Shown here in pieces: positions 1 to 24,000 of a stretch of DNA of 24,000 bases. Under the pieces are notes generated by a model. It saw only the letters and a program-made list of their open reading frames with translations. It did no database searches and was not told the DNA's origin. The stretch comes from Candidatus Ornithomonoglobus sp. (GTDB lineage Bacteria > Bacillota > Clostridia > UBA1381). The position numbers were made by a program, and so were the translations under genes. The stretch is taken from the NCBI GenBank assembly GCA_045537455.1, contig JAZSPM010000193.1, forward strand, positions 1-24,000. The letters are read 5' to 3'. The first letter of the stretch is position 1; the number at the start of each line of letters is the position of its first letter.

Positions 1-1
1 G

Positions 2-919
2 ATTAATCCCCTTGAACCCAAGGCTTGGTCAGATGGTGAAAAAGCAGACCTTGAAGCTCCCGAAGTGTTCAGAAAGGTTACAAGACTGAGTCAGCATATC
101 TCCTACCTCAAAGACTTTTTCAGAGCCTACAAGGACTTCACTGATGCTGAAATCGACACAATTGAAATCATGCTGATGAAGCTTTACGGCAGATTCGGTA
201 TGGACGACGGCACGGACTTTGACAGATTCACAGCCGAGGATTATCCCACCATGAGTGACCTTTACGAGCTTATCGAAAAAGAGTTCATGGCATTCGACAG
301 TGAGAAGAAACACCTGTACACCGAGGAAATGCTCCAGAATATCTGTCTCGGACTGAACTCCATGTGCAAGGGTGCGGAGGCGAAATACTTCGACGGTCAT
401 ACCAATATCCGTGACGCAGAGTTTATCTGTTTCGGTGTGAAAGGTCTTATGGATACTAATAAGCGGCTGAAAGACACCTTGCTGTTCAATATCCTGTCGT
501 ATATGAGCAATCAGCTTCTTGGCAAGGGAAACACGGTGGCGGCCGTCGATGAGCTTTATTTATTCCTCACAAACATGACCGCAATCGAATATATCCGCAA
601 CGGCATGAAGCGTGTGCGTAAAAAGGAGTCCTCGTTTATTCTGGCAAGCCAGAACATCGAGGACTTTTTGCTTCCCGAAATCAAGGAGTTTACAAAACCA
701 CTGTTCAGTATTCCGTCCCACCACTTCCTGTTCAATGCAGGACAGATCAATCCGCAGGAGTATATGGATGCACTGCAGCTTGAAGAATCTGAGTTCAGTC
801 TCATTCGCTATCCGGAGCGAGGAACCTGTCTGTACCGCTGTGGTAATGAGAGATATCTCCTGCAGGTAATCGCACCTGCGTATAAGGCGGCACTGTTTGG
901 TGCGGCGGGAGGAAGATGA
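2..919 (+). CDS. VirB4-family conjugative transfer (T4SS) ATPase, C-terminal part; 5' end lies outside the window
   Basis: The frame of the 65..919 ORF stays open back to position 2 (INPLEPKAWSDGEKADLEAPE...), so the gene is cut by the window edge. It has a Walker-B-like AAVDELYLFL and a FILASQNIEDF motif typical of VirB4/TraE-type ATPases. Neighbouring hydrolase and relaxase genes fit this call. Confidence 0.7.
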   Translation: MNPLEPKAWSDGEKADLEAPEVFRKVTRLSQHISYLKDFFRAYKDFTDAEIDTIEIMLMKLYGRFGMDDGTDFDRFTAEDYPTMSDLYELIEKEFMAFDSEKKHLYTEEMLQNICLGLNSMCKGAEAKYFDGHTNIRDAEFICFGVKGLMDTNKRLKDTLLFNILSYMSNQLLGKGNTVAAVDELYLFLTNMTAIEYIRNGMKRVRKKESSFILASQNIEDFLLPEIKEFTKPLFSIPSHHFLFNAGQINPQEYMDALQLEESEFSLIRYPERGTCLYRCGNERYLLQVIAPAYKAALFGAAGGR

Positions 920-1059
920 TGCTTGAATTATTGTGGCATATATGGTATAATAAGCATCACAAGGCAAACCGTGAAAACACCTACTTGCACTTTGTCAATA
1001 TCTGCAAGGAATCGGGCATTCCAGGTGTTGTTGAGGATTATGGTATTAAATCTGAATAG
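916..1059 (+). CDS. small hypothetical protein (47 aa), translationally coupled to the ATPase gene
   Basis: Not in the ORF track (under 60 aa). ATG at 916 overlaps the ATPase stop (ATGA, 916-919) and GGGAGGAAG lies at 908-915. My translation is MMLELLWHIWYNKHHKANRENTYLHFVNICKESGIPGVVEDYGIKSE, with stop TAG at 1057-1059. I recognise no family. Confidence 0.35.
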   Translation: MMLELLWHIWYNKHHKANRENTYLHFVNICKESGIPGVVEDYGIKSE

Positions 1060-1092
1060 CTCTATGTTTGAAGCGGTTATGAATCATAGATA

Positions 1093-2025
1093 ATGGGGTT
1101 GGTGATAACTGTGAAAAGATTATTAGTGGTAACTTTATCTTTACTTTTATGTACAGGATGTAATTTGAGCGATTCAAGTTCCGATAAACAAGACTCAGAA
1201 ATGGAAGCATTCACATCCGACGTTACGCAAAGCATGACAAATGATACAAGCATGACAGATGACATGATGAATGATATACAGATGATTGATTTGAATTTGC
1301 CTGAAAACAGTCACTATCTGGAATATTATAAGGAATTCACCTATGGAAAAGAGTGTTTTTTGTCTGATGGTCGGAAAATTATTGAAGATACAAATCTGTA
1401 TCTTGAGGATTTATCAGGGAATAAAACAGCCCTTATTGAGGTTCCGAAGGAAGAAACCGAAAAATATGTCGTGTTTGGGGAAATGCTTGACGATAACAGA
1501 TTCAGCTATTATATTGTTAATCATGAATCAACAGAGGACTCGGGAGTGTATAACCTTGTAACCTGTGAGGACTTCCGTATAGATGTTTGCGAAGATCATT
1601 CATCCTATGTTCCTAAGAAAGTAATCGATAATTACTTGTATTTTTCAAAGGGCTTTATTTCGGATTTCAGAGGAATCTGCAAGTTAAATCTTGATACCTA
1701 CGAATTCACAGAATTCAACTGCTCAGCATTGCTTGACAACGATATTTGCTATTTGGGAAGTCCGGATTTCTCATCTGATGGAACAACAGCTGCTGTTTAT
1801 GGAATCGTTTCCCAACCTTCGGAAATAAACGGATTAAATGAATATCAGGTAGCAATCTATTCACTGACAGATGAAAAAGTCATTACAACCTATAATTTTT
1901 TTAGTGAGCATTATTATGTTGATCATCAATTGATATATCACGATGACGGTGAGGTTTACCTGTATCTTTCTCAGTATGGCGATAATCCTCAACATCACCT
2001 TTATATCATCGATGTAACAACGTAA
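1093..2025 (+). CDS. putative secreted lipoprotein of the conjugative element
   Basis: 310-aa ORF with an N-terminal signal and a lipobox-like LLLCTGC. An in-frame GTG at 1111, preceded by GGTGA at 1101-1105, would give a classic (M)KRLLVVTLSLLLCTGC start. The rest is hydrophilic and D/E/S-rich, with no recognisable catalytic motif. Confidence 0.6.
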   Translation: MGLVITVKRLLVVTLSLLLCTGCNLSDSSSDKQDSEMEAFTSDVTQSMTNDTSMTDDMMNDIQMIDLNLPENSHYLEYYKEFTYGKECFLSDGRKIIEDTNLYLEDLSGNKTALIEVPKEETEKYVVFGEMLDDNRFSYYIVNHESTEDSGVYNLVTCEDFRIDVCEDHSSYVPKKVIDNYLYFSKGFISDFRGICKLNLDTYEFTEFNCSALLDNDICYLGSPDFSSDGTTAAVYGIVSQPSEINGLNEYQVAIYSLTDEKVITTYNFFSEHYYVDHQLIYHDDGEVYLYLSQYGDNPQHHLYIIDVTT

Positions 2026-2110
2026 GACACGGCAAGCTATATATCCTTAAGGCGTATGGCTGACAAAGGCTGTGCCAATTGAATATTTAGAAGAAGCATG
2101 AGTCGATTGC

Positions 2111-2135
2111 AAGAGCAGTCGGCTCTTTTCTTTTT
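2111..2135 (+). terminator. weak intrinsic terminator after the lipoprotein gene
   Basis: aagagc-agtcg-gctctt forms a 6-bp stem with a 5-nt loop, followed by ttcttttt. Confidence 0.45.
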
Positions 2136-2159
2136 GGGGGTGATTGTATAAAAGAAATT

Positions 2160-3194
2160 TTGATAAAGCTTGCACTCGACATTTTCACTGACAAAGAAGC
2201 CAGAAACAAAGTGCTGATTGTGATACTGAGCATCGTCGTGGGTGCTATTTTTCTTCTCTTTGCTCCTGTTGCTGTGCTGATGACGTTGGGAGAAATTGAA
2301 CCGCCCGATGTGTCAGGAAGCTTCGATCAGGCGGCGTGGATGCAGTCTCTTGACAGTGAACAGCAGGAACGTATCACACAAATGGAATCCACAGGTCAGC
2401 AGATTGCTTCTGCAATGGAATCAGCAGGTGTTCGTGAGCAGACCATCAAGGCACAACTCATATATATATCCTGCTTCAAAGATGTGGAGGTAGATGACTT
2501 CAATGCCTATGCGAATCTGTTTAAGGATGAAGATGATGAATCGCTTATTAACAGCATCAACCAGACCTACGGGTTGGAAATTGTGTATGAGGACTTCATG
2601 CGGAGCTATGCTCTCATCAGTCACGTGGTAATCAATCCGTATATGTTCACGGACGCACAGACGAAGCACTCAACTGACCTTGTGATATGGGCAAGGCAGG
2701 CATACGAAAACGGCTGGGGTTATGTGTACGGCACCTATGGAAATATTCTTACCGAGGAACTCCTGCAGGACAGAGCTGACCTGTTCGGAGAACATGTCAC
2801 AGGCTTTGAAGATTTCATTCGTGAGAACTGGATGCGAAGGAGAACGGCAGACTGCGTTGGTCTCATCAAGGGCTATGGCTGGTACAATCCCGACAGCGGA
2901 GAAATTGTTGTAGGCTCTAACGGAATGGCTGATGTAACTGCCAACGGAATGTTTGATGCGGCAACAGTCAAAGGAACGATAGATACCATTCCCGAAACAC
3001 CCGGACTTGCTGTGTGGCAGGACGGTCACATTGGAATATATATCGGGAACGGTGAGGTTATCGAAGCCATGGGGACAGAGCAAGGCGTTGTGAAAACTAA
3101 GCTTCCAAGCAGCTGGACGCACTGGCTTGAGATTCCGTATATCACATATTCACAAGAGGAAGAACCGACAACAGAAGAAAGTCAGGAGGGATGA
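2160..3194 (+). CDS. membrane-anchored NlpC/P60-family peptidoglycan hydrolase (conjugation-associated)
   Basis: There is an N-terminal TM helix (VLIVILSIVVGAIFLLFAPVAVLM). The C-terminal domain carries the NlpC/P60 catalytic Cys context RRTADCVGLIKGYGW and His context DGHIGIYIGNGEVIEAMG. The start is TTG and uncertain. Confidence 0.75.
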   Translation: MIKLALDIFTDKEARNKVLIVILSIVVGAIFLLFAPVAVLMTLGEIEPPDVSGSFDQAAWMQSLDSEQQERITQMESTGQQIASAMESAGVREQTIKAQLIYISCFKDVEVDDFNAYANLFKDEDDESLINSINQTYGLEIVYEDFMRSYALISHVVINPYMFTDAQTKHSTDLVIWARQAYENGWGYVYGTYGNILTEELLQDRADLFGEHVTGFEDFIRENWMRRRTADCVGLIKGYGWYNPDSGEIVVGSNGMADVTANGMFDAATVKGTIDTIPETPGLAVWQDGHIGIYIGNGEVIEAMGTEQGVVKTKLPSSWTHWLEIPYITYSQEEEPTTEESQEG

Positions 3195-3196
3195 AA

Positions 3197-3445
3197 ATGA
3201 AAAAGACAATCACAGTAAGCATCAATGAAGAAAAGCTCTCGGCGATTGAGATGTACCTCGGTCAGAAGGACACGACTCTTGCAGCAGAGCTTGACAAGTT
3301 CGTCGAGCAGACCTACACCAAGGTCGTGCCGCAGAACGTCAGAGATTTCATTGATATGATGGCTGACAAGAAGCCGGAAAGGAGGTCAGGTCGAAGGTCA
3401 AAAACATCGGAGCCTGCTCCGATAGCAGACAGCATCAAGGATTGA
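3197..3445 (+). CDS. small hydrophilic hypothetical protein of the transfer module
   Basis: AGGAGGG at 3183-3189 sits 7 nt before ATG 3197, which is a better start than the track start 3191. The ORF overlaps or abuts the hydrolase stop. The product is an 82-aa charged protein (MKKTITVSINEEKLSAIEMYLGQKD...). Confidence 0.55.
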   Translation: MKKTITVSINEEKLSAIEMYLGQKDTTLAAELDKFVEQTYTKVVPQNVRDFIDMMADKKPERRSGRRSKTSEPAPIADSIKD

Positions 3446-3733
3446 AGCCCCACAGTTCGCTCCAGAATCGCTTGTGTGGGCGGTTTGGGAGCCAGAGTCG
3501 GGAAAGGATACCCACAAGCCGTCAAGCGAAATTTGAGGGCTTTGTGAGCAAGTCCGCAGAGGTCAGGATTTACCGACTTCTGCCCCGATTCGGGGTTGGT
3601 CTTTGGTTTGCTGGTTAAAGTTTTGGCGTCACAGCCGCCAAAACAATCACATCGGACGAGCAAAGCTCGCCGAATCTTCGAGGTTTTATCACAAGAATGA
3701 TTATGGAGTCAAGAAAGGAGTTTTGCAAAAATC
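3446..3733. promoter_or_regulatory. candidate origin of transfer (oriT) / relaxosome assembly region
   Basis: This 288-bp GC-rich non-coding gap lies directly upstream of the putative accessory gene and the relaxase. It has a perfect 9-bp inverted repeat, gttttggcg(7 nt)cgccaaaac, at 3620-3644. It also has ccccga-t-tcgggg at 3583-3595 and cccaca...tgtggg at about 3449-3479. No nic site could be identified. Confidence 0.3.
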
Positions 3734-4204
3734 ATGGAGTCAAAGAAAACAAAAAAGGCTTCATCTGCTGAAAATACGAGGGTTTCGGATGATGTCGCCG
3801 TGGATAAAATCAAATTTCCGCTGTATCTGTACCCCGATACTATGGATATCGTAAATGCGCTGTATGAGCATGACAACTGCGGTTCAAAAACTGAGTTCAT
3901 TGAAAAGGCTGTACGTTTTTACTGCGGTTATCTTCTCAATAAGGAACACACCGCAACAGAATTCATTGCACCACAGCTTGCAGCAATCACCGAAGGTATC
4001 GTCAGAGGCAGTGAACAGAATCTGTCTCGTGCGATGTTCAAAATTGCTGTTGAGCTTGGTGCGCTGACGCATATGCTTGCGGCAATGAATGATGTTGATG
4101 ATGCAACGCTGTACAAGCTCCGTCTGATGTGCAGTGATGAAGTCAAGCGTATCAATGGCATCATTAACTTTGAAAAGGCGGTCAAGTATCAGCGGTCAGA
4201 GTAA
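3734..4204 (+). CDS. hypothetical protein, possible relaxase accessory/DNA-binding protein (position-based)
   Basis: 156-aa ORF located upstream of the relaxase and downstream of the hairpin region. The segment KIKFPLYLYPDTMDIVNALYEHD...TEFIEKAVRFYCGYL resembles a strand-helix-helix (RHH-like) layout. The function is inferred only. Confidence 0.45.
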   Translation: MESKKTKKASSAENTRVSDDVAVDKIKFPLYLYPDTMDIVNALYEHDNCGSKTEFIEKAVRFYCGYLLNKEHTATEFIAPQLAAITEGIVRGSEQNLSRAMFKIAVELGALTHMLAAMNDVDDATLYKLRLMCSDEVKRINGIINFEKAVKYQRSE

Positions 4205-4209
4205 GGGAA

Positions 4210-4232
4210 AGCCGTATCGGTGTGATACGGCT
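4210..4232. terminator. bidirectional hairpin terminator between convergent genes
   Basis: agccgtatc-ggtgt-gatacggct is a perfect 9-bp stem. It lies between the stop of 3734..4204 (+) and the stop of 4250..4624 (-). Confidence 0.55.
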
Positions 4233-4249
4233 TGTACATATTATATTGC

Positions 4250-4624
4250 TTACAAGTTCTTCCAGAAATAATTAACGCTTTCCGCAAATGTATTCATACC
4301 TCCACAAAGAAAAGTTATATCATTTATTTCAAATGTTGATGGAACGACAAAGTATTTTCCATCTGAATTAATTCCGTAGAATTCCCCACCACCATTAGAA
4401 CCGATGATAATATGATTAGGTAAAAATTCAGCGACATTATACATATCATTCAATTCATATAGATCTTCTAAACAATACAATTGCAACCATGATTCTCCAA
4501 TATCTCCTTCACCGCCATTGTGAATTTTCATGAATTTGATATAATCATCGGGAAGCACAACAGTATTGATTTTTGTGATGATTTCCCCTTGATAAGGTTC
4601 ATTAAATTTAAAATTACTCCACAT
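4250..4624 (-). CDS. SMI1/KNR4 (SUKH-1) family protein, stand-alone polymorphic-toxin immunity-type gene
   Basis: 124 aa, with the typical SUKH layout: LPDDYIKFMKIHNGGEG, then WLQLYCLEDL, then IIIGSNGGGEFYGINSDGKYF, then FAESVNYFWKN. It is visibly AT-rich and in the opposite orientation to the flanking GC-richer transfer genes. Confidence 0.8.
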   Translation of the reverse strand: MWSNFKFNEPYQGEIITKINTVVLPDDYIKFMKIHNGGEGDIGESWLQLYCLEDLYELNDMYNVAEFLPNHIIIGSNGGGEFYGINSDGKYFVVPSTFEINDITFLCGGMNTFAESVNYFWKNL

Positions 4625-4706
4625 ATTTTTCTCCTGATTGTGATTTGGTTCCTATATTATACCACATCACCGAAGAAAAATCAACACCTTGAAAGGAAGT
4701 GATCCT

Positions 4707-7118
4707 ATGCCCCTATCTCAAATTATCGTCACAAGCCGTTATCTCAAAAGCGGCAGTGCAAAGAGTGTGACGAAACGAAAAAACTACACAAAGTATATCG
4801 CAACCCGTGAAACCGTTGAAAAACGTGAGCAGAATCAATATGATCCCAATGTTGCTACCACGAAAACACAAAAGGAAATGCTATCCGAATTGCTCAGTGA
4901 CTTTCCCGAAGCAAAACGCTATCTTGAATATGAGGACTACACTGCAAATCCTACAGTGCAGAATGCAAGCGAACTGATCACAACAATCATTGAACGTCAC
5001 GCAGATGTCATTGGAAACCGTCAGAATTTTGTCGGTTACATGGCAAAGCGTCCCGGTGCAGAGCAGCGTGGTGCTCACGGATTATTCAATGATAGTGATG
5101 AACCCATCGTGCTGAATCAGGTTGCAGATGAGGTTGCACATCACAAGGGAAATGTATGGAGTCATGTAGTATCACTTCGCCGTGAGGATGCAATACGTCT
5201 TGGATATGATAACTCAGACCGCTGGCGTGAACTTGTCAAGCGGCAGATTCCTGTCATTGCAGAGCAGTCAAGAATCCCCATGAGCAATTTGAAATGGTAT
5301 GCTGCGTTTCATGATACGACGCATCATCCGCATATGCATCTGATTGTCTATTCCACCAATCCAAAGCAAGGCTATCTGAGCAGAGAGGGTATTGACAAAA
5401 TCCGTTCTGCGTTTGCAAATGATATCTTTCATGATGATCTGCAGAGCATCTATCAGGAGCAGACGCTGAGTCGTGACGAGCTGAAATCTATATCACAGGA
5501 ACAGGTGCATCAGATGGTAATGCAGATTCAGAACAGCACTTTCAATAATCCACAGTTGGAAAAGTTGGTGAAAAAGCTGCATGAACAATTGCAGACCGTC
5601 AGCGGTAAGAAAGTCTATGGCTATCTGCCGCAGGATGTGAAACGAACTGTTGATGACATCCTTGCAGAGCTTGCAAAGGACAAGCAAATATCACAGCTTT
5701 ATGAAAAGTGGTGTGAGTTGGAACGGCTGAAGCATAAGATCTATATCCAGAAAGAACCGGAACTCCCACCGCTTGCCGACAACAAGGTATTCAAGCCTGT
5801 GAAGAATATGGTTATCCGTGCAGTACTTGATATGAATATGCCAGAACCAAGCCCATACTCTGTTCCGCAGAATGATGACAGCGACGATACTGCTTTCAGC
5901 AATATTGATAACGACATCTTTACTTGGAGTGATGAAGATGCTGTTGAGGTTGAAGTTGAAAGTTCCAATCTGCACATTCAATGGTCGAAGGATTATAAAA
6001 GAGCCTGCAAACTGTATTACAAAAAGGATGCAACAGGTGACGAAAAGAAGGAAGCTGTGGAATTGCTTCACTCCGAAGCTGAGAAAGGAAACGTACTTGC
6101 CATTCATGACCTTGGAAAAGTGTATGCTGATGACAAAGAAAAGTCCGATGCATATTACAAGCAGGCACTTGATGGTTTTCTTGAGCTTGAACCAATGTCG
6201 CAAAAACTGCAGCCGTATCTGCAATACCGCATTGGTAAGATGTACTGCTATGGCTCAGGAACTGAACAGAACTACGCAGAATCATTCGGATGGTTTCTGA
6301 AATCCGCAATTGCAGGAAATAAGTTTGCACAGTTCAGTCTTGCAAATCAGTATTACTACGGAAACGGATTTTATAAAGACAAAGAACAGGCTCTGCAATG
6401 GTATATGAAAGCGGCAGAACAGGGATTGCCCTATGCAGCGTATGCCGTTGCACAGATGTATGCAAACGGTGAAGCGGTGGTGCAGAATAAAGAAAAGGCT
6501 CAGCAGTACTATGCACAGGCGCTTGACGGCTTTCTGAAATTTGAAAAAAGCGACCGTGCAGATGATAACCTGCTGTATAAGCTCGGCAGAATGTATCGAT
6601 ATGGACTTGGAACAGATGAGGATATTCCCCAAGCCTTGGAATACTTCTCACGTTCAGCAAAACATGGCAATAAAAATGCCAGACGCATGATTGCCATTGA
6701 GCAACTATCAGGTGAATACATTCCTCAGGATGTGAATAAAGCTGTGGAAACGCTCACAGAGCTTGCAGAAAATGGAGATGCGGCATCTGCATATCGGCTC
6801 GGCAAACTGTATCTCTTTGGTGCAGATGGTATTGAACGTGATGTGCCACAAGCAATACAATGGCTTACCCAGTCCGCAGAAGGTGGTAACGAGTATGCAC
6901 AACAGCTTCTTGATAACATGGAGGAGAGGGAAAACGCTGCATTCGCATCAACTATCTTCGGGTTGTTTGTAAGCTTAAGCCGTATGATTGAAGATGACTA
7001 TAACAGGAGTCATAAGAAACTGCAATTTAAAGTTGATAGTAAACTGCGTAGAGTTATCCTAAAAAGAAAACAGGAATTAGGTATTAATCCAGAAAATGGT
7101 CAAACGCAGACATTTTAA
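4707..7118 (+). CDS. MobL/MOB-P-type conjugative relaxase fused to C-terminal Sel1-like (SLR/TPR) repeats
   Basis: AAGGAAG at 4692-4698 precedes ATG 4707 (the track start 4689 is TTG). The N-terminus reads IVTSRYLKSG...KYIATRETVE. A histidine-triad motif HDTTHHPHMHLIVYS lies at nt 5310-5339 and onward. The C-terminal third contains repeated GN..A...LG..Y..G.G...D...A..W units. Confidence 0.8.
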   Translation: MPLSQIIVTSRYLKSGSAKSVTKRKNYTKYIATRETVEKREQNQYDPNVATTKTQKEMLSELLSDFPEAKRYLEYEDYTANPTVQNASELITTIIERHADVIGNRQNFVGYMAKRPGAEQRGAHGLFNDSDEPIVLNQVADEVAHHKGNVWSHVVSLRREDAIRLGYDNSDRWRELVKRQIPVIAEQSRIPMSNLKWYAAFHDTTHHPHMHLIVYSTNPKQGYLSREGIDKIRSAFANDIFHDDLQSIYQEQTLSRDELKSISQEQVHQMVMQIQNSTFNNPQLEKLVKKLHEQLQTVSGKKVYGYLPQDVKRTVDDILAELAKDKQISQLYEKWCELERLKHKIYIQKEPELPPLADNKVFKPVKNMVIRAVLDMNMPEPSPYSVPQNDDSDDTAFSNIDNDIFTWSDEDAVEVEVESSNLHIQWSKDYKRACKLYYKKDATGDEKKEAVELLHSEAEKGNVLAIHDLGKVYADDKEKSDAYYKQALDGFLELEPMSQKLQPYLQYRIGKMYCYGSGTEQNYAESFGWFLKSAIAGNKFAQFSLANQYYYGNGFYKDKEQALQWYMKAAEQGLPYAAYAVAQMYANGEAVVQNKEKAQQYYAQALDGFLKFEKSDRADDNLLYKLGRMYRYGLGTDEDIPQALEYFSRSAKHGNKNARRMIAIEQLSGEYIPQDVNKAVETLTELAENGDAASAYRLGKLYLFGADGIERDVPQAIQWLTQSAEGGNEYAQQLLDNMEERENAAFASTIFGLFVSLSRMIEDDYNRSHKKLQFKVDSKLRRVILKRKQELGINPENGQTQTF
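6050..6920 (+). other. Sel1-like repeat region inside the relaxase
   Basis: There are about 6-7 units of roughly 36 aa. Examples are AEKGNVLAIHDLGKVYADD, AIAGNKFAQFSLANQYYYGNGFYKDKEQALQWYMKAAEQGLPYAAYAVAQMYANGEAV, AKHGNKNARRMIA, AENGDAASAYRLGKLYLFGADGIERDVPQAIQWLTQSAEGGNEYAQQLL. Confidence 0.65.
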
Positions 7119-7125
7119 AATAAAA

Positions 7126-7161
7126 AGCGTATCGGATTGTGGTCAATTCGGTACGCTTTTT
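7126..7161 (+). terminator. intrinsic terminator after the relaxase
   Basis: agcgtatcgg...ttcggtacgct forms an imperfect stem followed by ttttt. It abuts the left copy of the 19-bp inverted repeat. Confidence 0.5.
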
Positions 7162-7177
7162 CGTCAATTCCGCTCAT
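7159..7177. repeat. left copy of the perfect 19-bp inverted repeat bracketing the recombinase gene
   Basis: tttcgtcaattccgctcat at 7159-7177 is the exact reverse complement of atgagcggaattgacgaaa at 8521-8539. Confidence 0.9.
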
Positions 7178-7256
7178 TTACGAAGTGATTATTGAGGTGA
7201 ATTTACGGTAACTTTAATTATATTATATCATAAATTTTGCAAATGTAAAGACTTTT

Positions 7257-7286
7257 TTGAAAATTTTATACTGAAATATTTATAAT
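7257..7286 (+). promoter_or_regulatory. sigma-A-like promoter for the recombinase gene
   Basis: TTGAAA (7257-7262), an 18-nt spacer, then TATAAT (7281-7286), about 55 nt upstream of ATG 7342. Confidence 0.45.
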
Positions 7287-7341
7287 AAGGCGAGTTTTAA
7301 AGTTTTTAAACCGTCATATTTCAGTCGGAATGGAGGATTTT

Positions 7342-8442
7342 ATGGCTAAACGAGGAAGTAATATTTATAAGCGCAAAGATGGACGTTTTGAAGGACGTGT
7401 ACCTGTAGGATATCAAGAAAATGGAAAAATAAAATATAAATCTGTTTATGCAAGGACACTTTCAGAAGTGAAAGAAAAAATGTCTGAAATTCGTTCTGTT
7501 AAGCAGAATTCATCAGTTTCAAAAATTAAATTAACTGTTAGGGAAGCAGCAGAGCAATGGTTATCCTCTGCGAAATTACGTGTTAAAGAGTCGAGCTATT
7601 TCAATTATTTGAACATCATAAAAAAGCATATTCTGCCTATTCTTGGTGGAGAGTTAATGATGAATTTGACAACGAATAAATTGAATAATTTTATTGACTT
7701 TAAATTGACAAATGGTAGATTAAACAGCAATGGTGGACTTTCAGCAAAATCAGTACGTGATATTATGACTGTATATCGTAGTATTGAAACATATGCATCA
7801 AGAGAATATGGAATCTGCGAGACACATTTTACAATGCCAAAAACACAAAGTAAAGGAACAGATATTCTTACTGTAGATGAAAGAAAAAAACTTGAAACTT
7901 TTCTTGTTGACAATCCCAATATAACAAATGTGGGTGTTTTGCTTTGCCTTTTTACAGGATTACGTGCAGGTGAATTATGTGGTTTGAAATGGGAAGATAT
8001 TGACTTCGATAATGGAGTTTTAAATGTAAAACGAACCGTACAGCGCATAACTAAAAACGGGAAATCACAGGTGATTGTAGGAACACCTAAAAGTAAAACA
8101 TCAGTGCGAACTGTTCCGATTCCAACATTTGTTTTGAATATAATGAAGAATTACAAAAGATATAATGATTTTTATATTATTACTGGTACAAGAAAACCCA
8201 CAGAACCTAGAACTATGCAGAACCGTTTTAAATCAATTTTAAGATTGTGTGACATAAGAAATGTCAACTTTCATCTGCTACGTCACACCTATGCTACAGT
8301 TTGCATTGAAAAAGGATTTGATCCTAAAACACTTAGTGAATTGCTTGGTCATGCTGATGCAGCTATCACATTGAACAGGTACTGTCATCCATCAATGCAA
8401 ATAAAAAAAGATTATGTAAGCCGTCTTACTTTCACTGCTTAA
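7342..8442 (+). CDS. tyrosine site-specific recombinase / integrase
   Basis: GGAGG at 7332-7336 lies 5 nt before ATG 7342 (the track start is 7330). The N-terminus has an arm-binding-type MAKRGSNIYKRKDGRFEGRV. The catalytic region has LFTGLRAGELCGLKWEDID, HLLRHTYAT and LGHADAAITLNRYCH (R..H-x-x-R..Y). Confidence 0.85.
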   Translation: MAKRGSNIYKRKDGRFEGRVPVGYQENGKIKYKSVYARTLSEVKEKMSEIRSVKQNSSVSKIKLTVREAAEQWLSSAKLRVKESSYFNYLNIIKKHILPILGGELMMNLTTNKLNNFIDFKLTNGRLNSNGGLSAKSVRDIMTVYRSIETYASREYGICETHFTMPKTQSKGTDILTVDERKKLETFLVDNPNITNVGVLLCLFTGLRAGELCGLKWEDIDFDNGVLNVKRTVQRITKNGKSQVIVGTPKSKTSVRTVPIPTFVLNIMKNYKRYNDFYIITGTRKPTEPRTMQNRFKSILRLCDIRNVNFHLLRHTYATVCIEKGFDPKTLSELLGHADAAITLNRYCHPSMQIKKDYVSRLTFTA

Positions 8443-8520
8443 TTTTTTAGCCGTCAGATTTTTGTATTTGCTATTTGAAAATAATGCTATTTTCGGCTAT
8501 TTATCTTGCTAATTTGATAT

Positions 8521-8539
8521 ATGAGCGGAATTGACGAAA
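8521..8539. repeat. right copy of the perfect 19-bp inverted repeat bracketing the recombinase gene
   Basis: atgagcggaattgacgaaa lies 79 bp after the recombinase stop and 75 bp before the -35 of the response-regulator promoter. Confidence 0.9.
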
Positions 8540-8613
8540 TTATATTTTAAGTTCATCTTATTATATTATGTCGTAAATCAATTCTTTTATCATAATATTT
8601 TTGTAAAAAAGAG

Positions 8614-8642
8614 TTGCATTTTAATGTTTCTTGTGATACAAT
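8614..8642 (+). promoter_or_regulatory. sigma-A promoter with extended -10 for the regulator-kinase operon
   Basis: TTGCAT (8614-8619), a 17-nt spacer, then TGaTACAAT (8634-8642). The predicted transcription start near 8650 excludes the upstream in-frame starts at 8614 and 8644. Confidence 0.55.
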
Positions 8643-8676
8643 TATGAAAAAGAGTATTATTGAGAGGATTGGTTTT

Positions 8677-9408
8677 ATGTTGAGGATCGCAATTGTGGAT
8701 GACGAGGAGCATATTTGTGAGCAAGTGGAACGTTTATTACAGGAATGTTCTAAACAGATAAATGTTGACTTCCAAATAGAAATTTTTTATTCAGGTGAAG
8801 CGTTAATTTCAAAGTTAAAAGATGATGAAAAATTTGATTTAATCTTCCTTGATATTGAATTGTATCAATATAATGGTATAGACGTTGGACATTTTATTCG
8901 AGATGAATTGCTTGATGATTCTACTCAAATAGCATTTATATCGGGCAAGAATGGTTACGATAGACTTCTGTTTGAATTTAGACCAATACATTTTATTGAG
9001 AAACCTGCGACGTTGAGTAAAATACAAAACGTAATTACAAAGTATATTCGTATCTATGGACAACAAGGTGATGTGTTTAATTATAAAGTTAACAGAGACA
9101 CTTATTATGCTGATGTAAATAAAATCCTGTATTTCAAAAGTGATGACCGTAAGGTGATAATAGTAAGCAAAGATGATATCGATGAATTTTATTATTCAAT
9201 AGAAAAAATAGCACAGCAGTTAAAGAATAAAGGATTCTTTGTTCCTCACAGGAGTTATTTGGTGAACTATAGATATGTAAAATCTTTTCAGCTTAAGAAG
9301 ATTATTATGACTAATGGTGATGAGATACCGATCTCTGAAAACAGGAGGGCAGACGTCTTAAAAATACAGGTAATTATGGAAAATGGAGGTAAATTCTATG
9401 GACTTTGA
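8677..9408 (+). CDS. agrA: LytTR-family response regulator (AgrA-like)
   Basis: GAGAGGA at 8662-8668 precedes ATG 8677 (MLRIAIVDDEEH...). There is a receiver domain (IFLDIEL phospho-acceptor context). The C-terminal LytTR domain reads ILYFKSDDRKVIIV...FFVPHRSYLVNYRYVKSF...MTNGDEIPISENRR. Confidence 0.85.
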   Translation: MLRIAIVDDEEHICEQVERLLQECSKQINVDFQIEIFYSGEALISKLKDDEKFDLIFLDIELYQYNGIDVGHFIRDELLDDSTQIAFISGKNGYDRLLFEFRPIHFIEKPATLSKIQNVITKYIRIYGQQGDVFNYKVNRDTYYADVNKILYFKSDDRKVIIVSKDDIDEFYYSIEKIAQQLKNKGFFVPHRSYLVNYRYVKSFQLKKIIMTNGDEIPISENRRADVLKIQVIMENGGKFYGL

Positions 9409-10669
9409 TTTGTACACATGGGTTTACCTTATAACAAATCTATTTACGCTTGCAATTGTTCATAGGTTTATGGGAGCTTTTTTTGACGAAATAATTAAGC
9501 CTAAATGGCATATAATTATTTCGTATGCGTTGTACTTTGTTTTTACCAGTGCGATGTATCTAATATGGGATATACCCGTACTTGCGATGATAGTCAACTT
9601 AATACTACTCTTTGTTATAACGTTGAATTATAGATCTAGCTTAAGAAAAAAACTTTTTGTTGTAATATTCTTTTATATTTTTATGTTTGTTACTGAAGTT
9701 ATAGTATGTGCGGTGACGGGATATTTCAATTTTCCTATGTTTAATAGTGGTAATTACAATAATTCAACAGGACTGGTAGTAATGAGATTGGTTGCTTATT
9801 TAGAATCTATAGTTTTTTGTAATATAAAGTCTTTAAGGAAAAATGATATTGTTACTATACCACAATGGATAGCAACATTATTTATTCCAATTTCAACTCT
9901 TGTTATGAAAGTACTTGTTGTTGATTCTGAAAATGCTAGTCAGTTTCAAGTAATCTCATCGACAATAATCATATTTTTGATTAATCTTCTTACGTTTTTC
10001 TTATATAATTCTTTATCTAAAAGTTATGCTAAAGAAAAAGTGACTGCACTAATAAGTAAAGAAAAGGAAATGTACTATAATCAATGTCTTCTTATGCAAG
10101 AAACTAATGAGCATTTACAGGGTTTTCGTCATGAAATAAACAATCAATTTATATCGATGAAGGAGTTAATAAATAAACATATGTATAATGAATTAGATGC
10201 TTTTGTTGAGAAACTTACTGAAAAACTTGAAATAGAGAAAATATACAGCAATACAGGGAATGTTGTAGTTGACAGTATAATCAACTACAAGTTAAATCTA
10301 TTAAATAATGCTGATGTTGTAACAGAAATAGCAGTACCATCTTCGTTAGAAGTTGATATAAATGACATGGTTATCATATTAGGTAATATTCTTGATAATG
10401 CGGTTAAGGCACTTAATGAAAATGAAAAGGATTCAAAGTTGTATTTTAAGTTAGTATATAGTCAAGGAAGATTACTCATAAAAGAAACGAATACCTACAA
10501 AACAAGAATATGTTATGAAAACGGTAAAATTCAATCAAGCAAAGCAGATAAAGCCAATCATGGTTTGGGCTTGAAAAATGTAGAGGATGCTGTTAAAAGA
10601 CATGATGGATATATGGAGATAAATCATAATGACAATATTTTTTCAATAGATATCATATTGTTTGTTTAA
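9398..10669 (+). CDS. agrC: AgrC-like membrane sensor histidine kinase (GHKL, HPK10-type)
   Basis: GGAGG at 9385-9389 precedes ATG 9398, and the start overlaps the regulator stop by 11 nt. The N-terminal half has about 6 hydrophobic helices. The H-box is FRHEINNQF, the N-box is LGNILDNAVKA and the G-box is NHGLGLKNVEDAV. Confidence 0.85.
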   Translation: MDFDLYTWVYLITNLFTLAIVHRFMGAFFDEIIKPKWHIIISYALYFVFTSAMYLIWDIPVLAMIVNLILLFVITLNYRSSLRKKLFVVIFFYIFMFVTEVIVCAVTGYFNFPMFNSGNYNNSTGLVVMRLVAYLESIVFCNIKSLRKNDIVTIPQWIATLFIPISTLVMKVLVVDSENASQFQVISSTIIIFLINLLTFFLYNSLSKSYAKEKVTALISKEKEMYYNQCLLMQETNEHLQGFRHEINNQFISMKELINKHMYNELDAFVEKLTEKLEIEKIYSNTGNVVVDSIINYKLNLLNNADVVTEIAVPSSLEVDINDMVIILGNILDNAVKALNENEKDSKLYFKLVYSQGRLLIKETNTYKTRICYENGKIQSSKADKANHGLGLKNVEDAVKRHDGYMEINHNDNIFSIDIILFV

Positions 10670-10683
10670 CAAATAATAGTATA

Positions 10684-10718
10684 ATGCCTTGTAAGTAAAT
10701 TGCTTACAAGGCATTTTT
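10684..10718 (+). terminator. strong intrinsic terminator after the kinase gene
   Basis: atgccttgtaag-taaattg-cttacaaggcat is a perfect 12-bp stem followed by tttt. Confidence 0.8.
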
Positions 10719-10771
10719 ACTGCAAATAACACAGGATTTCACAGCAATCAAAATAAAATACAATTTTTTAA

Positions 10772-10780
10772 TGCTATAAT
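10772..10780 (+). promoter_or_regulatory. extended -10 promoter element upstream of the AgrD-like ORF (activator-dependent type, no good -35)
   Basis: TGcTATAAT lies at 10772-10780. The -35 position (about 10752-10757) reads aataaa, a poor match as in activator-dependent agr promoters. ACAG-type imperfect direct repeats lie upstream at 10731, 10741 and 10760. Confidence 0.5.
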
Positions 10781-10817
10781 AAACCTGCCAAAAAATATAA
10801 AATAAAGGGGTGTTATT

Positions 10818-10961
10818 ATGAGAAAATTTTTAATTAAATTTAGCGGATTATTTGCAGCATTCGCATTATGTGTTACAACTTTAACTGAGAATTCAACTTG
10901 TTTTTTTTGTGCTCATCAGGAAGAAATGCCTGCTAATTCAAAGAAACTCCGTAAATTTTAA
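10818..10961 (+). CDS. agrD: AgrD-like autoinducing-peptide precursor (47 aa; below the ORF-track size cut-off)
   Basis: My translation is MRKFLIKFSGLFAAFALCVTTLTENSTCFFCAHQEEMPANSKKLRKF. It has an amphipathic leader, a Cys-containing core and a charged tail. The tail Pro lies 6 residues after the predicted cleavage point (CFFCA|HQEEMP), the same spacing as S. aureus CDFIM|DEVEVP. The RBS is AAAGGGG at 10804-10810. The stop overlaps the agrB-like start (TAATG at 10959-10963). Confidence 0.75.
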   Translation: MRKFLIKFSGLFAAFALCVTTLTENSTCFFCAHQEEMPANSKKLRKF

Positions 10962-11542
10962 TGTTTAGGGATATTTCATCAAAATTAACAGACAAGCTTA
11001 TAAGCTTAAAAACAATTGATCCAGAAGATAGAGAAATATATGAATTTGGAATACAGCATATTTTTATTACTATTTTTAATATATCTACAGTTCTACTACT
11101 TGGACTTCTGCTAGGTGATCTTAAGGAGGCTATGATTTTTATTTTTGCTTTTATACCATTAAGGATATTTGCAGGAGGTTTCCACTTTAATTCACCAATA
11201 ATGTGCTACATATTTTCTTCATGCTTTGTAGCGGTAGTTCTTTTGGCAATGAGATATTTAAGCATTCCGCTTCTCATTTACTGCTTGCTATATTGCCTGT
11301 CTGGTATTATAATACTGACTTTTGCACCGGTAGAGGATAAGAATAAGCCTTTGGATCAGCTTGAAAAAAAGGTGTACAGGAAAAGAACGATAATTGTATT
11401 TGTTGCAGAAAATATGATTATGTTGTTATTCTGCTCCTTAAAATTCTACATTGCAGCAAAATGTATTATGGTGTCAATAATTGCTTTAGGATTATTAATT
11501 GTTTTAGGCGTAATAAAAAATTATTTGCTAAGCGTCAAATGA
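10961..11542 (+). CDS. agrB: AgrB-like membrane endopeptidase (AIP maturation)
   Basis: 193-aa polytopic membrane protein. The motif PLRIFAGGFHFNSPIMCY has His and Cys 7 residues apart, as for the catalytic H77/C84 pair of S. aureus AgrB. It is translationally coupled to the AgrD-like ORF. Confidence 0.8.
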   Translation: MFRDISSKLTDKLISLKTIDPEDREIYEFGIQHIFITIFNISTVLLLGLLLGDLKEAMIFIFAFIPLRIFAGGFHFNSPIMCYIFSSCFVAVVLLAMRYLSIPLLIYCLLYCLSGIIILTFAPVEDKNKPLDQLEKKVYRKRTIIVFVAENMIMLLFCSLKFYIAAKCIMVSIIALGLLIVLGVIKNYLLSVK

Positions 11543-11547
11543 TTTTT

Positions 11548-11608
11548 ATCAGTATACATTCGTAATTGGTTGTTATGCATACTGGAAAAGGATGTATACT
11601 GATTTTTT
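11548..11608 (+). terminator. long-loop terminator / possible attenuator between agrB-like gene and toxin gene
   Basis: atcagtatacat (11548-11559) pairs perfectly with atgtatactgat (11592-11603), followed by a T-run to 11608. A third near-copy, atgcatactg (11575-11584), in the loop can also pair with the 5' arm with one mismatch. Confidence 0.5.
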
Positions 11609-11647
11609 ACAAGCAAAAATTAAAATTATTTCTAATGGGGAGGGTAT

Positions 11648-11746
11648 ATGAGAAATTTAAATAATCTCAAAAGAGTAGTAAGCGGTGTTCTTAGTGTTAC
11701 TTTGCTGGCTAACTTTGGAACAATATTTCCGATGAATGCATTTGCC
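11648..11746 (+). other. Sec-type signal peptide of the toxin
   Basis: MRNLNNLKRVVSGVLSVTLLANFGTIFPMNAFA|NEE has a basic n-region, a hydrophobic core and an AFA cleavage-type site. Confidence 0.7.
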
Positions 11747-14700
11747 AATGAAGAAATTGAAGAACAAGCAGACTCTATTAATGAAACAACTGGTCACAGG
11801 TACCAATTAATTGATACATCGATGAGTTGGACCGAAGCTGAGGAGTATTGCGAAAGCCTTGGTGGACACCTTGTTACAGTAAATTCAAGCGATGAGCAGC
11901 AGTTCATTGTTGATAATCTGTTAACAATAGGAACAAAAAATGCATACTTTATCGGTATGTACAGAGATGACATTGATAGTGACTGGAAATGGGTAACAAA
12001 CGAATCTACCGAATTTTTTAACTGGGATGAAGGAGAACCAAGCTATACAGATGATAATTATGTGTATATGTATGGTTCAAATTTCAATTCAGGCAGTTGG
12101 AAAAACACGCAGAACTATGTAGAGGATTCAACTGAATTCTCAACAGCTAATATAGGTTATATATGTGAATGGGAAGCTGAAGAATCTGAAGTTGAAGTAG
12201 AGAGAAGAATGAAGAACTACGCTCTTTTTTCAGCAAGCAGTTCAACAGATTTCAGTTATTCTGGCTGGAAAAGTAATATCATAGGCAATATTTATAGTGG
12301 TTCATCTTTTAAATATGGTGGATCAGAGTTCAGCGTTACAGGAAGGGTTGATACCGTAAATTCTATTTCTGCTGATGGCTGGAAGATAGAAATCAATGAA
12401 AGAAATGAAAACATTGCTCCAGTGGAAATGGAAGATTTTGATAAGGTTATTCATGATAACGCACAGCCCTATGATTATTACGAAGAAAATACTGTGTATA
12501 TACAGGATTTGAATGTAATAGATAAGTCGATAAAGATTTCTGGCGACGTTGAAATCGGCGGAACAACTTTTGAAGGTGATTGCTATATTATTGCCGACGG
12601 AAATATTACATATAATGTTAATGATTTCAATTCTACAGGCAGGGTATTCTTATACTCCCAAAACGGAAATATTACTATAAATGGAACAAACGTTAACATA
12701 AACGGAGGCATTTATGCACCTAATGGTAACGTTTCTTTTAATATATACGAAACAAATCTTAATGGTTTTGTATGGGCTGACAGTATAACATATAGTGGCA
12801 GTATTTTTAATGTAACTGCTAATAATTTTGATATGCTTGAACCGAGAAGTGTAGTTAAGACTTATACTATCGATGCCGATTTTAACGAGGGACAGTTCAA
12901 CGGACTTGGCTTGGATGTTTCTGATGAATTGACTTTAACATCTGGCAATAAAGCAGTTGAAACACCTTCTGAAAGAATATATGGCGATTCGGAAACCGGC
13001 AAAGGAGTAAAGGTTACTTATTCAACAGATAAATCTGCTGTCACAGGTGATGGAGATAATGTTACTGTAAAGTACGGACTTGGCGGATTCGGTGAAGCAG
13101 ATGTAACTGAAAATGCAGTTGATCTTATTATTGTAGTTGATGAATCCGGTAGCATGGCCGGAAATCGTATGACAAATACTAAGTCAGCAGCAAAACAGAT
13201 TATTTCACAAATGAAGGAAGTTGATCGTTGTGCGGTTGTTGGATTTACCGGCAGTTCAAATGTAAAACAGAATCTGACATCTGACAAAGATTTGCTTAAT
13301 AAAGCTGTTGATAAACTTTATGCTAGTGGCGGAACTGCGATTTACTCAGGAATTGATAAAGCACTTGCAATGTTTGATGAACAGAGTGAGGATAGTAGAC
13401 AGAAATATATTATTCTTTTATCAGATGGCGAAGACGGATATGAAGCACGTTCTCTTCAATCAGCAACAACTGCTGGCAATAGCGGAATACGAATTTTCTC
13501 AATGAAAATCGGAAGCGGAACTCTTCAGATGCAGAATATTGCTATCAATAGCAATGGAATATATAAGAATGCACCTACAGCAGATGATATTGTTAAAATA
13601 ATGTCATACTTTGCTTCTGAAGTGTTTAACGTAGCAGGAAGAAACACCACATTTAAGACTACTATCAAGGATATAAATTCTGTTGATATTTCTTCTCTTA
13701 GTCCAGAACCCTCAAAAATAATGGAAAACGACGACGGAAGCGTTTCTGTTGAATGGAATTTTGATAGAATAACTATCGATGAAGAAATGGAAATTAATAT
13801 TCCTTTGACTGTAACTGGCGATAATAACGGATTTGTTGACCTTCTTGAAAATACATCATGCGTCTATTACGATAGAAATGGTAAACCAAATGTAATATAT
13901 GCCGAAGATGCATTTTTACCGATAAGCGATTATGTTGATAATGGTAACTGGACAGTTATTTTTGATAGTGAAAGAGAAACTGTTGAGTGGGATAAAATTT
14001 ACTGGAATGGTAACAGATATGGTGATGGTGAAATTTCAGTATATGTTTCTTCCAGTAATGATGGAGAGAATTTCTCAGAGCCTGTCAAGATTGAAAACTT
14101 TGAACAATTCTCTGGCGTGGTAGGCAGATATGCTAAAATTAGTGTAGATATGAAAGTATCTGCTGATGGAAGAACCCCTGAGTTGTATGACATTACAATT
14201 GTATCAAAGGATGCAGTTGTTACAGATTTAGAAAACAATTCCCCTGTCGCAGAGATTGTTTCAAAGAATAATACTAAAGTTAATGTTCCGATGACAGTTA
14301 GAGCTGATCTTGCAGATGATTGCCTGAAATCAAATATAACTGTTTCATGGGACTGCGAAAGTGACAATTTGAAGTTTTCTAGTTCTTCAGAACTAATTAC
14401 ATCTGTAATTTGTTCCGAAACAGGAAGCTATGAAATAATCTGTACTGTAAATGACGGTGAAAAAACTGTTCAAAGTTCAAAAACTATTGTTTGTGAACCG
14501 GCAGATAGCTATGCAAATATTGATCCTGATAATCAGGACGAGGCTGCAGCACCTGAAATCAATGTTGTACTTCCTAAATATGCTGACAGAAAAGAAACCA
14601 TTAACGCACAGATTGAAAAGCTTAATGATACAGAAATTTCCTGGTATTCTGTAATTTTCAATGGTAATACAGCAGTTGATGTAACTGATGATGGAGCATT

Positions 14701-17700
14701 TTCTCTTGTTATGCCTAATAAAGATGGAACCTATAAGGTTGTTGTCAGAGCATTTGATTGGGCTGGTAAGTCTGATGTTAAGGAATATTCTATAATAGTT
14801 GACAGTACTGTAGCTGCTATTGAAATAAAGCCATCTTCTGAGGAAACAACAATCAATTCAGATGCATATTTCAAAGTATCAGTCGCTGCTGCTCATAAAA
14901 TTAAAGAAATTGTTTATACTTTGAACGGAAAGCAGATTGCCATTCCCGAAGATGGCATTTTACCTGTAGATACCAATGTTGAAGCAGAATATGTTCTTGA
15001 AGCTAATGGTATTACTACATCCGGTAAAACGCTTAAAGCTTCTGCAAAGATTACTGTAATTGAAGAAGATTCAGAAAAGCCTGTTGTTAATATCACTTTT
15101 GATAAAAATAGCTATAACGAGAAACAGAATGCTGTTATAACAGTAAAAGCAACTGATAATGTAGGTGTAACTTCACTTGTTGTATTACTTGATGGTAAGG
15201 AAATCGTTCTTGACGGCAATGGACAGTTTTCGATTACAAATATGAAATACGGTGAATACGTTATTACAGCAAATGCTTATGATGAAGCAGACAATAATGG
15301 TAGTGCTACAAAAACATTAACCGTAAAGGATGTAACAAAGCCTACCCTTTCATTAACTGTTGATAAAACGGAAATAGACGTTGGAGAAACAGTTAATATT
15401 TCTGTTGACGCTGCTGATAACAATGGTGTTGTAAATACAGTATTAACTGTAAATGATAAAGAACTGGAACTTTCAGAAGATAACTCTGTATCTTTCAAAC
15501 CTGATACAGCAGGGACATATACTATAAAGGCTGTAGCATCTGATCCTTCTGGAAATAGTCTTACAAAGAAGGTAACTGTCACAGTTAAAGAAGTTGATAC
15601 AATTGCTCCAATTGTTACTATTTCCTTTGATAAGGATACTTATTTTGAAACTGATGATATTGTAATTAATGTTTCCGCAACAGACAATGTTGGAGTAACC
15701 GATATAGCCTTATTAATTGACGGAACTGAAGTTGAACTTAATGCAGAAAATTCATACACTATAAAAAAAGCTGAATTAAAGAATTATACAATCACAGCTA
15801 AAGCTTATGATGAAGAAACCAATGAAGGAACTGCTACTGAAACTGTTGTAGTAAATGAAGCAAAAGCACCAGAGATTAATGTAACATTTGACAAGGACAT
15901 TTACAATGAAGGCGATTCTTTACAGGGTCTTGTAACAGTTCAGGGTCAGAGCGAAATTATCTCTCTTACAGCAAAAGTGAATAATCAGCCTTTAGCACTT
16001 GAAAACGGTATATTTACACTTAGTAATCTTGAAGCAGGTGAATATACATTTACCTTTACTGCTGAAGATGTAAGAGAAAAGACATCAACAATTAATAAAA
16101 CCATTACTGTTATTGATGAAGAACATAAAGCTGATGAGAGATTGTATGCTGTTGTTGATGGTCTTGTTGAGTATGGTAAATCAGCAATGTACAAGGTTAC
16201 AGCCTCAGATGATATTGATAAGTCTACTATTTTAGTAACCTTAAACGGTGAAAAAATTGAACTGACGGATGAATATACATACGAATTTAAGGGCGAAAAA
16301 CTTTTTACAAATGAATTCATTTTAACAGCAGAAACTGTTGATGGTGAAATTCTTACTGTTAAAAATTCAGTGCTGGTTTACGAAACTGAAAAACCAACTG
16401 TTACAGTAGTTCTTAATAAAGACAAGGATATTCAGGAACATGATGATATTGTAATAACAATAACTGCAGAAGATATTTCCGGAATAAGAAAAATCCAGTG
16501 CTTATATGATGGCGTAGAAATTCCTCTTGATGAAAACGGACAGATGTTCATCAATGATTTTGAAGTAAGACCTCATTCGGTTGTTATAAGAGCATGGGAT
16601 AATTTCGGTAACCTCAGATCATATCTCCTTTCATTCTATGTAGTAGAAACAGAAGTATCAGGCGGTGGTTCTGTTTCTGTTGGTGGCAATACAGAAGATA
16701 CAGAGTCCAAAACATTGATTGCGGATATTTATACACCAATTAATGAAGATGTCATTTCTTGTCCTTCGTATATTTTCGGTCGTGCAGACGGTACAGAATT
16801 TGAAAAATACAGATTGGAATACCAGTCAGCAGCAGGTGGAGATTATGTTCTTATCAGCGAAGGAACAGAAAAAGTAAATAATGGTTCTTTAGGTGAATTT
16901 GATACAACTATGCTCCGAAACGGACTTTATAACATCAAGCTTACTGTATGGGGTAAGAACGGTGAAGTAACCTCTGATGAAATTATTGTTTCTGTTGAAG
17001 GTGAGATGAAAATCGGTAACTTCTCACTTGATTTTCAAGATATGGATCTCAATGTAGCTGGAGCTCCGGTTACAGTAATAAGGGGCTATGACAGCCGTGA
17101 CAGAAACATAAGCGGAGATTTTGGCTATGGTTGGAATCTCTCTACCTGCGGTGTAACTGTTACAAAGAGCTGTGACCTTAGTCGTAATTGGGATATGCAG
17201 CAAAAAGGATATAATATTTCTTACACCCCCACAAAACCTCATATTATATCAGTTAACTGGGGTAATGGCAAAGTTGAGAAATTTGTAATGGAAGCTAAAA
17301 GTGATGGTGCATCAACATTGAAAACAGCTTCATTCACTTTCAAGTCAATGGATGGAAGTAACTCTAAACTTTTCCCAAATATTACAACTGGAGCATGGAT
17401 TTATGAAAACGGGTATTTCTTTAAGTTAGATGAAGAGTGGGATGATATACCTTTTAATCCGGATGTATGGCAATTAAATAAAGCTGATGGTACAAAGTAC
17501 CTTATTAGCTGTACAAATGGAATTTTAGCTTTTGCTGATGCAAATGGAAATCAGATTAAATTTAATAAGGATGGAATTGAAAACTCTGATGGTGAAGAAA
17601 TTTCAATTATTCGTGACAGTAATGACAGAATTACAAGCATTTCATCTCCAACAGGTAAAACAGTTTCATATGAATATGATGAAAATGGAGATCTTGTAAA

Positions 17701-20700
17701 GGTTATTGATATTTCAGGATATGAAACAACCTTTGAATATGATAATCATTATCTTACTGCTATTATCGATCCCAGAGGTGTAACAGTATCAAGAAATATT
17801 TATGATGATAACGGCAGACTTATCAAAACAATTGATGCAGACGGAAATGAAATCGTTTACGACCATGACATTGACGGTCGTGAAGAAACCATTACCGACC
17901 GCAATGGTGGAATTACAAGATACGTTTATGACCATAACGGAAATGTGACTTCACAGACCGATCCAATGGGCAATACTGTAAAGAATACCTACGACAGTAA
18001 TGGTAATCTTTCATCAAAAACTGATGCTATGGGCAATGTAACCAATTACAGTTATGATGATAACGGCAATATGCTTGGAATGACAGATGCCGAGGGAAAT
18101 ACTGTTACAAATGAGTATAACTCCAAAGGCTTTATTACATCAATTAATGCTATGGGCATTGATATTATGAGCGTTACATATGACGAAAAAGGCAATACTT
18201 CATCAACTATTGACGCTCTGGGTAATGAAATTAATTACAGCTATGACAGCAAGGGTAATCTTGAGTCTGTTACTGATGAAATAGGTACATATATGAATAT
18301 GACCTATGACAGCAAGGGAAATGTAATTTCTGCAACAAACGGTGCTGGTACAACGGCTGAATTTACGTATGACAGCGACGGAAACTGTCTTTCTAAAACG
18401 CTTACATATACATCGGGCGAAGTGACAAAGACCGTCACAGAAAATTATACATATGATGAATCTGGAAATCTCGTTAAAATTATTGATAGCGATGGAAATA
18501 TTACAACAACAGAATATAACAGCATTGGTAAAATTTCTGTTGCTACAGATGAAAAGGGCAGACAGACCTTATATGATTATGACAGTCTTGGAAATGTTAT
18601 AAAGATTACCTATGCCGACGGCACTTCTGAATCCTTTACATATGACCGTGAGGGTAATAATCTGACAGCAACAGATAGACTTGGCAGAACAGTTACAATG
18701 AAATACGACAAGGTTGGAAACCTTATCAGCAAAACCTATCCAAATGGTGCAGCTGTAAAGTATACATACGATGCAAATTATAATCTTACATCAACCATAA
18801 GTGCAAGCGGCAATGAAACCAAGTATGAATATGATGCAATTGGCAGAAATACCGTAATCATTGACGCACTTGGAAATCACACAGAATTCACATATAACTC
18901 TCATTCTCAGCTTAGCAGTATGACCGATGCGAACGGAAATGTGTATACCTATACCTATGATGATAATGGTAACAGAACAGCTACCACATATCCTGACGGT
19001 TCAAGTGTTTCTTCCGCATATGATGCAAGAGGCCGTGTAATAAGTCAGACTGATCAGCATGGATATACAACTTCATATACATATGACGGTGCTGACCGAC
19101 TTACAAGCGTTACTGACGCACTCAGCAATGTGACAAGCTATACTTATAACGAAGTTGGAAATCTTATTAAAGTAACCGATGCAAATAATCATTCTACACT
19201 TTACACTTACGATGATTTCAGCAGAGTAATTAAAACAACAAATGCACTTGGCCAAACAGCTGAGGTTACATATGATATCTGCGGAAATGTTCTGACATCA
19301 ACAGATTTCGGAGGAAAGCTTACTTCATTCACATATGATGAGTTTGATAGGGTTATCGAAAAGAAAACTGCTGACGGTACAGTAACATATTCCTATACAA
19401 CAGACGGAAAGCTTTCATCCGTTACAGACAAGACAGGTACTACAAAGTATACTTATGACAGCATGGATGGGCTCAAAAAAGCAGTATATCCTAATGGCGA
19501 ATATGTTGAATACACCTATGATGATGCAAGCAGACTGACAGGAGTAAAAACTTCTTACGGCACAACATCCTATGAATATGATAAGCTTGACAGACTTGTA
19601 AGAGTTGTAGACAGAAACGGATATGCTACAGTATATGAATATGACAAAAATGGTAACAGGTCAGCTGTAAGATATGCCAACGGAATTGTAATAACTTACA
19701 AATATGACGAGGTAAACCGACTTATATGCGAAAAAGCCCTTGACAAACAAGGTGGAATTGTGGCACAATATGAATATACCCTTGGTGCAGCAGGAGAGCG
19801 AACAGCAGTCAAGGAACTTGACCGTACAGTAGAGTACACATATGATGCGCTTTACAGACTGACAAGCGAAAAGATAACTGCGGCTGACGAAACTGTAACA
19901 GAGTATACATACGCTTATGATAATGTAAGCAACCGTATCTTGAAAACCGAAAATGGTGCTAAAACAGTCTATACCTACAATGCTCTCAATCAGCTTGTAA
20001 AGGAAAATGACGCTGTTTACAAGTATGACGATGCAGGAAATCTTATTTCCACAACATCGGCAGATAAGTCAGCTACATATACTTACAATGCTGAAAATAA
20101 GCTGATTCGTGCTACTGTTCAGGAGGGCAATAATGTTTCTGTTGAGGAATATGAGTATGACTATGCAGGAAACAGAATCGTAAAGAAGTCTGAAAACGAC
20201 TATACTTATTATCTGAATGACATAAGCGGAAGTCTTACACAGGTTCTTGCAGAGCTTGATGCGGACGGAAATGAAAAGTGCTGGTACACAAGAGGAATTG
20301 AAATTATTTCTCAGGAGCGTAACGGTGATGTTTCATACTACCTTACAGACGGTCATGGTTCAGTAAGACAGCTTTCTGATTCTACTTGTGCAATAACGGA
20401 TACTTATGTATATGACGCATGGGGCAATTTGATTTCATCAACTGGCAATACTGAAAATAGCTATCTCTACTGCGGCGAACAGCTTGACAGCACAACAGGT
20501 CTTTATTATCTCCGTGCGAGATATATGAACCCCACAACAGGTACGTTTATCTCAATGGATACGTATCAGGGTACAATTTTCGACCCGACTTCTCTGCATA
20601 AGTATCTTTATGCTAATGCGAATCCTGTGATGAATGTTGATCCGAGTGGATATTTCACACTTGCAGAAGTAAATGTTTCAGGTGCTATAAACAATATTCT

Positions 20701-21841
20701 TGATAATTCAGCTACTCTGAATTATATGAGAATTTATCAAAATCTGAAGAGTAAACTTAATGCAATAAACAACATTCTTACACTTTACGATACAGCAAGA
20801 CAGATTGCAATGATAATCAACGATCCTGAATTGTCAGGCTGGCAGATGGTTGAAGGAATTGCATGCGGAGTTATTACCGGTTTGTTTATGAACCGTATGT
20901 GCCAGATGAAAGCAATAGGACCGATTATCAGTAAGGTGTTGACGGGATATGGTCTGGCAACGCAATGGCAAAGCATAATGGATGCTGCCAAAAACAAAGA
21001 CTGGGATTTGGTCGGCACACGTTCTATACAGCTCATACTCTCGCTTATGTCACTGCATCAGAATTGCTTTACAGGTGAAACCCTTGTTGCGGCAGAAAAC
21101 GGACAGAAGCGAATTGATGAAATTGAAGTCGGTGACAAGGTATGGGCGTATGACATCTTTACAGGTGAAACAGCACTCAAGGAAGTTACAAAGGTTTATG
21201 TCCATGAAGTAGATGAGATACTGCACCTGTACACTTCATGCGGAGATATCGACACAACAACAAATCATCCGTTCTATGTTATTGAGCGTGGTTGGGTAGC
21301 GGCTGGCGACCTTGTTGAAGGTGATGAAATCTATCTTCTTGACGGGTCAACTGCTGTTATAACCGGTTCTGAACTTGAACAGCTTTCTGAAACGATTAAG
21401 GTTTATAACCTTGAGGTTGCGGATTTCAATACCTACTTTGTTGGCGATAATGCTGTTCTGGTGCATAACTATGATCGTAAGCCAAGATCGCCAAAATCAA
21501 ACGTTGATAGTGTTGATGTTCAAGATGGTAAAATTACTTATACTAAAACGAGTCCGGACAATGGTCAACAATACAGTGTTACATACAACGAGGATGGATT
21601 CCCTGATTTTTCCCCCTATCGTTATAGTGGAAATGACGGTAAAGGATTAGTGAAGATTGACTATTCTGGAGATAGATACACTGATTTTAATTTTGCAAAT
21701 CAGGCGGCTGGATTCCCAAGTACTCCAGACGGTTATACTTGGCATCATTTAGAAGATATGTCATCTATGGAACTGGTACTTACTGTTGTCCATAAACTGT
21801 TTCCACATACAGGTGGATTTGCGCTATTTAATAATCCTTAA
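11648..21841 (+). CDS. giant secreted RHS/YD-repeat polymorphic toxin (3397 aa): C-type lectin, vWA, Ig-like array, RHS shell, pre-toxin HINT, WHH nuclease
   Basis: Uninterrupted 10.2-kb ORF with GGGGAGGG at 11637-11644 before ATG 11648. The domains are listed separately below. All antisense ORFs inside it are short shadows. Confidence 0.95.
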   Translation: MRNLNNLKRVVSGVLSVTLLANFGTIFPMNAFANEEIEEQADSINETTGHRYQLIDTSMSWTEAEEYCESLGGHLVTVNSSDEQQFIVDNLLTIGTKNAYFIGMYRDDIDSDWKWVTNESTEFFNWDEGEPSYTDDNYVYMYGSNFNSGSWKNTQNYVEDSTEFSTANIGYICEWEAEESEVEVERRMKNYALFSASSSTDFSYSGWKSNIIGNIYSGSSFKYGGSEFSVTGRVDTVNSISADGWKIEINERNENIAPVEMEDFDKVIHDNAQPYDYYEENTVYIQDLNVIDKSIKISGDVEIGGTTFEGDCYIIADGNITYNVNDFNSTGRVFLYSQNGNITINGTNVNINGGIYAPNGNVSFNIYETNLNGFVWADSITYSGSIFNVTANNFDMLEPRSVVKTYTIDADFNEGQFNGLGLDVSDELTLTSGNKAVETPSERIYGDSETGKGVKVTYSTDKSAVTGDGDNVTVKYGLGGFGEADVTENAVDLIIVVDESGSMAGNRMTNTKSAAKQIISQMKEVDRCAVVGFTGSSNVKQNLTSDKDLLNKAVDKLYASGGTAIYSGIDKALAMFDEQSEDSRQKYIILLSDGEDGYEARSLQSATTAGNSGIRIFSMKIGSGTLQMQNIAINSNGIYKNAPTADDIVKIMSYFASEVFNVAGRNTTFKTTIKDINSVDISSLSPEPSKIMENDDGSVSVEWNFDRITIDEEMEINIPLTVTGDNNGFVDLLENTSCVYYDRNGKPNVIYAEDAFLPISDYVDNGNWTVIFDSERETVEWDKIYWNGNRYGDGEISVYVSSSNDGENFSEPVKIENFEQFSGVVGRYAKISVDMKVSADGRTPELYDITIVSKDAVVTDLENNSPVAEIVSKNNTKVNVPMTVRADLADDCLKSNITVSWDCESDNLKFSSSSELITSVICSETGSYEIICTVNDGEKTVQSSKTIVCEPADSYANIDPDNQDEAAAPEINVVLPKYADRKETINAQIEKLNDTEISWYSVIFNGNTAVDVTDDGAFSLVMPNKDGTYKVVVRAFDWAGKSDVKEYSIIVDSTVAAIEIKPSSEETTINSDAYFKVSVAAAHKIKEIVYTLNGKQIAIPEDGILPVDTNVEAEYVLEANGITTSGKTLKASAKITVIEEDSEKPVVNITFDKNSYNEKQNAVITVKATDNVGVTSLVVLLDGKEIVLDGNGQFSITNMKYGEYVITANAYDEADNNGSATKTLTVKDVTKPTLSLTVDKTEIDVGETVNISVDAADNNGVVNTVLTVNDKELELSEDNSVSFKPDTAGTYTIKAVASDPSGNSLTKKVTVTVKEVDTIAPIVTISFDKDTYFETDDIVINVSATDNVGVTDIALLIDGTEVELNAENSYTIKKAELKNYTITAKAYDEETNEGTATETVVVNEAKAPEINVTFDKDIYNEGDSLQGLVTVQGQSEIISLTAKVNNQPLALENGIFTLSNLEAGEYTFTFTAEDVREKTSTINKTITVIDEEHKADERLYAVVDGLVEYGKSAMYKVTASDDIDKSTILVTLNGEKIELTDEYTYEFKGEKLFTNEFILTAETVDGEILTVKNSVLVYETEKPTVTVVLNKDKDIQEHDDIVITITAEDISGIRKIQCLYDGVEIPLDENGQMFINDFEVRPHSVVIRAWDNFGNLRSYLLSFYVVETEVSGGGSVSVGGNTEDTESKTLIADIYTPINEDVISCPSYIFGRADGTEFEKYRLEYQSAAGGDYVLISEGTEKVNNGSLGEFDTTMLRNGLYNIKLTVWGKNGEVTSDEIIVSVEGEMKIGNFSLDFQDMDLNVAGAPVTVIRGYDSRDRNISGDFGYGWNLSTCGVTVTKSCDLSRNWDMQQKGYNISYTPTKPHIISVNWGNGKVEKFVMEAKSDGASTLKTASFTFKSMDGSNSKLFPNITTGAWIYENGYFFKLDEEWDDIPFNPDVWQLNKADGTKYLISCTNGILAFADANGNQIKFNKDGIENSDGEEISIIRDSNDRITSISSPTGKTVSYEYDENGDLVKVIDISGYETTFEYDNHYLTAIIDPRGVTVSRNIYDDNGRLIKTIDADGNEIVYDHDIDGREETITDRNGGITRYVYDHNGNVTSQTDPMGNTVKNTYDSNGNLSSKTDAMGNVTNYSYDDNGNMLGMTDAEGNTVTNEYNSKGFITSINAMGIDIMSVTYDEKGNTSSTIDALGNEINYSYDSKGNLESVTDEIGTYMNMTYDSKGNVISATNGAGTTAEFTYDSDGNCLSKTLTYTSGEVTKTVTENYTYDESGNLVKIIDSDGNITTTEYNSIGKISVATDEKGRQTLYDYDSLGNVIKITYADGTSESFTYDREGNNLTATDRLGRTVTMKYDKVGNLISKTYPNGAAVKYTYDANYNLTSTISASGNETKYEYDAIGRNTVIIDALGNHTEFTYNSHSQLSSMTDANGNVYTYTYDDNGNRTATTYPDGSSVSSAYDARGRVISQTDQHGYTTSYTYDGADRLTSVTDALSNVTSYTYNEVGNLIKVTDANNHSTLYTYDDFSRVIKTTNALGQTAEVTYDICGNVLTSTDFGGKLTSFTYDEFDRVIEKKTADGTVTYSYTTDGKLSSVTDKTGTTKYTYDSMDGLKKAVYPNGEYVEYTYDDASRLTGVKTSYGTTSYEYDKLDRLVRVVDRNGYATVYEYDKNGNRSAVRYANGIVITYKYDEVNRLICEKALDKQGGIVAQYEYTLGAAGERTAVKELDRTVEYTYDALYRLTSEKITAADETVTEYTYAYDNVSNRILKTENGAKTVYTYNALNQLVKENDAVYKYDDAGNLISTTSADKSATYTYNAENKLIRATVQEGNNVSVEEYEYDYAGNRIVKKSENDYTYYLNDISGSLTQVLAELDADGNEKCWYTRGIEIISQERNGDVSYYLTDGHGSVRQLSDSTCAITDTYVYDAWGNLISSTGNTENSYLYCGEQLDSTTGLYYLRARYMNPTTGTFISMDTYQGTIFDPTSLHKYLYANANPVMNVDPSGYFTLAEVNVSGAINNILDNSATLNYMRIYQNLKSKLNAINNILTLYDTARQIAMIINDPELSGWQMVEGIACGVITGLFMNRMCQMKAIGPIISKVLTGYGLATQWQSIMDAAKNKDWDLVGTRSIQLILSLMSLHQNCFTGETLVAAENGQKRIDEIEVGDKVWAYDIFTGETALKEVTKVYVHEVDEILHLYTSCGDIDTTTNHPFYVIERGWVAAGDLVEGDEIYLLDGSTAVITGSELEQLSETIKVYNLEVADFNTYFVGDNAVLVHNYDRKPRSPKSNVDSVDVQDGKITYTKTSPDNGQQYSVTYNEDGFPDFSPYRYSGNDGKGLVKIDYSGDRYTDFNFANQAAGFPSTPDGYTWHHLEDMSSMELVLTVVHKLFPHTGGFALFNNP
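11795..12175 (+). other. C-type lectin-like domain (CTLD)
   Basis: HRYQLIDTSMSWTEAEEYCESLGGHLVTVNSSDEQQFI...YFIGMYRD..DWKWVTNESTEFFNWDEGEPS...GSWKNTQN...GYICEWE. This matches the classic CTLD Cys, WxW and W..GEP pattern. Confidence 0.75.
12200..12840 (+). other. Asn/Gly-rich predicted beta-helix/solenoid segment
   Basis: Periodic short repeats such as GDVEIGGTTFEGDCYIIADGNITYNV, GRVFLYSQNGNITINGTNVNINGGIYAPNGNVSFNI, NGFVWADSITYSGSIFNV. The fold is inferred from periodicity only. Confidence 0.4.
13121..13630 (+). other. von Willebrand factor A (vWA) domain with MIDAS motif
   Basis: DLIIVVDESGSMAG (the DxSxS motif), then ASGGTAIYSGIDKAL, then YIILLSDGEDG. Confidence 0.8.
14234..16645 (+). repeat. 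array of about 9 tandem Ig-like/PKD/cadherin-like beta-sandwich modules (85-95 aa each)
   Basis: Module starts and ends recur. Examples are KPVVNITFDKNSYNEKQNAVITVKATDNVGVTSLVVLLDGKEI...TLTVKD, APIVTISFDKDTYFETDDIVINVSATDNVGVTDIALLIDGTEV...TVVVNE and KPTVTVVLNKDKD...ITITAEDISGIRKIQCLYDGVEI. The repeats are divergent at the DNA level. Confidence 0.7.
17598..20200 (+). repeat. RHS/YD-repeat shell region
   Basis: Dozens of units of the form G..t.Y.YD..GNl.s.tD..Gn.t, for example TVSYEYDENGDLVKVID, TRYVYDHNGNVTSQTDPMGNT, YTYTYDDNGNRTATTYPDGS. They are preceded by the usual FGYGWNLS entry motif (near nt 17120). Confidence 0.9.
20225..20650 (+). other. RHS repeat-associated core domain with autoproteolysis motif
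   Basis: YYLTDGHGSVRQLSD...YVYDAWGN...YCGEQLDSTTGLYYLRARYMNPTTGTFISMDTY...LHKYLYANANPVMNVDPSGY. The P-x-x-x-x-DP-x-G motif lies at nt 20624-20650. Confidence 0.85.
20651..21064 (+). other. helical/hydrophobic pre-toxin linker (PT-TG-like)
   Basis: A segment of about 137 aa between the RHS core and HINT. It has hydrophobic stretches and TG dipeptides (GIACGVITGLFMNRM, ISKVLTGYGLATQW). The family assignment is tentative. Confidence 0.35.
21065..21469 (+). other. pre-toxin HINT (Hedgehog/intein-like) autoprocessing domain
   Basis: It starts with CFTGETLVAAENG (Cys-1 at nt 21065), has the block B-like TTTNHPFYV, and ends with FVGDNAVLVHN (Asn at 21467-21469). The +1 residue is Tyr, so it would cleave but not splice. 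Confidence 0.85.
21296..21472 (+). repeat. HINT 3' homology block, resident copy (recombination handle)
   Basis: gtagcggctggcgaccttgttgaaggtgatgaaatctatcttcttgac...attaaggtttataaccttgaggttgcggatttcaatacctactttgttggcgat...gtgcataactat has near-identical partial copies at 22931-23041 and 23716-23820. Confidence 0.85.
21470..21838 (+). other. C-terminal WHH-type HNH/EndoVII-fold nuclease toxin domain
   Basis: DFNFANQAAGFPSTPDGYTWHHLEDMSSMELVLTVVHKLFPHTGGFALF. The WHH triplet lies at nt 21740-21748 and is followed by the H...H-x-GG signature. Confidence 0.75.
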
Positions 21842-21860
21842 ATCTGATACAAAAACTACT

Positions 21861-21897
21861 ATAAGGAGAGATAATAAATTAATATATCTCTCCTTAT
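21861..21897 (+). other. 13-bp perfect hairpin between toxin and immunity genes (no U-tract)
   Basis: ataaggagagata-(11 nt)-tatctctccttat is followed by gaaaatt, so it is not a canonical terminator on the + strand. Confidence 0.5.
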
Positions 21898-21929
21898 GAA
21901 AATTAAAAGATTAATATAATGGAGGAATA

Positions 21930-22853
21930 ATGGAAGATTTTTTAAAATGGATAAAAAACACGTTTGATACTAACTTGCCAAATGATTATCTGCAATTTTT
22001 GTTATCTTATGATGAAAGTAGTGTTGTAGGAAAAGTTTTTCAGTTTTTTGAAAATGAAAAATTAACCTCAACTGATATTCATTATTTTTTTAAAATAGGA
22101 AAAAACAAAATGAATTGTATCGAATGGAATTATAATAATTATTTATCAGAGGATATAATTCCAGCATTTTTCCTACCTATAGCGGAAGATAGTGGAGGCA
22201 ATCTTATTTGTTTAAGCATGGATGTTGAGAATTACTCTCGCATATATTTTGTTTTACATGATAGCTTTGAAATGACATATTTTTTTGTAGCTAATAGTTT
22301 TTCAGAATGGTGTTCAAAGATGTATTCTCAACAGATAAATAGGCAAAATGATGAAAGTAATACTATCTATACATTTAAAAAATATGGTAGCGGGATTTAT
22401 TCAAATGGCATCACCAAAGATAGTTCCAATGTAGATGTATCGGAGTTTTCCTACAGTACTATTGACGAATTTATGGCTAGAGAAAAAATAGATTTTCCAC
22501 TTTTGTTGTACAACTTTTACAGTTCAACAGACGGAATAGAAATCAATAGAAAAATTGAGTTTATTTGCAAAAAAACAAAATTTTCTGTAGAAATATCAAC
22601 TGTTTTGCCTTTTGATGAGGCTGAAAAGAAATATTATAAAATGGCTAAGTCTGAACCTAAAATGGCAGATTATTTCCCTATTGCTATATCATCCAATATA
22701 AATTTTATAGCATTGCTAAAAGTACGTAAAAAAAATAAGGGAAAAATATATTTTTGGAACGCGTTCAACAGAGATATCGTTGAGGCATATGATTCAGCAG
22801 ATGATTTTTTGGGTGAACTAGGTATTGAACCTCATTCTCTTGATGAATCTTAA
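21930..22853 (+). CDS. tandem SMI1/KNR4 (SUKH) domain immunity protein, presumed cognate to the WHH toxin
   Basis: GGAGGAA precedes ATG 21930. Domain 1 reads LPNDYLQFLLSYDES...IAEDSGGNLICLSMD...FVANSFSEWCSKM. Domain 2 reads IDFPLLLYNFYSSTDG...FPIAISSNINFIALL...IYFWNAF...AYDSADDFLGEL. It lies directly 3' of the toxin gene. Confidence 0.8.
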   Translation: MEDFLKWIKNTFDTNLPNDYLQFLLSYDESSVVGKVFQFFENEKLTSTDIHYFFKIGKNKMNCIEWNYNNYLSEDIIPAFFLPIAEDSGGNLICLSMDVENYSRIYFVLHDSFEMTYFFVANSFSEWCSKMYSQQINRQNDESNTIYTFKKYGSGIYSNGITKDSSNVDVSEFSYSTIDEFMAREKIDFPLLLYNFYSSTDGIEINRKIEFICKKTKFSVEISTVLPFDEAEKKYYKMAKSEPKMADYFPIAISSNINFIALLKVRKKNKGKIYFWNAFNRDIVEAYDSADDFLGELGIEPHSLDES

Positions 22854-22906
22854 CTTTACTAATTAGTAAGAAGATTAATTAACCTAAAATAACCAATTAG
22901 CTTTTC

Positions 22907-23359
22907 TTGTTGACAGTTCAACCGATCGTAACAGGTGCAGAACTTGAAAAGCTTACTGAGCCAATTAAGGTTTATAACCTTGAGGTTGAGGATTTCAATA
23001 CCTACTTTGTTGGTGATGAAGCTGTTTTGGTGCATAATTATCTTGATAAAAGTGATCATGCAAAGCATAGGCAGGCTGAAGGAAGAAATGTAGGTACTGC
23101 TGGACACGATTTGAATAATGCGAGACCTTCGGATGTTTACATTCAAAATAATGATGGTCGCTATGTACTTAAGGGAAATAATGGGAGAGTTCATATATTT
23201 GAACCAGATGGAGAACTTGTAACAACAATGAATAAAGTTACCAATTTCTCAAAACGAGTATCAAGTGGAAGATATTCTCCATTAAGTCTTAAACAAATAT
23301 CAGAATTTATAGAAATCTTTGGCGAATTTTTAAATAAGAATTGGAATGGATACAGATAA
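22907..23359 (+). CDS. orphan toxin cassette: HINT C-terminal fragment fused to an alternative, unassigned toxin domain (no credible start or RBS of its own)
   Basis: The frame opens right after TAG 22898-22900. Residues VTGAELEKLTEPIKVYNLEVEDFNTYFVGDEAVLVHNY match the resident ITGSELEQLSETIKVYNLEVADFNTYFVGDNAVLVHNY. The sequence then diverges into LDKSDHAKHRQAEGRNV...DGRYVLKGNNGRVHIFEPDGELVTTM (105 aa). Confidence 0.75.
   Translation: MLTVQPIVTGAELEKLTEPIKVYNLEVEDFNTYFVGDEAVLVHNYLDKSDHAKHRQAEGRNVGTAGHDLNNARPSDVYIQNNDGRYVLKGNNGRVHIFEPDGELVTTMNKVTNFSKRVSSGRYSPLSLKQISEFIEIFGEFLNKNWNGYR
22931..23041 (+). repeat. HINT 3' homology block, orphan copy 1
   Basis: aaggtttataaccttgaggttgAggatttcaatacctactttgttggTgatGAAgctgttTtggtgcataaTtat differs from the resident 21398-21472 at only a few positions. 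Confidence 0.85.
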
Positions 23360-23670
23360 TGAAGAAGTCTAATTTATCATATTTGGAAAAAATATATCGA
23401 CGATATATAGAAGATGTTGCTATGGAAATATCTATAGATAAAAAGTTTAGGGATAGATTATTAAATGCTTCATATGGGGAACAACTGGAAATATCTCAAA
23501 AAACGGCAAGCCACTGCAAGTATTTAAACCATATCCTATCAAAAGGACTTGTATTTGTAGTTGAAAAGGTTTACGAGTGTACAGAAACATTTGATAAGGA
23601 CTTAACAATTTTTAAATTTTCTGCAAAAGATTTTCCTAACATCATAAGATATACTGGTAATAATATTTAG
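23359..23670 (+). CDS. small hypothetical protein, presumed immunity partner of the orphan toxin cassette
   Basis: ATG 23359 overlaps the cassette stop (TAATG at 23357-23361), the same coupling as agrD/agrB. The product is 103 aa (MKKSNLSYLEKIYRRYIEDVAMEIS...). I recognise no family. The role is inferred from position. Confidence 0.6.
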   Translation: MKKSNLSYLEKIYRRYIEDVAMEISIDKKFRDRLLNASYGEQLEISQKTASHCKYLNHILSKGLVFVVEKVYECTETFDKDLTIFKFSAKDFPNIIRYTGNNI

Positions 23671-23691
23671 CAATTTTCCTGTTCAGCGAAA

Positions 23692-23844
23692 ATGATCACT
23701 GTTTTGTATACAGTTGTCGCTGGTGACCTTGTTGAAGGCGATGAAATCTATCTTCTTGACGGCACTGTTGCGTATGTAACTGGTTCTGAGCTTGAGCAGC
23801 TTTCTGAAACTATAAAGGTTGTTCATTGTTTCACAACCGTATAA
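23692..23844 (+). pseudogene. second, truncated HINT-fragment remnant (degenerate orphan cassette without toxin tip)
   Basis: VAGDLVEGDEIYLLDGTVAYVTGSELEQLSETIKV matches the resident AAGDLVEGDEIYLLDGSTAVITGSELEQLSETIKV. Homology stops at 23820, followed by VHCFTTV and a stop. Confidence 0.7.
23716..23820 (+). repeat. HINT 3' homology block, orphan copy 2
   Basis: gtcgctggtgaccttgttgaaggcgatgaaatctatcttcttgacggc...ggttctgagcttgagcagctttctgaaactataaaggtt aligns with the resident 21299-21403. Confidence 0.8.
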
Positions 23845-23857
23845 TTTAATATGTATT

Positions 23858-23894
23858 ATCCTGACTAAGACATTGTTCTTGGTCAGGATTTTTT
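23858..23894 (+). terminator. intrinsic terminator closing the toxin/cassette locus
   Basis: atcctgactaag-acattgtt-cttggtcaggat forms a 12-bp stem with one G-U pair, followed by ttttt. Confidence 0.75.
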
Positions 23895-24000
23895 ATGCCC
23901 TTTTTTATGCTATGATGTTGAGTGATATGTAGAAATTTTTATCAAGTAGATGATACGTATTGAAAAAATACAGTGTAAACTTCAAAATTTGACAAGTTCT

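What the first reader, a model, noticed from the sequence alone, without database searches (positions are those of the whole stretch)
7159..8539. Tyrosine recombinase gene bracketed by a perfect 19-bp inverted repeat at the compositional boundary
tttcgtcaattccgctcat (7159-7177) and its exact reverse complement (8521-8539) enclose a 1381-bp module. The module contains only a promoter and one tyrosine recombinase gene. Integrase att sites are direct repeats. Inverted repeats around a recombinase suggest either a self-inverting DNA switch or the terminal repeats of a minimal mobile cassette. The left repeat abuts the relaxase terminator. The right repeat lies 75 bp upstream of the -35 of the quorum-sensing regulator promoter. 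Inversion would therefore reverse whether recombinase transcription runs into or away from the agr/toxin locus. A chance 19-bp perfect match in 24 kb is very unlikely.
Basis: seen in the sequence. Interest (0 to 1): 0.65.

Follow-up and report, generated by a model that had tools for sequence, protein, structure and literature searches.

The report
Self-flipping integrase switch carrying a promoter
The 19-bp inverted repeats are the two recombination sites of a 1.4-kb DNA segment that its own integrase flips in gut Ruminococcus mobile elements, probably moving a strong promoter onto or away from a quorum-sensing and toxin operon.

Summary
The perfect 19-bp inverted repeat (7159-7177 / 8521-8539) brackets one tyrosine-integrase gene.

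- **Conservation.** The same layout occurs in more than 100 related loci from Ruminococcus and Oscillospiraceae genomes and gut or rumen metagenomes.
- **Site anatomy.** Each arm is a recombinase core site. It has an invariant outer half-site TTCGTCAAT and a 7-bp spacer. The spacer differs between loci (17 variants) but matches between the two arms in 80 of 87 modules.
- **Inversion.** About 11% of loci have the module inverted relative to the same flanking genes, with breakpoints exactly in the repeats. Several inverted and forward pairs are otherwise 99.8-100% identical, so inversion is recent and recurrent.
A near-consensus promoter faces outward at the left inner end (-35 7249-7244, -10 7227-7222, minus strand). 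It is conserved in every clade, down to 41% integrase identity.
- **Inferred output.** In the window's orientation this promoter runs into a terminator. After inversion it would face the LytTR/agr operon and the RHS toxin cargo. This output is inferred, not shown.

I found no published description. I rate it a new variant of a known kind: Hin-like architecture, but with a lambda/Tn1549-type tyrosine integrase.

The parts
7122..7161 (.). Hairpin with A-run and T-run after the relaxase stop (7118). It acts as a bidirectional terminator abutting the left site.
   Evidence: Inverted repeat I2. The minus-strand RNA from the outward promoter folds into this hairpin followed by UUUUUAUUUU (z = -3.6). 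94% of 78 distinct loci have a hairpin of -10 kcal/mol or stronger on this side of the module, against 1% on the regulator side.
7159..7177 (+). Left arm of the perfect 19-bp inverted repeat.
7160..7184 (+). Left core recombination site, 9-7-9: TTCGTCAAT / TCCGCTC / ATTTACGAA. It has an outer half-site, a crossover spacer and a near-palindromic inner half-site.
   Evidence: The outer half-site is invariant in more than 100 loci. The spacer varies between loci but matches the other arm. The inner half approximates ATTGACGAA and is a perfect match in L059. Full palindromic 9-7-9 cores are seen in distant clades.
7222..7249 (-). Outward-facing promoter (P_out): -35 TTTACA 7249-7244, 16-nt spacer, extended -10 TGATATAAT 7230-7222. 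It fires leftwards through the left site.
   Evidence: It matches 11 of 12 consensus positions plus the TG motif. It is present at the same position in all 56 loci scanned with at least 60% integrase identity. Its columns are invariant in the alignment. It appears as TTTACA-17-TGnTATAAT or a perfect TTGACA-17-TATAAT in the 41-54% clades and in R. albus 7.
7257..7286 (+). Candidate promoter of the integrase gene (TTGAAA-18-TATAAT).
   Evidence: Found. It is not conserved in position or quality in other loci, so it is probably weak or variable.
7308..7316 (+). Conserved AAACCGTCA motif about 25 nt upstream of the int start. It could be an accessory or arm-type site; its function is unknown.
   Evidence: The CCGTC columns are invariant in the alignment of 87 modules. 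It forms a direct repeat (D1) with 8441-8466.
7342..8442 (+). Tyrosine integrase gene (366 aa from ATG 7342; the ORF is open from 7330).
   Evidence: Pfam PF00589 and PF14659. R212, K254, H315, R318, H341 and Y351 (numbered from 7330) are invariant in 16 homologues. The AF2 model has an N-terminal three-strand-plus-helix domain. The best structural matches are Tn1549 Int and full-length lambda Int.
8450..8456 (+). Conserved GCCGTCA motif just after the int stop codon.
   Evidence: Invariant in the alignment. Also present in the 41-54% clades and in R. albus 7. Function unknown.
8514..8538 (-). Right core site, read on the minus strand: TTCGTCAAT / TCCGCTC / ATATATCAA. The outer half-site and spacer are identical to the left site. 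The inner half-site is degenerate.
8521..8539 (-). Right arm of the perfect 19-bp inverted repeat.
8565..8593 (-). Leftward promoter in the regulator-side flank, firing into the module. In this window it is degenerate (ATGATA-17-CATAAT).
   Evidence: Found. In most relatives it is TGnTATAAT about 25 nt outside the site. It would read antisense to int in the forward state and sense in the inverted state.
8615..8643 (+). Fixed promoter of the response-regulator operon (TTGCAT-17-TGATACAAT), outside the invertible segment.
8677..11542 (+). Downstream operon that the flipped promoter would face: LytTR response regulator (ATG 8677 to 9408), GHKL histidine kinase (9383-10669), AgrD-like peptide (about 10833-10961) and AgrB (10961-11542). 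An RHS toxin (11648-21841) and a SUKH immunity protein (21930-22853) follow.
   Evidence: Pfam, NCBIfam, and the gene table of the 99% homologous locus L001.

Best explanation
The 1381-bp segment is an autonomous site-specific inversion switch.

The integrase encoded inside it recombines the two inverted core sites (TTCGTCAAT plus a 7-bp spacer at each end) and flips the whole segment, including its own gene.

The functional payload is a strong promoter at the left inner end that points out of the segment, divergent from int.

- **Orientation seen in the window** (about 89% of assembled loci). The promoter fires into the bidirectional terminator at the end of the relaxase gene and makes only a transcript of about 95 nt. 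The downstream operon then depends on its own promoter.
- **After inversion.** The promoter lies about 190 nt upstream of the LytTR response-regulator gene with no terminator in between. It should then drive the agr-like quorum-sensing operon, and through it the toxin or bacteriocin cargo of the conjugative element, in a subpopulation of cells.

**Shown:** the sites, their concerted evolution, clean and recent inversion in nature, conservation of the promoter, and the terminator asymmetry.

**Inferred:** that this integrase is the catalyst, that the promoter is active, and which genes it controls.
For: 1. **The layout is conserved.** The repeat flanks the integrase in every locus with at least 60% integrase identity. 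It is also present, with clade-specific half-sites (TTTCGCAAAT, TTTCGCATAT, TTTCGTAGAG), in clades at 41-54% identity and on the megaplasmid of cultured R. albus 7.
2. **The spacer co-varies between arms.** There are 17 spacer variants. The two arms match in 80 of 87 distinct modules. Shuffling the arms gives a mean of 10.9 matches and a maximum of 23 in 10,000 shuffles. This is the homology requirement expected of a tyrosine-recombinase crossover region.
3. **The module is found inverted.** The orientation table gives 102 forward and 11 inverted loci. L012, L170 and L179 are further inverted cases.
4. **The breakpoints lie in the repeats**.
5. **Some inverted and forward pairs are otherwise identical.** L129 against L131: module 100% over 1360 nt, flanks 100% over 1500 nt and 99.8% over 1002 nt. 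L122 against L123 and L098 against L097: module 100%. Identical integrase proteins P0098 and P0104 occur in both orientations.
6. **Assembly signatures point the same way.** Two contigs (1391 and 1388 nt) are bounded by the two arms to within a few nucleotides (L042, L090). One contig end joins the reverse complement of the right flank to the module start (L026).
7. **The integrase looks catalytically competent.** All catalytic residues are invariant, and the fold resembles Tn1549 and lambda Int.
8. **The outward promoter is conserved in all clades**.
9. **Terminators are asymmetric.** A terminator hairpin abuts the site on the conjugation side in 94% of loci and on the regulator side in 1%.
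10. **The downstream gene is always a co-oriented regulator**, whatever the clade: a LytTR response regulator, a sigma-70 family protein, or an XRE-HTH with an ImmA-like protein.
Against: - There are no expression data. Promoter activity and its target are inferred from sequence alone.
- The regulator operon has its own conserved promoter, so the flipped promoter may only modulate expression.
- A second conserved promoter in the regulator-side flank fires into the module. It is not explained by a simple ON/OFF model. It suggests that orientation-dependent integrase expression may be part of the output, or the main output.
- No single sample was shown, with reads, to contain both orientations. 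The repeat-bounded contigs could also arise from several near-identical copies with different flanks.
- 7 of 87 modules have arms that differ by 1-2 nt in the spacer.
- This integrase type usually integrates and excises elements. A second role of that kind is not excluded.
Confidence: 0.7

Rival explanations
1. The inversion is real, but its main output is the integrase itself. The conserved leftward promoter in the regulator-side flank reads int in sense only in the inverted state and antisense in the forward state. Flipping would then gate the integrase level. That in turn could gate excision or integration of the conjugative element, or simply bias the switch.
For: - A TGnTATAAT promoter lies about 25 nt outside the right site in clades at 50-100% identity.
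- The internal int promoter is weak and variable.
- The integrase is structurally closest to Tn1549 and lambda integrases, with an N-terminal arm-type domain.
- No other recombinase was seen within 10 kb on either side.
Against: - The flank promoter is absent in the 41-44% clade, where a terminator insulates int from the right side. It is degenerate in this window.
- This model does not explain why a near-consensus outward promoter is the most conserved non-coding element.
- No third or fourth copy of the core site was found in the window.
- A module sits on a plasmid in R. albus 7, where integration is not needed.
Confidence: 0.14
2. The sites exist mainly for recombination between molecules, and inversion is a by-product. 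The purpose would be to swap cargo between co-resident elements that share a spacer, or to resolve multimers of the conjugative element.
For: - Several genomes carry 3 copies, some with identical spacers.
- The integrase is far more conserved (66-85% identity) than the adjacent regulator, kinase and AgrB (22-65%).
- Some pairs share an identical module but have unrelated sequence on one side.
Against: - Where checked, the mosaic breakpoints lie 78-96 nt outside the sites, not in them (L044/L047 and L107/L108). Only one case (L030/L095) breaks at a site edge.
- Multimer resolution needs directly repeated sites, or a single site per monomer, not an inverted pair around the gene.
- This model does not explain the conserved outward promoter or the terminator asymmetry.
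Confidence: 0.07
3. The module is a minimal mobile cassette (integrase plus terminal inverted repeats) that moves between genomic positions.
For: Terminal inverted repeats bracket a single recombinase gene. There are several copies per genome.
Against: - The synteny is constant in more than 100 loci: conjugation genes and relaxase upstream, a regulator downstream.
- Flanks are homologous between loci right up to the repeats.
- There is no target-site duplication (CGCTT on the left, TTATA on the right).
- Copy number tracks the whole element, not the module.
Confidence: 0.03
4. The repeats are operator sites or an assembly artefact, and the inverted loci are rare old inversions or misassemblies.
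For: No read-level data were available. Short repeats can confuse assemblers.
Against: - The repeats (19-25 bp) are shorter than the k-mers stated in several contig names (k = 77-141), so they should not cause misjoins. Logan contigs may use a shorter k; that figure is from memory and was not checked.
- 13 or more inverted contigs come from different studies and assemblers.
- Identical sequences occur in both orientations.
- Concerted spacer change between the arms is not expected for simple operators.
Confidence: 0.03

Closest known systems
Salmonella Hin / H-segment flagellar phase variation (and Gin, Cin, Pin segments)
   Same: An invertible segment of about 1 kb is bounded by short inverted repeats. 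It contains both the recombinase gene and an outward promoter. The promoter drives an adjacent operon, which includes a regulator, in one orientation only.
   Different: Hin is a serine invertase that needs a Fis-bound enhancer. Here the enzyme is a 366-aa tyrosine integrase of the lambda/Tn1549 type. The promoter is divergent from the recombinase gene rather than downstream of it. The element sits on conjugative elements and plasmids of Clostridia. These statements about Hin rest on textbook knowledge, not on a test made here.
fimS / FimB-FimE and related tyrosine-recombinase promoter invertons (E. coli ipuS and hyxS; Bacteroides and C. difficile RecV switches such as cmrRST and flgB)
   Same: Tyrosine-recombinase-catalysed inversion of a promoter-bearing segment generates ON/OFF heterogeneity. 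The C. difficile cmr switch likewise sits upstream of a signal-transduction operon (papers listed).
   Different: Those segments are 150-350 bp, and the recombinase is encoded outside them, often far away. FimB/E-type invertases are about 200 aa without an arm-type domain. This integrase scores 24-25 bits against the NCBIfam invertase models, whose cut-offs are 221-222. Here the segment is 1.4 kb and carries its own enzyme.
Tn1549 / Tn916 / lambda integrases (heterobivalent tyrosine integrases of mobile elements)
   Same: These give the best sequence and fold matches. They share the three-domain layout, including an N-terminal three-strand-plus-helix domain. The core site is built as two inverted half-sites around a spacer of about 7 bp.
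   Different: Those enzymes recombine directly oriented att sites at the element ends to excise and integrate. Here the two sites are inverted and flank only the integrase gene, and the observed product is inversion. Tn916-type enzymes tolerate spacer heterology, whereas here the spacers of the two arms are kept identical.
Invertible promoters on Bacteroidales conjugative elements that regulate resistance genes (PMC8748976)
   Same: A phase-variable promoter on an integrative conjugative element gates accessory cargo.
   Different: The phylum and recombinase family differ. Those are small invertons with an adjacent recombinase. The cargo is resistance genes rather than a quorum-sensing regulator with toxin or bacteriocin genes.

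Membership tests
Tyrosine site-specific recombinase superfamily | Catalytic domain with the R-K-H-R-H/W-Y residues | tested here: met
   Pfam PF00589 at 9e-29. R212, K254, H315, R318, H341 and Y351 are invariant in 16 homologues at 70-85% identity.
Site-specific DNA inversion switch (inverton) | A segment bounded by inverted repeats that are recombinase core sites | tested here: met
   Perfect 19-bp repeat. 9-7-9 anatomy with an invariant half-site and a co-varying spacer.
Site-specific DNA inversion switch (inverton) | Both orientations occur, with junctions in the repeats | tested here: met
   102 forward and 11 inverted loci in the orientation table, plus L012, L170 and L179. Breakpoints in the repeats. 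Identical elements in both orientations. Coexistence within one population was not shown with reads.
Site-specific DNA inversion switch (inverton) | Orientation changes expression of adjacent genes | not testable with these tools
   Only sequence-level support is available: a conserved outward promoter and terminator asymmetry.
FimB/FimE-type tyrosine DNA invertases | Sequence membership (NCBIfam NF007370 / NF007371) | tested here: not met
   24.7 and 24.0 bits against cut-offs of 221 and 222. The protein is 366 aa with extra N-terminal domains.
Hin/Gin serine invertase systems | Serine recombinase (resolvase/invertase fold) | tested here: not met
   The enzyme is a tyrosine recombinase. Only the architecture (recombinase plus promoter inside the segment) is shared.
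Lambda/Tn916/Tn1549-type heterobivalent integrases | N-terminal arm-binding domain plus core-binding and catalytic domains | tested here: met
   AF2 model: strands 12-14, 20-28 and 34-41, then helix 44-53, with block pLDDT of about 70-79 in that region. Foldseek top hits are Tn1549 Int (E = 6e-14) and full-length lambda Int aligned over about 368 columns. The fold is predicted only. DNA binding was not tested.
Lambda/Tn916/Tn1549-type heterobivalent integrases | Arm-type sites near the core sites | tested here: inconclusive
   Conserved CCGTCA motifs at 7311-7316 and 8451-8456 are candidates. Nothing links them to the N-terminal domain.
Lambda/Tn916/Tn1549-type heterobivalent integrases | Acts on directly repeated att sites at the ends of an element (integration and excision) | tested here: not met
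   The only two copies of the site in 24 kb are inverted and flank the gene itself. The observed product is inversion. Element ends lie outside the available flanks, so an additional att pair cannot be excluded.
Transposable cassette with terminal inverted repeats | Varied insertion contexts and target-site duplication | tested here: not met
   Constant synteny in more than 100 loci. No duplication at the boundaries.

The most novel reading that the evidence does not exclude
This would be a previously undescribed, widespread family of autonomous 'integrase plus promoter' invertons. They would gate the master regulator of accessory cargo on conjugative elements and plasmids of gut and rumen Clostridia. 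The regulator may be an agr-type quorum-sensing system, a sigma factor or an XRE repressor.

Switching would itself be coupled to the regulator. The divergent promoter pair in the regulator-side flank resembles agr P2/P3. Its leftward member reads the integrase in sense only in the inverted state. Quorum sensing would then set the flipping rate, producing density-dependent bet-hedging of toxin or bacteriocin production.
Probability: 0.2. Interest if true: 0.85.

Novelty: new variant of a known kind. Interest (0 to 1): 0.72.

Why it matters
**Biological meaning if confirmed.** Abundant fibre-degrading gut and rumen bacteria (Ruminococcus flavefaciens, R. albus and relatives) would put the quorum-sensing and antagonism cargo of their conjugative elements under a heritable, reversible ON/OFF switch. 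RHS toxins, bacteriocin-like loci and their regulators would be expressed in only part of a clonal population. That bears on how costly weapons and mobile-element cargo are maintained.

**Mechanistic interest.**
- The switch pairs a lambda/Tn1549-type integrase with inversion rather than integration.
- The enzyme sits inside its own substrate.
- It offers a natural series of more than 17 spacer variants and at least four half-site specificities. These could serve as orthogonal recombinase and site pairs for engineering.

**Why surveys may have missed it.** The segment is 1.4 kb with arms of only 19-25 bp. It may fall outside the size limits commonly used in inverton surveys. That point is from memory and was not checked. 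The Clostridia invertons reported in PMC11892184 are about 230-260 bp.

Tried and rejected
- **Long-range RNA stem.** I considered the two arms pairing in a read-through transcript, for example as an RNase III site. I rejected it. The arms are perfect DNA repeats with a half-site and spacer anatomy, G-U-type variation is not seen, and physical inversion is observed.
- **Cargo exchange at the sites.** Identity discontinuities between elements exist. Where inspected, they lie 78-96 nt outside the sites. This reading is not supported.
- **Mobile cassette.** Rejected because of constant synteny and no target duplication.
- **Rfam.** A scan of the whole window found nothing.
- **Exact-protein look-up.** The window's integrase itself is not on record. 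A 99% homologue has the same locus (L001).
- **Literature.** Seven full-text searches (and reading PMC11892184) found general inverton work but no description of this architecture. The Clostridia 'group 139' invertons in that paper are small (about 230-260 bp), with the invertase nearby rather than inside.
- **Second integrase in R. albus 7.** The integrase next to the R. albus 7 module (L172 6861-7940) has no flanking repeat. Not every paralogue is part of such a switch.
- **Same-sample evidence.** I looked for a single sample carrying the same element in both orientations and did not find one.
- **Not attempted.** Locating the ends of the conjugative element, because the available flanks are at most 10 kb.
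Full report
**1. The observation**

TTTCGTCAATTCCGCTCAT lies at 7159-7177 and its exact reverse complement at 8521-8539. With up to three mismatches allowed, these are the only two copies in the 24-kb window. None of 100 dinucleotide-preserving shuffles gave two matches.

Between the arms lies one long ORF (7330-8442). It matches Pfam Phage_integrase (9e-29) and Phage_int_SAM_3. Homologues are 366 aa and start MAKRGS, so the true start is probably ATG 7342, behind GGAGG at 7332-7336.

The genes around the module are these.
- Upstream: a MobL/MobP3 relaxase fused to Sel1 repeats (4689-7118). It ends in a hairpin (7122-7161) that overlaps the left arm.
- Downstream: a LytTR response regulator (start 8677), a GHKL kinase, an AgrD-like peptide, AgrB, a 3397-aa RHS toxin and a SUKH immunity protein.

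GC falls from about 0.45 to about 0.30 at the left arm.

**2. The repeat is a conserved feature of a large family**

A protein search gave thousands of relatives. I collected about 180 loci.
- Exact-protein look-ups.
- A scan of one genome per species. This gave Ruminococcus and Oscillospiraceae MAGs plus the isolates R. flavefaciens SAb67 and FD-1.
- A metagenome scan.
- The plasmid collection.

Every locus with at least 60% integrase identity that includes both gene ends has an inverted repeat at the same relative positions. The left arm lies about 150-190 nt before the start. The right arm lies about 80 nt after the stop.

Laid side by side, each arm resolves into three parts.
- An invariant outer half-site, TTCGTCAAT.
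- A 7-bp segment that varies between loci.
- An inner half-site. At the left site it approximates the palindromic partner ATTGACGAA (ATTTACGAA in the window; perfect in L059). At the right site it is degenerate.

This 9-7-9 layout is the usual anatomy of a tyrosine-recombinase core site.

Among 87 distinct modules there are 17 spacer variants. The two arms of a module carry the same spacer in 80 cases. Shuffling the arms gives a mean of 10.9 matches and a maximum of 23 in 10,000 shuffles. Repeated, concerted change of both arms is what a crossover region must show if the two sites have to recombine with each other.

More distant integrase clades (41-54% identity) keep the architecture but with their own half-sites: TTTCGCAAAT, TTTCGCATAT and TTTCGTAGAG. 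In several of them the repeat spans a full palindromic core, for example TTCGTAGAG-TATTCCC-CTTGACGAA. This is consistent with protein and DNA co-evolving.

**3. The segment inverts in nature**

I mapped the window's relaxase, regulator, kinase and AgrB onto all loci.
- In 102 loci the integrase points the same way as both flanks.
- In 11 loci it points the opposite way while the flanks keep their mutual order.
- L012 (by flank signature), L170 and L179 add three more inverted cases.

Pairwise alignments place the breakpoints inside the repeats. For L014 against L019, both flanks align in reverse and the module aligns forward. The switch-over points are at 5839 and 7180, and the L014 arms are at 5817-5839 and 7182-7204. 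L035 against L037 behaves the same way.

Some inverted and forward pairs are otherwise the same DNA.

| Inverted vs forward | Module | Conjugation-side flank | Regulator-side flank |
|---|---|---|---|
| L129 vs L131 | 100% / 1360 nt | 100% / 1500 nt | 99.8% / 1002 nt |
| L122 vs L123 | 100% / 1373 nt | 99.9% / 736 nt | 100% / 386 nt |
| L098 vs L097 | 100% / 1348 nt | no match | 99.8% / 1007 nt |

The junction sequences show the outer half-site and spacer staying with the flanks while the interior is flipped. Integrase proteins P0098 and P0104, each a single exact sequence, are found in both orientations in different samples. Inversion is therefore recurrent and recent, not an old fixed rearrangement.

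Assembly signatures point the same way.
- Two contigs of 1391 and 1388 nt begin and end within a few nucleotides of the outer ends of the arms (L042, L090).
- One contig end joins 35 nt of reverse-complemented right flank to the left end of the module (L026).

These signatures are suggestive only. Several near-identical copies in one genome could give similar graph breaks.

**4. The enzyme**

All six catalytic residues are invariant across 16 homologues. The closest solved relatives by sequence are a staphylococcal integrase, XerA and Tn1549 Int, at E of about 1e-14.

An AlphaFold model (mean pLDDT 74) shows an N-terminal three-stranded sheet plus helix (residues 12-53). A core-binding helical domain and the catalytic domain follow. 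Foldseek ranks Tn1549 Int first and aligns full-length lambda Int over about 368 columns.

The protein is far below the cut-offs of the FimB/FimE invertase models. So it is a lambda/Tn916/Tn1549-type integrase, not a small dedicated invertase.

That this protein catalyses the inversion is inferred from three points. It is the only gene in the module. Its clades track the half-site sequence. No other recombinase lies within 10 kb.

**5. What flips**

The most conserved non-coding element in the module is not the integrase promoter. It is a promoter on the opposite strand at the left inner end. In the window the -35 TTTACA lies at 7249-7244, followed by a 16-nt spacer and an extended -10 TGATATAAT at 7230-7222.

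- It is present at the same distance from the site in all 56 loci scanned with at least 60% integrase identity.
- Its columns are invariant in the alignment of 87 modules.
- In the 50-54% clades it is TTTACA-17-TGnTATAAT.
- In the 41-44% clades and in R. albus 7 it is a perfect TTGACA-17-TATAAT.

By contrast, the plus-strand promoter in front of int (TTGAAA-18-TATAAT, 7257-7286) is not conserved in position or strength.

The outward promoter fires through the left core site. In the window's orientation it meets the bidirectional terminator 7122-7161 at once. The predicted RNA of about 95 nt ends in that hairpin followed by a U-run.

Across 78 distinct loci, a hairpin of -10 kcal/mol or stronger abuts the site on the conjugation side in 94% of cases. 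On the regulator side the figure is 1%. After inversion the promoter would face the regulator gene, about 190 nt away, with nothing terminator-like between.

In every clade the gene on that side is a co-oriented regulator.
- A LytTR response regulator heading an agr-like operon in most loci.
- A sigma-70 family protein in L160.
- An XRE-HTH with an ImmA-like peptidase in L081.

In the 41-44% clade a terminator sits between the int stop and the right site. Read-through from int cannot be the output there.

Taken together, the module looks like a promoter inversion switch. The common state is 'promoter parked against a terminator'. The minority state is 'promoter on the regulator operon'.

**6. 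What remains unexplained**

- A second promoter is conserved in the regulator-side flank. It is TGnTATAAT about 25 nt outside the right site, and degenerate CATAAT in the window at 8570-8565. It fires into the module. It would be antisense to int in the forward state and sense in the inverted state. The switch may therefore also set the integrase level and bias its own direction. Together with the regulator promoter it forms a divergent pair reminiscent of agr P2/P3. This is the basis of the more novel reading, in which quorum sensing is coupled to flipping.
- CCGTCA motifs just before the int start and just after its stop are conserved. They might be accessory or arm-type sites.
- Seven modules have arms whose spacers differ by 1-2 nt.

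**7. Rivals**

- **Mobile cassette.** Excluded by constant synteny and the absence of a target duplication.
- **Cargo exchange or multimer resolution at the sites.** Not supported. Mosaic breakpoints lie 78-96 nt outside the sites where inspected.
- **Artefact.** Unlikely, given the many independent contigs and repeats shorter than the k-mers stated in several contig names.
- **Second integration or excision role.** This cannot be excluded, because the element ends lie outside the available flanks. However, one module sits on a conjugative megaplasmid of R. albus 7.

**8. Comparison with known systems, and novelty**

The closest architecture is the Salmonella H segment, where the recombinase gene and an outward promoter sit together inside a segment of about 1 kb. 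But Hin is a serine invertase.

Known tyrosine-recombinase promoter switches (fimS, the Bacteroides switches, and the C. difficile RecV switches including the one upstream of cmrRST) use small segments with the enzyme encoded outside.

Full-text searches found no description of this arrangement.

I rate it a new variant of a known kind: a self-encoded, lambda-type-integrase inverton family on conjugative elements and plasmids of Clostridia that gates cargo regulators. Cultured carriers exist (R. flavefaciens FD-1 and SAb67, R. albus 7), so the model can be tested directly.

Noticed in passing
window 11648-21841 and 21930-22853: The cargo downstream of the agr-like locus is a 3397-aa RHS/YD-repeat polymorphic toxin. 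Its 99% homologue in L001 has lectin, VWA, RHS and TEN_YD-shell domains. A SUKH (SMI1/KNR4) immunity-type protein follows. Other family members carry ABC-transporter or bacteriocin-like cargo at the same position (L168).
   Followed up: partly
window 10833-10961: A small ORF sits between the kinase and AgrB. It encodes an AgrD-like precursor (...TENSTCFFCAHQEEMPANSKKLRKF). Its start codon was not resolved.
   Followed up: partly
window 4689-7118: The relaxase is a fusion of a MobP3/MobL relaxase domain with four or more C-terminal Sel1 repeats. In relatives the Sel1 part is sometimes a separate protein of 323 aa (L002).
   Followed up: no
window 8565-8593 (minus strand); about 25 nt outside the right site in relatives: A leftward promoter in the regulator-side flank (TGnTATAAT in most loci, degenerate here) fires into the invertible module. 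It is antisense to int in the forward state and sense in the inverted state.
   Followed up: partly
window 7308-7316 and 8450-8456: CCGTCA motifs lie just upstream of the int start and just after its stop. The downstream one is conserved even in clades with 41% integrase identity. They are possible accessory or arm-type sites.
   Followed up: partly
L010/L013/L020; L012/L016/L018; L021/L024/L026; L015/L034/L045; L017 6001-7101 and 11421-12395: Single MAGs carry three copies of the module on different contigs, some with identical spacers. L017 has two modules in tandem, each followed by a response regulator.
   Followed up: no
L073 2786-3885; L148 4001-4837; L149 1486-2322; L124 4001-5041: These are decayed copies. 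In L073 the integrase is split across two frames. In the others it is truncated at the N-terminus and the left site is missing. They are presumably locked in one orientation.
   Followed up: no
L044 vs L047 (right side); L107 vs L108 (left side): Otherwise identical elements diverge abruptly 78-96 nt outside the recombination sites. This points to another rearrangement or to assembly joins near the regulator promoter or the upstream terminator, not at the sites.
   Followed up: partly
L172 (R. albus 7 pRUMAL02, NC_014825.1) 4858-6154: A cultured type strain carries a module at 42% integrase identity on a conjugative megaplasmid. It has a perfect 20-bp repeat TTTCGCAAAGTCTGTGATTT and an outward TTGACA-17-TATAAT promoter. 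The record has 5 places that match the integrase. A neighbouring paralogue (6861-7940) has no flanking repeat.
   Followed up: partly
L160 77-3667 and 5276-7542; L081 7260-10257: In distant clades the switch sits next to other cargo. L160 has a 1196-aa RTX-repeat protein upstream and a sigma-70 family protein plus a NYN-domain protein downstream. L081 has an XRE-HTH, an M78 ImmA-like peptidase, zinc-ribbon proteins and a YukD-like (type VII secretion) protein downstream.
   Followed up: partly

Follow-up and report, generated by a model that had tools for sequence, protein, structure and literature searches.

Does an agr-type quorum-sensing cassette control the giant toxin gene that lies directly behind it? 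The question is raised by a 24-kb stretch of DNA (the window) in which genes for a LytTR regulator, a sensor kinase, a peptide precursor and a membrane peptidase are followed by a gene for an RHS polymorphic toxin. A sequence-only reading had proposed that agrD and agrB are transcriptionally fused to the toxin gene, and that such an arrangement was undescribed. The latter view agrees with literature searches for agr-toxin linkage, in which no link of agr or LytTR to RHS or polymorphic toxins was found, most subscription journals lying outside their coverage; searches covering agr systems of Clostridia from gut and rumen, and combinations of inverton, relaxase and agr, likewise found no such arrangement. 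Coordinates below are those of the window, L-numbers denote related metagenome loci, and gene identities are Pfam profile matches unless another profile is named.

Results

Features of the locus and the evidence for each, in order along the window
Feature	Position	Strand	Evidence or remark
MobL-family relaxase with Sel1 repeats	4689..7118	+	Pfam MobL 1.1e-29, Sel1 1.4e-34
Hairpin (A5-stem-T5), terminator-like in both directions; adjoins the left inverted repeat	7123..7162		Folding energies
Left 19-bp inverted repeat, TTTCGTCAATTCCGCTCAT	7159..7177		Perfect inverted copy of 8521-8539
P_out, outward promoter-like site, TTTACA-16-TGaTATAAT	7222..7249	-	11/12 match with TG
P_int, promoter-like site before the integrase, TTGAAA-18-TATAAT	7257..7286	+	11/12 match; less conserved than P_out
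Tyrosine recombinase (Phage_int_SAM_3 + Phage_integrase)	7330..8442	+	Pfam
Right 19-bp inverted repeat, ATGAGCGGAATTGACGAAA	8521..8539		Perfect inverted copy of the left repeat
Regulator-kinase promoter, TTGCAT-17-TGaTACAAT	8614..8642	+	Read from sequence; outside the invertible segment
AgrA-like response regulator, receiver + LytTR, 243 aa	8677..9408	+	LytTR 5.4e-18, Response_reg 4e-11
AgrC-like histidine kinase, multi-pass sensor + HATPase_c_5	9383..10669	+	Pfam 3.3e-18
Strong intrinsic-terminator-like hairpin + T5 ending the regulator-kinase unit	10683..10718	+	dG -23.7, z -6.2
Putative LytTR binding site, 9-bp direct repeats with 22-bp period, TACTGCAAA / CACAGCAAT	10718..10748	+	
Extended -10 of the agrD-agrB promoter, no -35, TGCTATAAT	10772..10780	+	Sequence
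AgrD-like autoinducer precursor, 47 aa	10818..10961	+	TIGR04223, 30.9 bits (cutoff 19)
AgrB-like membrane peptidase, 193 aa	10961..11542	+	PF04647, E 6.7e-43
Terminator-like attenuator, 14-bp-stem hairpin + T-run	11548..11608	+	dG about -21, z -3.9
Polymorphic toxin, 3397 aa	11648..21841	+	Pfam, translation
Putative tandem SUKH (SMI1_KNR4) immunity protein	21930..22853	+	Pfam 1.3e-22, two stretches
Orphan cassette, PT-HINT tail + different C-terminal domain	22907-23359	+	Profile positions 100-136 only
109-aa ORF, putative immunity gene of the orphan cassette	23341-23670	+	Cassette spans 22907..23670
Second, truncated HINT remnant	23692..23844	+	AGDLVEGDEIYLLDG...SELEQLSETIKV matches the toxin HINT region

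An agrACDB-type cassette on a mobilisable element

Profiles and motifs for all four agr components identify the locus as an agrACDB-type cassette. The response regulator had been taken to start at the TTG at 8614, which proved to belong to a promoter -35 (TTGCAT, 8614-8619, with TGnTACAAT at 8634-8642); the start is the ATG at 8677, giving the 243 aa common to all regulator homologues. The same promoter architecture is present in L001, L003, L009, L015, L016 and L025, and regulator and kinase are predicted to be transcribed from this sigma-A-type promoter of their own. The kinase has at least six hydrophobic segments and an H-box, FRHEINNQ, at H250, and with 17.8 bits against a cutoff of 500 it is not a staphylococcal AgrC equivalog. 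Behind it a hairpin (10683-10715) is followed by T5, and an equivalent hairpin with a T-run follows the kinase gene in six of six compared loci. All parts of the regulator-kinase unit first described are present at or near the stated positions, the terminator as a terminator-like hairpin.

The AgrD-like peptide and AgrB-like protease were likewise recognised by their profiles. The predicted AgrD ring, CFFCA, is preceded by NST and followed across the predicted cleavage site by HQEEMP; as in the AgrD family, a Cys/Ser lies five residues before that site and the C-terminal tail is charged. Ring residues differ among loci. The agrB start overlaps the agrD stop (TAATG), and H75 and C82 of AgrB have the seven-residue spacing of the AgrB catalytic pair, which they are predicted to form; the spacing is that of H77/C84 in S. 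aureus AgrB.

The relaxase gene, which lies left of the integrase gene in many related loci, represents the backbone of a mobilisable element; in most related loci this backbone stands before the unit of integrase, agr and toxin genes. A plasmid collection queried with 8400-12400 returned zero matches. Rfam searches of the whole window at gathering thresholds and of 7050-11760 at E<=1 gave only sub-threshold, hairpin-like chance matches, and no tRNA was found in the window.

A repeat pair and a -35-less promoter before agrD

The extended -10 without a -35 that had been read before agrD is present, and its form TGnTA(T/C)AAT is kept in five of six compared loci, the sixth (L009) having TACAAT without the TG. 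The 22-bp spacing of the direct repeats upstream of it is identical in the same six loci, as are the 35 bp between the proximal repeat and the -10, even though these loci have diverged (AgrB 54-72% identical). No other strong LytTR box pair occurs in the 24 kb: the repeats have a position weight matrix (PWM) score of 23.1 against 15.8 for the next best, a pair at 21232-21261 that lies inside the toxin ORF and was set aside as being at chance level. A second pair was sought before the toxin gene, before the regulator gene and near the integrase gene, and none was found; nor did the PWM scan of the window place one near the integrase or relaxase promoters. The pair is oriented toward agrDB and the toxin gene and away from the relaxase and integrase genes. 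Analogous 21-22-bp repeat pairs of other sequence precede agrD in lineages L025, L132 and L150, and no L025-type boxes were found in the 537-bp agrB-toxin gap of L025.

The toxin and its downstream cassettes

The toxin begins with a Sec signal, followed by Lectin_C, VWA, Ig-like repeats, an RHS/YD shell (RHS_repeat in 20 stretches, E 2.9e-130), PT-HINT and a WHH/HNH DNase tip; the C-terminal part matches PT-HINT (5.2e-25), WHH (2.9e-12) and Colicin-DNase (1.7e-11). Its C-terminal length differs among loci with identical AgrB. The RHS/HINT toxin with immunity gene and cassettes that had been read from the sequence is therefore borne out by the Pfam matches, including SUKH, a family treated as immunity proteins elsewhere (PMC3113570). 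Profile searches assigned no family to the orphan tip or the 109-aa ORF. [quoted passage not shown]

Conserved gene order across metagenome loci

In all 26 fetched loci whose AgrB is at least 54% identical, the gene directly behind agrB encodes a giant toxin on the Lectin_C/VWA scaffold, its body being RHS or transglutaminase. Elsewhere agr alleles only 26-35% identical have been swapped in while the integrase (82%) and the toxin N-terminus (62-67%) are retained. agrB is also followed by a second RHS toxin family, unrelated to the first, and in most lineages the gene behind agrB is that of a giant secreted toxin. Seen from the toxin, the association is looser: 14 of 26 informative relatives lack an upstream agr cassette, with intergenic regions of roughly 180-1000 bp, and since about half do without it the linkage is facultative and the toxin can be expressed without agr. 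The same element family also includes agr cassettes with a non-toxin gene behind them, for a lipoprotein-like or a small secreted protein, and in several natural variants the kinase gene or agrB is broken while the toxin gene is intact. Taken together, comparative genomics strongly supports a predicted functional linkage of agr and toxin, and because the agr-before-toxin arrangement is conserved in many gut metagenomes the weapon is probably switched on by cell density, the hairpin described below notwithstanding.

A conserved terminator-like hairpin between agrB and the toxin gene

The distance from the agrB stop to the toxin ATG is 105 bp (11543-11647), as first read. Within it lies a hairpin (arms 11548-11561 and 11590-11603) with a T-run at 11603-11608, which looks, from its sequence and folding, like a competent terminator; if it were efficient, the toxin gene would be nearly silent from the agrD promoter. 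Too little weight had been given to this element, which is positionally conserved across the clade: a hairpin with a T-run was present in 11 of 11 sequence variants of the window's clade, some of them with unrelated stems, and in the window's own lineage the stem is invariant and substitutions are confined to the loop. An invariant stem, loop-only changes and unrelated stems at the same place elsewhere indicate that the hairpin is under selection.

The earlier failure to find a credible sigma-A promoter in the gap was upheld, no plus-strand sigma-70-like site being reported there by the promoter scan. Such scans carry little weight, since 22 sites were reported where 23 were expected in this 30% GC DNA. 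Three candidates were rejected individually. TAAAAT at 11621 and TATACT in the hairpin's 3' arm both lack a -35 and are not conserved (the latter is TGTACT in L003, and L015 and L016 have an unrelated stem); TTGCTA-17-TATAAT inside agrB (11285-11313) is coding sequence, is partly conserved and would leave the hairpin still to be crossed. A simple terminator scan returned 0 sites and overlooked both obvious hairpins, that at 11548-11608 because of the scan's loop and GC limits, and its zero was for this reason not used as negative evidence.

Gap length varies among relatives. In L001-type loci the T-run and the toxin ATG are only about 25 nt apart, too close for the toxin gene to have a promoter of its own between them; agrB overlaps the toxin ATG by 4 nt in L132 and by 8 nt in L150, and in L030 and L037 the gap is about 24-36 nt and has no hairpin. 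Of the proposed transcriptional fusion the functional linkage is strongly supported by gene order and by the overlaps in relatives, but "transcriptionally fused" is too simple a term for the window, since a conserved terminator-like hairpin with a T-run intervenes. Any coupling would therefore have to occur by partial read-through or antitermination, and the fusion in the window is at best attenuated read-through.

An invertible segment carrying the integrase gene

The same inverted-repeat pair flanks the integrase gene in all related loci and bounds a 1.4-kb segment (7159-8539) that occurs in relatives in both orientations between fixed repeats. L087 and L119, from different samples, are 100% identical in the left flank and 99.8% in the right, and their 1394-bp interiors are inverted and 100% identical; further inverted pairs with otherwise identical flanks are L170 versus L118/L081 and L072 versus L064. 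The existence of contigs with identical flanks that differ only by inversion argues against att sites of a simple insertion as the sole explanation of the repeats. The integrase gene is reversed in about 20% of loci, whereas the contigs fetched for the lineage to which the window belongs, six of six, share one orientation. P_out is conserved in all integrase-cassette lineages, and in the flipped orientation it would be expected to read into the agr regulator genes. The hairpin at the left end folds stably on both strands (plus dG -24.2, z -5.8; minus dG -25.2, z -4.1), and no terminator was found between the integrase gene and the right repeat.

Homology between L004 and L003/L006 also breaks at the right repeat: from the repeat onward, over 13 kb, the modules of L004 and L003 share 99.8% identity, while their integrase cassettes are only 84% identical. 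In L003 one integrase cassette has a divergent agr-effector module on either side, and might work as a toggle between the two.

Discussion

Mechanism and alternatives

On balance we think it probable, with real room for doubt, that the agr cassette is the cis-regulatory front end of the RHS toxin and makes it density-dependent through read-through. The unit would be carried, as cargo, by a mobilisable element that has relaxase and integrase genes and resides in a gut bacterium resembling Ruminococcus (Oscillospiraceae). Regulator and kinase would be made from their own promoter, with transcription stopping at the strong terminator, and AgrB would process AgrD, with its predicted CFFCA ring, to yield the autoinducer. 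Once a quorum is reached, the LytTR regulator in its phosphorylated form would bind the repeats at 10718-10748 and fire the -35-less promoter, completing an autoinducing loop. The resulting transcript would encode agrD and agrB, and a fraction of it would pass the 11548-11608 hairpin into the toxin gene, immunity gene and orphan cassettes; partial passage would therefore keep toxin output low and in fixed proportion to that of the signal genes. The toxin, of RHS/PT-HINT/HNH-DNase type, is predicted to be Sec-exported and would be made only when cells sharing one pherotype are present at high density.

The conserved hairpin lends itself to another account, in which agrDB and the toxin gene are two separate transcription units that travel together. 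The hairpin would end the agrDB transcript efficiently, the toxin gene would have an unrecognised promoter of its own, perhaps overlapping the hairpin's 3' arm or read by an alternative sigma factor, and the adjacency would reflect co-mobilisation on the element, with regulation playing no part. A stable hairpin with a T-run in every locus of the clade favours this account, the TATACT and TAAAAT sites offer it starting points, and toxin genes that lack agr, in half of the relatives, or that stay intact behind a broken kinase gene or agrB, fit it. The two sites, however, are the unconserved, -35-less ones rejected above, the L001-type loci leave almost no space between T-run and ATG, the agrB and toxin ORFs of L132, L150, L030 and L037 overlap or adjoin with no hairpin in between, and gene order is kept across agr alleles down to 26-35% identity. 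We consider this account unlikely.

Control could also lie further upstream, in inversion of the 7159-8539 segment as the primary on/off switch, with quorum sensing acting only inside 'on' cells. Once flipped, P_out would fire across the right repeat into the regulator-kinase genes and raise the sensitivity of the circuit and the output of toxin. Perfect 19-bp repeats, the identical-sequence inversion between the L087 and L119 contigs, the reversed integrase in about a fifth of loci, a P_out site matching at 11/12 positions with TG and kept in all lineages, and a bidirectional terminator on the left with none before the right repeat all suit such a switch. The regulator-kinase unit, though, has its own conserved promoter outside the repeats, and the six own-lineage contigs show a single orientation; integrase transcripts could moreover enter the regulator-kinase unit in the window's orientation too, so that neither orientation is clearly 'off'. 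Inversion as primary control seems quite improbable to us, although it can coexist with read-through from the agrD promoter. It is very improbable indeed that the cassette mainly controls transfer or excision of the element, or unlinked genes, with the toxin as unrelated downstream cargo. The position of the cassette between relaxase/integrase genes and cargo, and the related cassettes that precede lipoprotein-like or small secreted proteins in place of toxins, are compatible with such a role; against it, the one strong LytTR box pair of the window faces agrDB and the toxin gene, none lies near the integrase and relaxase promoters, and giant secreted toxins are what follows agrB in most lineages.

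Comparison with known systems

The cassette resembles the agr system of S. aureus (agrBDCA) in having an AgrB peptidase, AgrD, a multi-pass HPK10-type kinase and a LytTR regulator, in its direct-repeat pair before a -35-less promoter, and in the hypervariability of AgrD and sensor (pherotypes) with recurrent loss-of-function variants. It differs in that an RNAIII-like effector is absent, the output apparently being a protein-coding gene in cis after agrB, in a kinase far below the AgrC equivalog cutoff, in a proximal repeat nearer to the -10 than at P2/P3, and in its place on a mobilisable element beside an invertible integrase gene. The order A-C-D-B is shared with C. difficile agr2 ('agrACDB'; PMC3754575), and agr regulator sites have been described as a direct-repeat pair upstream of promoters whose -35 is poor or missing (PMC4227749).

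The locus also shares a LytTR/HPK10/peptide circuit, a direct-repeat promoter and a weapon with immunity genes with class II bacteriocin loci. In these loci (Pln, Spp, Blp/Com) a LytTR regulator, an HPK10 kinase, a secreted peptide and direct-repeat promoters turn on antibacterial weapons together with the matching immunity genes once a quorum is reached; an ABC transporter exports the signal, a linear peptide of the double-glycine type, and a small bacteriocin serves as weapon, in contrast to the AgrB-processed cyclic peptide predicted here and the 3397-aa RHS toxin. Among WapA and other Gram-positive RHS/YD toxins, within the polymorphic-toxin framework reportedly due to Zhang and Aravind, a Sec signal, RHS/YD shell, variable nuclease tip, immunity gene and orphan cassettes recur. 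WapA of Bacillus subtilis, which is under DegSU/YvrGH-type control, has wall-binding repeats where the present toxin has Lectin_C, VWA and an Ig array, and the PT-HINT release module and dedicated upstream agr cassette are further differences.

For the attenuator, lantibiotic operons provide a model: in nisA-nisB the first gene is small and strongly expressed, and the terminator behind it is leaky. Here too a hairpin and U-run follow the short genes of a predicted autoinduced promoter and precede large genes for which no promoter of their own was found; the upstream genes, though, encode signal and protease, with the weapon downstream, and read-through is a prediction. Density-dependent deployment of polymorphic toxins as a concept is shared with Gram-negative T6SS and Burkholderia CDI, where acyl-homoserine-lactone or LuxR regulators act in trans, whereas the present circuit is joined to the toxin gene on the DNA and travels together with it. 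Switches such as fimS/FimBE, Hin and gut 'invertons' consist of short inverted repeats, a site-specific recombinase and a promoter inside the segment. The integrase segment has inverted repeats, both orientations (in relatives), a recombinase and an internal promoter-like site in common with them, and differs in that the tyrosine recombinase gene is inside the 1.4-kb segment, which belongs to a mobile element and has a relaxase gene on one side and an agr cassette on the other. Epigenetic invertons have been described (PMC7672463).

According to a review (PMC10838665), evidence is limited on what agr-type systems control in commensal Clostridia of gut and rumen, and the locus offers a candidate for a concrete, conserved agr output in gut Clostridia, a giant secreted DNase toxin. 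If this is correct, pherotype-specific peptide signals would gate strain-level competition among abundant fibre-degrading Ruminococcus, a density-gated competition trait would spread on mobilisable elements, and sensor, signal, attenuator and payload would form a compact natural cassette. The invertible integrase segment might add a layer of phase variation and a mechanism that shuffles pherotype-toxin modules. Taking these elements together, one may tentatively, and with considerable doubt, picture a portable 'kin-gated weapon' under three stacked controls, namely the invertible integrase/promoter segment, the hypervariable agr pherotype circuit and the conserved attenuator, with the repeats serving as crossover points for module exchange.

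Gene content of the agr-toxin locus

An open reading frame map and family scans gave a co-directional, plus-strand array of genes across the window. Together with inspection of AgrB, which carries His75 and Cys82, and of the kinase, which has an H-box at His250 and at least six hydrophobic segments, they bear out the parts list of the sequence-only reading. No Rfam families or tRNAs were found in the window. G+C content drops near position 7000, from about 0.44 in the relaxase region to about 0.30 in the integrase and agr genes (the toxin is at about 0.35-0.40), suggesting differing histories for the mobilisation backbone and the integrase-agr-toxin unit.

Features of the integrase-agr-toxin region and its surroundings (aa, amino acids; ΔG, predicted folding energy)
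Feature	Position	Strand	Details
TraG-like P-loop protein and DUF6103		+	conjugation/mobilisation genes (family scans)
SUKH (SMI1_KNR4) immunity-type gene	4250-4624	-	lone, within mobilisation backbone
MobL relaxase with Sel1 repeats	4689-7118	+	family scan
Inverted repeats	7159-7177, 8521-8539		perfect, 19 bp; bracket a 1.4-kb segment
P_out	7249-7222	-	outward-facing promoter-like site, TTTACA-16-TGaTATAAT
P_int		toward integrase	promoter-like site, TTGAAA-18-TATAAT
Tyrosine integrase	7330-8442	+	family scan
Regulator promoter	8614-8619, 8634-8642		TTGCAT, 17 nt, extended -10 TGaTACAAT
Response regulator, receiver and LytTR	start ATG 8677	+	243 aa; family scan
Kinase with HATPase_c_5	between regulator and AgrD	+	family scan
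Kinase-end hairpin and T5	10683-10718		ΔG -23.7, z -6.2
Distal repeat, putative LytTR site	10718-10726		TACTGCAAA
Proximal repeat, putative LytTR site	10740-10748		CACAGCAAT
Predicted agrD transcript start region	10785-10794		CTGCCAAAAA, just 3′ of the -10
AgrD		+	47 aa; TIGR04223, 30.9 bits against a cutoff of 19
AgrB		+	PF04647, E 6.7e-43
Gap hairpin	11548-11561 / 11590-11603		14-bp stem; T-run 11603-11608; ΔG about -21, z -3.9
Toxin	11648-21841	+	3397 aa; signal peptide, Lectin_C, VWA, Ig-like repeats, 20 RHS repeats, PT-HINT, WHH/colicin-DNase tip
Hairpin without T-run	21860-21898		14-bp stem; ΔG about -20, z -3.7
Tandem SUKH immunity protein	21930-22853	+	family scan
Orphan cassette	22907-23359	+	opens with PT-HINT tail only, then 109-aa ORF
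Further HINT remnant	23692-23844	+	

The regulator gene had been read as starting at TTG 8614. This TTG belongs instead to the -35 hexamer of a promoter whose architecture is kept in diverged homologous loci, and the gene starts at the ATG, which is preceded by GAGAGGAT and gives a product of the same length in every homologue. The very stable hairpin at the end of the kinase gene is also kept in diverged loci.

The element may carry the lone SUKH gene as an orphan immunity gene; L185, one of the related contigs, has one too. The hairpin that separates the toxin stop from the immunity gene might be an element for processing or stabilisation. Residues ∼180-400 of the toxin (window ∼12190-12850) are the part most widely kept in distant relatives, some of which match this part alone out of the whole N-terminus. 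No Pfam match was found for these residues, which contain repeats such as NGNITINGT...NGGIYAPNG and have a beta-helix-like look.

Linkage of agr and toxin across genomes

AgrB homologues were taken from a large protein collection and their contigs fetched, giving a forward set of 26 loci (L001-L019 and L183-L189; AgrB 54-100% identical) from human and other gut metagenomes and one Ruminococcus flavefaciens MAG. All 26 have the order regulator, kinase, AgrD, AgrB and then, after 89-116 bp, a Lectin_C/VWA protein of 2300-3400 aa, with an integrase upstream of the regulator in every locus with enough upstream sequence. The 54-55% AgrB group retains the N-terminal scaffold, with a transglutaminase-type body in place of RHS and SUKH-3 immunity. 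At about 40% AgrB identity (contigs L058 and L059 and the left module of L003) the integrase-regulator-kinase-AgrD-AgrB cassette has, 48 nt after agrB, no RHS toxin but a different giant secreted protein of 1486 aa with CBM_2, TSP3_bac and DUF4474, and AgrB homologues of 35-39% identity lie in unrelated contexts.

The reverse test used 37 genomic loci with relatives of the toxin N-terminus, nearly all from MAGs of Ruminococcus/Oscillospiraceae and other Clostridia (rumen, rabbit and human gut). Twelve carry same-strand agr genes upstream, 14 lack them although at least 3.5 kb upstream was available, and 11 were too short to score. The agr-less relatives are preceded by cellulosomal dockerin genes or immediately by a type IV coupling protein, with upstream intergenic regions of roughly 180-1000 bp.

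Two of the related contigs, L024 and L025, have integrases 81-82% and toxin N-termini 62-67% identical to the window's, with regulators of just 26-27% identity. The AgrB of L025 is 35% identical, agrB of L024 is a surviving fragment, and the AgrD rings are CLWWL and CAWWH as against CFFCA in the window. Since integrase and toxin N-terminus were kept beside a divergent agr, the agr module is exchanged as a unit. A pattern scan of metagenomes added lineages in which agrB is followed by a second giant RHS family (L064, L119, L072, L132, L150 and L172), with an N-terminus unrelated to that of the window's toxin, a signal peptide and calcium-binding, dockerin-like DxDGDG repeats; others have lipoprotein-like or small secreted proteins instead of a toxin. 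Taken together, the two tests and the scan indicate that the linkage is recurrent and modular, yet facultative.

The agrD promoter

Alignment of the kinase-to-agrD spacer from six loci (AgrB 54-72% identical to the window's) identified two 9-bp direct repeats with consensus CACTGCAAN. All six share a period of exactly 22 bp and a proximal repeat that starts exactly 35 bp from the -10 hexamer. The known AgrA/LytTR layout has paired direct repeats ahead of a promoter whose -35 is poor (PMC4227749). In a position-weight scan of the whole window for repeat pairs, this pair scored 23.1 and the second best, within the toxin ORF, 15.8; since shuffled sequence yields about one pair scoring at least 14, no second LytTR site was recognised ahead of the toxin, regulator or integrase genes. 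Three loci of other agr lineages with related toxins (L025, L132 and L150) have pairs of 21-22-bp period before agrD that differ in sequence and are followed by an extended -10, which in L150 is TGCTATAAT. A TGCCAAAAAT motif at the predicted agrD transcript start is kept in six of six diverged clade loci, more than its surroundings; it could provide the context of the start site or act as a signal for regulation or antitermination.

The agrB-toxin gap

The gap between agrB and the toxin is 105 bp, as claimed, and most of it is filled by a hairpin that the sequence-only reading had mentioned only as a possible refutation of agrDB-toxin fusion. A long hairpin and T-run directly 3′ of the agrB stop occur in the window's clade, in L048, in L064, L119 and L072, and in L172. 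Within the clade they are present in 11 of 11 distinct gap sequences; in L015 and L016 the hairpin keeps its position with unrelated stem sequences, and a reading of the L003 sequence against that of the window shows two differences, a double (compensatory) change and a G-U change. Among five gap variants of the window's own lineage, hairpin substitutions are confined to the loop, stem and T-run are invariant, and the sole other change lies in the spacer before the ribosome-binding site.

The claim of fusion draws support from relatives. In L132 and L150 agrB runs past the toxin ATG, with overlaps of 4 and 8 nt respectively, and in L030 and L037 the gap is ∼36 and ∼24 nt with a ribosome-binding site alone inside, an arrangement that would be called an operon by any sequence criterion. 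Against it, in the window a conserved terminator-like hairpin intervenes. Such conservation would also suit efficient termination at the hairpin combined with an unrecognised toxin promoter. Candidate -10 sequences within or after the hairpin, however, are not conserved among the compared loci, and in loci like L001 of the forward set only ∼25 nt separate T-run and toxin ATG, so that a separate promoter downstream of the hairpin would not fit; this alternative is considered unlikely.

The most economical reading is that the LytTR-dependent agrD promoter would transcribe the toxin, with a selected terminator-like element in the window's clade limiting the transcription that reaches the 10-kb gene. 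Lantibiotic operons are known to carry a leaky terminator behind their short first gene. Functional agr-toxin coupling is well supported by the conserved modular synteny and the true operon fusions in relatives. Within the window coupling would have to cross the hairpin, making read-through the weakest link, and the mechanism as a whole is regarded as somewhat probable.

An invertible integrase segment beside agr

The same inverted-repeat pair surrounds the integrase in every related locus, and the gene was found in either orientation, with mirrored integrase-repeat distances (L004 has 164 and 79 nt, L003 has 79 and 166). The deciding comparison is of contigs from different samples, such as L087 and L119, which are 100% identical over 2705 bp on the left and 99.8% over 1020 bp on the right of an inverted, 100% identical repeat-to-repeat segment of 1394 bp. 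L170 against L118 and L081, and L072 against L064, likewise show inversion between matching flanks, and L024 and L025 have an inverted interior with collinear flanks. In these relatives the integrase segment is invertible. The integrase is directed away from agr in about one-fifth of ∼50 metagenome loci with both integrase and regulator visible; in the window's own lineage, six of six fetched contigs have the window's orientation.

Two back-to-back promoter-like sites, P_int and P_out, occupy the part of the segment immediately before the integrase gene, and P_out is kept in all cassette lineages. In the window's orientation P_out would run into a bidirectional terminator-like hairpin left of the segment. 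Inversion would let it read across the right repeat and on into regulator and kinase; no terminator was found in the stretch from the integrase stop to that repeat. The regulator-kinase unit has its own promoter outside the repeats, so we infer rather than observe any effect of inversion on agr.

L004 and L003/L006 share 99.8% identity over 13,016 bp from the right repeat (L004 4532), agr and toxin included. Their integrase cassettes match at only 84-87%, are oppositely oriented and have unlike left-hand contexts; in L003 that context is a second, divergent agr-effector module, so that one cassette lies between two such modules. The repeats mark recombination breakpoints, which suggests that agr-toxin modules are exchanged by site-specific recombination.

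Comparison with known systems

By sequence-level criteria the quorum-sensing part qualifies as agr-type, with the A-C-D-B gene order described for C. difficile agr2 (PMC3754575); it differs in that the kinase is not an AgrC equivalog and RNAIII is absent. The toxin is typical of the Sec-dependent RHS polymorphic toxins of Gram-positive bacteria and comes with SUKH immunity (PMC3113570). A full-text literature search found no description of an agr cassette in cis before an RHS or polymorphic toxin, in keeping with the view that this linkage was undescribed, nor of agr targets in Ruminococcus. We take B. subtilis WapA to be nearest to the toxin in logic. Class II bacteriocins (through LytTR three-component systems), T6SS and Burkholderia CDI are well-established cases of antibacterial weapons under density control. 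According to a rumen review, evidence on agr in that habitat is limited (PMC10838665). The module is widespread in gut metagenomes, polymorphic in pherotype and toxin tip, and adjoined by an invertible integrase segment.

Among the related loci, agr genes are repeatedly broken beside intact toxin genes. The kinase is split in L185 (226 and 162 aa), L015 and L024, where agrB is also cut to 58 aa, and is interrupted by an HTH_Tnp_4 gene in L007; L028 has no agrB, and L041 has agrDB with regulator and kinase absent. Inactivated agr beside intact toxins recalls the agr-defective variants of staphylococci.

Follow-up and report, generated by a model that had tools for sequence, protein, structure and literature searches.

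A 47-codon reading frame in the stretch of DNA analysed here (24,000 nucleotides, referred to below as the window) belongs to the AgrD family of signal-peptide precursors and forms part of a complete agr gene cassette. We hold with good confidence a reading in which this frame encodes the AgrD propeptide of a complete clostridial-type agr cassette, which sits on a mobilisable element in a Ruminococcus-like Firmicute of the gut and acts through the mechanism set out below. Three things are observed directly: the family of the peptide, how the genes are arranged, and that AgrB keeps its catalytic residues. Judged from these comparisons, agrD is a genuine but fairly ordinary clostridial-type AgrD signal-peptide gene.

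The agrD reading frame and its cassette

The agrD gene occupies positions 10818..10961 of the forward strand, starts with ATG and encodes a peptide of 47 amino acids, MRKFLIKFSGLFAAFALCVTTLTENSTCFFCAHQEEMPANSKKLRKF. A Shine-Dalgarno element, AAAGGGGTG (10804-10812, forward strand), can be read 5 nt 5' of the ATG, and the last A of the TAA stop codon (10959-10961) is the first base of the agrB ATG, giving a TAATG overlap. The frame is missed by an open reading frame list made at the default 60-amino-acid cut-off and is listed at 30 amino acids; the initial annotation, which had noted its absence from the reading-frame track, was also correct in its coordinates, its ribosome binding site and overlap and its placing of Cys28, Cys31, Ala32 and Pro38. 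The three-part layout of an AgrD is present on the forward strand: a leader of residues 1-27 (10818-10898), with a hydrophobic segment at residues 4-22 by hydropathy; a predicted ring, C28-F-F-C31-A32 (10899-10913), whose Cys lies five residues before the cleavage point; and a charged tail, H33-F47 (10914-10958), with the sequence HQEEMPANSKKLRKF, in which Pro38 is the sixth residue past Ala32.

A comparison with AgrD families had been proposed as a check. The peptide matches the NCBIfam model TIGR04223 (AgrD family cyclic lactone autoinducer peptide) at 30.9 bits (E 2.2e-7), above the curated cut-off of 19 bits, with peptide residues 7-43 aligned on model positions 2-38 of 38. A search against Pfam found no family at E <= 1, including the staphylococcal-type model PF05931 (AgrD); hence, the peptide is filed under the broader TIGR04223 only and not under Pfam AgrD. 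The match to TIGR04223 and the one-base overlap with a Pfam AgrB gene uphold the earlier proposal of an AgrD precursor translationally coupled to AgrB. The exact peptide and variants of 81-96% identity are annotated as genes, at the same position, on many independent metagenome and genome contigs, and the contigs carrying the peptide are mostly from gut metagenomes. A word-indexed homologue search with the peptide gave only 6 close clusters.

Nucleotide differences in agrD were counted by codon position among four lineages whose AgrB proteins are 54-68% identical to that of the window. The counts at positions 1/2/3 were 5/4/15, 8/8/25 and 8/8/18, and this third-position bias is the mark of a translated frame. 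We give next to no credence to the idea that the frame is open by chance, or encodes a non-signalling peptide such as a bacteriocin or a leader peptide, in a cassette that is an inert passenger. The frame is indeed short (47 codons), lies in AT-rich DNA and has no Pfam match, but its TIGR04223 score is above the cut-off, some 100 related loci keep its position between an AgrC-like kinase gene and agrB, its length, its agrB overlap and its motif, the substitution pattern reveals coding constraint, and all four agr genes are intact with their catalytic residues kept.

Upstream of agrD lie the genes for an agrA-like response regulator and an agrC-like sensor histidine kinase, and downstream lies agrB, all on the forward strand. 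The regulator (8678..9408; REC and LytTR domains; Pfam LytTR 6.6e-18 and Response_reg 5e-11) has 243 amino acids when read from the ATG at 8678; the mechanical open reading frame begins at a TTG at 8614, and relatives are annotated as 243-amino-acid genes. The kinase (9398..10669; 423 amino acids) matches Pfam HATPase_c_5 (3.3e-18) and, weakly, the NCBIfam AgrC model; it has about six hydrophobic segments within its first 200 residues by hydropathy, a His box FRHEINN (H245) and a C-terminal GHKL domain. AgrB (10961..11542), a membrane cysteine peptidase/cyclase of 193 amino acids, matches Pfam AgrB (PF04647) at 146.6 bits (cut-off 23; E 6.7e-43). Across 17 aligned homologues, with identities down to 28%, residues R68, G73, H75 and C82 never vary, and their spacing is that of R70, G75, H77 and C84 of Staphylococcus aureus AgrB, which are required for AgrD cleavage (PMC10196373). 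Searches of PDB sequences with AgrB, as a single sequence and as a profile, found no solved relative. Among species-representative genomes, the closest AgrBs are from Candidatus Ruminococcus hominiciens (62%), a Ruminococcus flavefaciens metagenome-assembled genome (54%) and other Ruminococcus metagenome-assembled genomes.

With AgrB downstream and with the LytTR regulator and the polytopic GHKL kinase directly upstream on the same strand, the cassette is a complete agrA-agrC-agrD-agrB module. The initial annotation was right that the regulator-kinase pair comes first, ahead of agrD-agrB, and right to compare this order with a second agr locus of Clostridioides difficile: the agr2 locus of strain R20291 has the order agrA, agrC, agrD, agrB, the reverse of that in S. 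aureus (PMC3754575). The order is not an oddity. In the majority of the related loci sampled, agrC lies directly upstream of agrD-agrB, and this order is thus the family norm.

The predicted ring and its second cysteine

For a wider view of AgrD layout, 78 loci around AgrB relatives were pooled with 14 further contigs carrying agrD relatives, and AgrDs were collected from small open reading frames within 400 bp of agrB by a profile search seeded with the window clade. This gave 69 distinct AgrDs, all but one encoded directly upstream of agrB and most with the one-base overlap. Their common layout is a hydrophobic leader, N-[ST]-[AT], an invariant Cys, four variable residues, [H/Y]-Q-[P/E]-x-[L/M]-P and an end of the form ...KKLRKF. 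In this register, Cys28 of the window peptide is the invariant Cys and the boundary falls at Ala32|His33. The clade profile was also run library-wide, on ~15 billion proteins reduced to a single representative for each cluster at 50% identity; 234 family members scored E <= 0.001, and of the best 150, taken for ring parsing, 120 were parsed. Among these 120 representatives, the residues before the Cys are NST in 45 and NSA in 17.

Characterised systems have the same register. The likely natural signal (AIP) of Clostridium perfringens is a tail-less ring, CLWFT, with His as the next residue (PMC7300355); the C. difficile AIP is listed in a table as ANST[CPWII] (PMC12312760); and S. aureus AgrD1 has C28 and is cleaved at M32|D33 (PMC10196373). 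The C-x4-H register of the window AgrD agrees with CLWFT-H and ANST[CPWII]. Given the family register and the agreement with C. perfringens, C. difficile and S. aureus, a C-F-F-C-A ring with cleavage after Ala32 is well supported, on homology only, and the cleavage site and five-residue ring predicted at the outset fit the register of all 69 family members. The argument first used for that site, a conserved tail proline, stands in part: Pro38 does lie six residues past the cleavage point, but the proline is not absolute, as one sister lineage (HQPKMSENC) has Ser there.

We infer each step that follows the identification of these genes. The hydrophobic leader would carry AgrD to the membrane, where AgrB (Cys82/His75) would cut at Ala32|His33 and form an acyl-enzyme at Ala32. 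The thiol of Cys28 would capture this acyl intermediate to give a five-residue C-F-F-C-A thiolactone, and the leader would be cut off at or beside the conserved N-S-T|C junction; the near-invariant N-S-T/A right before the Cys fits a fixed leader-cleavage site there. By analogy with clostridial AIPs, the tail-free thiolactone would then probably undergo an S-to-N acyl shift to a homodetic cyclo(CFFCA), which would keep both Cys28 and Cys31 as free thiols. AIPs of Clostridia that were observed by mass spectrometry have no N-terminal tail and are S-to-N rearranged, homodetic lactams with a free thiol (PMC8251862). An exocyclic tail, if kept, would block the S-to-N shift. It is unlikely, in our estimation, that the mature signal is instead a staphylococcal-style thiolactone that keeps such a tail (T- or NST-CFFCA). 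Reviews do predict tails for the AIPs of C. difficile (ANST[CPWII]) and Clostridium botulinum, but every clostridial AIP detected by mass spectrometry in the above study is a tail-less lactam, the C. perfringens AIP is considered tail-less, and the strong conservation of N[ST][AT] before the Cys fits fixed cleavage at that residue.

The initial annotation had described a second Cys in the macrocycle as unusual, and this view is not borne out in the family. Among the loci beside related AgrBs, an extra ring Cys is present in 16 of the 69 distinct AgrDs, or 13 of 52 distinct rings (CCFCI, CCFIM, CCFLV, CFCIM, CFFCA, CFYCA, CICIT, CIWCT, CLCIV, CMCIA, CMCYA, CVCIM and CVYCV), found in Ruminococcus, Lachnospiraceae, Anaerovoracaceae, Oscillospiraceae and others. 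Across these 13 rings, the extra Cys is at ring position 2 (3 rings), 3 (6 rings) or 4 (5 rings) and never at position 5. In the library-wide search it is present, again almost always at position 2, 3 or 4, in 11 of the 120 parsed representatives, drawn from 1.84 billion proteins, and in 11 of 107 distinct rings, and three further sequences left unparsed among the best 150 of the 234 members also carry one. Both samples are biased, the first to relatives of the window AgrB and the second by a profile built from two-Cys peptides; hence, we give the true frequency in clostridial AgrDs as roughly 10-25%. Our comparisons indicate that the extra Cys is a recurrent family trait. It shifts position while the first Cys is invariant, which argues that it is a variable ring residue and not a second nucleophile. 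Cys31 as an alternative cyclisation nucleophile was rejected for the same reason, and with it the ring closure through the second Cys that had been suggested earlier. In our model, Cys31 would be one of the variable, specificity-determining residues of the ring. It is nonetheless true that the characterised AIPs tabulated in PMC12312760 all lack a second Cys in the ring.

We regard it as improbable that Cys31 is a functional novelty, whether through an alternative ring or through a Cys28-Cys31 disulfide that makes the signal sensitive to redox state or oxygen; a disulfide or redox role is pure speculation. Some features do point that way. Within the clade linked to RHS toxins, ring position 4 is always Cys, whereas 2, 3 and 5 vary (CFFCA, CFYCA, CFYCV and CVYCV). 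At ring positions 2-4, roughly 3-9% of the residues in the family are Cys, a share that seems high for this amino acid, and a tail-free, rearranged AIP of the kind described in PMC8251862 would hold two free thiols three residues apart. Against this, the extra Cys is at position 2, 3 or 4 according to lineage, and sometimes there are two (CCFCI), so that the geometry of a second partner is not fixed. Closure between Cys31 and Ala32 would give a 7-membered ring, unlike any known AIP, and the organism is a gut anaerobe, in which thiols stay reduced. A literature search for two-Cys AgrDs or AIPs, or for the CFFCA and CFYCA cores, found no paper.

Putative regulatory DNA, the toxin gene and the mobile element

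Between agrC and agrD, and so between agrAC and agrDB, lies a terminator-like hairpin followed by a T-run (10683..10719, forward strand), with 16-nt arms of 94% complementarity and a folding energy of -23.7 kcal/mol (z -7.7); equivalents are present in the related loci L007, L015 and L016. It is followed by two direct repeats, TTTTACTGCAA (10715-10725) and TTTCACAGCAA (10737-10747), which together form a candidate AgrA (LytTR) site (10715..10747, forward strand). The repeats are 11 bp each and 22 bp apart from start to start, and they are the sole tandem pair of this motif in the window, where single copies occur at chance frequency; they do not match the S. aureus AgrA box, and what speaks for a function is their pairing and their conservation. 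Next comes an extended -10 box, TGcTATAAT (10772..10780, forward strand), of a putative agrD promoter with no good -35 box. From the hairpin through the repeat pair, spacing included, to the -10 box, the layout is kept in the four lineages with AgrB identities of 54-68%, with TA[TC]AAT at a fixed distance from the second repeat box and then an invariant TGCCAAAAA. Paired repeats about two helical turns apart before a promoter without a -35 box are the usual layout for LytTR activators (AgrA, ComE and PlnC). This arrangement suggests an AgrA-dependent, autoinduced agrD-agrB promoter separate from agrAC. The polytopic AgrC kinase would sense the peptide, and phosphorylated AgrA would bind the 22-bp-spaced repeats and activate the -35-less agrD promoter, creating positive feedback. 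A scan for consensus terminators found none in the window, owing to its limits on loop and GC content; the hairpins emerged from a repeat search and from folding. Neither an Rfam scan nor a tRNA scan of the window gave a match, and thus no RNAIII-like family and no tRNA attachment site was recognised.

Downstream of agrB, the genes form, by their domain content, a textbook polymorphic toxin locus. A gene for a secreted polymorphic toxin of 3397 amino acids (11648..21841, forward strand) has Pfam matches to C-type lectin, VWA and Ig-like domains, an RHS/YD shell (RHS_repeat 2.9e-130), PT-HINT (5.2e-25) and a C-terminal WHH/colicin-DNase domain (WHH 2.9e-12; Colicin-DNase 1.7e-11). It is followed by a gene for a tandem SUKH-1 (SMI1/KNR4) protein (21930..22853, forward strand; Pfam SMI1_KNR4 1.3e-22, in two stretches), the presumed immunity protein, and by an orphan PT-HINT fragment recognised by Pfam (22907-23359). 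The locus therefore has each hallmark of an RHS toxin system: an RHS/YD shell with a pre-toxin HINT and a variable toxin at the C-terminus, then an immunity gene downstream and an orphan cassette.

The RHS toxin is the probable output of the agr cassette. All members of the clade (~40 contigs) have their genes in the order integrase - agrA - agrC - agrD - agrB - lectin/VWA/RHS giant, and the synteny to the RHS giant holds from 100% down to 54% AgrB identity. Between agrB and the toxin gene is a long hairpin followed by T6 (11548..11609, forward strand), with 12-nt perfect arms and a folding energy of -20.1 kcal/mol (z -4.1), and it has counterparts in L007 and L015. This hairpin is probably an attenuating terminator or a processing element. 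The distance from it to the toxin ribosome binding site is 20-45 nt (~40 in the window and ~20 in L015), and no plus-strand promoter-like site or repeat pair was found in that interval. A separate AgrA-dependent toxin promoter was rejected, as there is no repeat pair there and the space is only 20-45 nt. Our model is that the toxin gene is probably co-transcribed from the agrD promoter by read-through, with the hairpin attenuating; this is the weakest link in the model. Transcription past the post-agrB hairpin would lead to expression of the RHS/WHH nuclease toxin, and toxin production would be linked to how dense the carriers of that element are.

A rival explanation, which we think doubtful but deserving of serious weight, is that the agr cassette controls something else, such as transfer of the element or distant genes, and that the toxin is under independent control. 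The hairpin between agrB and the toxin gene is strong and resembles a competent terminator (-20 kcal/mol and T6), and coupling to the toxin could therefore be weak or absent. Moreover, a giant gene is missing downstream in about two thirds of the related agr loci; hence, a giant beside agr is a tendency and not a rule. Strict synteny in the clade and the lack of room for a promoter argue against independent control, as does the fact that large secreted proteins repeatedly follow directly after more distant cassettes of the family: RHS proteins in L058, L063 and L069, RTX-repeat proteins in L021 and L029, and CBM2-thermolysin (L025), CBM2-TSP3-lipase (L036) and CBM2-VWA (L034 and L067) proteins. 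A literature search linking agr to RHS or polymorphic toxins found no paper.

The cassette lies beside genes of a mobile element. Upstream of agrA is a tyrosine integrase (7330-8442), and upstream of the agr cassette are also a MobL relaxase that carries fused Sel1 repeats (4689-7118) and a fragment resembling TraG. Inverted repeats of 22 nt, at 7159-7180 and 8518-8539, enclose the integrase gene. Every lineage checked has this layout just upstream of agrA, with repeats of 20-28 nt on either side of the integrase, ~1340-1370 nt from each other. From lineage to lineage the two arms change together, and where the integrases are only ~50% identical the repeat sequences are quite different. An exact look-up of the window's integrase found no entry on record, and a related integrase (P0321) was used in its place for lineage contigs. 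The best-conserved block in the segment is an outward promoter on the opposite strand (7249->7222; TTTACA-16-TG-TATAAT), which adjoins the inverted repeat at the 5' side of the integrase and, in the window, aims at the hairpin that follows the relaxase gene. The segment lies the other way round relative to agr in L007, L010, L071 and L080, so that the promoter there faces agrA. Two agr-toxin cassettes diverge from one integrase segment in L007, and the homology between L007 and L008 ends exactly at the inverted repeat. Both orientations were seen only between lineages and not within one strain, and in one lineage all 24 contigs agree in orientation. The pattern is consistent with an invertible switch of Hin-like logic that includes its own recombinase gene, or with inverted-repeat sites that are active in element fusion. 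A literature search for invertible promoters with Ruminococcus or with quorum sensing found nothing relevant.

These features could be joined into a three-layer control of a mobile interbacterial weapon of gut Ruminococcus, in which a tail-free dithiol cyclo(CFFCA), recognised by AgrC according to its thiol/disulfide state, would act as a redox- or oxygen-sensitive signal and license the RHS toxin under an invertible promoter segment that contains the recombinase gene. We consider this combination very improbable, and our preferred reading, that of a clostridial-type agr cassette with an AgrD of ordinary kind on a mobilisable element, does not include it.

Relation to known systems and significance

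The closest parallel in gene order is agr2 of C. difficile R20291, in which the regulator and kinase come first, a 46-47-amino-acid AgrD precedes AgrB, AgrA is a LytTR protein (PMC3754575) and there is no RNAIII (PMC3754575), as in the window with its lack of an Rfam match. The agr2 ring is listed as [SSWVA], with a Ser nucleophile (PMC12312760), whereas the window ring has a Cys and a second Cys. The four agr2 genes were suggested to form one transcript (PMC3754575), whereas a hairpin and a repeat-bearing promoter lie between agrC and agrD in the window. Unlike agr2, the cassette in the window has an RHS toxin gene behind it and an integrase and a relaxase as neighbours. C. perfringens AgrD resembles that of the window in having a five-residue ring from Cys that is followed by His (CLWFT-H and CFFCA-H, respectively), and its AIP, thought to be tail-less, controls toxin production; in contrast to the window, C. 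perfringens has agrBD only, in the order B-D, with an unlinked VirSR and no second Cys.

Rc-AIP1 of Ruminiclostridium cellulolyticum (PMC8251862) follows the same AgrB/AgrD logic and is the likely maturation model for the window; it has a six-residue ring, CWFWSY, with one Cys, whereas by analogy the window ring would have five residues and two thiols. S. aureus agrBDCA has the four homologous components, an AgrD with C28 and cleavage after residue 32 (the same numbering as in the window), the conserved R/G/H/C residues of AgrB, a tail Pro six residues past the cleavage point and an AgrA that acts on direct repeats. It differs from the window in its reversed gene order, its tail (DEVEVP versus HQEEMP) and its repeat sequence, and the window has no RNAIII and no Pfam AgrD match. 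The switching logic proposed for the window is that of loci of the Blp, Pln and Com types, where a secreted peptide signals through an HPK10 kinase and a LytTR regulator, and induction of an antibacterial weapon together with its immunity runs through direct repeats. Those loci use linear double-glycine peptides and small bacteriocins, whereas the window would use an AgrB-cyclised peptide and a presumed RHS nuclease toxin of 3397 amino acids.

The frame described here is a new representative of an established family, within a module of familiar type. As an AgrD it adds little, since it is already captured by an NCBI model, and gut AIPs have been mined on a large scale (PMC11953309). The survey is of wider interest, as it shows that a second ring Cys is recurrent in clostridial AgrDs, at about 10-25% of rings, and such an AIP would have two free thiols after the S-to-N shift. 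The integrase flanked by inverted repeats, with its outward promoter, is a candidate phase switch. The clade also provides a clear example, open to testing, of quorum sensing wired directly to an RHS polymorphic toxin, on a mobilisable element within a prominent gut genus. Should this coupling hold, deployment of the toxin would depend on the density of cells that carry the element.

Integrase segment upstream of agrA

In the window, the tyrosine integrase gene immediately upstream of agrA (7330-8442) is bracketed by 22-nt inverted repeats (IRs; arms at 7159-7180 and 8518-8539), which delimit a segment spanning 7159-8539. Inside this segment, on the strand opposite the integrase, lies a strongly conserved outward-facing promoter (7249->7222; TTTACA-16-TG-TATAAT). 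The same architecture was found again in every related lineage checked, with IR arms that co-vary, and the segment is reversed relative to agr in the fetched contigs L007, L010, L071 and L080. A single gut-metagenome contig, L007, carries two different agrACDB-plus-giant-protein cassettes, which diverge from one IR-flanked integrase segment (parts compared, L007:1-7551 on the minus strand and L007:7716-20144); the AgrD open reading frame (ORF) of the second cassette is 47 aa long (51 aa as called on the contig), with a CFWIN ring. When L007 was compared with L008, which has a single cassette, homology ended exactly at the IR. The integrase segment is thus a candidate for gating the agr-toxin cassette, either as an invertible switch of the Hin-like kind or as a hot spot of recombination.

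Mobile-element genes

The window also encodes an 809-aa MobL-family relaxase with approximately five Sel1 repeats fused at the C terminus (4689-7118), and 3' of this gene a bidirectional-looking hairpin (7122-7161) abuts the left IR. L021, another related locus, likewise has a similar hairpin that abuts the IR. In the lineage of P0321, an integrase related to that of the window, the element carries, at L093/L094:999-5527, MobL, an HTH protein, an AAA_25 ATPase and a second integrase, which is XerC/D-like, 301 aa long and located at the element edge, adjoining chromosomal glycosyltransferase genes. The 366-aa integrase adjoining agrA is, therefore, probably not the integration enzyme of the element.

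AgrD in a sister lineage

The AgrD of a sister lineage (L015, L094 and L102; MKKFIMKYSGVLAALALVVTTLTANSTCVYCVHQPKMSENCKKLRKF) has a CVYCV ring in which the position-4 Cys is kept. Its tail has a Ser where the 'conserved' Pro stands elsewhere, as well as an extra Cys, and its leader has Val or Ala where the window clade has Cys18.

Large proteins encoded 3' of agrB

At 11548-11603 in the window, the 5' arm (ATCAGTATACAT) of the hairpin downstream of agrB has two direct-repeat partners with either of which it can pair, 11575-11586 or 11592-11603, so that the RNA ahead of the toxin gene could fold in more than one way; the distal partner is used in the minimum-energy fold. This gene (11648-21841) encodes a 3397-aa polymorphic toxin with C-type lectin and VWA domains, an RHS shell, PT-HINT and a WHH/colicin-DNase tip; after it comes the gene for a tandem SUKH-1 immunity-like protein (21930-22853). 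Beyond it, at 22907-23670, lie an orphan PT-HINT-plus-toxin fragment and a small overlapping ORF, possibly the immunity gene of this fragment. In other Clostridia, related agr cassettes (L021, L025, L029, L034, L036, L039, L058, L063, L067 and L069) also have large secreted proteins directly 3' of agrB, namely, RTX-repeat, CBM2-thermolysin, CBM2-TSP3-lipase, CBM2-VWA and RHS proteins. That such proteins directly follow related cassettes suggests a modular arrangement, in which a quorum-sensing cassette is combined with a large effector.

Follow-up and report, generated by a model that had tools for sequence, protein, structure and literature searches.

Contact-dependent inhibition in Gram-positive bacteria is exemplified by WapA of Bacillus subtilis, a wall-associated RHS toxin. 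Beyond WapA, cell retention and targeting of Gram-positive Sec-exported RHS toxins are poorly understood, and the head family described here may help in this respect. The toxin under study, 3397 aa in one reading frame, shares with WapA, as the latter is described, a Sec signal, an N-terminal surface-association region, an RHS shell with its core, and a polymorphic C-terminal nuclease-type toxin with an immunity gene directly downstream. It is about 1000 aa longer than WapA, adds a C-type lectin-like domain (CTLD), a DUF7305 domain, a vWA domain, ~10 Ig modules and a pre-toxin PT-HINT domain, and is tied to agr and a mobile element. The two also differ in their means of attachment. WapA has CWB2 wall-binding repeats, whereas Pfam, NCBIfam and motif scans of our toxin detected no wall-binding family, be it CWB2, SLH, LysM, SH3, choline-binding or LPXTG; the original prediction that no LPXTG, S-layer or choline-binding anchor would be found was thus correct. 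The N-terminal wall-anchoring module, CWB2 or other, that marks the WapA type is therefore missing. By analogy, the toxin may work like WapA.

A second point of reference is provided by Sec-exported RHS-HINT-nuclease toxins paired with SUKH proteins. As far as the available text of PMC3113570 and PMC3482391 describes them, they share with our locus the tail, the Imm-SUKH gene and the orphan cassettes, and the view that an RHS-HINT-WHH tail with SUKH is an established polymorphic-toxin architecture agrees with these descriptions and with our Pfam and NCBIfam matches. Carbohydrate-binding or adhesion domains at the N-terminus are likewise a recognized feature of polymorphic toxins in the available part of PMC3482391, which names LysM, discoidin, LamG, RicinB, bulb lectin, PGB, CWB and SH3 and treats the conserved N-terminal SH3, LamG, inactive transglutaminase and MAFB-N domains of Sec-exported toxins as producer-cell anchors. 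Neither CTLD nor vWA is on that list; in the text of that paper "lectin" occurs only twice, in one passage as bulb lectin, and "vWA" never. Our literature search also found no publication describing a CTLD-DUF7305-vWA head. The head had been called unusual, and compared with the available catalogue it is; yet it is a module typical of its lineage, found in 32 loci of Ruminococcus/Oscillospiraceae genomes and in about 30 related species, and occurring also without RHS. What is already known, then, is the weapon consisting of RHS capsule, nuclease and immunity protein; so far undescribed is its adhesive front end.

Two other systems are functional analogies only, neither being related in sequence to the head studied here. 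In Tc toxins (TcA plus the TcB-TcC cocoon), according to PMC7861375, the toxin sits within an RHS capsule and its delivery follows glycan-dependent binding to a surface, but these are three-component systems with eukaryotic targets and a TcA pentamer as injector. In the LlpA bacteriocin, killing specificity is set by lectin domains (PMC3585409, available portion), but these are MMBL lectin domains, and LlpA has no RHS shell or enzymatic tip. Finally, the upstream part of our locus shares with staphylococcal/clostridial agr an AgrB, an AgrD-like precursor, a GHKL kinase, a LytTR regulator and a polymorphic ring. It differs in gene order (response regulator and histidine kinase, terminator, agrD-agrB) and in that the adjacent gene encodes a giant toxin, not RNAIII.

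Our preferred reading, to which we give somewhat less than even odds (roughly 45%), is that of a Sec-exported polymorphic RHS toxin that would serve competition among Gram-positive gut or rumen bacteria of the Ruminococcus/Oscillospiraceae type. Its head would be a surface-binding module tethering the toxin to the producer's envelope, and the whole would be coupled to agr and mobile.

The toxin and its polymorphic tail

Our analysis recovered the ORF and all the domains named in the original prediction (signal, CTLD, vWA, Ig, RHS, HINT, WHH and SUKH); Pfam matches for Lectin_C, VWA, RHS_repeat, PT-HINT, WHH and Colicin-DNase all exceed the gathering cut-offs. That inventory had overlooked the DUF7305 beta-solenoid and two beta-sandwiches following the vWA domain. 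The accompanying description of the locus, accurate on the SUKH gene, had missed the orphan toxin cassettes, the upstream agr cassette, the integrase and the MobL relaxase. The window, i.e. the whole 24,000-nucleotide stretch analysed, contains the following features of the toxin's outer frame, its tail and the region downstream:

11648-21841, + strand: toxin ORF
11648-11746, + strand: Sec-type signal peptide (aa 1-33, cleavage after AFA33), from sequence features
16745-17647, + strand: last Ig-like module and N-terminal RHS-shell region (aa 1700-2000)
17648-20650, + strand: RHS/YD-repeat shell and RHS-associated core (core aa 2922-3001, ending in NVDPSGY3002)
20651-21055, + strand: pre-HINT linker, helical and partly hydrophobic, 130 aa
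21056-21469, + strand: PT-HINT domain, predicted autoproteolytic (Pfam match aa 3147-3274)
21470-21841, + strand: predicted Tox-WHH nuclease tip, HNH/EndoVII (Pfam WHH aa 3358-3394)
21930-22853, + strand: immunity candidate, tandem SUKH-1 (SMI1/KNR4) protein
22907-23670, + strand: orphan cassette, HINT 3' fragment-toxin tip plus overlapping small ORF
23692-23844, + strand: second HINT-fragment remnant (orphan stub), seen as a DNA repeat

The expected Sec signal is evident in a basic n-region, a hydrophobic core (aa 9-32) and an AFA/N motif (aa 31-34), and it is kept in relatives; a sequence scan revealed no second hydrophobic segment in the protein. The predicted RHS cage is matched by Pfam RHS_repeat in 20 stretches (423 bits) and by the NCBIfam models TIGR01643 (YD repeats, 13 stretches, 319 bits) and TIGR03696 (Rhs_assc_core, 63 bits), the core displaying the predicted autoprotease motifs R2956...D2971 and D2998-P-S-G-Y. 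At the entrance of the shell, the aa 1700-2000 region is 36-75% identical in relatives, one of which (L001) has DUF6531 at the equivalent place. The pre-HINT linker has no Pfam or other family match and is 72-84% identical in L003, L004 and L006. The PT-HINT domain (89 bits; boundary residues C3140 and H3273-N3274) directly precedes the toxin tip, in line with the rule given in PMC3113570 that HINT stands just before the toxin. The tip itself matches Pfam WHH (47 bits) and Colicin-DNase (45 bits), and its motifs, W3365-H-H3367, H3382 and H3387-T-G (HxG), agree with the Tox-WHH definition in the available text of PMC3482391; HINT and nuclease had thus both been assigned correctly.

Downstream, the anticipated SUKH gene encodes a double SUKH-1 protein (Pfam SMI1_KNR4, 81 bits, two stretches), and the WHH-SUKH pairing is documented in PMC3113570. 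It is followed by an ORF (22907-23359) in which PT-HINT positions 100-136 are fused to a putative toxin tip of ~105 aa, and by a small overlapping ORF (23341-23670), putatively for immunity; neither the tip nor the small ORF has a family match. Both orphan elements are joined to the toxin gene by DNA homology: 22929-23041 is 88% identical to 21360-21472, and 23719-23820 is 84% identical to 21302-21403. The repeat array, the core with its DPxG-type motif, and the variable tip with immunity gene and orphan cassettes are together the features that define RHS polymorphic toxins. Across the family, full-length RHS shells are 68-87% identical, and between loci the sequence differs after DPSGY or after the HINT domain; among the family loci, the WHH tip is present only in the window toxin and in L023. 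The immunity gene and the orphan cassettes point to bacterial targets.

A putatively adhesive head on an Ig-like stalk

The N-terminal half of the toxin is built as follows:

11795-12175, + strand: CTLD (aa 50-176), Pfam Lectin_C (PF00059)
12206-12847, + strand: DUF7305 beta-solenoid (aa ~187-400, ~215 aa), sub-threshold Pfam match and AlphaFold2
12848-13114, + strand: small beta-rich connector before the vWA domain (aa 401-489), pLDDT below 50
13115-13627, + strand: vWA domain (Pfam VWA aa 492-646, 66 bits)
13628-14227, + strand: two beta-sandwich domains after the vWA domain (aa 661-860), AlphaFold2
14228-16657, + strand: Ig-like stalk (aa 861-1670), one PKD and eight Big_7/Y_Y_Y-type modules

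The CTLD has a clear Lectin_C match (aa 58-154, 51 bits, E 2.8e-13, cut-off 22.6) and the signatures of the fold, namely YFIGM, WKW and the C68-C173 pair. A canonical long-form CTLD has two conserved disulfides, C1-C4 and C2-C3. The inner one is absent in every family member, and since C68 and C173 are the only cysteines in the domain here, it belongs to the CTLD fold without being fully canonical. In carbohydrate-recognition domains of the mannose-binding-protein type, the principal calcium/sugar site consists of EPN or QPD, a downstream Glu and WND. The corresponding positions in our toxin are E130-P-S132, D136 and W151-K-N153, so that EPS, Asp136 and WKN stand where a true C-type lectin has its ligand set: three of the five canonical ligands are lost and a fourth is altered. 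Among 22 family CTLDs, by comparison, the tripeptide is EPN in 16, QPD in two and something else in four, the downstream ligand is Glu in most, and WNN, WND or WDD is found in most. The degenerate EPS/WKN site and the single disulfide make canonical calcium-dependent sugar binding doubtful for this copy, which, to judge from its residues, has probably lost it. Of the original description as a canonical CTLD, the fold signatures and the Lectin_C match therefore stand, whereas the second disulfide and the sugar-site ligands do not; the accompanying claim of glycan-dependent binding is weakened for this copy by the same losses.

The next domain matches DUF7305 with 22 bits, below the cut-off of 27, as does its counterpart in L001 (22.8), while L002 exceeds it (27.6). 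Its AlphaFold2 model (pLDDT about 90) is a beta-solenoid, for which Foldseek returns the ice-binding-protein/DUF3494 fold and the ComZ solenoid, both weakly; a profile of the region gave nothing meaningful against PDB sequences. Elsewhere, DUF7305 is found behind CBM2 in certain proteins and ahead of legume-lectin-type domains in others, and it is not mentioned in the literature searched. The connector that follows is kept across the family and has no family match. As predicted, the vWA domain carries an intact DxSxS motif and, in fact, a complete MIDAS (D498, S500, S502, T563, D593), in register with DKSGS / GGT / TDGED of the CLCA1 VWA and also with BatA-like structures; DxSxS and D593 are invariant in nine family sequences. 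Both post-vWA sandwiches are strongly conserved (W768, D773, W781 and W786 are invariant), the second being modeled with pLDDT 80-90. We considered them as discoidin/CBM-like sugar binders and dropped the idea, as Pfam offered only sub-threshold Cbm74 and SusE, and Foldseek generic Ig-like matches.

In the stalk, Pfam matches PKD, Big_7 (four times), Y_Y_Y and Big_13. The PKD module (aa ~877-947) has a fold match to the ColG PKD domain (Foldseek, TM 0.85). It precedes eight Ig modules with a strict 88-aa period, starting at aa 982, 1070, 1158, 1246, 1334, 1421, 1511 and 1597. After four iterations, our Ig self-profile strayed into the RHS repeats, and only the eight hits with the 88-aa period (aa 982-1656) were kept. 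With the last Ig-like module, at aa 1724-1777, we count ~10, close to the "about 9" expected.

Against PDB sequences, the CTLD matched animal CTLDs only (e.g. PLA2R, DEC-205, MRC2 and CLEC4), single-CTLD chains down to E 2.8e-12 and multi-CTLD receptors lower still. As CTLD and MIDAS-bearing vWA domains are classical modules for binding extracellular matrix and glycans, the head might be an adhesin for mucus, epithelial matrix, plant fibre or rumen eukaryotes, serving colonization or an attack on eukaryotes. A resemblance of the solenoid to the C-terminal domains of tapirins (cellulose-binding adhesins) would fit, but it is weak, with TM 0.17-0.19. Likewise, the chromosomal relatives L003 and L012 are flanked by cellulosome (dockerin) genes, yet Pfam detects no dockerin in the toxin itself. 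Moreover, PF00059 CTLDs are widespread in these bacteria's own proteins, together with dockerins, CBMs and proteases, so that a "eukaryote-like" CTLD does not imply a eukaryotic ligand; it is an ordinary building block here rather than a sign of host mimicry. The SUKH immunity gene and the orphan cassettes, being typical marks of bacterial conflict directed at kin, stand against it as well; we regard such a role as quite improbable, and the host or mucus targeting suggested originally finds no specific support.

The agr cassette and the mobile element

Upstream of the toxin gene, the window contains:

4689-7118, + strand: MobL relaxase with Sel1 repeats (Pfam)
7330-8442, + strand: tyrosine integrase (Pfam)
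8614-9408, + strand: LytTR response regulator (Pfam Response_reg and LytTR)
9383-10669, + strand: AgrC-like GHKL histidine kinase, multi-pass (Pfam HATPase_c_5)
10683-10716: terminator hairpin after the kinase gene (-23.7 kcal/mol, z -6.7)
10818-10961, + strand: AgrD-like precursor, small ORF, containing NSTCFFCAHQEEMP
10961-11542, + strand: AgrB (Pfam AgrB, 147 bits)
11548-11603, + strand: hairpin and U-run, past the agrB stop and ahead of the toxin ribosome-binding site (-20.1 kcal/mol, z -4.5)

Found together in one locus, AgrB, an AgrD with Cys, a kinase of the AgrC type and a LytTR regulator amount to an agr cassette, and all four genes are co-directional and upstream of the toxin. In the AgrD-like precursor, the Cys lies five residues before a conserved HQ..P tail. 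AgrD homologues occur in nine related loci, the ring residues varying between them; three relatives have Ser for Cys, and this Ser-type AgrD is found with one signal-peptide type only.

Toxin expression is probably coupled to the cassette, as the arrangement of the genes in relatives suggests. In 14 related loci, agr is present upstream, whole or in part, with RHS-type and transglutaminase-type toxins alike. The end of agrB lies 15-540 bp ahead of the toxin start in 12 loci, both genes being on one strand, and in L024 the two overlap by 28 nt. On the other hand, agr could be a fellow passenger with no control over the toxin, which would then have its own promoter in the 3' end of agrB, the hairpin at 11548-11603 being a true terminator. 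A sigma-70-like match does lie inside agrB (11285-11313), though such matches are as numerous as expected by chance, and eight informative relatives have no agr upstream. It is missing, too, upstream of the L003 and L012 copies mentioned above, which shows that the cassette is not obligatory. Nevertheless, the adjacency of agrB and toxin in both subfamilies speaks against mere co-transport, as does the cargo of the low-GC segment, which within the window comprises integrase, agr, toxin and immunity genes only. The agr type also partly tracks the toxin lineage, as the Ser-type AgrD illustrates. Furthermore, the hairpin, found at the same place in five of six loci, window included, is all that lies between the end of agrB and the ribosome-binding site of the toxin gene and is only about 45 nt from the toxin ATG, leaving no room for a promoter after it. 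We consider the absence of agr control less likely than coupling. The frequency of the cassette suggests density-dependent deployment of the toxin in fibre-degrading gut and rumen communities. It may be added that, having a U-run, the hairpin could terminate transcription completely.

The order MobL, integrase, agr, toxin recurs in L006 and L016, where the integrase is 81-82% identical. At about position 7000, GC content falls from 0.45 to 0.30. Inside the window, no att-like direct repeats flank the low-GC island. The first 8.5 kb of the window have no close match among plasmids.

Proposed tethering to the producer or recognition of the target

We infer the toxin's surface localization, cleavage, nuclease activity and regulation as follows. 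The toxin would be exported N-terminus first, and its head would bind a bacterial surface ligand non-covalently, a glycan and/or, through the MIDAS, an acidic protein. The surface bound would most probably be the producer's own envelope, with the head standing in for the CWB2 repeats of WapA. As canonical calcium-dependent sugar binding by the CTLD is probably lost here, it is the solenoid, the vWA domain or some non-canonical surface of the CTLD that would mediate attachment. The Ig stalk would hold the RHS capsule tens of nanometres from the cell. Upon contact with a neighbour, cleavages by the RHS core protease and HINT would free the WHH nuclease, which would enter the target and degrade its DNA, while the SUKH protein would shield sibling cells. 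New toxin tips would recombine in at the HINT 3' homology, and the whole unit would travel on the integrase/relaxase element.

Since no known wall-binding module is present, tethering is argued by analogy only. We hold it to be probable, with binding to the target cell as the main rival. The latter assumes a toxin that is shed or loosely held, whose head binds a glycan or protein receptor of the neighbour and sets the target range, as in colicins, CdiA or lectin-like bacteriocins; LlpA, as far as described in the available part of PMC3585409, offers a precedent for such lectin-guided killing. This alternative draws on the behaviour of the CTLD, which is the most variable and most swappable domain of the head (29-63% identity). 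The head can be mosaic: in L005, the CTLD is 34% identical to that of our toxin and the vWA domain 82%. The switching of the sugar tripeptide described above would also suit a changing receptor, and in L013, L017, L030 and L032 the place of the CTLD is taken by unrelated modules of ~400 aa, for which Pfam and PDB offer nothing more than a DUF11-like sandwich. DUF7305, too, has CBM2 or legume-lectin-type domains as neighbours elsewhere, and movement of the element between species would be easier if the head did not depend on the producer's surface chemistry. However, some ten Ig modules separate the head from the warhead, so that a head bound to the target would leave the RHS capsule tens of nanometres off that surface. 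In known polymorphic toxins, moreover, the constant N-terminus serves export or anchoring, at least in the available text of PMC3482391, and in this copy the calcium/sugar ligands are degenerate. On balance, we find target recognition less probable than a tether, though by itself the exchange of the N-terminal-most domain equally fits receptor-binding domains diversifying against target surfaces.

The tether reading is consistent with the way in which the head is combined with other parts. In the Ruminococcus sister subfamily with transglutaminase (2286-2789 aa), the signal peptide, Lectin_C, DUF7305 region, vWA, PKD and Ig domains are shared and the head domains are 38-56% identical to those of our toxin. 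There is no RHS and no PT-HINT match, and Transglut_core lies at aa ~1590-1717. Four loci of this kind (L014, L015, L023 and L025) place the same head and stalk before a trunk resembling transglutaminase that ends in a TNT or WHH tip, and two of them (L015, L025) have agr upstream. The head thus seems to behave as a constant trafficking/presentation module, ahead of RHS or transglutaminase-like trunks, and the protein has no other anchor. A bolder reading, which we think unlikely, is that integrase, agr, toxin and immunity genes form a self-contained mobile module in which a polymorphic peptide pherotype would trigger the weapon only at high kin density, the exchangeable tip of the head (an EPN, QPD or other CTLD, or an unrelated module) would pick the docking glycan and the recombining C-terminus would set the killing. 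If true, peptide quorum sensing would here for the first time be hard-wired to an RHS polymorphic toxin exported by Sec, and bacteria would be using an EPN/QPD switch of sugar specificity, of the animal type, to tune their targeting of one another.

A search with the head (aa 178-860) yielded 107 clusters (50% identity, E <= 1e-30), many matching DUF7305 alone or vWA alone and about ten carrying the whole head core. Among GTDB representatives, the head reaches at most 67% identity; for the protein collection the best value is 66%, or 75% where only part of it aligns. The domain order of our toxin recurs in unbroken single ORFs of 3103-3584 aa in L003, L004, L006, L012 (the R. flavefaciens ND2009 isolate), L016, L017 and L030. 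The L017 and L030 proteins are those with the ~400-aa module instead of the CTLD. The head is therefore conserved and modular across ~30 Ruminococcus-group species, cultured R. flavefaciens included, and its lectin tip, solenoid and MIDAS lend themselves to mutation or exchange. Nature itself offers variants, with EPN or QPD tips, with or without vWA, and with RHS or transglutaminase-like trunks.

Two further ideas were set aside. CTLD diversification of the DGR type was dropped, as the window ORFs scanned include no reverse transcriptase and the CTLD DNA has no direct template-like repeat within 6900-24000. A two-protein system had come into view through the split genes of L001 (called as 1118 and 1401+ aa) and L002 (1063 and 1447+ aa). 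In L001, the break is a single in-frame stop, spanned by one tblastn segment, and in L002 it is a frame change inside an Ig module; the seven other loci listed above have intact single ORFs.

Domain organization of the giant toxin

All domains named in the original prediction were recovered above curated thresholds in a single unbroken protein. Residue numbers refer to this protein.

Features of the toxin (Lectin_C, VWA, RHS_repeat, PT-HINT and WHH all lie above their curated thresholds)
11648-21841, +: toxin ORF, unbroken, 3397 aa (ORF call)
aa 58-154: Lectin_C (profile match, 51 bits, E 2.8e-13)
aa ~187-400: DUF7305 domain, ~215 aa, between the C-type lectin-like domain (CTLD) and vWA (Pfam, 22 bits)
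aa 492-646: VWA (66 bits)
20 stretches: RHS_repeat (423 bits)
aa 2922-3001: Rhs_assc_core, found along with YD repeats (profile matches)
20651-21055 (aa 3002-3136): pre-HINT linker, 130 aa, helical, partly hydrophobic, conserved, between RHS core and HINT
aa 3147-3274: PT-HINT (89 bits)
aa 3358-3394: WHH, together with Colicin-DNase (47 bits)

The anticipated export signal is likewise present, with a basic n-region, a hydrophobic core at aa 9-32 and the end AFA33|N34, a motif kept in relatives. The stalk comprises a PKD module, eight modules with a strict 88-aa period (beginning at aa 982, 1070, 1158, 1246, 1334, 1421, 1511 and 1597) and an extra Ig-like module at aa 1724-1777, so that about ten Ig-like modules are counted where about nine had been expected. 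The metal site (MIDAS) of the vWA domain is intact, as proposed: D498, S500, S502, T563 and D593 line up with the corresponding residues of the CLCA1 VWA domain and of BatA-like structures. Towards the C-terminus we find the RHS core motif (R2956...D2971, D2998-PSGY), the HINT end residues (C3140 and H3273-N3274) and the WHH catalytic motifs (W3365-H-H, H3382, H3387xG).

Several conserved parts had been overlooked. DUF7305 scores below the 27-bit Pfam cut-off in the window (22 bits) and in the related locus L001 (22.8 bits) and reaches 27.6 bits in another, L002. Its AlphaFold2 model, built from 18 family sequences, is all-beta and confident (pLDDT about 90). Foldseek places it weakly with the ice-binding-protein/DUF3494 beta-solenoid fold (6eio, E 1.4e-3, TM 0.50 on target; a BFVD DUF3494 protein, E 1.8e-4), with similarity also to the solenoid of the ComZ pilin; judging from this model, we call the domain a putative beta-solenoid. 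Among protein-collection matches to the head, it is also paired with CBM2, legume-type lectin domains, TSP3-like repeats and subtilase (P0014, P0016, P0021, P0024-P0027, P0030), and it seems to be a module of general use in the large proteins that these bacteria secrete. Two conserved beta-sandwiches follow the vWA domain and precede the PKD module. The pre-HINT linker, which has no family match and none in Pfam, shows 72-84% identity in L003, L004 and L006, and its L017 counterpart is more hydrophobic. A relationship to the 'two-TM plus HINT' pretoxin region that PMC3113570 mentions for Firmicutes is conceivable, and the linker may act in membrane entry.

A conserved but mosaic family

This architecture is not a one-off but a conserved family, common in one bacterial lineage. 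A protein-collection search with aa 1-900 returned head homologues 46-75% identical to the query, none of them identical, and a scan that took one genome per species yielded 32 related loci. Nearly all are in Ruminococcus, R. flavefaciens or Oscillospiraceae genomes, mostly metagenome-assembled from gut or rumen; one is from an isolate, R. flavefaciens ND2009. Segment-wise tblastn revealed a shared order of CTLD, DUF7305, vWA, sandwiches, Ig modules, RHS and sometimes linker-HINT, and seven loci (L003, L004, L006, L012, L016, L017, L030) hold the gene as one unbroken ORF of 3103-3584 aa. When 1.84 billion cluster representatives were searched exhaustively, without profiles, for matches to aa 178-860, 107 clusters came out at E <= 1e-30; about 10 of them contain the whole head core, in proteins of 2000-3100 aa. 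Two metagenomic contigs carry a giant gene broken in the Ig stalk, by one in-frame stop (L001, 6619-6790) or a frame change (L002, 13192-13293); either gene decay or misassembly of the repetitive stalk may account for this.

Identity to the window differs by domain in the same segment-wise comparison (RHS shell 55-87%, full-length shells 68-87%; vWA 50-82%; DUF7305 41-75%; CTLD 29-63%), and these values reveal mosaic evolution. In L005, for example, the CTLD is 34% but the vWA 82% identical. The CTLD is swapped for unassigned modules of ~400 aa in L013, L017, L030 and L032, the vWA domain is missing in L029 and L031-L033, and C-termini past ...DPSGY, or past HINT, are unrelated between loci.

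The head is also independent of RHS. Four loci (L014, L015, L023, L025) encode proteins of 2286-2789 aa that share this head from signal peptide through Lectin_C and vWA to the PKD/Ig modules and have no RHS repeats but a transglutaminase-like domain near aa 1600-1700 of their own sequences; the C-terminal tip is TNT in L014 and WHH/Colicin-DNase in L023.

Sugar site and role of the head

The lectin domain is genuine, yet not fully canonical: its PDB sequence matches are exclusively animal CTLDs, and of the cysteines it has the outer pair C68-C173 only. At the residues that make up the principal calcium- and sugar-binding site of classical C-type lectins, the window copy reads E130-P-S132, D136 and W151-K-N153, with most ligands lost or altered. 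Of 22 family copies, 16 carry the tripeptide EPN, 2 carry QPD and 4 something else; Glu takes the downstream ligand position in most, and the final motif is as a rule WNN, WND or WDD. Thus, many relatives look sugar-competent, and the family switches between the classical mannose-type and galactose-type motifs (EPN/QPD). Of the glycan- and metal-dependent binding originally ascribed to the head, the glycan part is therefore doubtful for the window protein, whereas metal-dependent binding through the MIDAS site is plausible.

The role of the head can be read in different ways. We favour tethering to the producer's envelope, a logic shared with WapA, at a probability of about 0.45, because the head directly follows the signal peptide, is the constant element of toxins whose trunks and tips differ, stands a long stalk away from the warhead, and has no competitor as a candidate anchor within the protein, which has no LPXTG and no hydrophobic segment besides the signal peptide. 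PMC3482391 describes inactive transglutaminase domains as well as constant, lineage-specific domains at the N-terminus of Sec-exported polymorphic toxins, and reads both as surface anchors on the producer. The main rival, recognition of the target cell as first proposed, draws genuine support from the variable lectin tip exchanged between loci and from EPN/QPD toggling; we consider it less likely than tethering.

Judged by the searched literature, the head combines its domains in a way not described before: we found no description there of a lectin-vWA head or of such RHS proteins in Ruminococcus, and DUF7305 appears in no paper. In the text of PMC3482391, 'Lectin' occurs only twice and 'vWA' zero times, and the adhesion domains listed are LysM, discoidin, LamG, RicinB, bulb lectin, PGB, CWB and SH3. 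The head nevertheless follows a known principle, by which Sec-exported polymorphic toxins carry modular adhesion or anchoring domains at the N-terminus, and the RHS-HINT-WHH tail is an already-known architecture.

Immunity genes, mobile element and agr cassette

Features flanking the toxin gene
4250-4624, -: further SUKH-1 gene
4689-8442: MobL relaxase fused to Sel1 repeats, and tyrosine integrase, upstream of agr
8614-9408, co-directional with the toxin: LytTR response regulator
9383-10669, co-directional: AgrC-like GHKL kinase
10683-10716: strong terminator hairpin 3' of the kinase
10818-10961, co-directional: AgrD-like ORF, 47 aa, containing ...NSTCFFCAHQEEMP...
10961-11542, co-directional: AgrB
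11548-11603: hairpin and U-run (-20.1 kcal/mol)
21930-22853: tandem SUKH-1 protein (profile match)
22907-23359: orphan cassette 3' of the immunity gene, HINT 3' fragment leading into an unassigned ~105-aa toxin tip
23341-23670: small ORF, 109 aa, overlapping the orphan cassette, putative immunity
23692-23844: second HINT 3' stub

The predicted downstream SUKH gene proved to encode a tandem SUKH-1 protein. Orphan-cassette DNA at 22929-23041 is 88% identical to 21360-21472, and the second stub (23719-23820) is 84% identical to 21302-21403; such orphan HINT 3' fragments are a classical substrate for toxin-tip switching. Neither the ~105-aa tip nor the 109-aa ORF has a family match. Because the immunity gene and the orphan cassettes argue for bacterial targets, a head serving as host or substrate adhesin has little specific support and seems improbable. 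Read from sequence, the locus combines a signal for export, a binding-type head, a stalk as spacer, an RHS shell, HINT, WHH motifs, the SUKH gene and orphan cassettes. From what is established for these families (PMC3113570, PMC3482391), the RHS shell would enclose the C-terminal region, autoproteolysis would free the nuclease, and the latter would kill neighbours lacking the SUKH protein.

The order MobL, integrase, agr, toxin recurs in L006 and L016 (integrase 81-82% identical), and GC content falls from ~0.45 to ~0.30 at position 7000. Together with the upstream MobL and integrase, this marks the toxin block as mobile-element cargo, and it appears to be inserted next to, or to belong to, a conjugative or mobilisable element. 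A search for boundary repeats within the window found none, and its upstream mobile-element region has no close plasmid match. The left part (1-4624) holds a weak TraG P-loop match and DUF6103.

Beyond the toxin itself, the most interesting feature of the locus is its recurrent coupling to an agr-type quorum-sensing cassette on a mobile element; the searched literature contained no papers tying autoinducing-peptide systems genetically to polymorphic RHS toxins. A whole or partial agr cassette lies directly upstream of, and co-directional with, the toxin in 14 related loci besides the window (L001, L002, L005, L006, L008, L009, L011, L013, L015, L016, L017, L024, L025, L030), spanning RHS-type and transglutaminase-type toxins. 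It is missing in 8 informative loci, two of which (L003, L012) are chromosomal copies among dockerin genes. In L015 the integrase (68%), response regulator (65%), kinase (58%) and AgrB (54%) are closer to the window than is the head (DUF7305 50%), so the integrase-agr platform and the toxin seem to have been reshuffled. AgrD-like peptides occur in nine of the related loci, and their ring residues vary like pherotypes (CFFCA in the window; CNYIM, CVYCV, CAWWH and CLWWI in relatives); the peptide is of the Ser type in three relatives.

Where the cassette is present, 15-540 bp on the same strand separate the agrB end from the toxin start, except for a 28-nt overlap in L024. The hairpin at 11548-11603, about 45 nt from the toxin ATG, is all that lies between the stop codon of agrB and the ribosome-binding site of the toxin. 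Hairpins occupy this spacer in five of six loci (the window, L001, L005, L015 and L016), with a long stem and, in three, a U-run; structure is kept, sequence is not. The hairpin may act as a leaky terminator or an attenuator and so set the level of toxin expression against that of agrDB, and we infer that the toxin is probably co-transcribed from the agrD promoter by read-through or attenuation. Just after the kinase terminator and 5' of agrD, ahead of its promoter, lie imperfect direct repeats ~21 bp apart (window 10700-10800; L005, L015, L016 and L024), for example ACCATTTGACGTAAA / ACCATTTAGCGTAAA in L016, which resemble LytTR-regulator boxes.

Follow-up and report, generated by a model that had tools for sequence, protein, structure and literature searches.

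Polymorphic toxin genes exchange their C-terminal toxin tips, and the locus described here raises the question of where this exchange takes place and whether short repeats of a HINT domain serve as its handles. The window analysed is a 24,000-nt stretch from Candidatus Ornithomonoglobus sp. (GCA_045537455.1 JAZSPM010000193.1:1-24000); the toxin gene, its immunity gene and the orphans that follow lie on the + strand. We consider this locus to be where a Gram-positive, Sec-exported RHS polymorphic toxin gene varies at its 3' end, with a probability of roughly 0.85 for the whole explanation developed below. It clearly exemplifies a type of system that is already known.

The resident toxin gene and its neighbours

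The resident gene (11648..21841; ORF and Pfam analysis) is full-length and encodes a 3397-aa RHS polymorphic toxin comprising, in order, a signal peptide, C-type lectin, VWA and Ig-like domains, about 20 RHS repeats, a linker, a PT-HINT domain, and a WHH tip. Its N-terminus is MRNLNNLKRVVSGVLSVTLLANFGTIFPMNAFA, and its Pfam matches include RHS_repeat (2.9e-130, 20 stretches), VWA, and Lectin_C, with WHH (2.9e-12) and Colicin-DNase (1.7e-11) at the C-terminal end; the delivery part is secreted and multidomain, as in other polymorphic toxin systems. The RHS core ends with PVMNVDPSGY (aa 2993-3002; 20624..20653), the classical Rhs boundary, followed by a linker of hydrophobic helices that leads to the HINT domain (20654..21064; no Pfam match at E≤10). 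The resident tip (21473..21841) is assigned by Pfam as a WHH/colicin-DNase-like HNH nuclease; among Rhs nuclease tips, 8BD1 and 8H8A match it in sequence.

Directly downstream of the WHH toxin, the position typical of polymorphic toxin systems, is the predicted cognate immunity gene (21930..22853), which encodes two SUKH (SMI1/KNR4) domains (SMI1_KNR4 1.3e-22 in two stretches; Pfam) and has a strong RBS (TGGAGGAATAATG). A TPS domain, FHA repeats, a VENN motif, and a cdiB neighbour are absent from the Pfam matches of the toxin and adjacent genes. The region lies between two tyrosine recombinase genes, one at 7330-8442 and the other just past the window end.

The HINT domain and the predicted release site

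[quoted passage not shown] The Pfam match (5.2e-25, aa 3147-3274) scores 88.7 bits against a curated cut-off of 27.7, which places the domain in this family, and an alignment with PDB 2LWY ('bacterial intein-like domain', E 2.7e-26) covers its full length, with VLVHN as the C-terminal end of both. All HINT catalytic motifs are present: Cys3140, TxxH (TTNH), VLVHN3274, and a non-nucleophilic +1 residue, Tyr3275 (codon 21470-21472). This Tyr is invariant across the Ruminococcus group and replaced by A, K or R in distant relatives. Judged by its motifs (N-terminal Cys, TxxH, C-terminal His-Asn, and a +1 position without a nucleophile), the domain matches the A-type BIL domains, which it also resembles in its placement in a hypervariable region of a secreted protein.

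A-type BIL domains are described as having a His-Asn end, undergoing C-terminal cleavage, and being located in hypervariable regions (PMC7765530), and HINT domains have been described as releasing peptidases just upstream of variable toxins (Zhang 2012; PMC3482391). By homology and published BIL biochemistry, cyclisation of Asn3274 by the HINT domain most likely frees the toxin, which would then start at Tyr3275. Splicing by A-type BIL domains has also been reported, according to the title of Dassa 2004 (cited in PMC7765530), which leaves some doubt that the toxin is freed by C-terminal cleavage alone.

DNA homology between the HINT copies

The resident copy of the repeated HINT segment (21302..21472; repeat finder and codon alignment) shares 21302-21403 with the second orphan downstream and 21334/21360-21472 with the first. 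With orphan 1, the similarity is 88% over 113 nt (21360-21472 versus 22929-23041); with orphan 2, it is 84% over 102 nt (21302-21403 versus 23719-23820). Both values were obtained with the repeat finder and agree with a codon-by-codon alignment; BLAST E-values for the repeats range from 1e-27 to 1e-37. The longest exact runs shared with the resident are 25 nt and 23 nt for the two repeat pairs. At conserved residues, resident and orphan 1 have identical codons in 26/31 cases (15.7 expected, p ~8e-5) and resident and orphan 2 in 21/31 (14.1 expected, p ~0.008), where expected counts are derived from the toxin gene's own codon usage. Similarity among the HINT copies exceeds what protein constraint requires.

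An initial annotation had placed these copies correctly to within 2-3 nt, as confirmed with the repeat finder, and had described them as nearly identical in DNA; homology at the DNA level is borne out by the codon test, but near-identity is not, given 84-88% identity and exact runs of 25 nt or less. Its claim that orphan 1 homology ends at LVHN-Y holds: similarity stops right after the Tyr codon (21470-21472 in the resident and 23039-23041 in orphan 1), and over the 40 codons past this point the two copies share 23% of bases.

The orphan cassettes

Orphan 1 begins with a handle (22899..23041), a HINT 3' fragment ending in HNY. This is in frame from 22928 (aa 3238-3275) and corresponds to positions 100-136 of the PT-HINT profile. 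Homology reaches 5' to about 22901-22905, across a 2-nt deletion near 22923, so the part of the handle 5' of the deletion is frameshifted. In-frame stops are located at 22880 and 22898, and, as annotated initially, orphan 1 has no start codon or RBS of its own: no ATG or GTG start is found, and the sole candidate, a TTG at 22907, has no Shine-Dalgarno sequence. Orphan 1 has the composition of an orphan array member, with a DNA-level 3' stub, a different tip and immunity gene, and no translation start signals. The toxin domain (23042..23359; 106 aa including the +1 Tyr) has only nine homologues and no match to Pfam, to PDB sequences or to known folds. It is followed by a predicted immunity gene (23359..23670; 103 aa) whose ATG overlaps the toxin stop (TAATG). 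This gene has no Pfam match, and the exact 103-aa protein is found on 15 contigs, each time directly 3' of the orphan 1 toxin.

Orphan 2 (23713..23820) is an internal piece of HINT (aa 3217/3219-3252) with ETIKV as its last residues. The final 23 HINT codons, the HN|Y site among them, are missing, and orphan 2 therefore does not copy the HINT 3' end. Of the three HINT 3' copies initially annotated, it is the one that never reaches the cleavage junction; nor is its HINT segment longer in bases than that of orphan 1, as had been supposed. It continues into a conserved tail (23821..23898) containing the sole intrinsic terminator in the array (stem 23858-23889 plus a T-run; terminator scan). Alignment of six contexts reveals 1-nt frame-shifting indels in contigs L012 and L019, indicating that the tail is non-coding, and BLAST end points show that homology to other genomic contexts ends at this tail. 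The terminal fragment, tail and terminator are kept together in at least six contigs, and the orphan 2 patch occurs in two allelic forms inside otherwise identical flanks.

Variants in related strains and contigs

About 20 Ruminococcus-type loci are conserved up to LVHNY and then diverge into at least 14 unrelated tips, which, with the WHH tip of the window, is the variable C-terminal toxin of a polymorphic toxin system and supports the core of the initial interpretation. Orphans in relatives start at HINT aa 18, 43, 53, 66, 70, 85, 90, 100, and 109, and each of them extends as far as HNY; in L020, L023, and L024, DNA homology between resident and orphan ends 1-3 nt past the Tyr codon. A second boundary is used elsewhere. 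L012, L013, L030, and L031 cease to be homologous to the window at 20654, and the main genes of L012 and L013 read DPSGY|SAEND... with HINT-less tips, the whole linker-HINT-toxin unit being present downstream as an orphan. Judging from these genes, the end of the RHS core is a first-tier swap point in relatives.

Length variants were found for all three pairs of HINT copies. For the resident/orphan 1 pair, translations of L001, L002, and L005-L009 show full-length RHS-HINT genes that carry the orphan 1 toxin as their expressed tip, joined in frame at HNY|LDKSDH, and its immunity gene comes next. These fused forms come from independent metagenome assemblies (two from ENA, and JGI contigs seen in 12, 3, and 1 samples), with backbones 95.5% (L001, L002) or 90% (L005-L009) identical to the window. 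The product predicted for tip replacement at HNY thus exists: a tip that is an orphan here belongs to a full-length gene elsewhere, the pattern of Rhs-type displacement. For the resident/orphan 2 pair, L019 represents a toxin-less gene with 99.8% identity to window 20821-21402, passing directly into the orphan 2 tail and terminator; as a single MAG contig of only 2384 nt, L019 may represent a paralogue. For the orphan 1 handle/orphan 2 pair, a 747-nt unit with direct HINT repeats at its ends distinguishes L011 and L012 from L010. Each of these variants could have arisen by deletion or by insertion.

Between backbones that are 90-95% identical, the cassette is ~99.9% identical, and the transition lies inside HINT. 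Breakpoints fall within the last 50-80 nt of HINT, at the equivalent of 21424-21445 in L001, at ~23028 in L006, and at ETIKV in L019. Mismatches between L001 and the window are strongly clustered, with 23 in 22899-22993, 1 in 22994-23727, 17 in 23728-23804, and 0 in 23805-23898 (Fisher p ~1e-17 to 1e-22), and the same pattern is seen in L006 and L010. The handle (22899..23041) has 17-23 mismatches to L001, L006, and L010, compared with 1-2 in the ~700 nt beyond it, and it decays in relatives, HNY having become HKY in L010. Upstream, L001 has 1 mismatch to the window in 19827-20426 and 73 in 20427-21472, so that its last 1 kb is 7% different while both flanks are ~99.8-99.9% identical. This jump indicates that, for at least this pair, the relationship involves exchange with foreign DNA; a simple deletion in the window haplotype would not yield L001. 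In L001, L011, and L012, a dockerin-protein gene replaces the downstream recombinase.

Alternative explanations

The initial annotation proposed a replacement array, and in its strongest form this would be a dedicated switch in which the three HINT copies recombine often within one strain's population, as in phase or antigenic variation. The direct-repeat geometry would yield an in-frame product and natural variants are known for each pair of HINT copies, but nothing points to a programmed array, and we regard frequent switching as quite improbable. Exact runs of 23-25 nt are about the lower limit for RecA-type recombination. With runs of this length and 84-88% identity, switching within one genome should be rare, and the resident array may almost never switch by itself. 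The orphan 1 handle is frameshifted and has 17 lineage-specific substitutions, deletion would be irreversible and would lose the WHH/SUKH pair, and L001 does not derive directly from the window haplotype. None of the contigs found matched the window at 100% on both sides of a junction; L019 came closest (99.8%) and has a different tail allele. Site-specific exchange, with a neighbouring tyrosine recombinase moving or shuffling cassettes at the HINT repeats, is very unlikely: two such genes do flank the region, but the repeats are long, imperfect direct repeats, L001, L006, and L019 have different breakpoints, and the downstream recombinase is missing from L001, L011, and L012. Variable breakpoints and a recombinase that is not conserved across contexts likewise set the locus apart from programmed variation of the shufflon or pilE/pilS-like kind.

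At the other extreme, the orphans could be inert displacement relics kept for their immunity genes, stubs with no further part in recombination. The intact orphan immunity gene, 100% conserved on 15 contigs, and the decay of handles (the frameshift in the window, HKY in L010) agree with this; we nonetheless find it improbable, as two orphan 2 patch forms within otherwise identical flanks are a signature of gene conversion, the unit that distinguishes L011 and L012 from L010 has HINT repeats exactly at its ends, and a ~99.9% identical cassette is found on 90-95% identical backbones with the transition inside HINT. Chimeric assembly of metagenome reads across the repeat is an extremely unlikely source of the fused forms, as is chance for the similarity. 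Repeats could in principle mislead assemblers, but the same fused structure is present in independent ENA, JGI, and Logan assemblies (one seen in 12 samples), exact repeats of 23-25 nt are far under the k=141 named in contig labels, and the repeat BLAST E-values are too low for chance.

Comparison with known systems

Rhs/YD-repeat toxins, including those of Salmonella, reportedly undergo C-terminal displacement and carry orphan rhs-CT/rhsI modules (Jackson 2009; Poole 2011; Koskiniemi 2014; see also PMC4287609). The window shares with Rhs systems a conserved RHS body with a variable tip and immunity gene, start-less downstream orphans with a 3' stub of the conserved region, fusion of an orphan to the main gene by recombination, and the DPxGY boundary (aa 2993-3002) that is the swap point in L012 and L013. 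Unlike them, it has a second boundary ~270 aa downstream, at the HINT end, which its orphans use, and its toxin has a Sec signal and a Gram-positive host and is not T6SS-associated, with no PAAR or VgrG seen. The coincidence of boundary and cleavage site, initially thought to stand out, is usual: in Rhs proteins, the boundary of the conserved region is generally also the autoproteolysis site.

Nor is the use of HINT as a handle exceptional. In Neisseria MafB class 1 toxins (Jamet 2015, PMC4287609; Arenas 2015, PMC4524018), an A-type HINT/BIL likewise lies between the conserved part and the variable toxin. The mafB-CT cassettes begin with BIL/Hint as a shared sequence, the proposed recombination substrate, orphan cassettes start with HINT sequence (a TTG start and a truncated BIL), and one strain's orphan CT is another strain's expressed CT (PMC4287609, PMC4524018). 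The MafB delivery body is DUF1020 whereas that of the window is RHS, and MafB BIL is near-complete (minus 7 aa) and thought translatable, whereas the window stubs of 34-46 codons cannot fold as HINT. As in CDI systems, a pre-toxin boundary motif (VENN in CDI) marks the end of homology and orphan pairs keep an upstream stub; in some Pseudomonas class I CdiA proteins, BIL precedes the CT (PMC4725963). The window toxin differs in its Gram-positive host and in lacking a TpsA/FHA repeat body, CdiB, and the VENN motif.

Proposed mode of exchange

In the reading that we favour, DNA up to and including the Tyr codon would encode the conserved delivery and release machinery, and all sequence past it would be an exchangeable toxin and immunity cassette. 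A new cassette would enter via homologous recombination in the conserved part, displacing the old tip downstream with a HINT stub; recombination of toxin-immunity cassettes has been described (PMC3482391). Orphan 1 would be such a displaced tip, with its HINT stub, toxin, and immunity gene; promoterless, without an RBS, and frameshifted at its 5' end, it is probably co-transcribed, and its immunity gene would thereby stay useful. Orphan 2 is probably an older internal HINT remnant joined to the locus terminator. General homologous recombination and gene conversion would still be able to act on the HINT copies, with one class of variants re-creating an in-frame RHS-HINT-HNY-orphan toxin gene whose release site is intact. 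Length variants for all three pairs of HINT copies, together with conversion patches, support the reading of these copies as probable recombination handles.

Homology ends at the cleavage site because Tyr would be the last residue needed by the release machinery; the boundary reflects selection on modular boundaries rather than a special mechanism. Exchange looks like a process on evolutionary or population time scales, not a programmed switch. A more elaborate arrangement is possible though unlikely, in which two tiers of cassettes are nested (linker-HINT-toxin exchanged at DPxGY, toxin and immunity gene at HNY) and the orphan 2 unit serves as the right homology arm. If so, the orphan 2 fragment, tail and terminator would be more than debris: together with the HINT 3' end, they would let any cassette insert or excise, whether by double crossover or via a circular intermediate.

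HINT copies of the RHS toxin locus

The RHS toxin ORF (positions 11648-21841) encodes a 3397-aa protein with a Sec-type signal peptide, C-type lectin, VWA and Ig-like domains, approximately 20 RHS repeats, a PT-HINT domain (aa 3147-3274) and a C-terminal toxin ("tip") of the WHH/colicin-DNase nuclease type. This resident HINT aligns over its full length with 2LWY, a solved 'bacterial intein-like domain' (E 2.7e-26): Cys1 and the TxxH motif are present, and the C-terminal VLVHN is identical to the 2LWY end. A double SUKH immunity gene (21930-22853; Shine-Dalgarno sequence TGGAGGAATAATG) follows. At 21864-21897, past the WHH stop and ahead of the SUKH start, is an 11-bp perfect hairpin (AAGGAGAGATA...TATCTCTCCTT) without a T-run, which could be a processing/stability element or a weak attenuator.

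Two further HINT copies lie downstream: orphan 1 (22899-23670), comprising a HINT stub, a toxin and a 103-aa gene, and orphan 2 (23713-23820), a HINT fragment. A repeat finder detects direct repeats of 113 nt (21360-21472 and 22929-23041; 88%) and 102 nt (21302-21403 and 23719-23820; 84%). Codon-level alignments match residues 3238-3275 of the large ORF to orphan 1 and residues 3217/3219-3252 to orphan 2. The initial annotation placed this similarity at the DNA level and not at the protein level only, and pairwise alignment agrees: codons at conserved residues are identical between resident and orphan 1 in 26/31 cases (against an expectation of 15.7 given the codon usage of the gene itself; p ~8e-5) and between resident and orphan 2 in 21/31 (14.1 expected on the same basis; p ~0.008). 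Its term 'near-identity' was too strong, as the longest exact runs in the two repeats are 25 and 23 nt.

The homology between resident and orphan 1 ends, as had been noted, at LVHN-Y: it stops after the Tyr codon (21470-21472 and 23039-23041), and 23% of bases are shared over the next 40 codons. This Tyr3275 follows His3273-Asn3274 at the predicted cleavage junction (HN|Y, or HNY). Orphan 2 had been counted as a further 3' copy; it lacks the last 23 HINT codons and does not reach HN|Y. After it come 7 codons, a stop and an intrinsic terminator (23858-23889), the only one within 21400-24000. Orphan 2 is not a real 50-aa gene, given the frame-shifting indels and differing truncations in relatives. 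A general 'designed' terminal arm is made less plausible by the array on contig L023, in which the last HINT fragment has another breakpoint and no terminator.

The orphan 1 cassette

The HINT stub of orphan 1, here termed the handle, is 143 nt in length; its homology reaches 5' to approximately 22901-22905, out of frame across a 2-nt deletion near 22923. The annotation of orphan 1 as lacking a start codon and ribosome binding site of its own holds: in-frame stops are found at 22880 and 22898, and the sole possible start is a TTG at 22907 without a Shine-Dalgarno sequence. The 106-aa toxin and its 103-aa partner occupy 23042-23670, with the ATG of the partner gene overlapping the toxin stop codon.

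The toxin has nine homologues, all short, and a conserved pattern (Q..DGR.V..G..GRVH..E..GE.VTTMN.VTNF..RV..GR). It has no Pfam match at E<=10, and a PDB sequence search returned only short uninformative matches of query residues 27-79 to NHL-repeat/TRIM β-propeller domains. Foldseek comparison of the AlphaFold model (pLDDT 83) with the PDB gave no match at E<=0.001. Neither the toxin nor its partner is annotated; together they make up a very small family and are a candidate new toxin/immunity pair. In an orphan copy of this toxin on contig L010 (344-694), HKY replaces HNY, with loss of the catalytic Asn, and Leu is changed to Phe at +2; these changes fit the decay of a handle that is not expressed.

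Length variants in other contigs

An exact look-up of the orphan 1 immunity protein returned 15 contigs. Two of these, L003 and L004, are arranged like the window and 99.96-100% identical to it. The orphan 1 toxin is instead the in-frame tip of a full RHS-HINT gene in L001 and L002 (from two ENA assemblies, with 95.5% identity in the RHS part) and in L005-L009 (present in up to 12 JGI samples, with 90% identity in the RHS part). The fusion point in all seven is HNY|LDKSDH, followed by the same 103-aa immunity gene and then orphan 2. The product predicted from the window, RHS-HINT joined to the orphan 1 toxin at HNY, therefore exists. These fused forms are not assembly chimeras, since they recur in independent assemblies and the repeats have only short exact runs.

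A second form is found in L019, which is 99.8% identical to the window across 582 nt; its MAG is labelled Ruminococcus sp., and the source of the window is a Ruminococcus of the herbivore gut. Here the resident HINT runs up to ETIKV and passes directly into the orphan 2 tail and terminator, giving a toxin-less gene equivalent to a resident-by-orphan-2 fusion. Past the terminator (L019 660-2384), the sequence is unrelated to both the window and the L001 right flank, placing the same locus end in a third genomic context. A third form involves L010, where orphan 1 sits behind another locus and has a longer handle, from NHPFYVI. Compared with L010, contigs L011 and L012 show 99.3% identity on the left side and 90-93% on the right side, and are without a 747-nt unit whose edges are exactly direct HINT repeats. 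Length variants thus occur in nature for all three pairs of HINT copies.

For the resident WHH/SUKH cassette, no second context was found in protein look-up and metagenome contig searches: exact look-up of the SUKH protein returned no record, an exact search of metagenome contigs for the DNA pattern across the HNY|DRKPRS junction gave 0 matches, and a protein search of these contigs found no WHH tip above 52% identity.

Mosaic structure and origin of the variants

Mismatches between L001 and the orphan region of the window are clustered (Fisher p ~1e-17 to 1e-22). There are 23 in the orphan 1 handle (22899-22993), 1 in the toxin, immunity gene and spacer (22994-23727), 17 in the orphan 2 HINT patch (23728-23804) and 0 in the tail and terminator (23805-23898); L006 and L010 show the same pattern. 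Cassette identity is decoupled from backbone identity: the cassette (toxin plus immunity gene) shows approximately 99.9% identity across backbones with 5-10% divergence, and divergent sequence gives way to identical sequence within the last 50-80 nt of HINT. The orphan 2 patch takes one form in the window and L010 and another, resident-like form in L001, L011, L012 and L019. Both forms lie within otherwise identical flanks, a signature of gene conversion. The orphan 1 handle of the window is nearest to the L011 HINT allele (87%), not to its own resident.

The fused haplotype had been expected to arise by simple deletion. L001 has 1 mismatch to the window in 19827-20426 and 73 in 20427-21472, clustered in 20527-20626 and 21227-21326, and this 7% divergence over the last 1 kb rules it out as a simple deletion product of the window haplotype. 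At least the L001/window pair is related through exchange with foreign DNA. Recombinase-driven exchange is also rejected, as breakpoints differ and the recombinase is not conserved. The exchanges would be RecA-type homologous recombination or gene conversion. Because exact runs are at most 25 nt and the handle is decayed, switching within one clone should be rare.

A nested boundary across the family

The HINT was compared by tblastn with all fetched loci. Conservation ends at LVHNY in approximately 20 Ruminococcus-type loci, with at least 14 unrelated tips beyond. Orphans with a HINT truncated at residue 18, 43, 53, 66, 70, 85, 90, 100 or 109 all reach HNY, and the DNA homology between resident and orphan in L020, L023 and L024 (81-85%) stops 1-3 nt past the Tyr codon. 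In distant relatives the residue after VHN is A, K or R. The HINT coding sequence of L021 (4994-5257 and downstream) is broken after approximately aa 90, and the frame continues as ...NRAENAIRPFTVGRKNWLF..., which we take to be transposase-like; the break is probably an IS insertion.

The classical RHS core end, DPSGY, is located at aa 3002 (nt 20653) of the window. In L012 (274-5602) and L013 (10-7041), the main gene reads DPSGY|SAEND... and has a HINT-less C-terminus with its own immunity gene; the entire unit of RHS stub, linker, HINT and toxin sits downstream as an orphan. This is first-tier displacement at the RHS core end, and the HINT boundary is thus nested within the classical Rhs boundary.

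Genomic neighbourhood

Immediately 5' of the RHS toxin gene, and in the same orientation, is a complete agr-like quorum-sensing set (8614-11542). It is made up of a LytTR response regulator (8614-9408), a GHKL histidine kinase (9383-10669), an AgrD-like ORF of 47 aa (10818-10961; ...TENSTCFFCAHQEEMP...) and AgrB (10961-11542). Quorum sensing may control the toxin. Also upstream are a MobL relaxase, which has Sel1 repeats (4689-7118), and a tyrosine integrase (7330-8442). A second tyrosine recombinase (302 aa, minus strand) is encoded just downstream of the array (L004 1179-2087), approximately 140-1050 nt past the window end. The right flank of L001 and L010-L012 carries a dockerin-protein gene, and homology to the window ends at 23898. 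The RHS locus may be on or beside a mobilisable element.

Mechanism and relation to known systems

A-type BIL domains carry out C-terminal cleavage via their terminal Asn without a +1 nucleophile (PMC7765530), and HINT has been described as a releasing peptidase immediately before the toxin (Zhang 2012; PMC3482391). By homology, the window HINT would free its toxin through cyclisation of Asn3274. The whole array would be a single transcript. The repeat homology stops at the predicted cleavage site because the conserved release module closes with Tyr+1. VENN in CdiA and DPxGL in Rhs follow the same boundary logic, with the motif doubling as self-cleavage site.

The core of the recombination-handle reading is supported, with corrections needed on orphan 2, degree of identity, simple deletion as origin of the fused haplotype, and novelty. 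Within the general polymorphic toxin scheme (Zhang et al. 2012; PMC3482391), HINT as a handle is already described: Neisseria MafB orphan cassettes are, like that of the window, headed by HINT/BIL sequence, proposed as a shared recombination sequence, with support from strain comparison (PMC4287609; PMC4524018). Pseudomonas CdiA similarly has a BIL ahead of the variable CT (PMC4725963). Novelty is mild and limited to the nesting of two boundary tiers and to the conserved terminal HINT fragment, and the understanding of polymorphic toxins is unchanged by this locus. In annotation terms, the small 'gene' at 22907-23359 is an orphan cassette, and the one at 23692-23844 is a fragment of a pseudogene.

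The locus lends itself to measuring recombination at handles that are short and imperfect. A single toxin/immunity cassette has spread recently over backbones diverged by 5-10%, and the HINT release domain also serves as a DNA homology boundary in cassette exchange. For a Gram-positive gut RHS toxin, the contigs provide a well-documented natural series of full-array, tip-switched, toxin-less and cassette-less forms.
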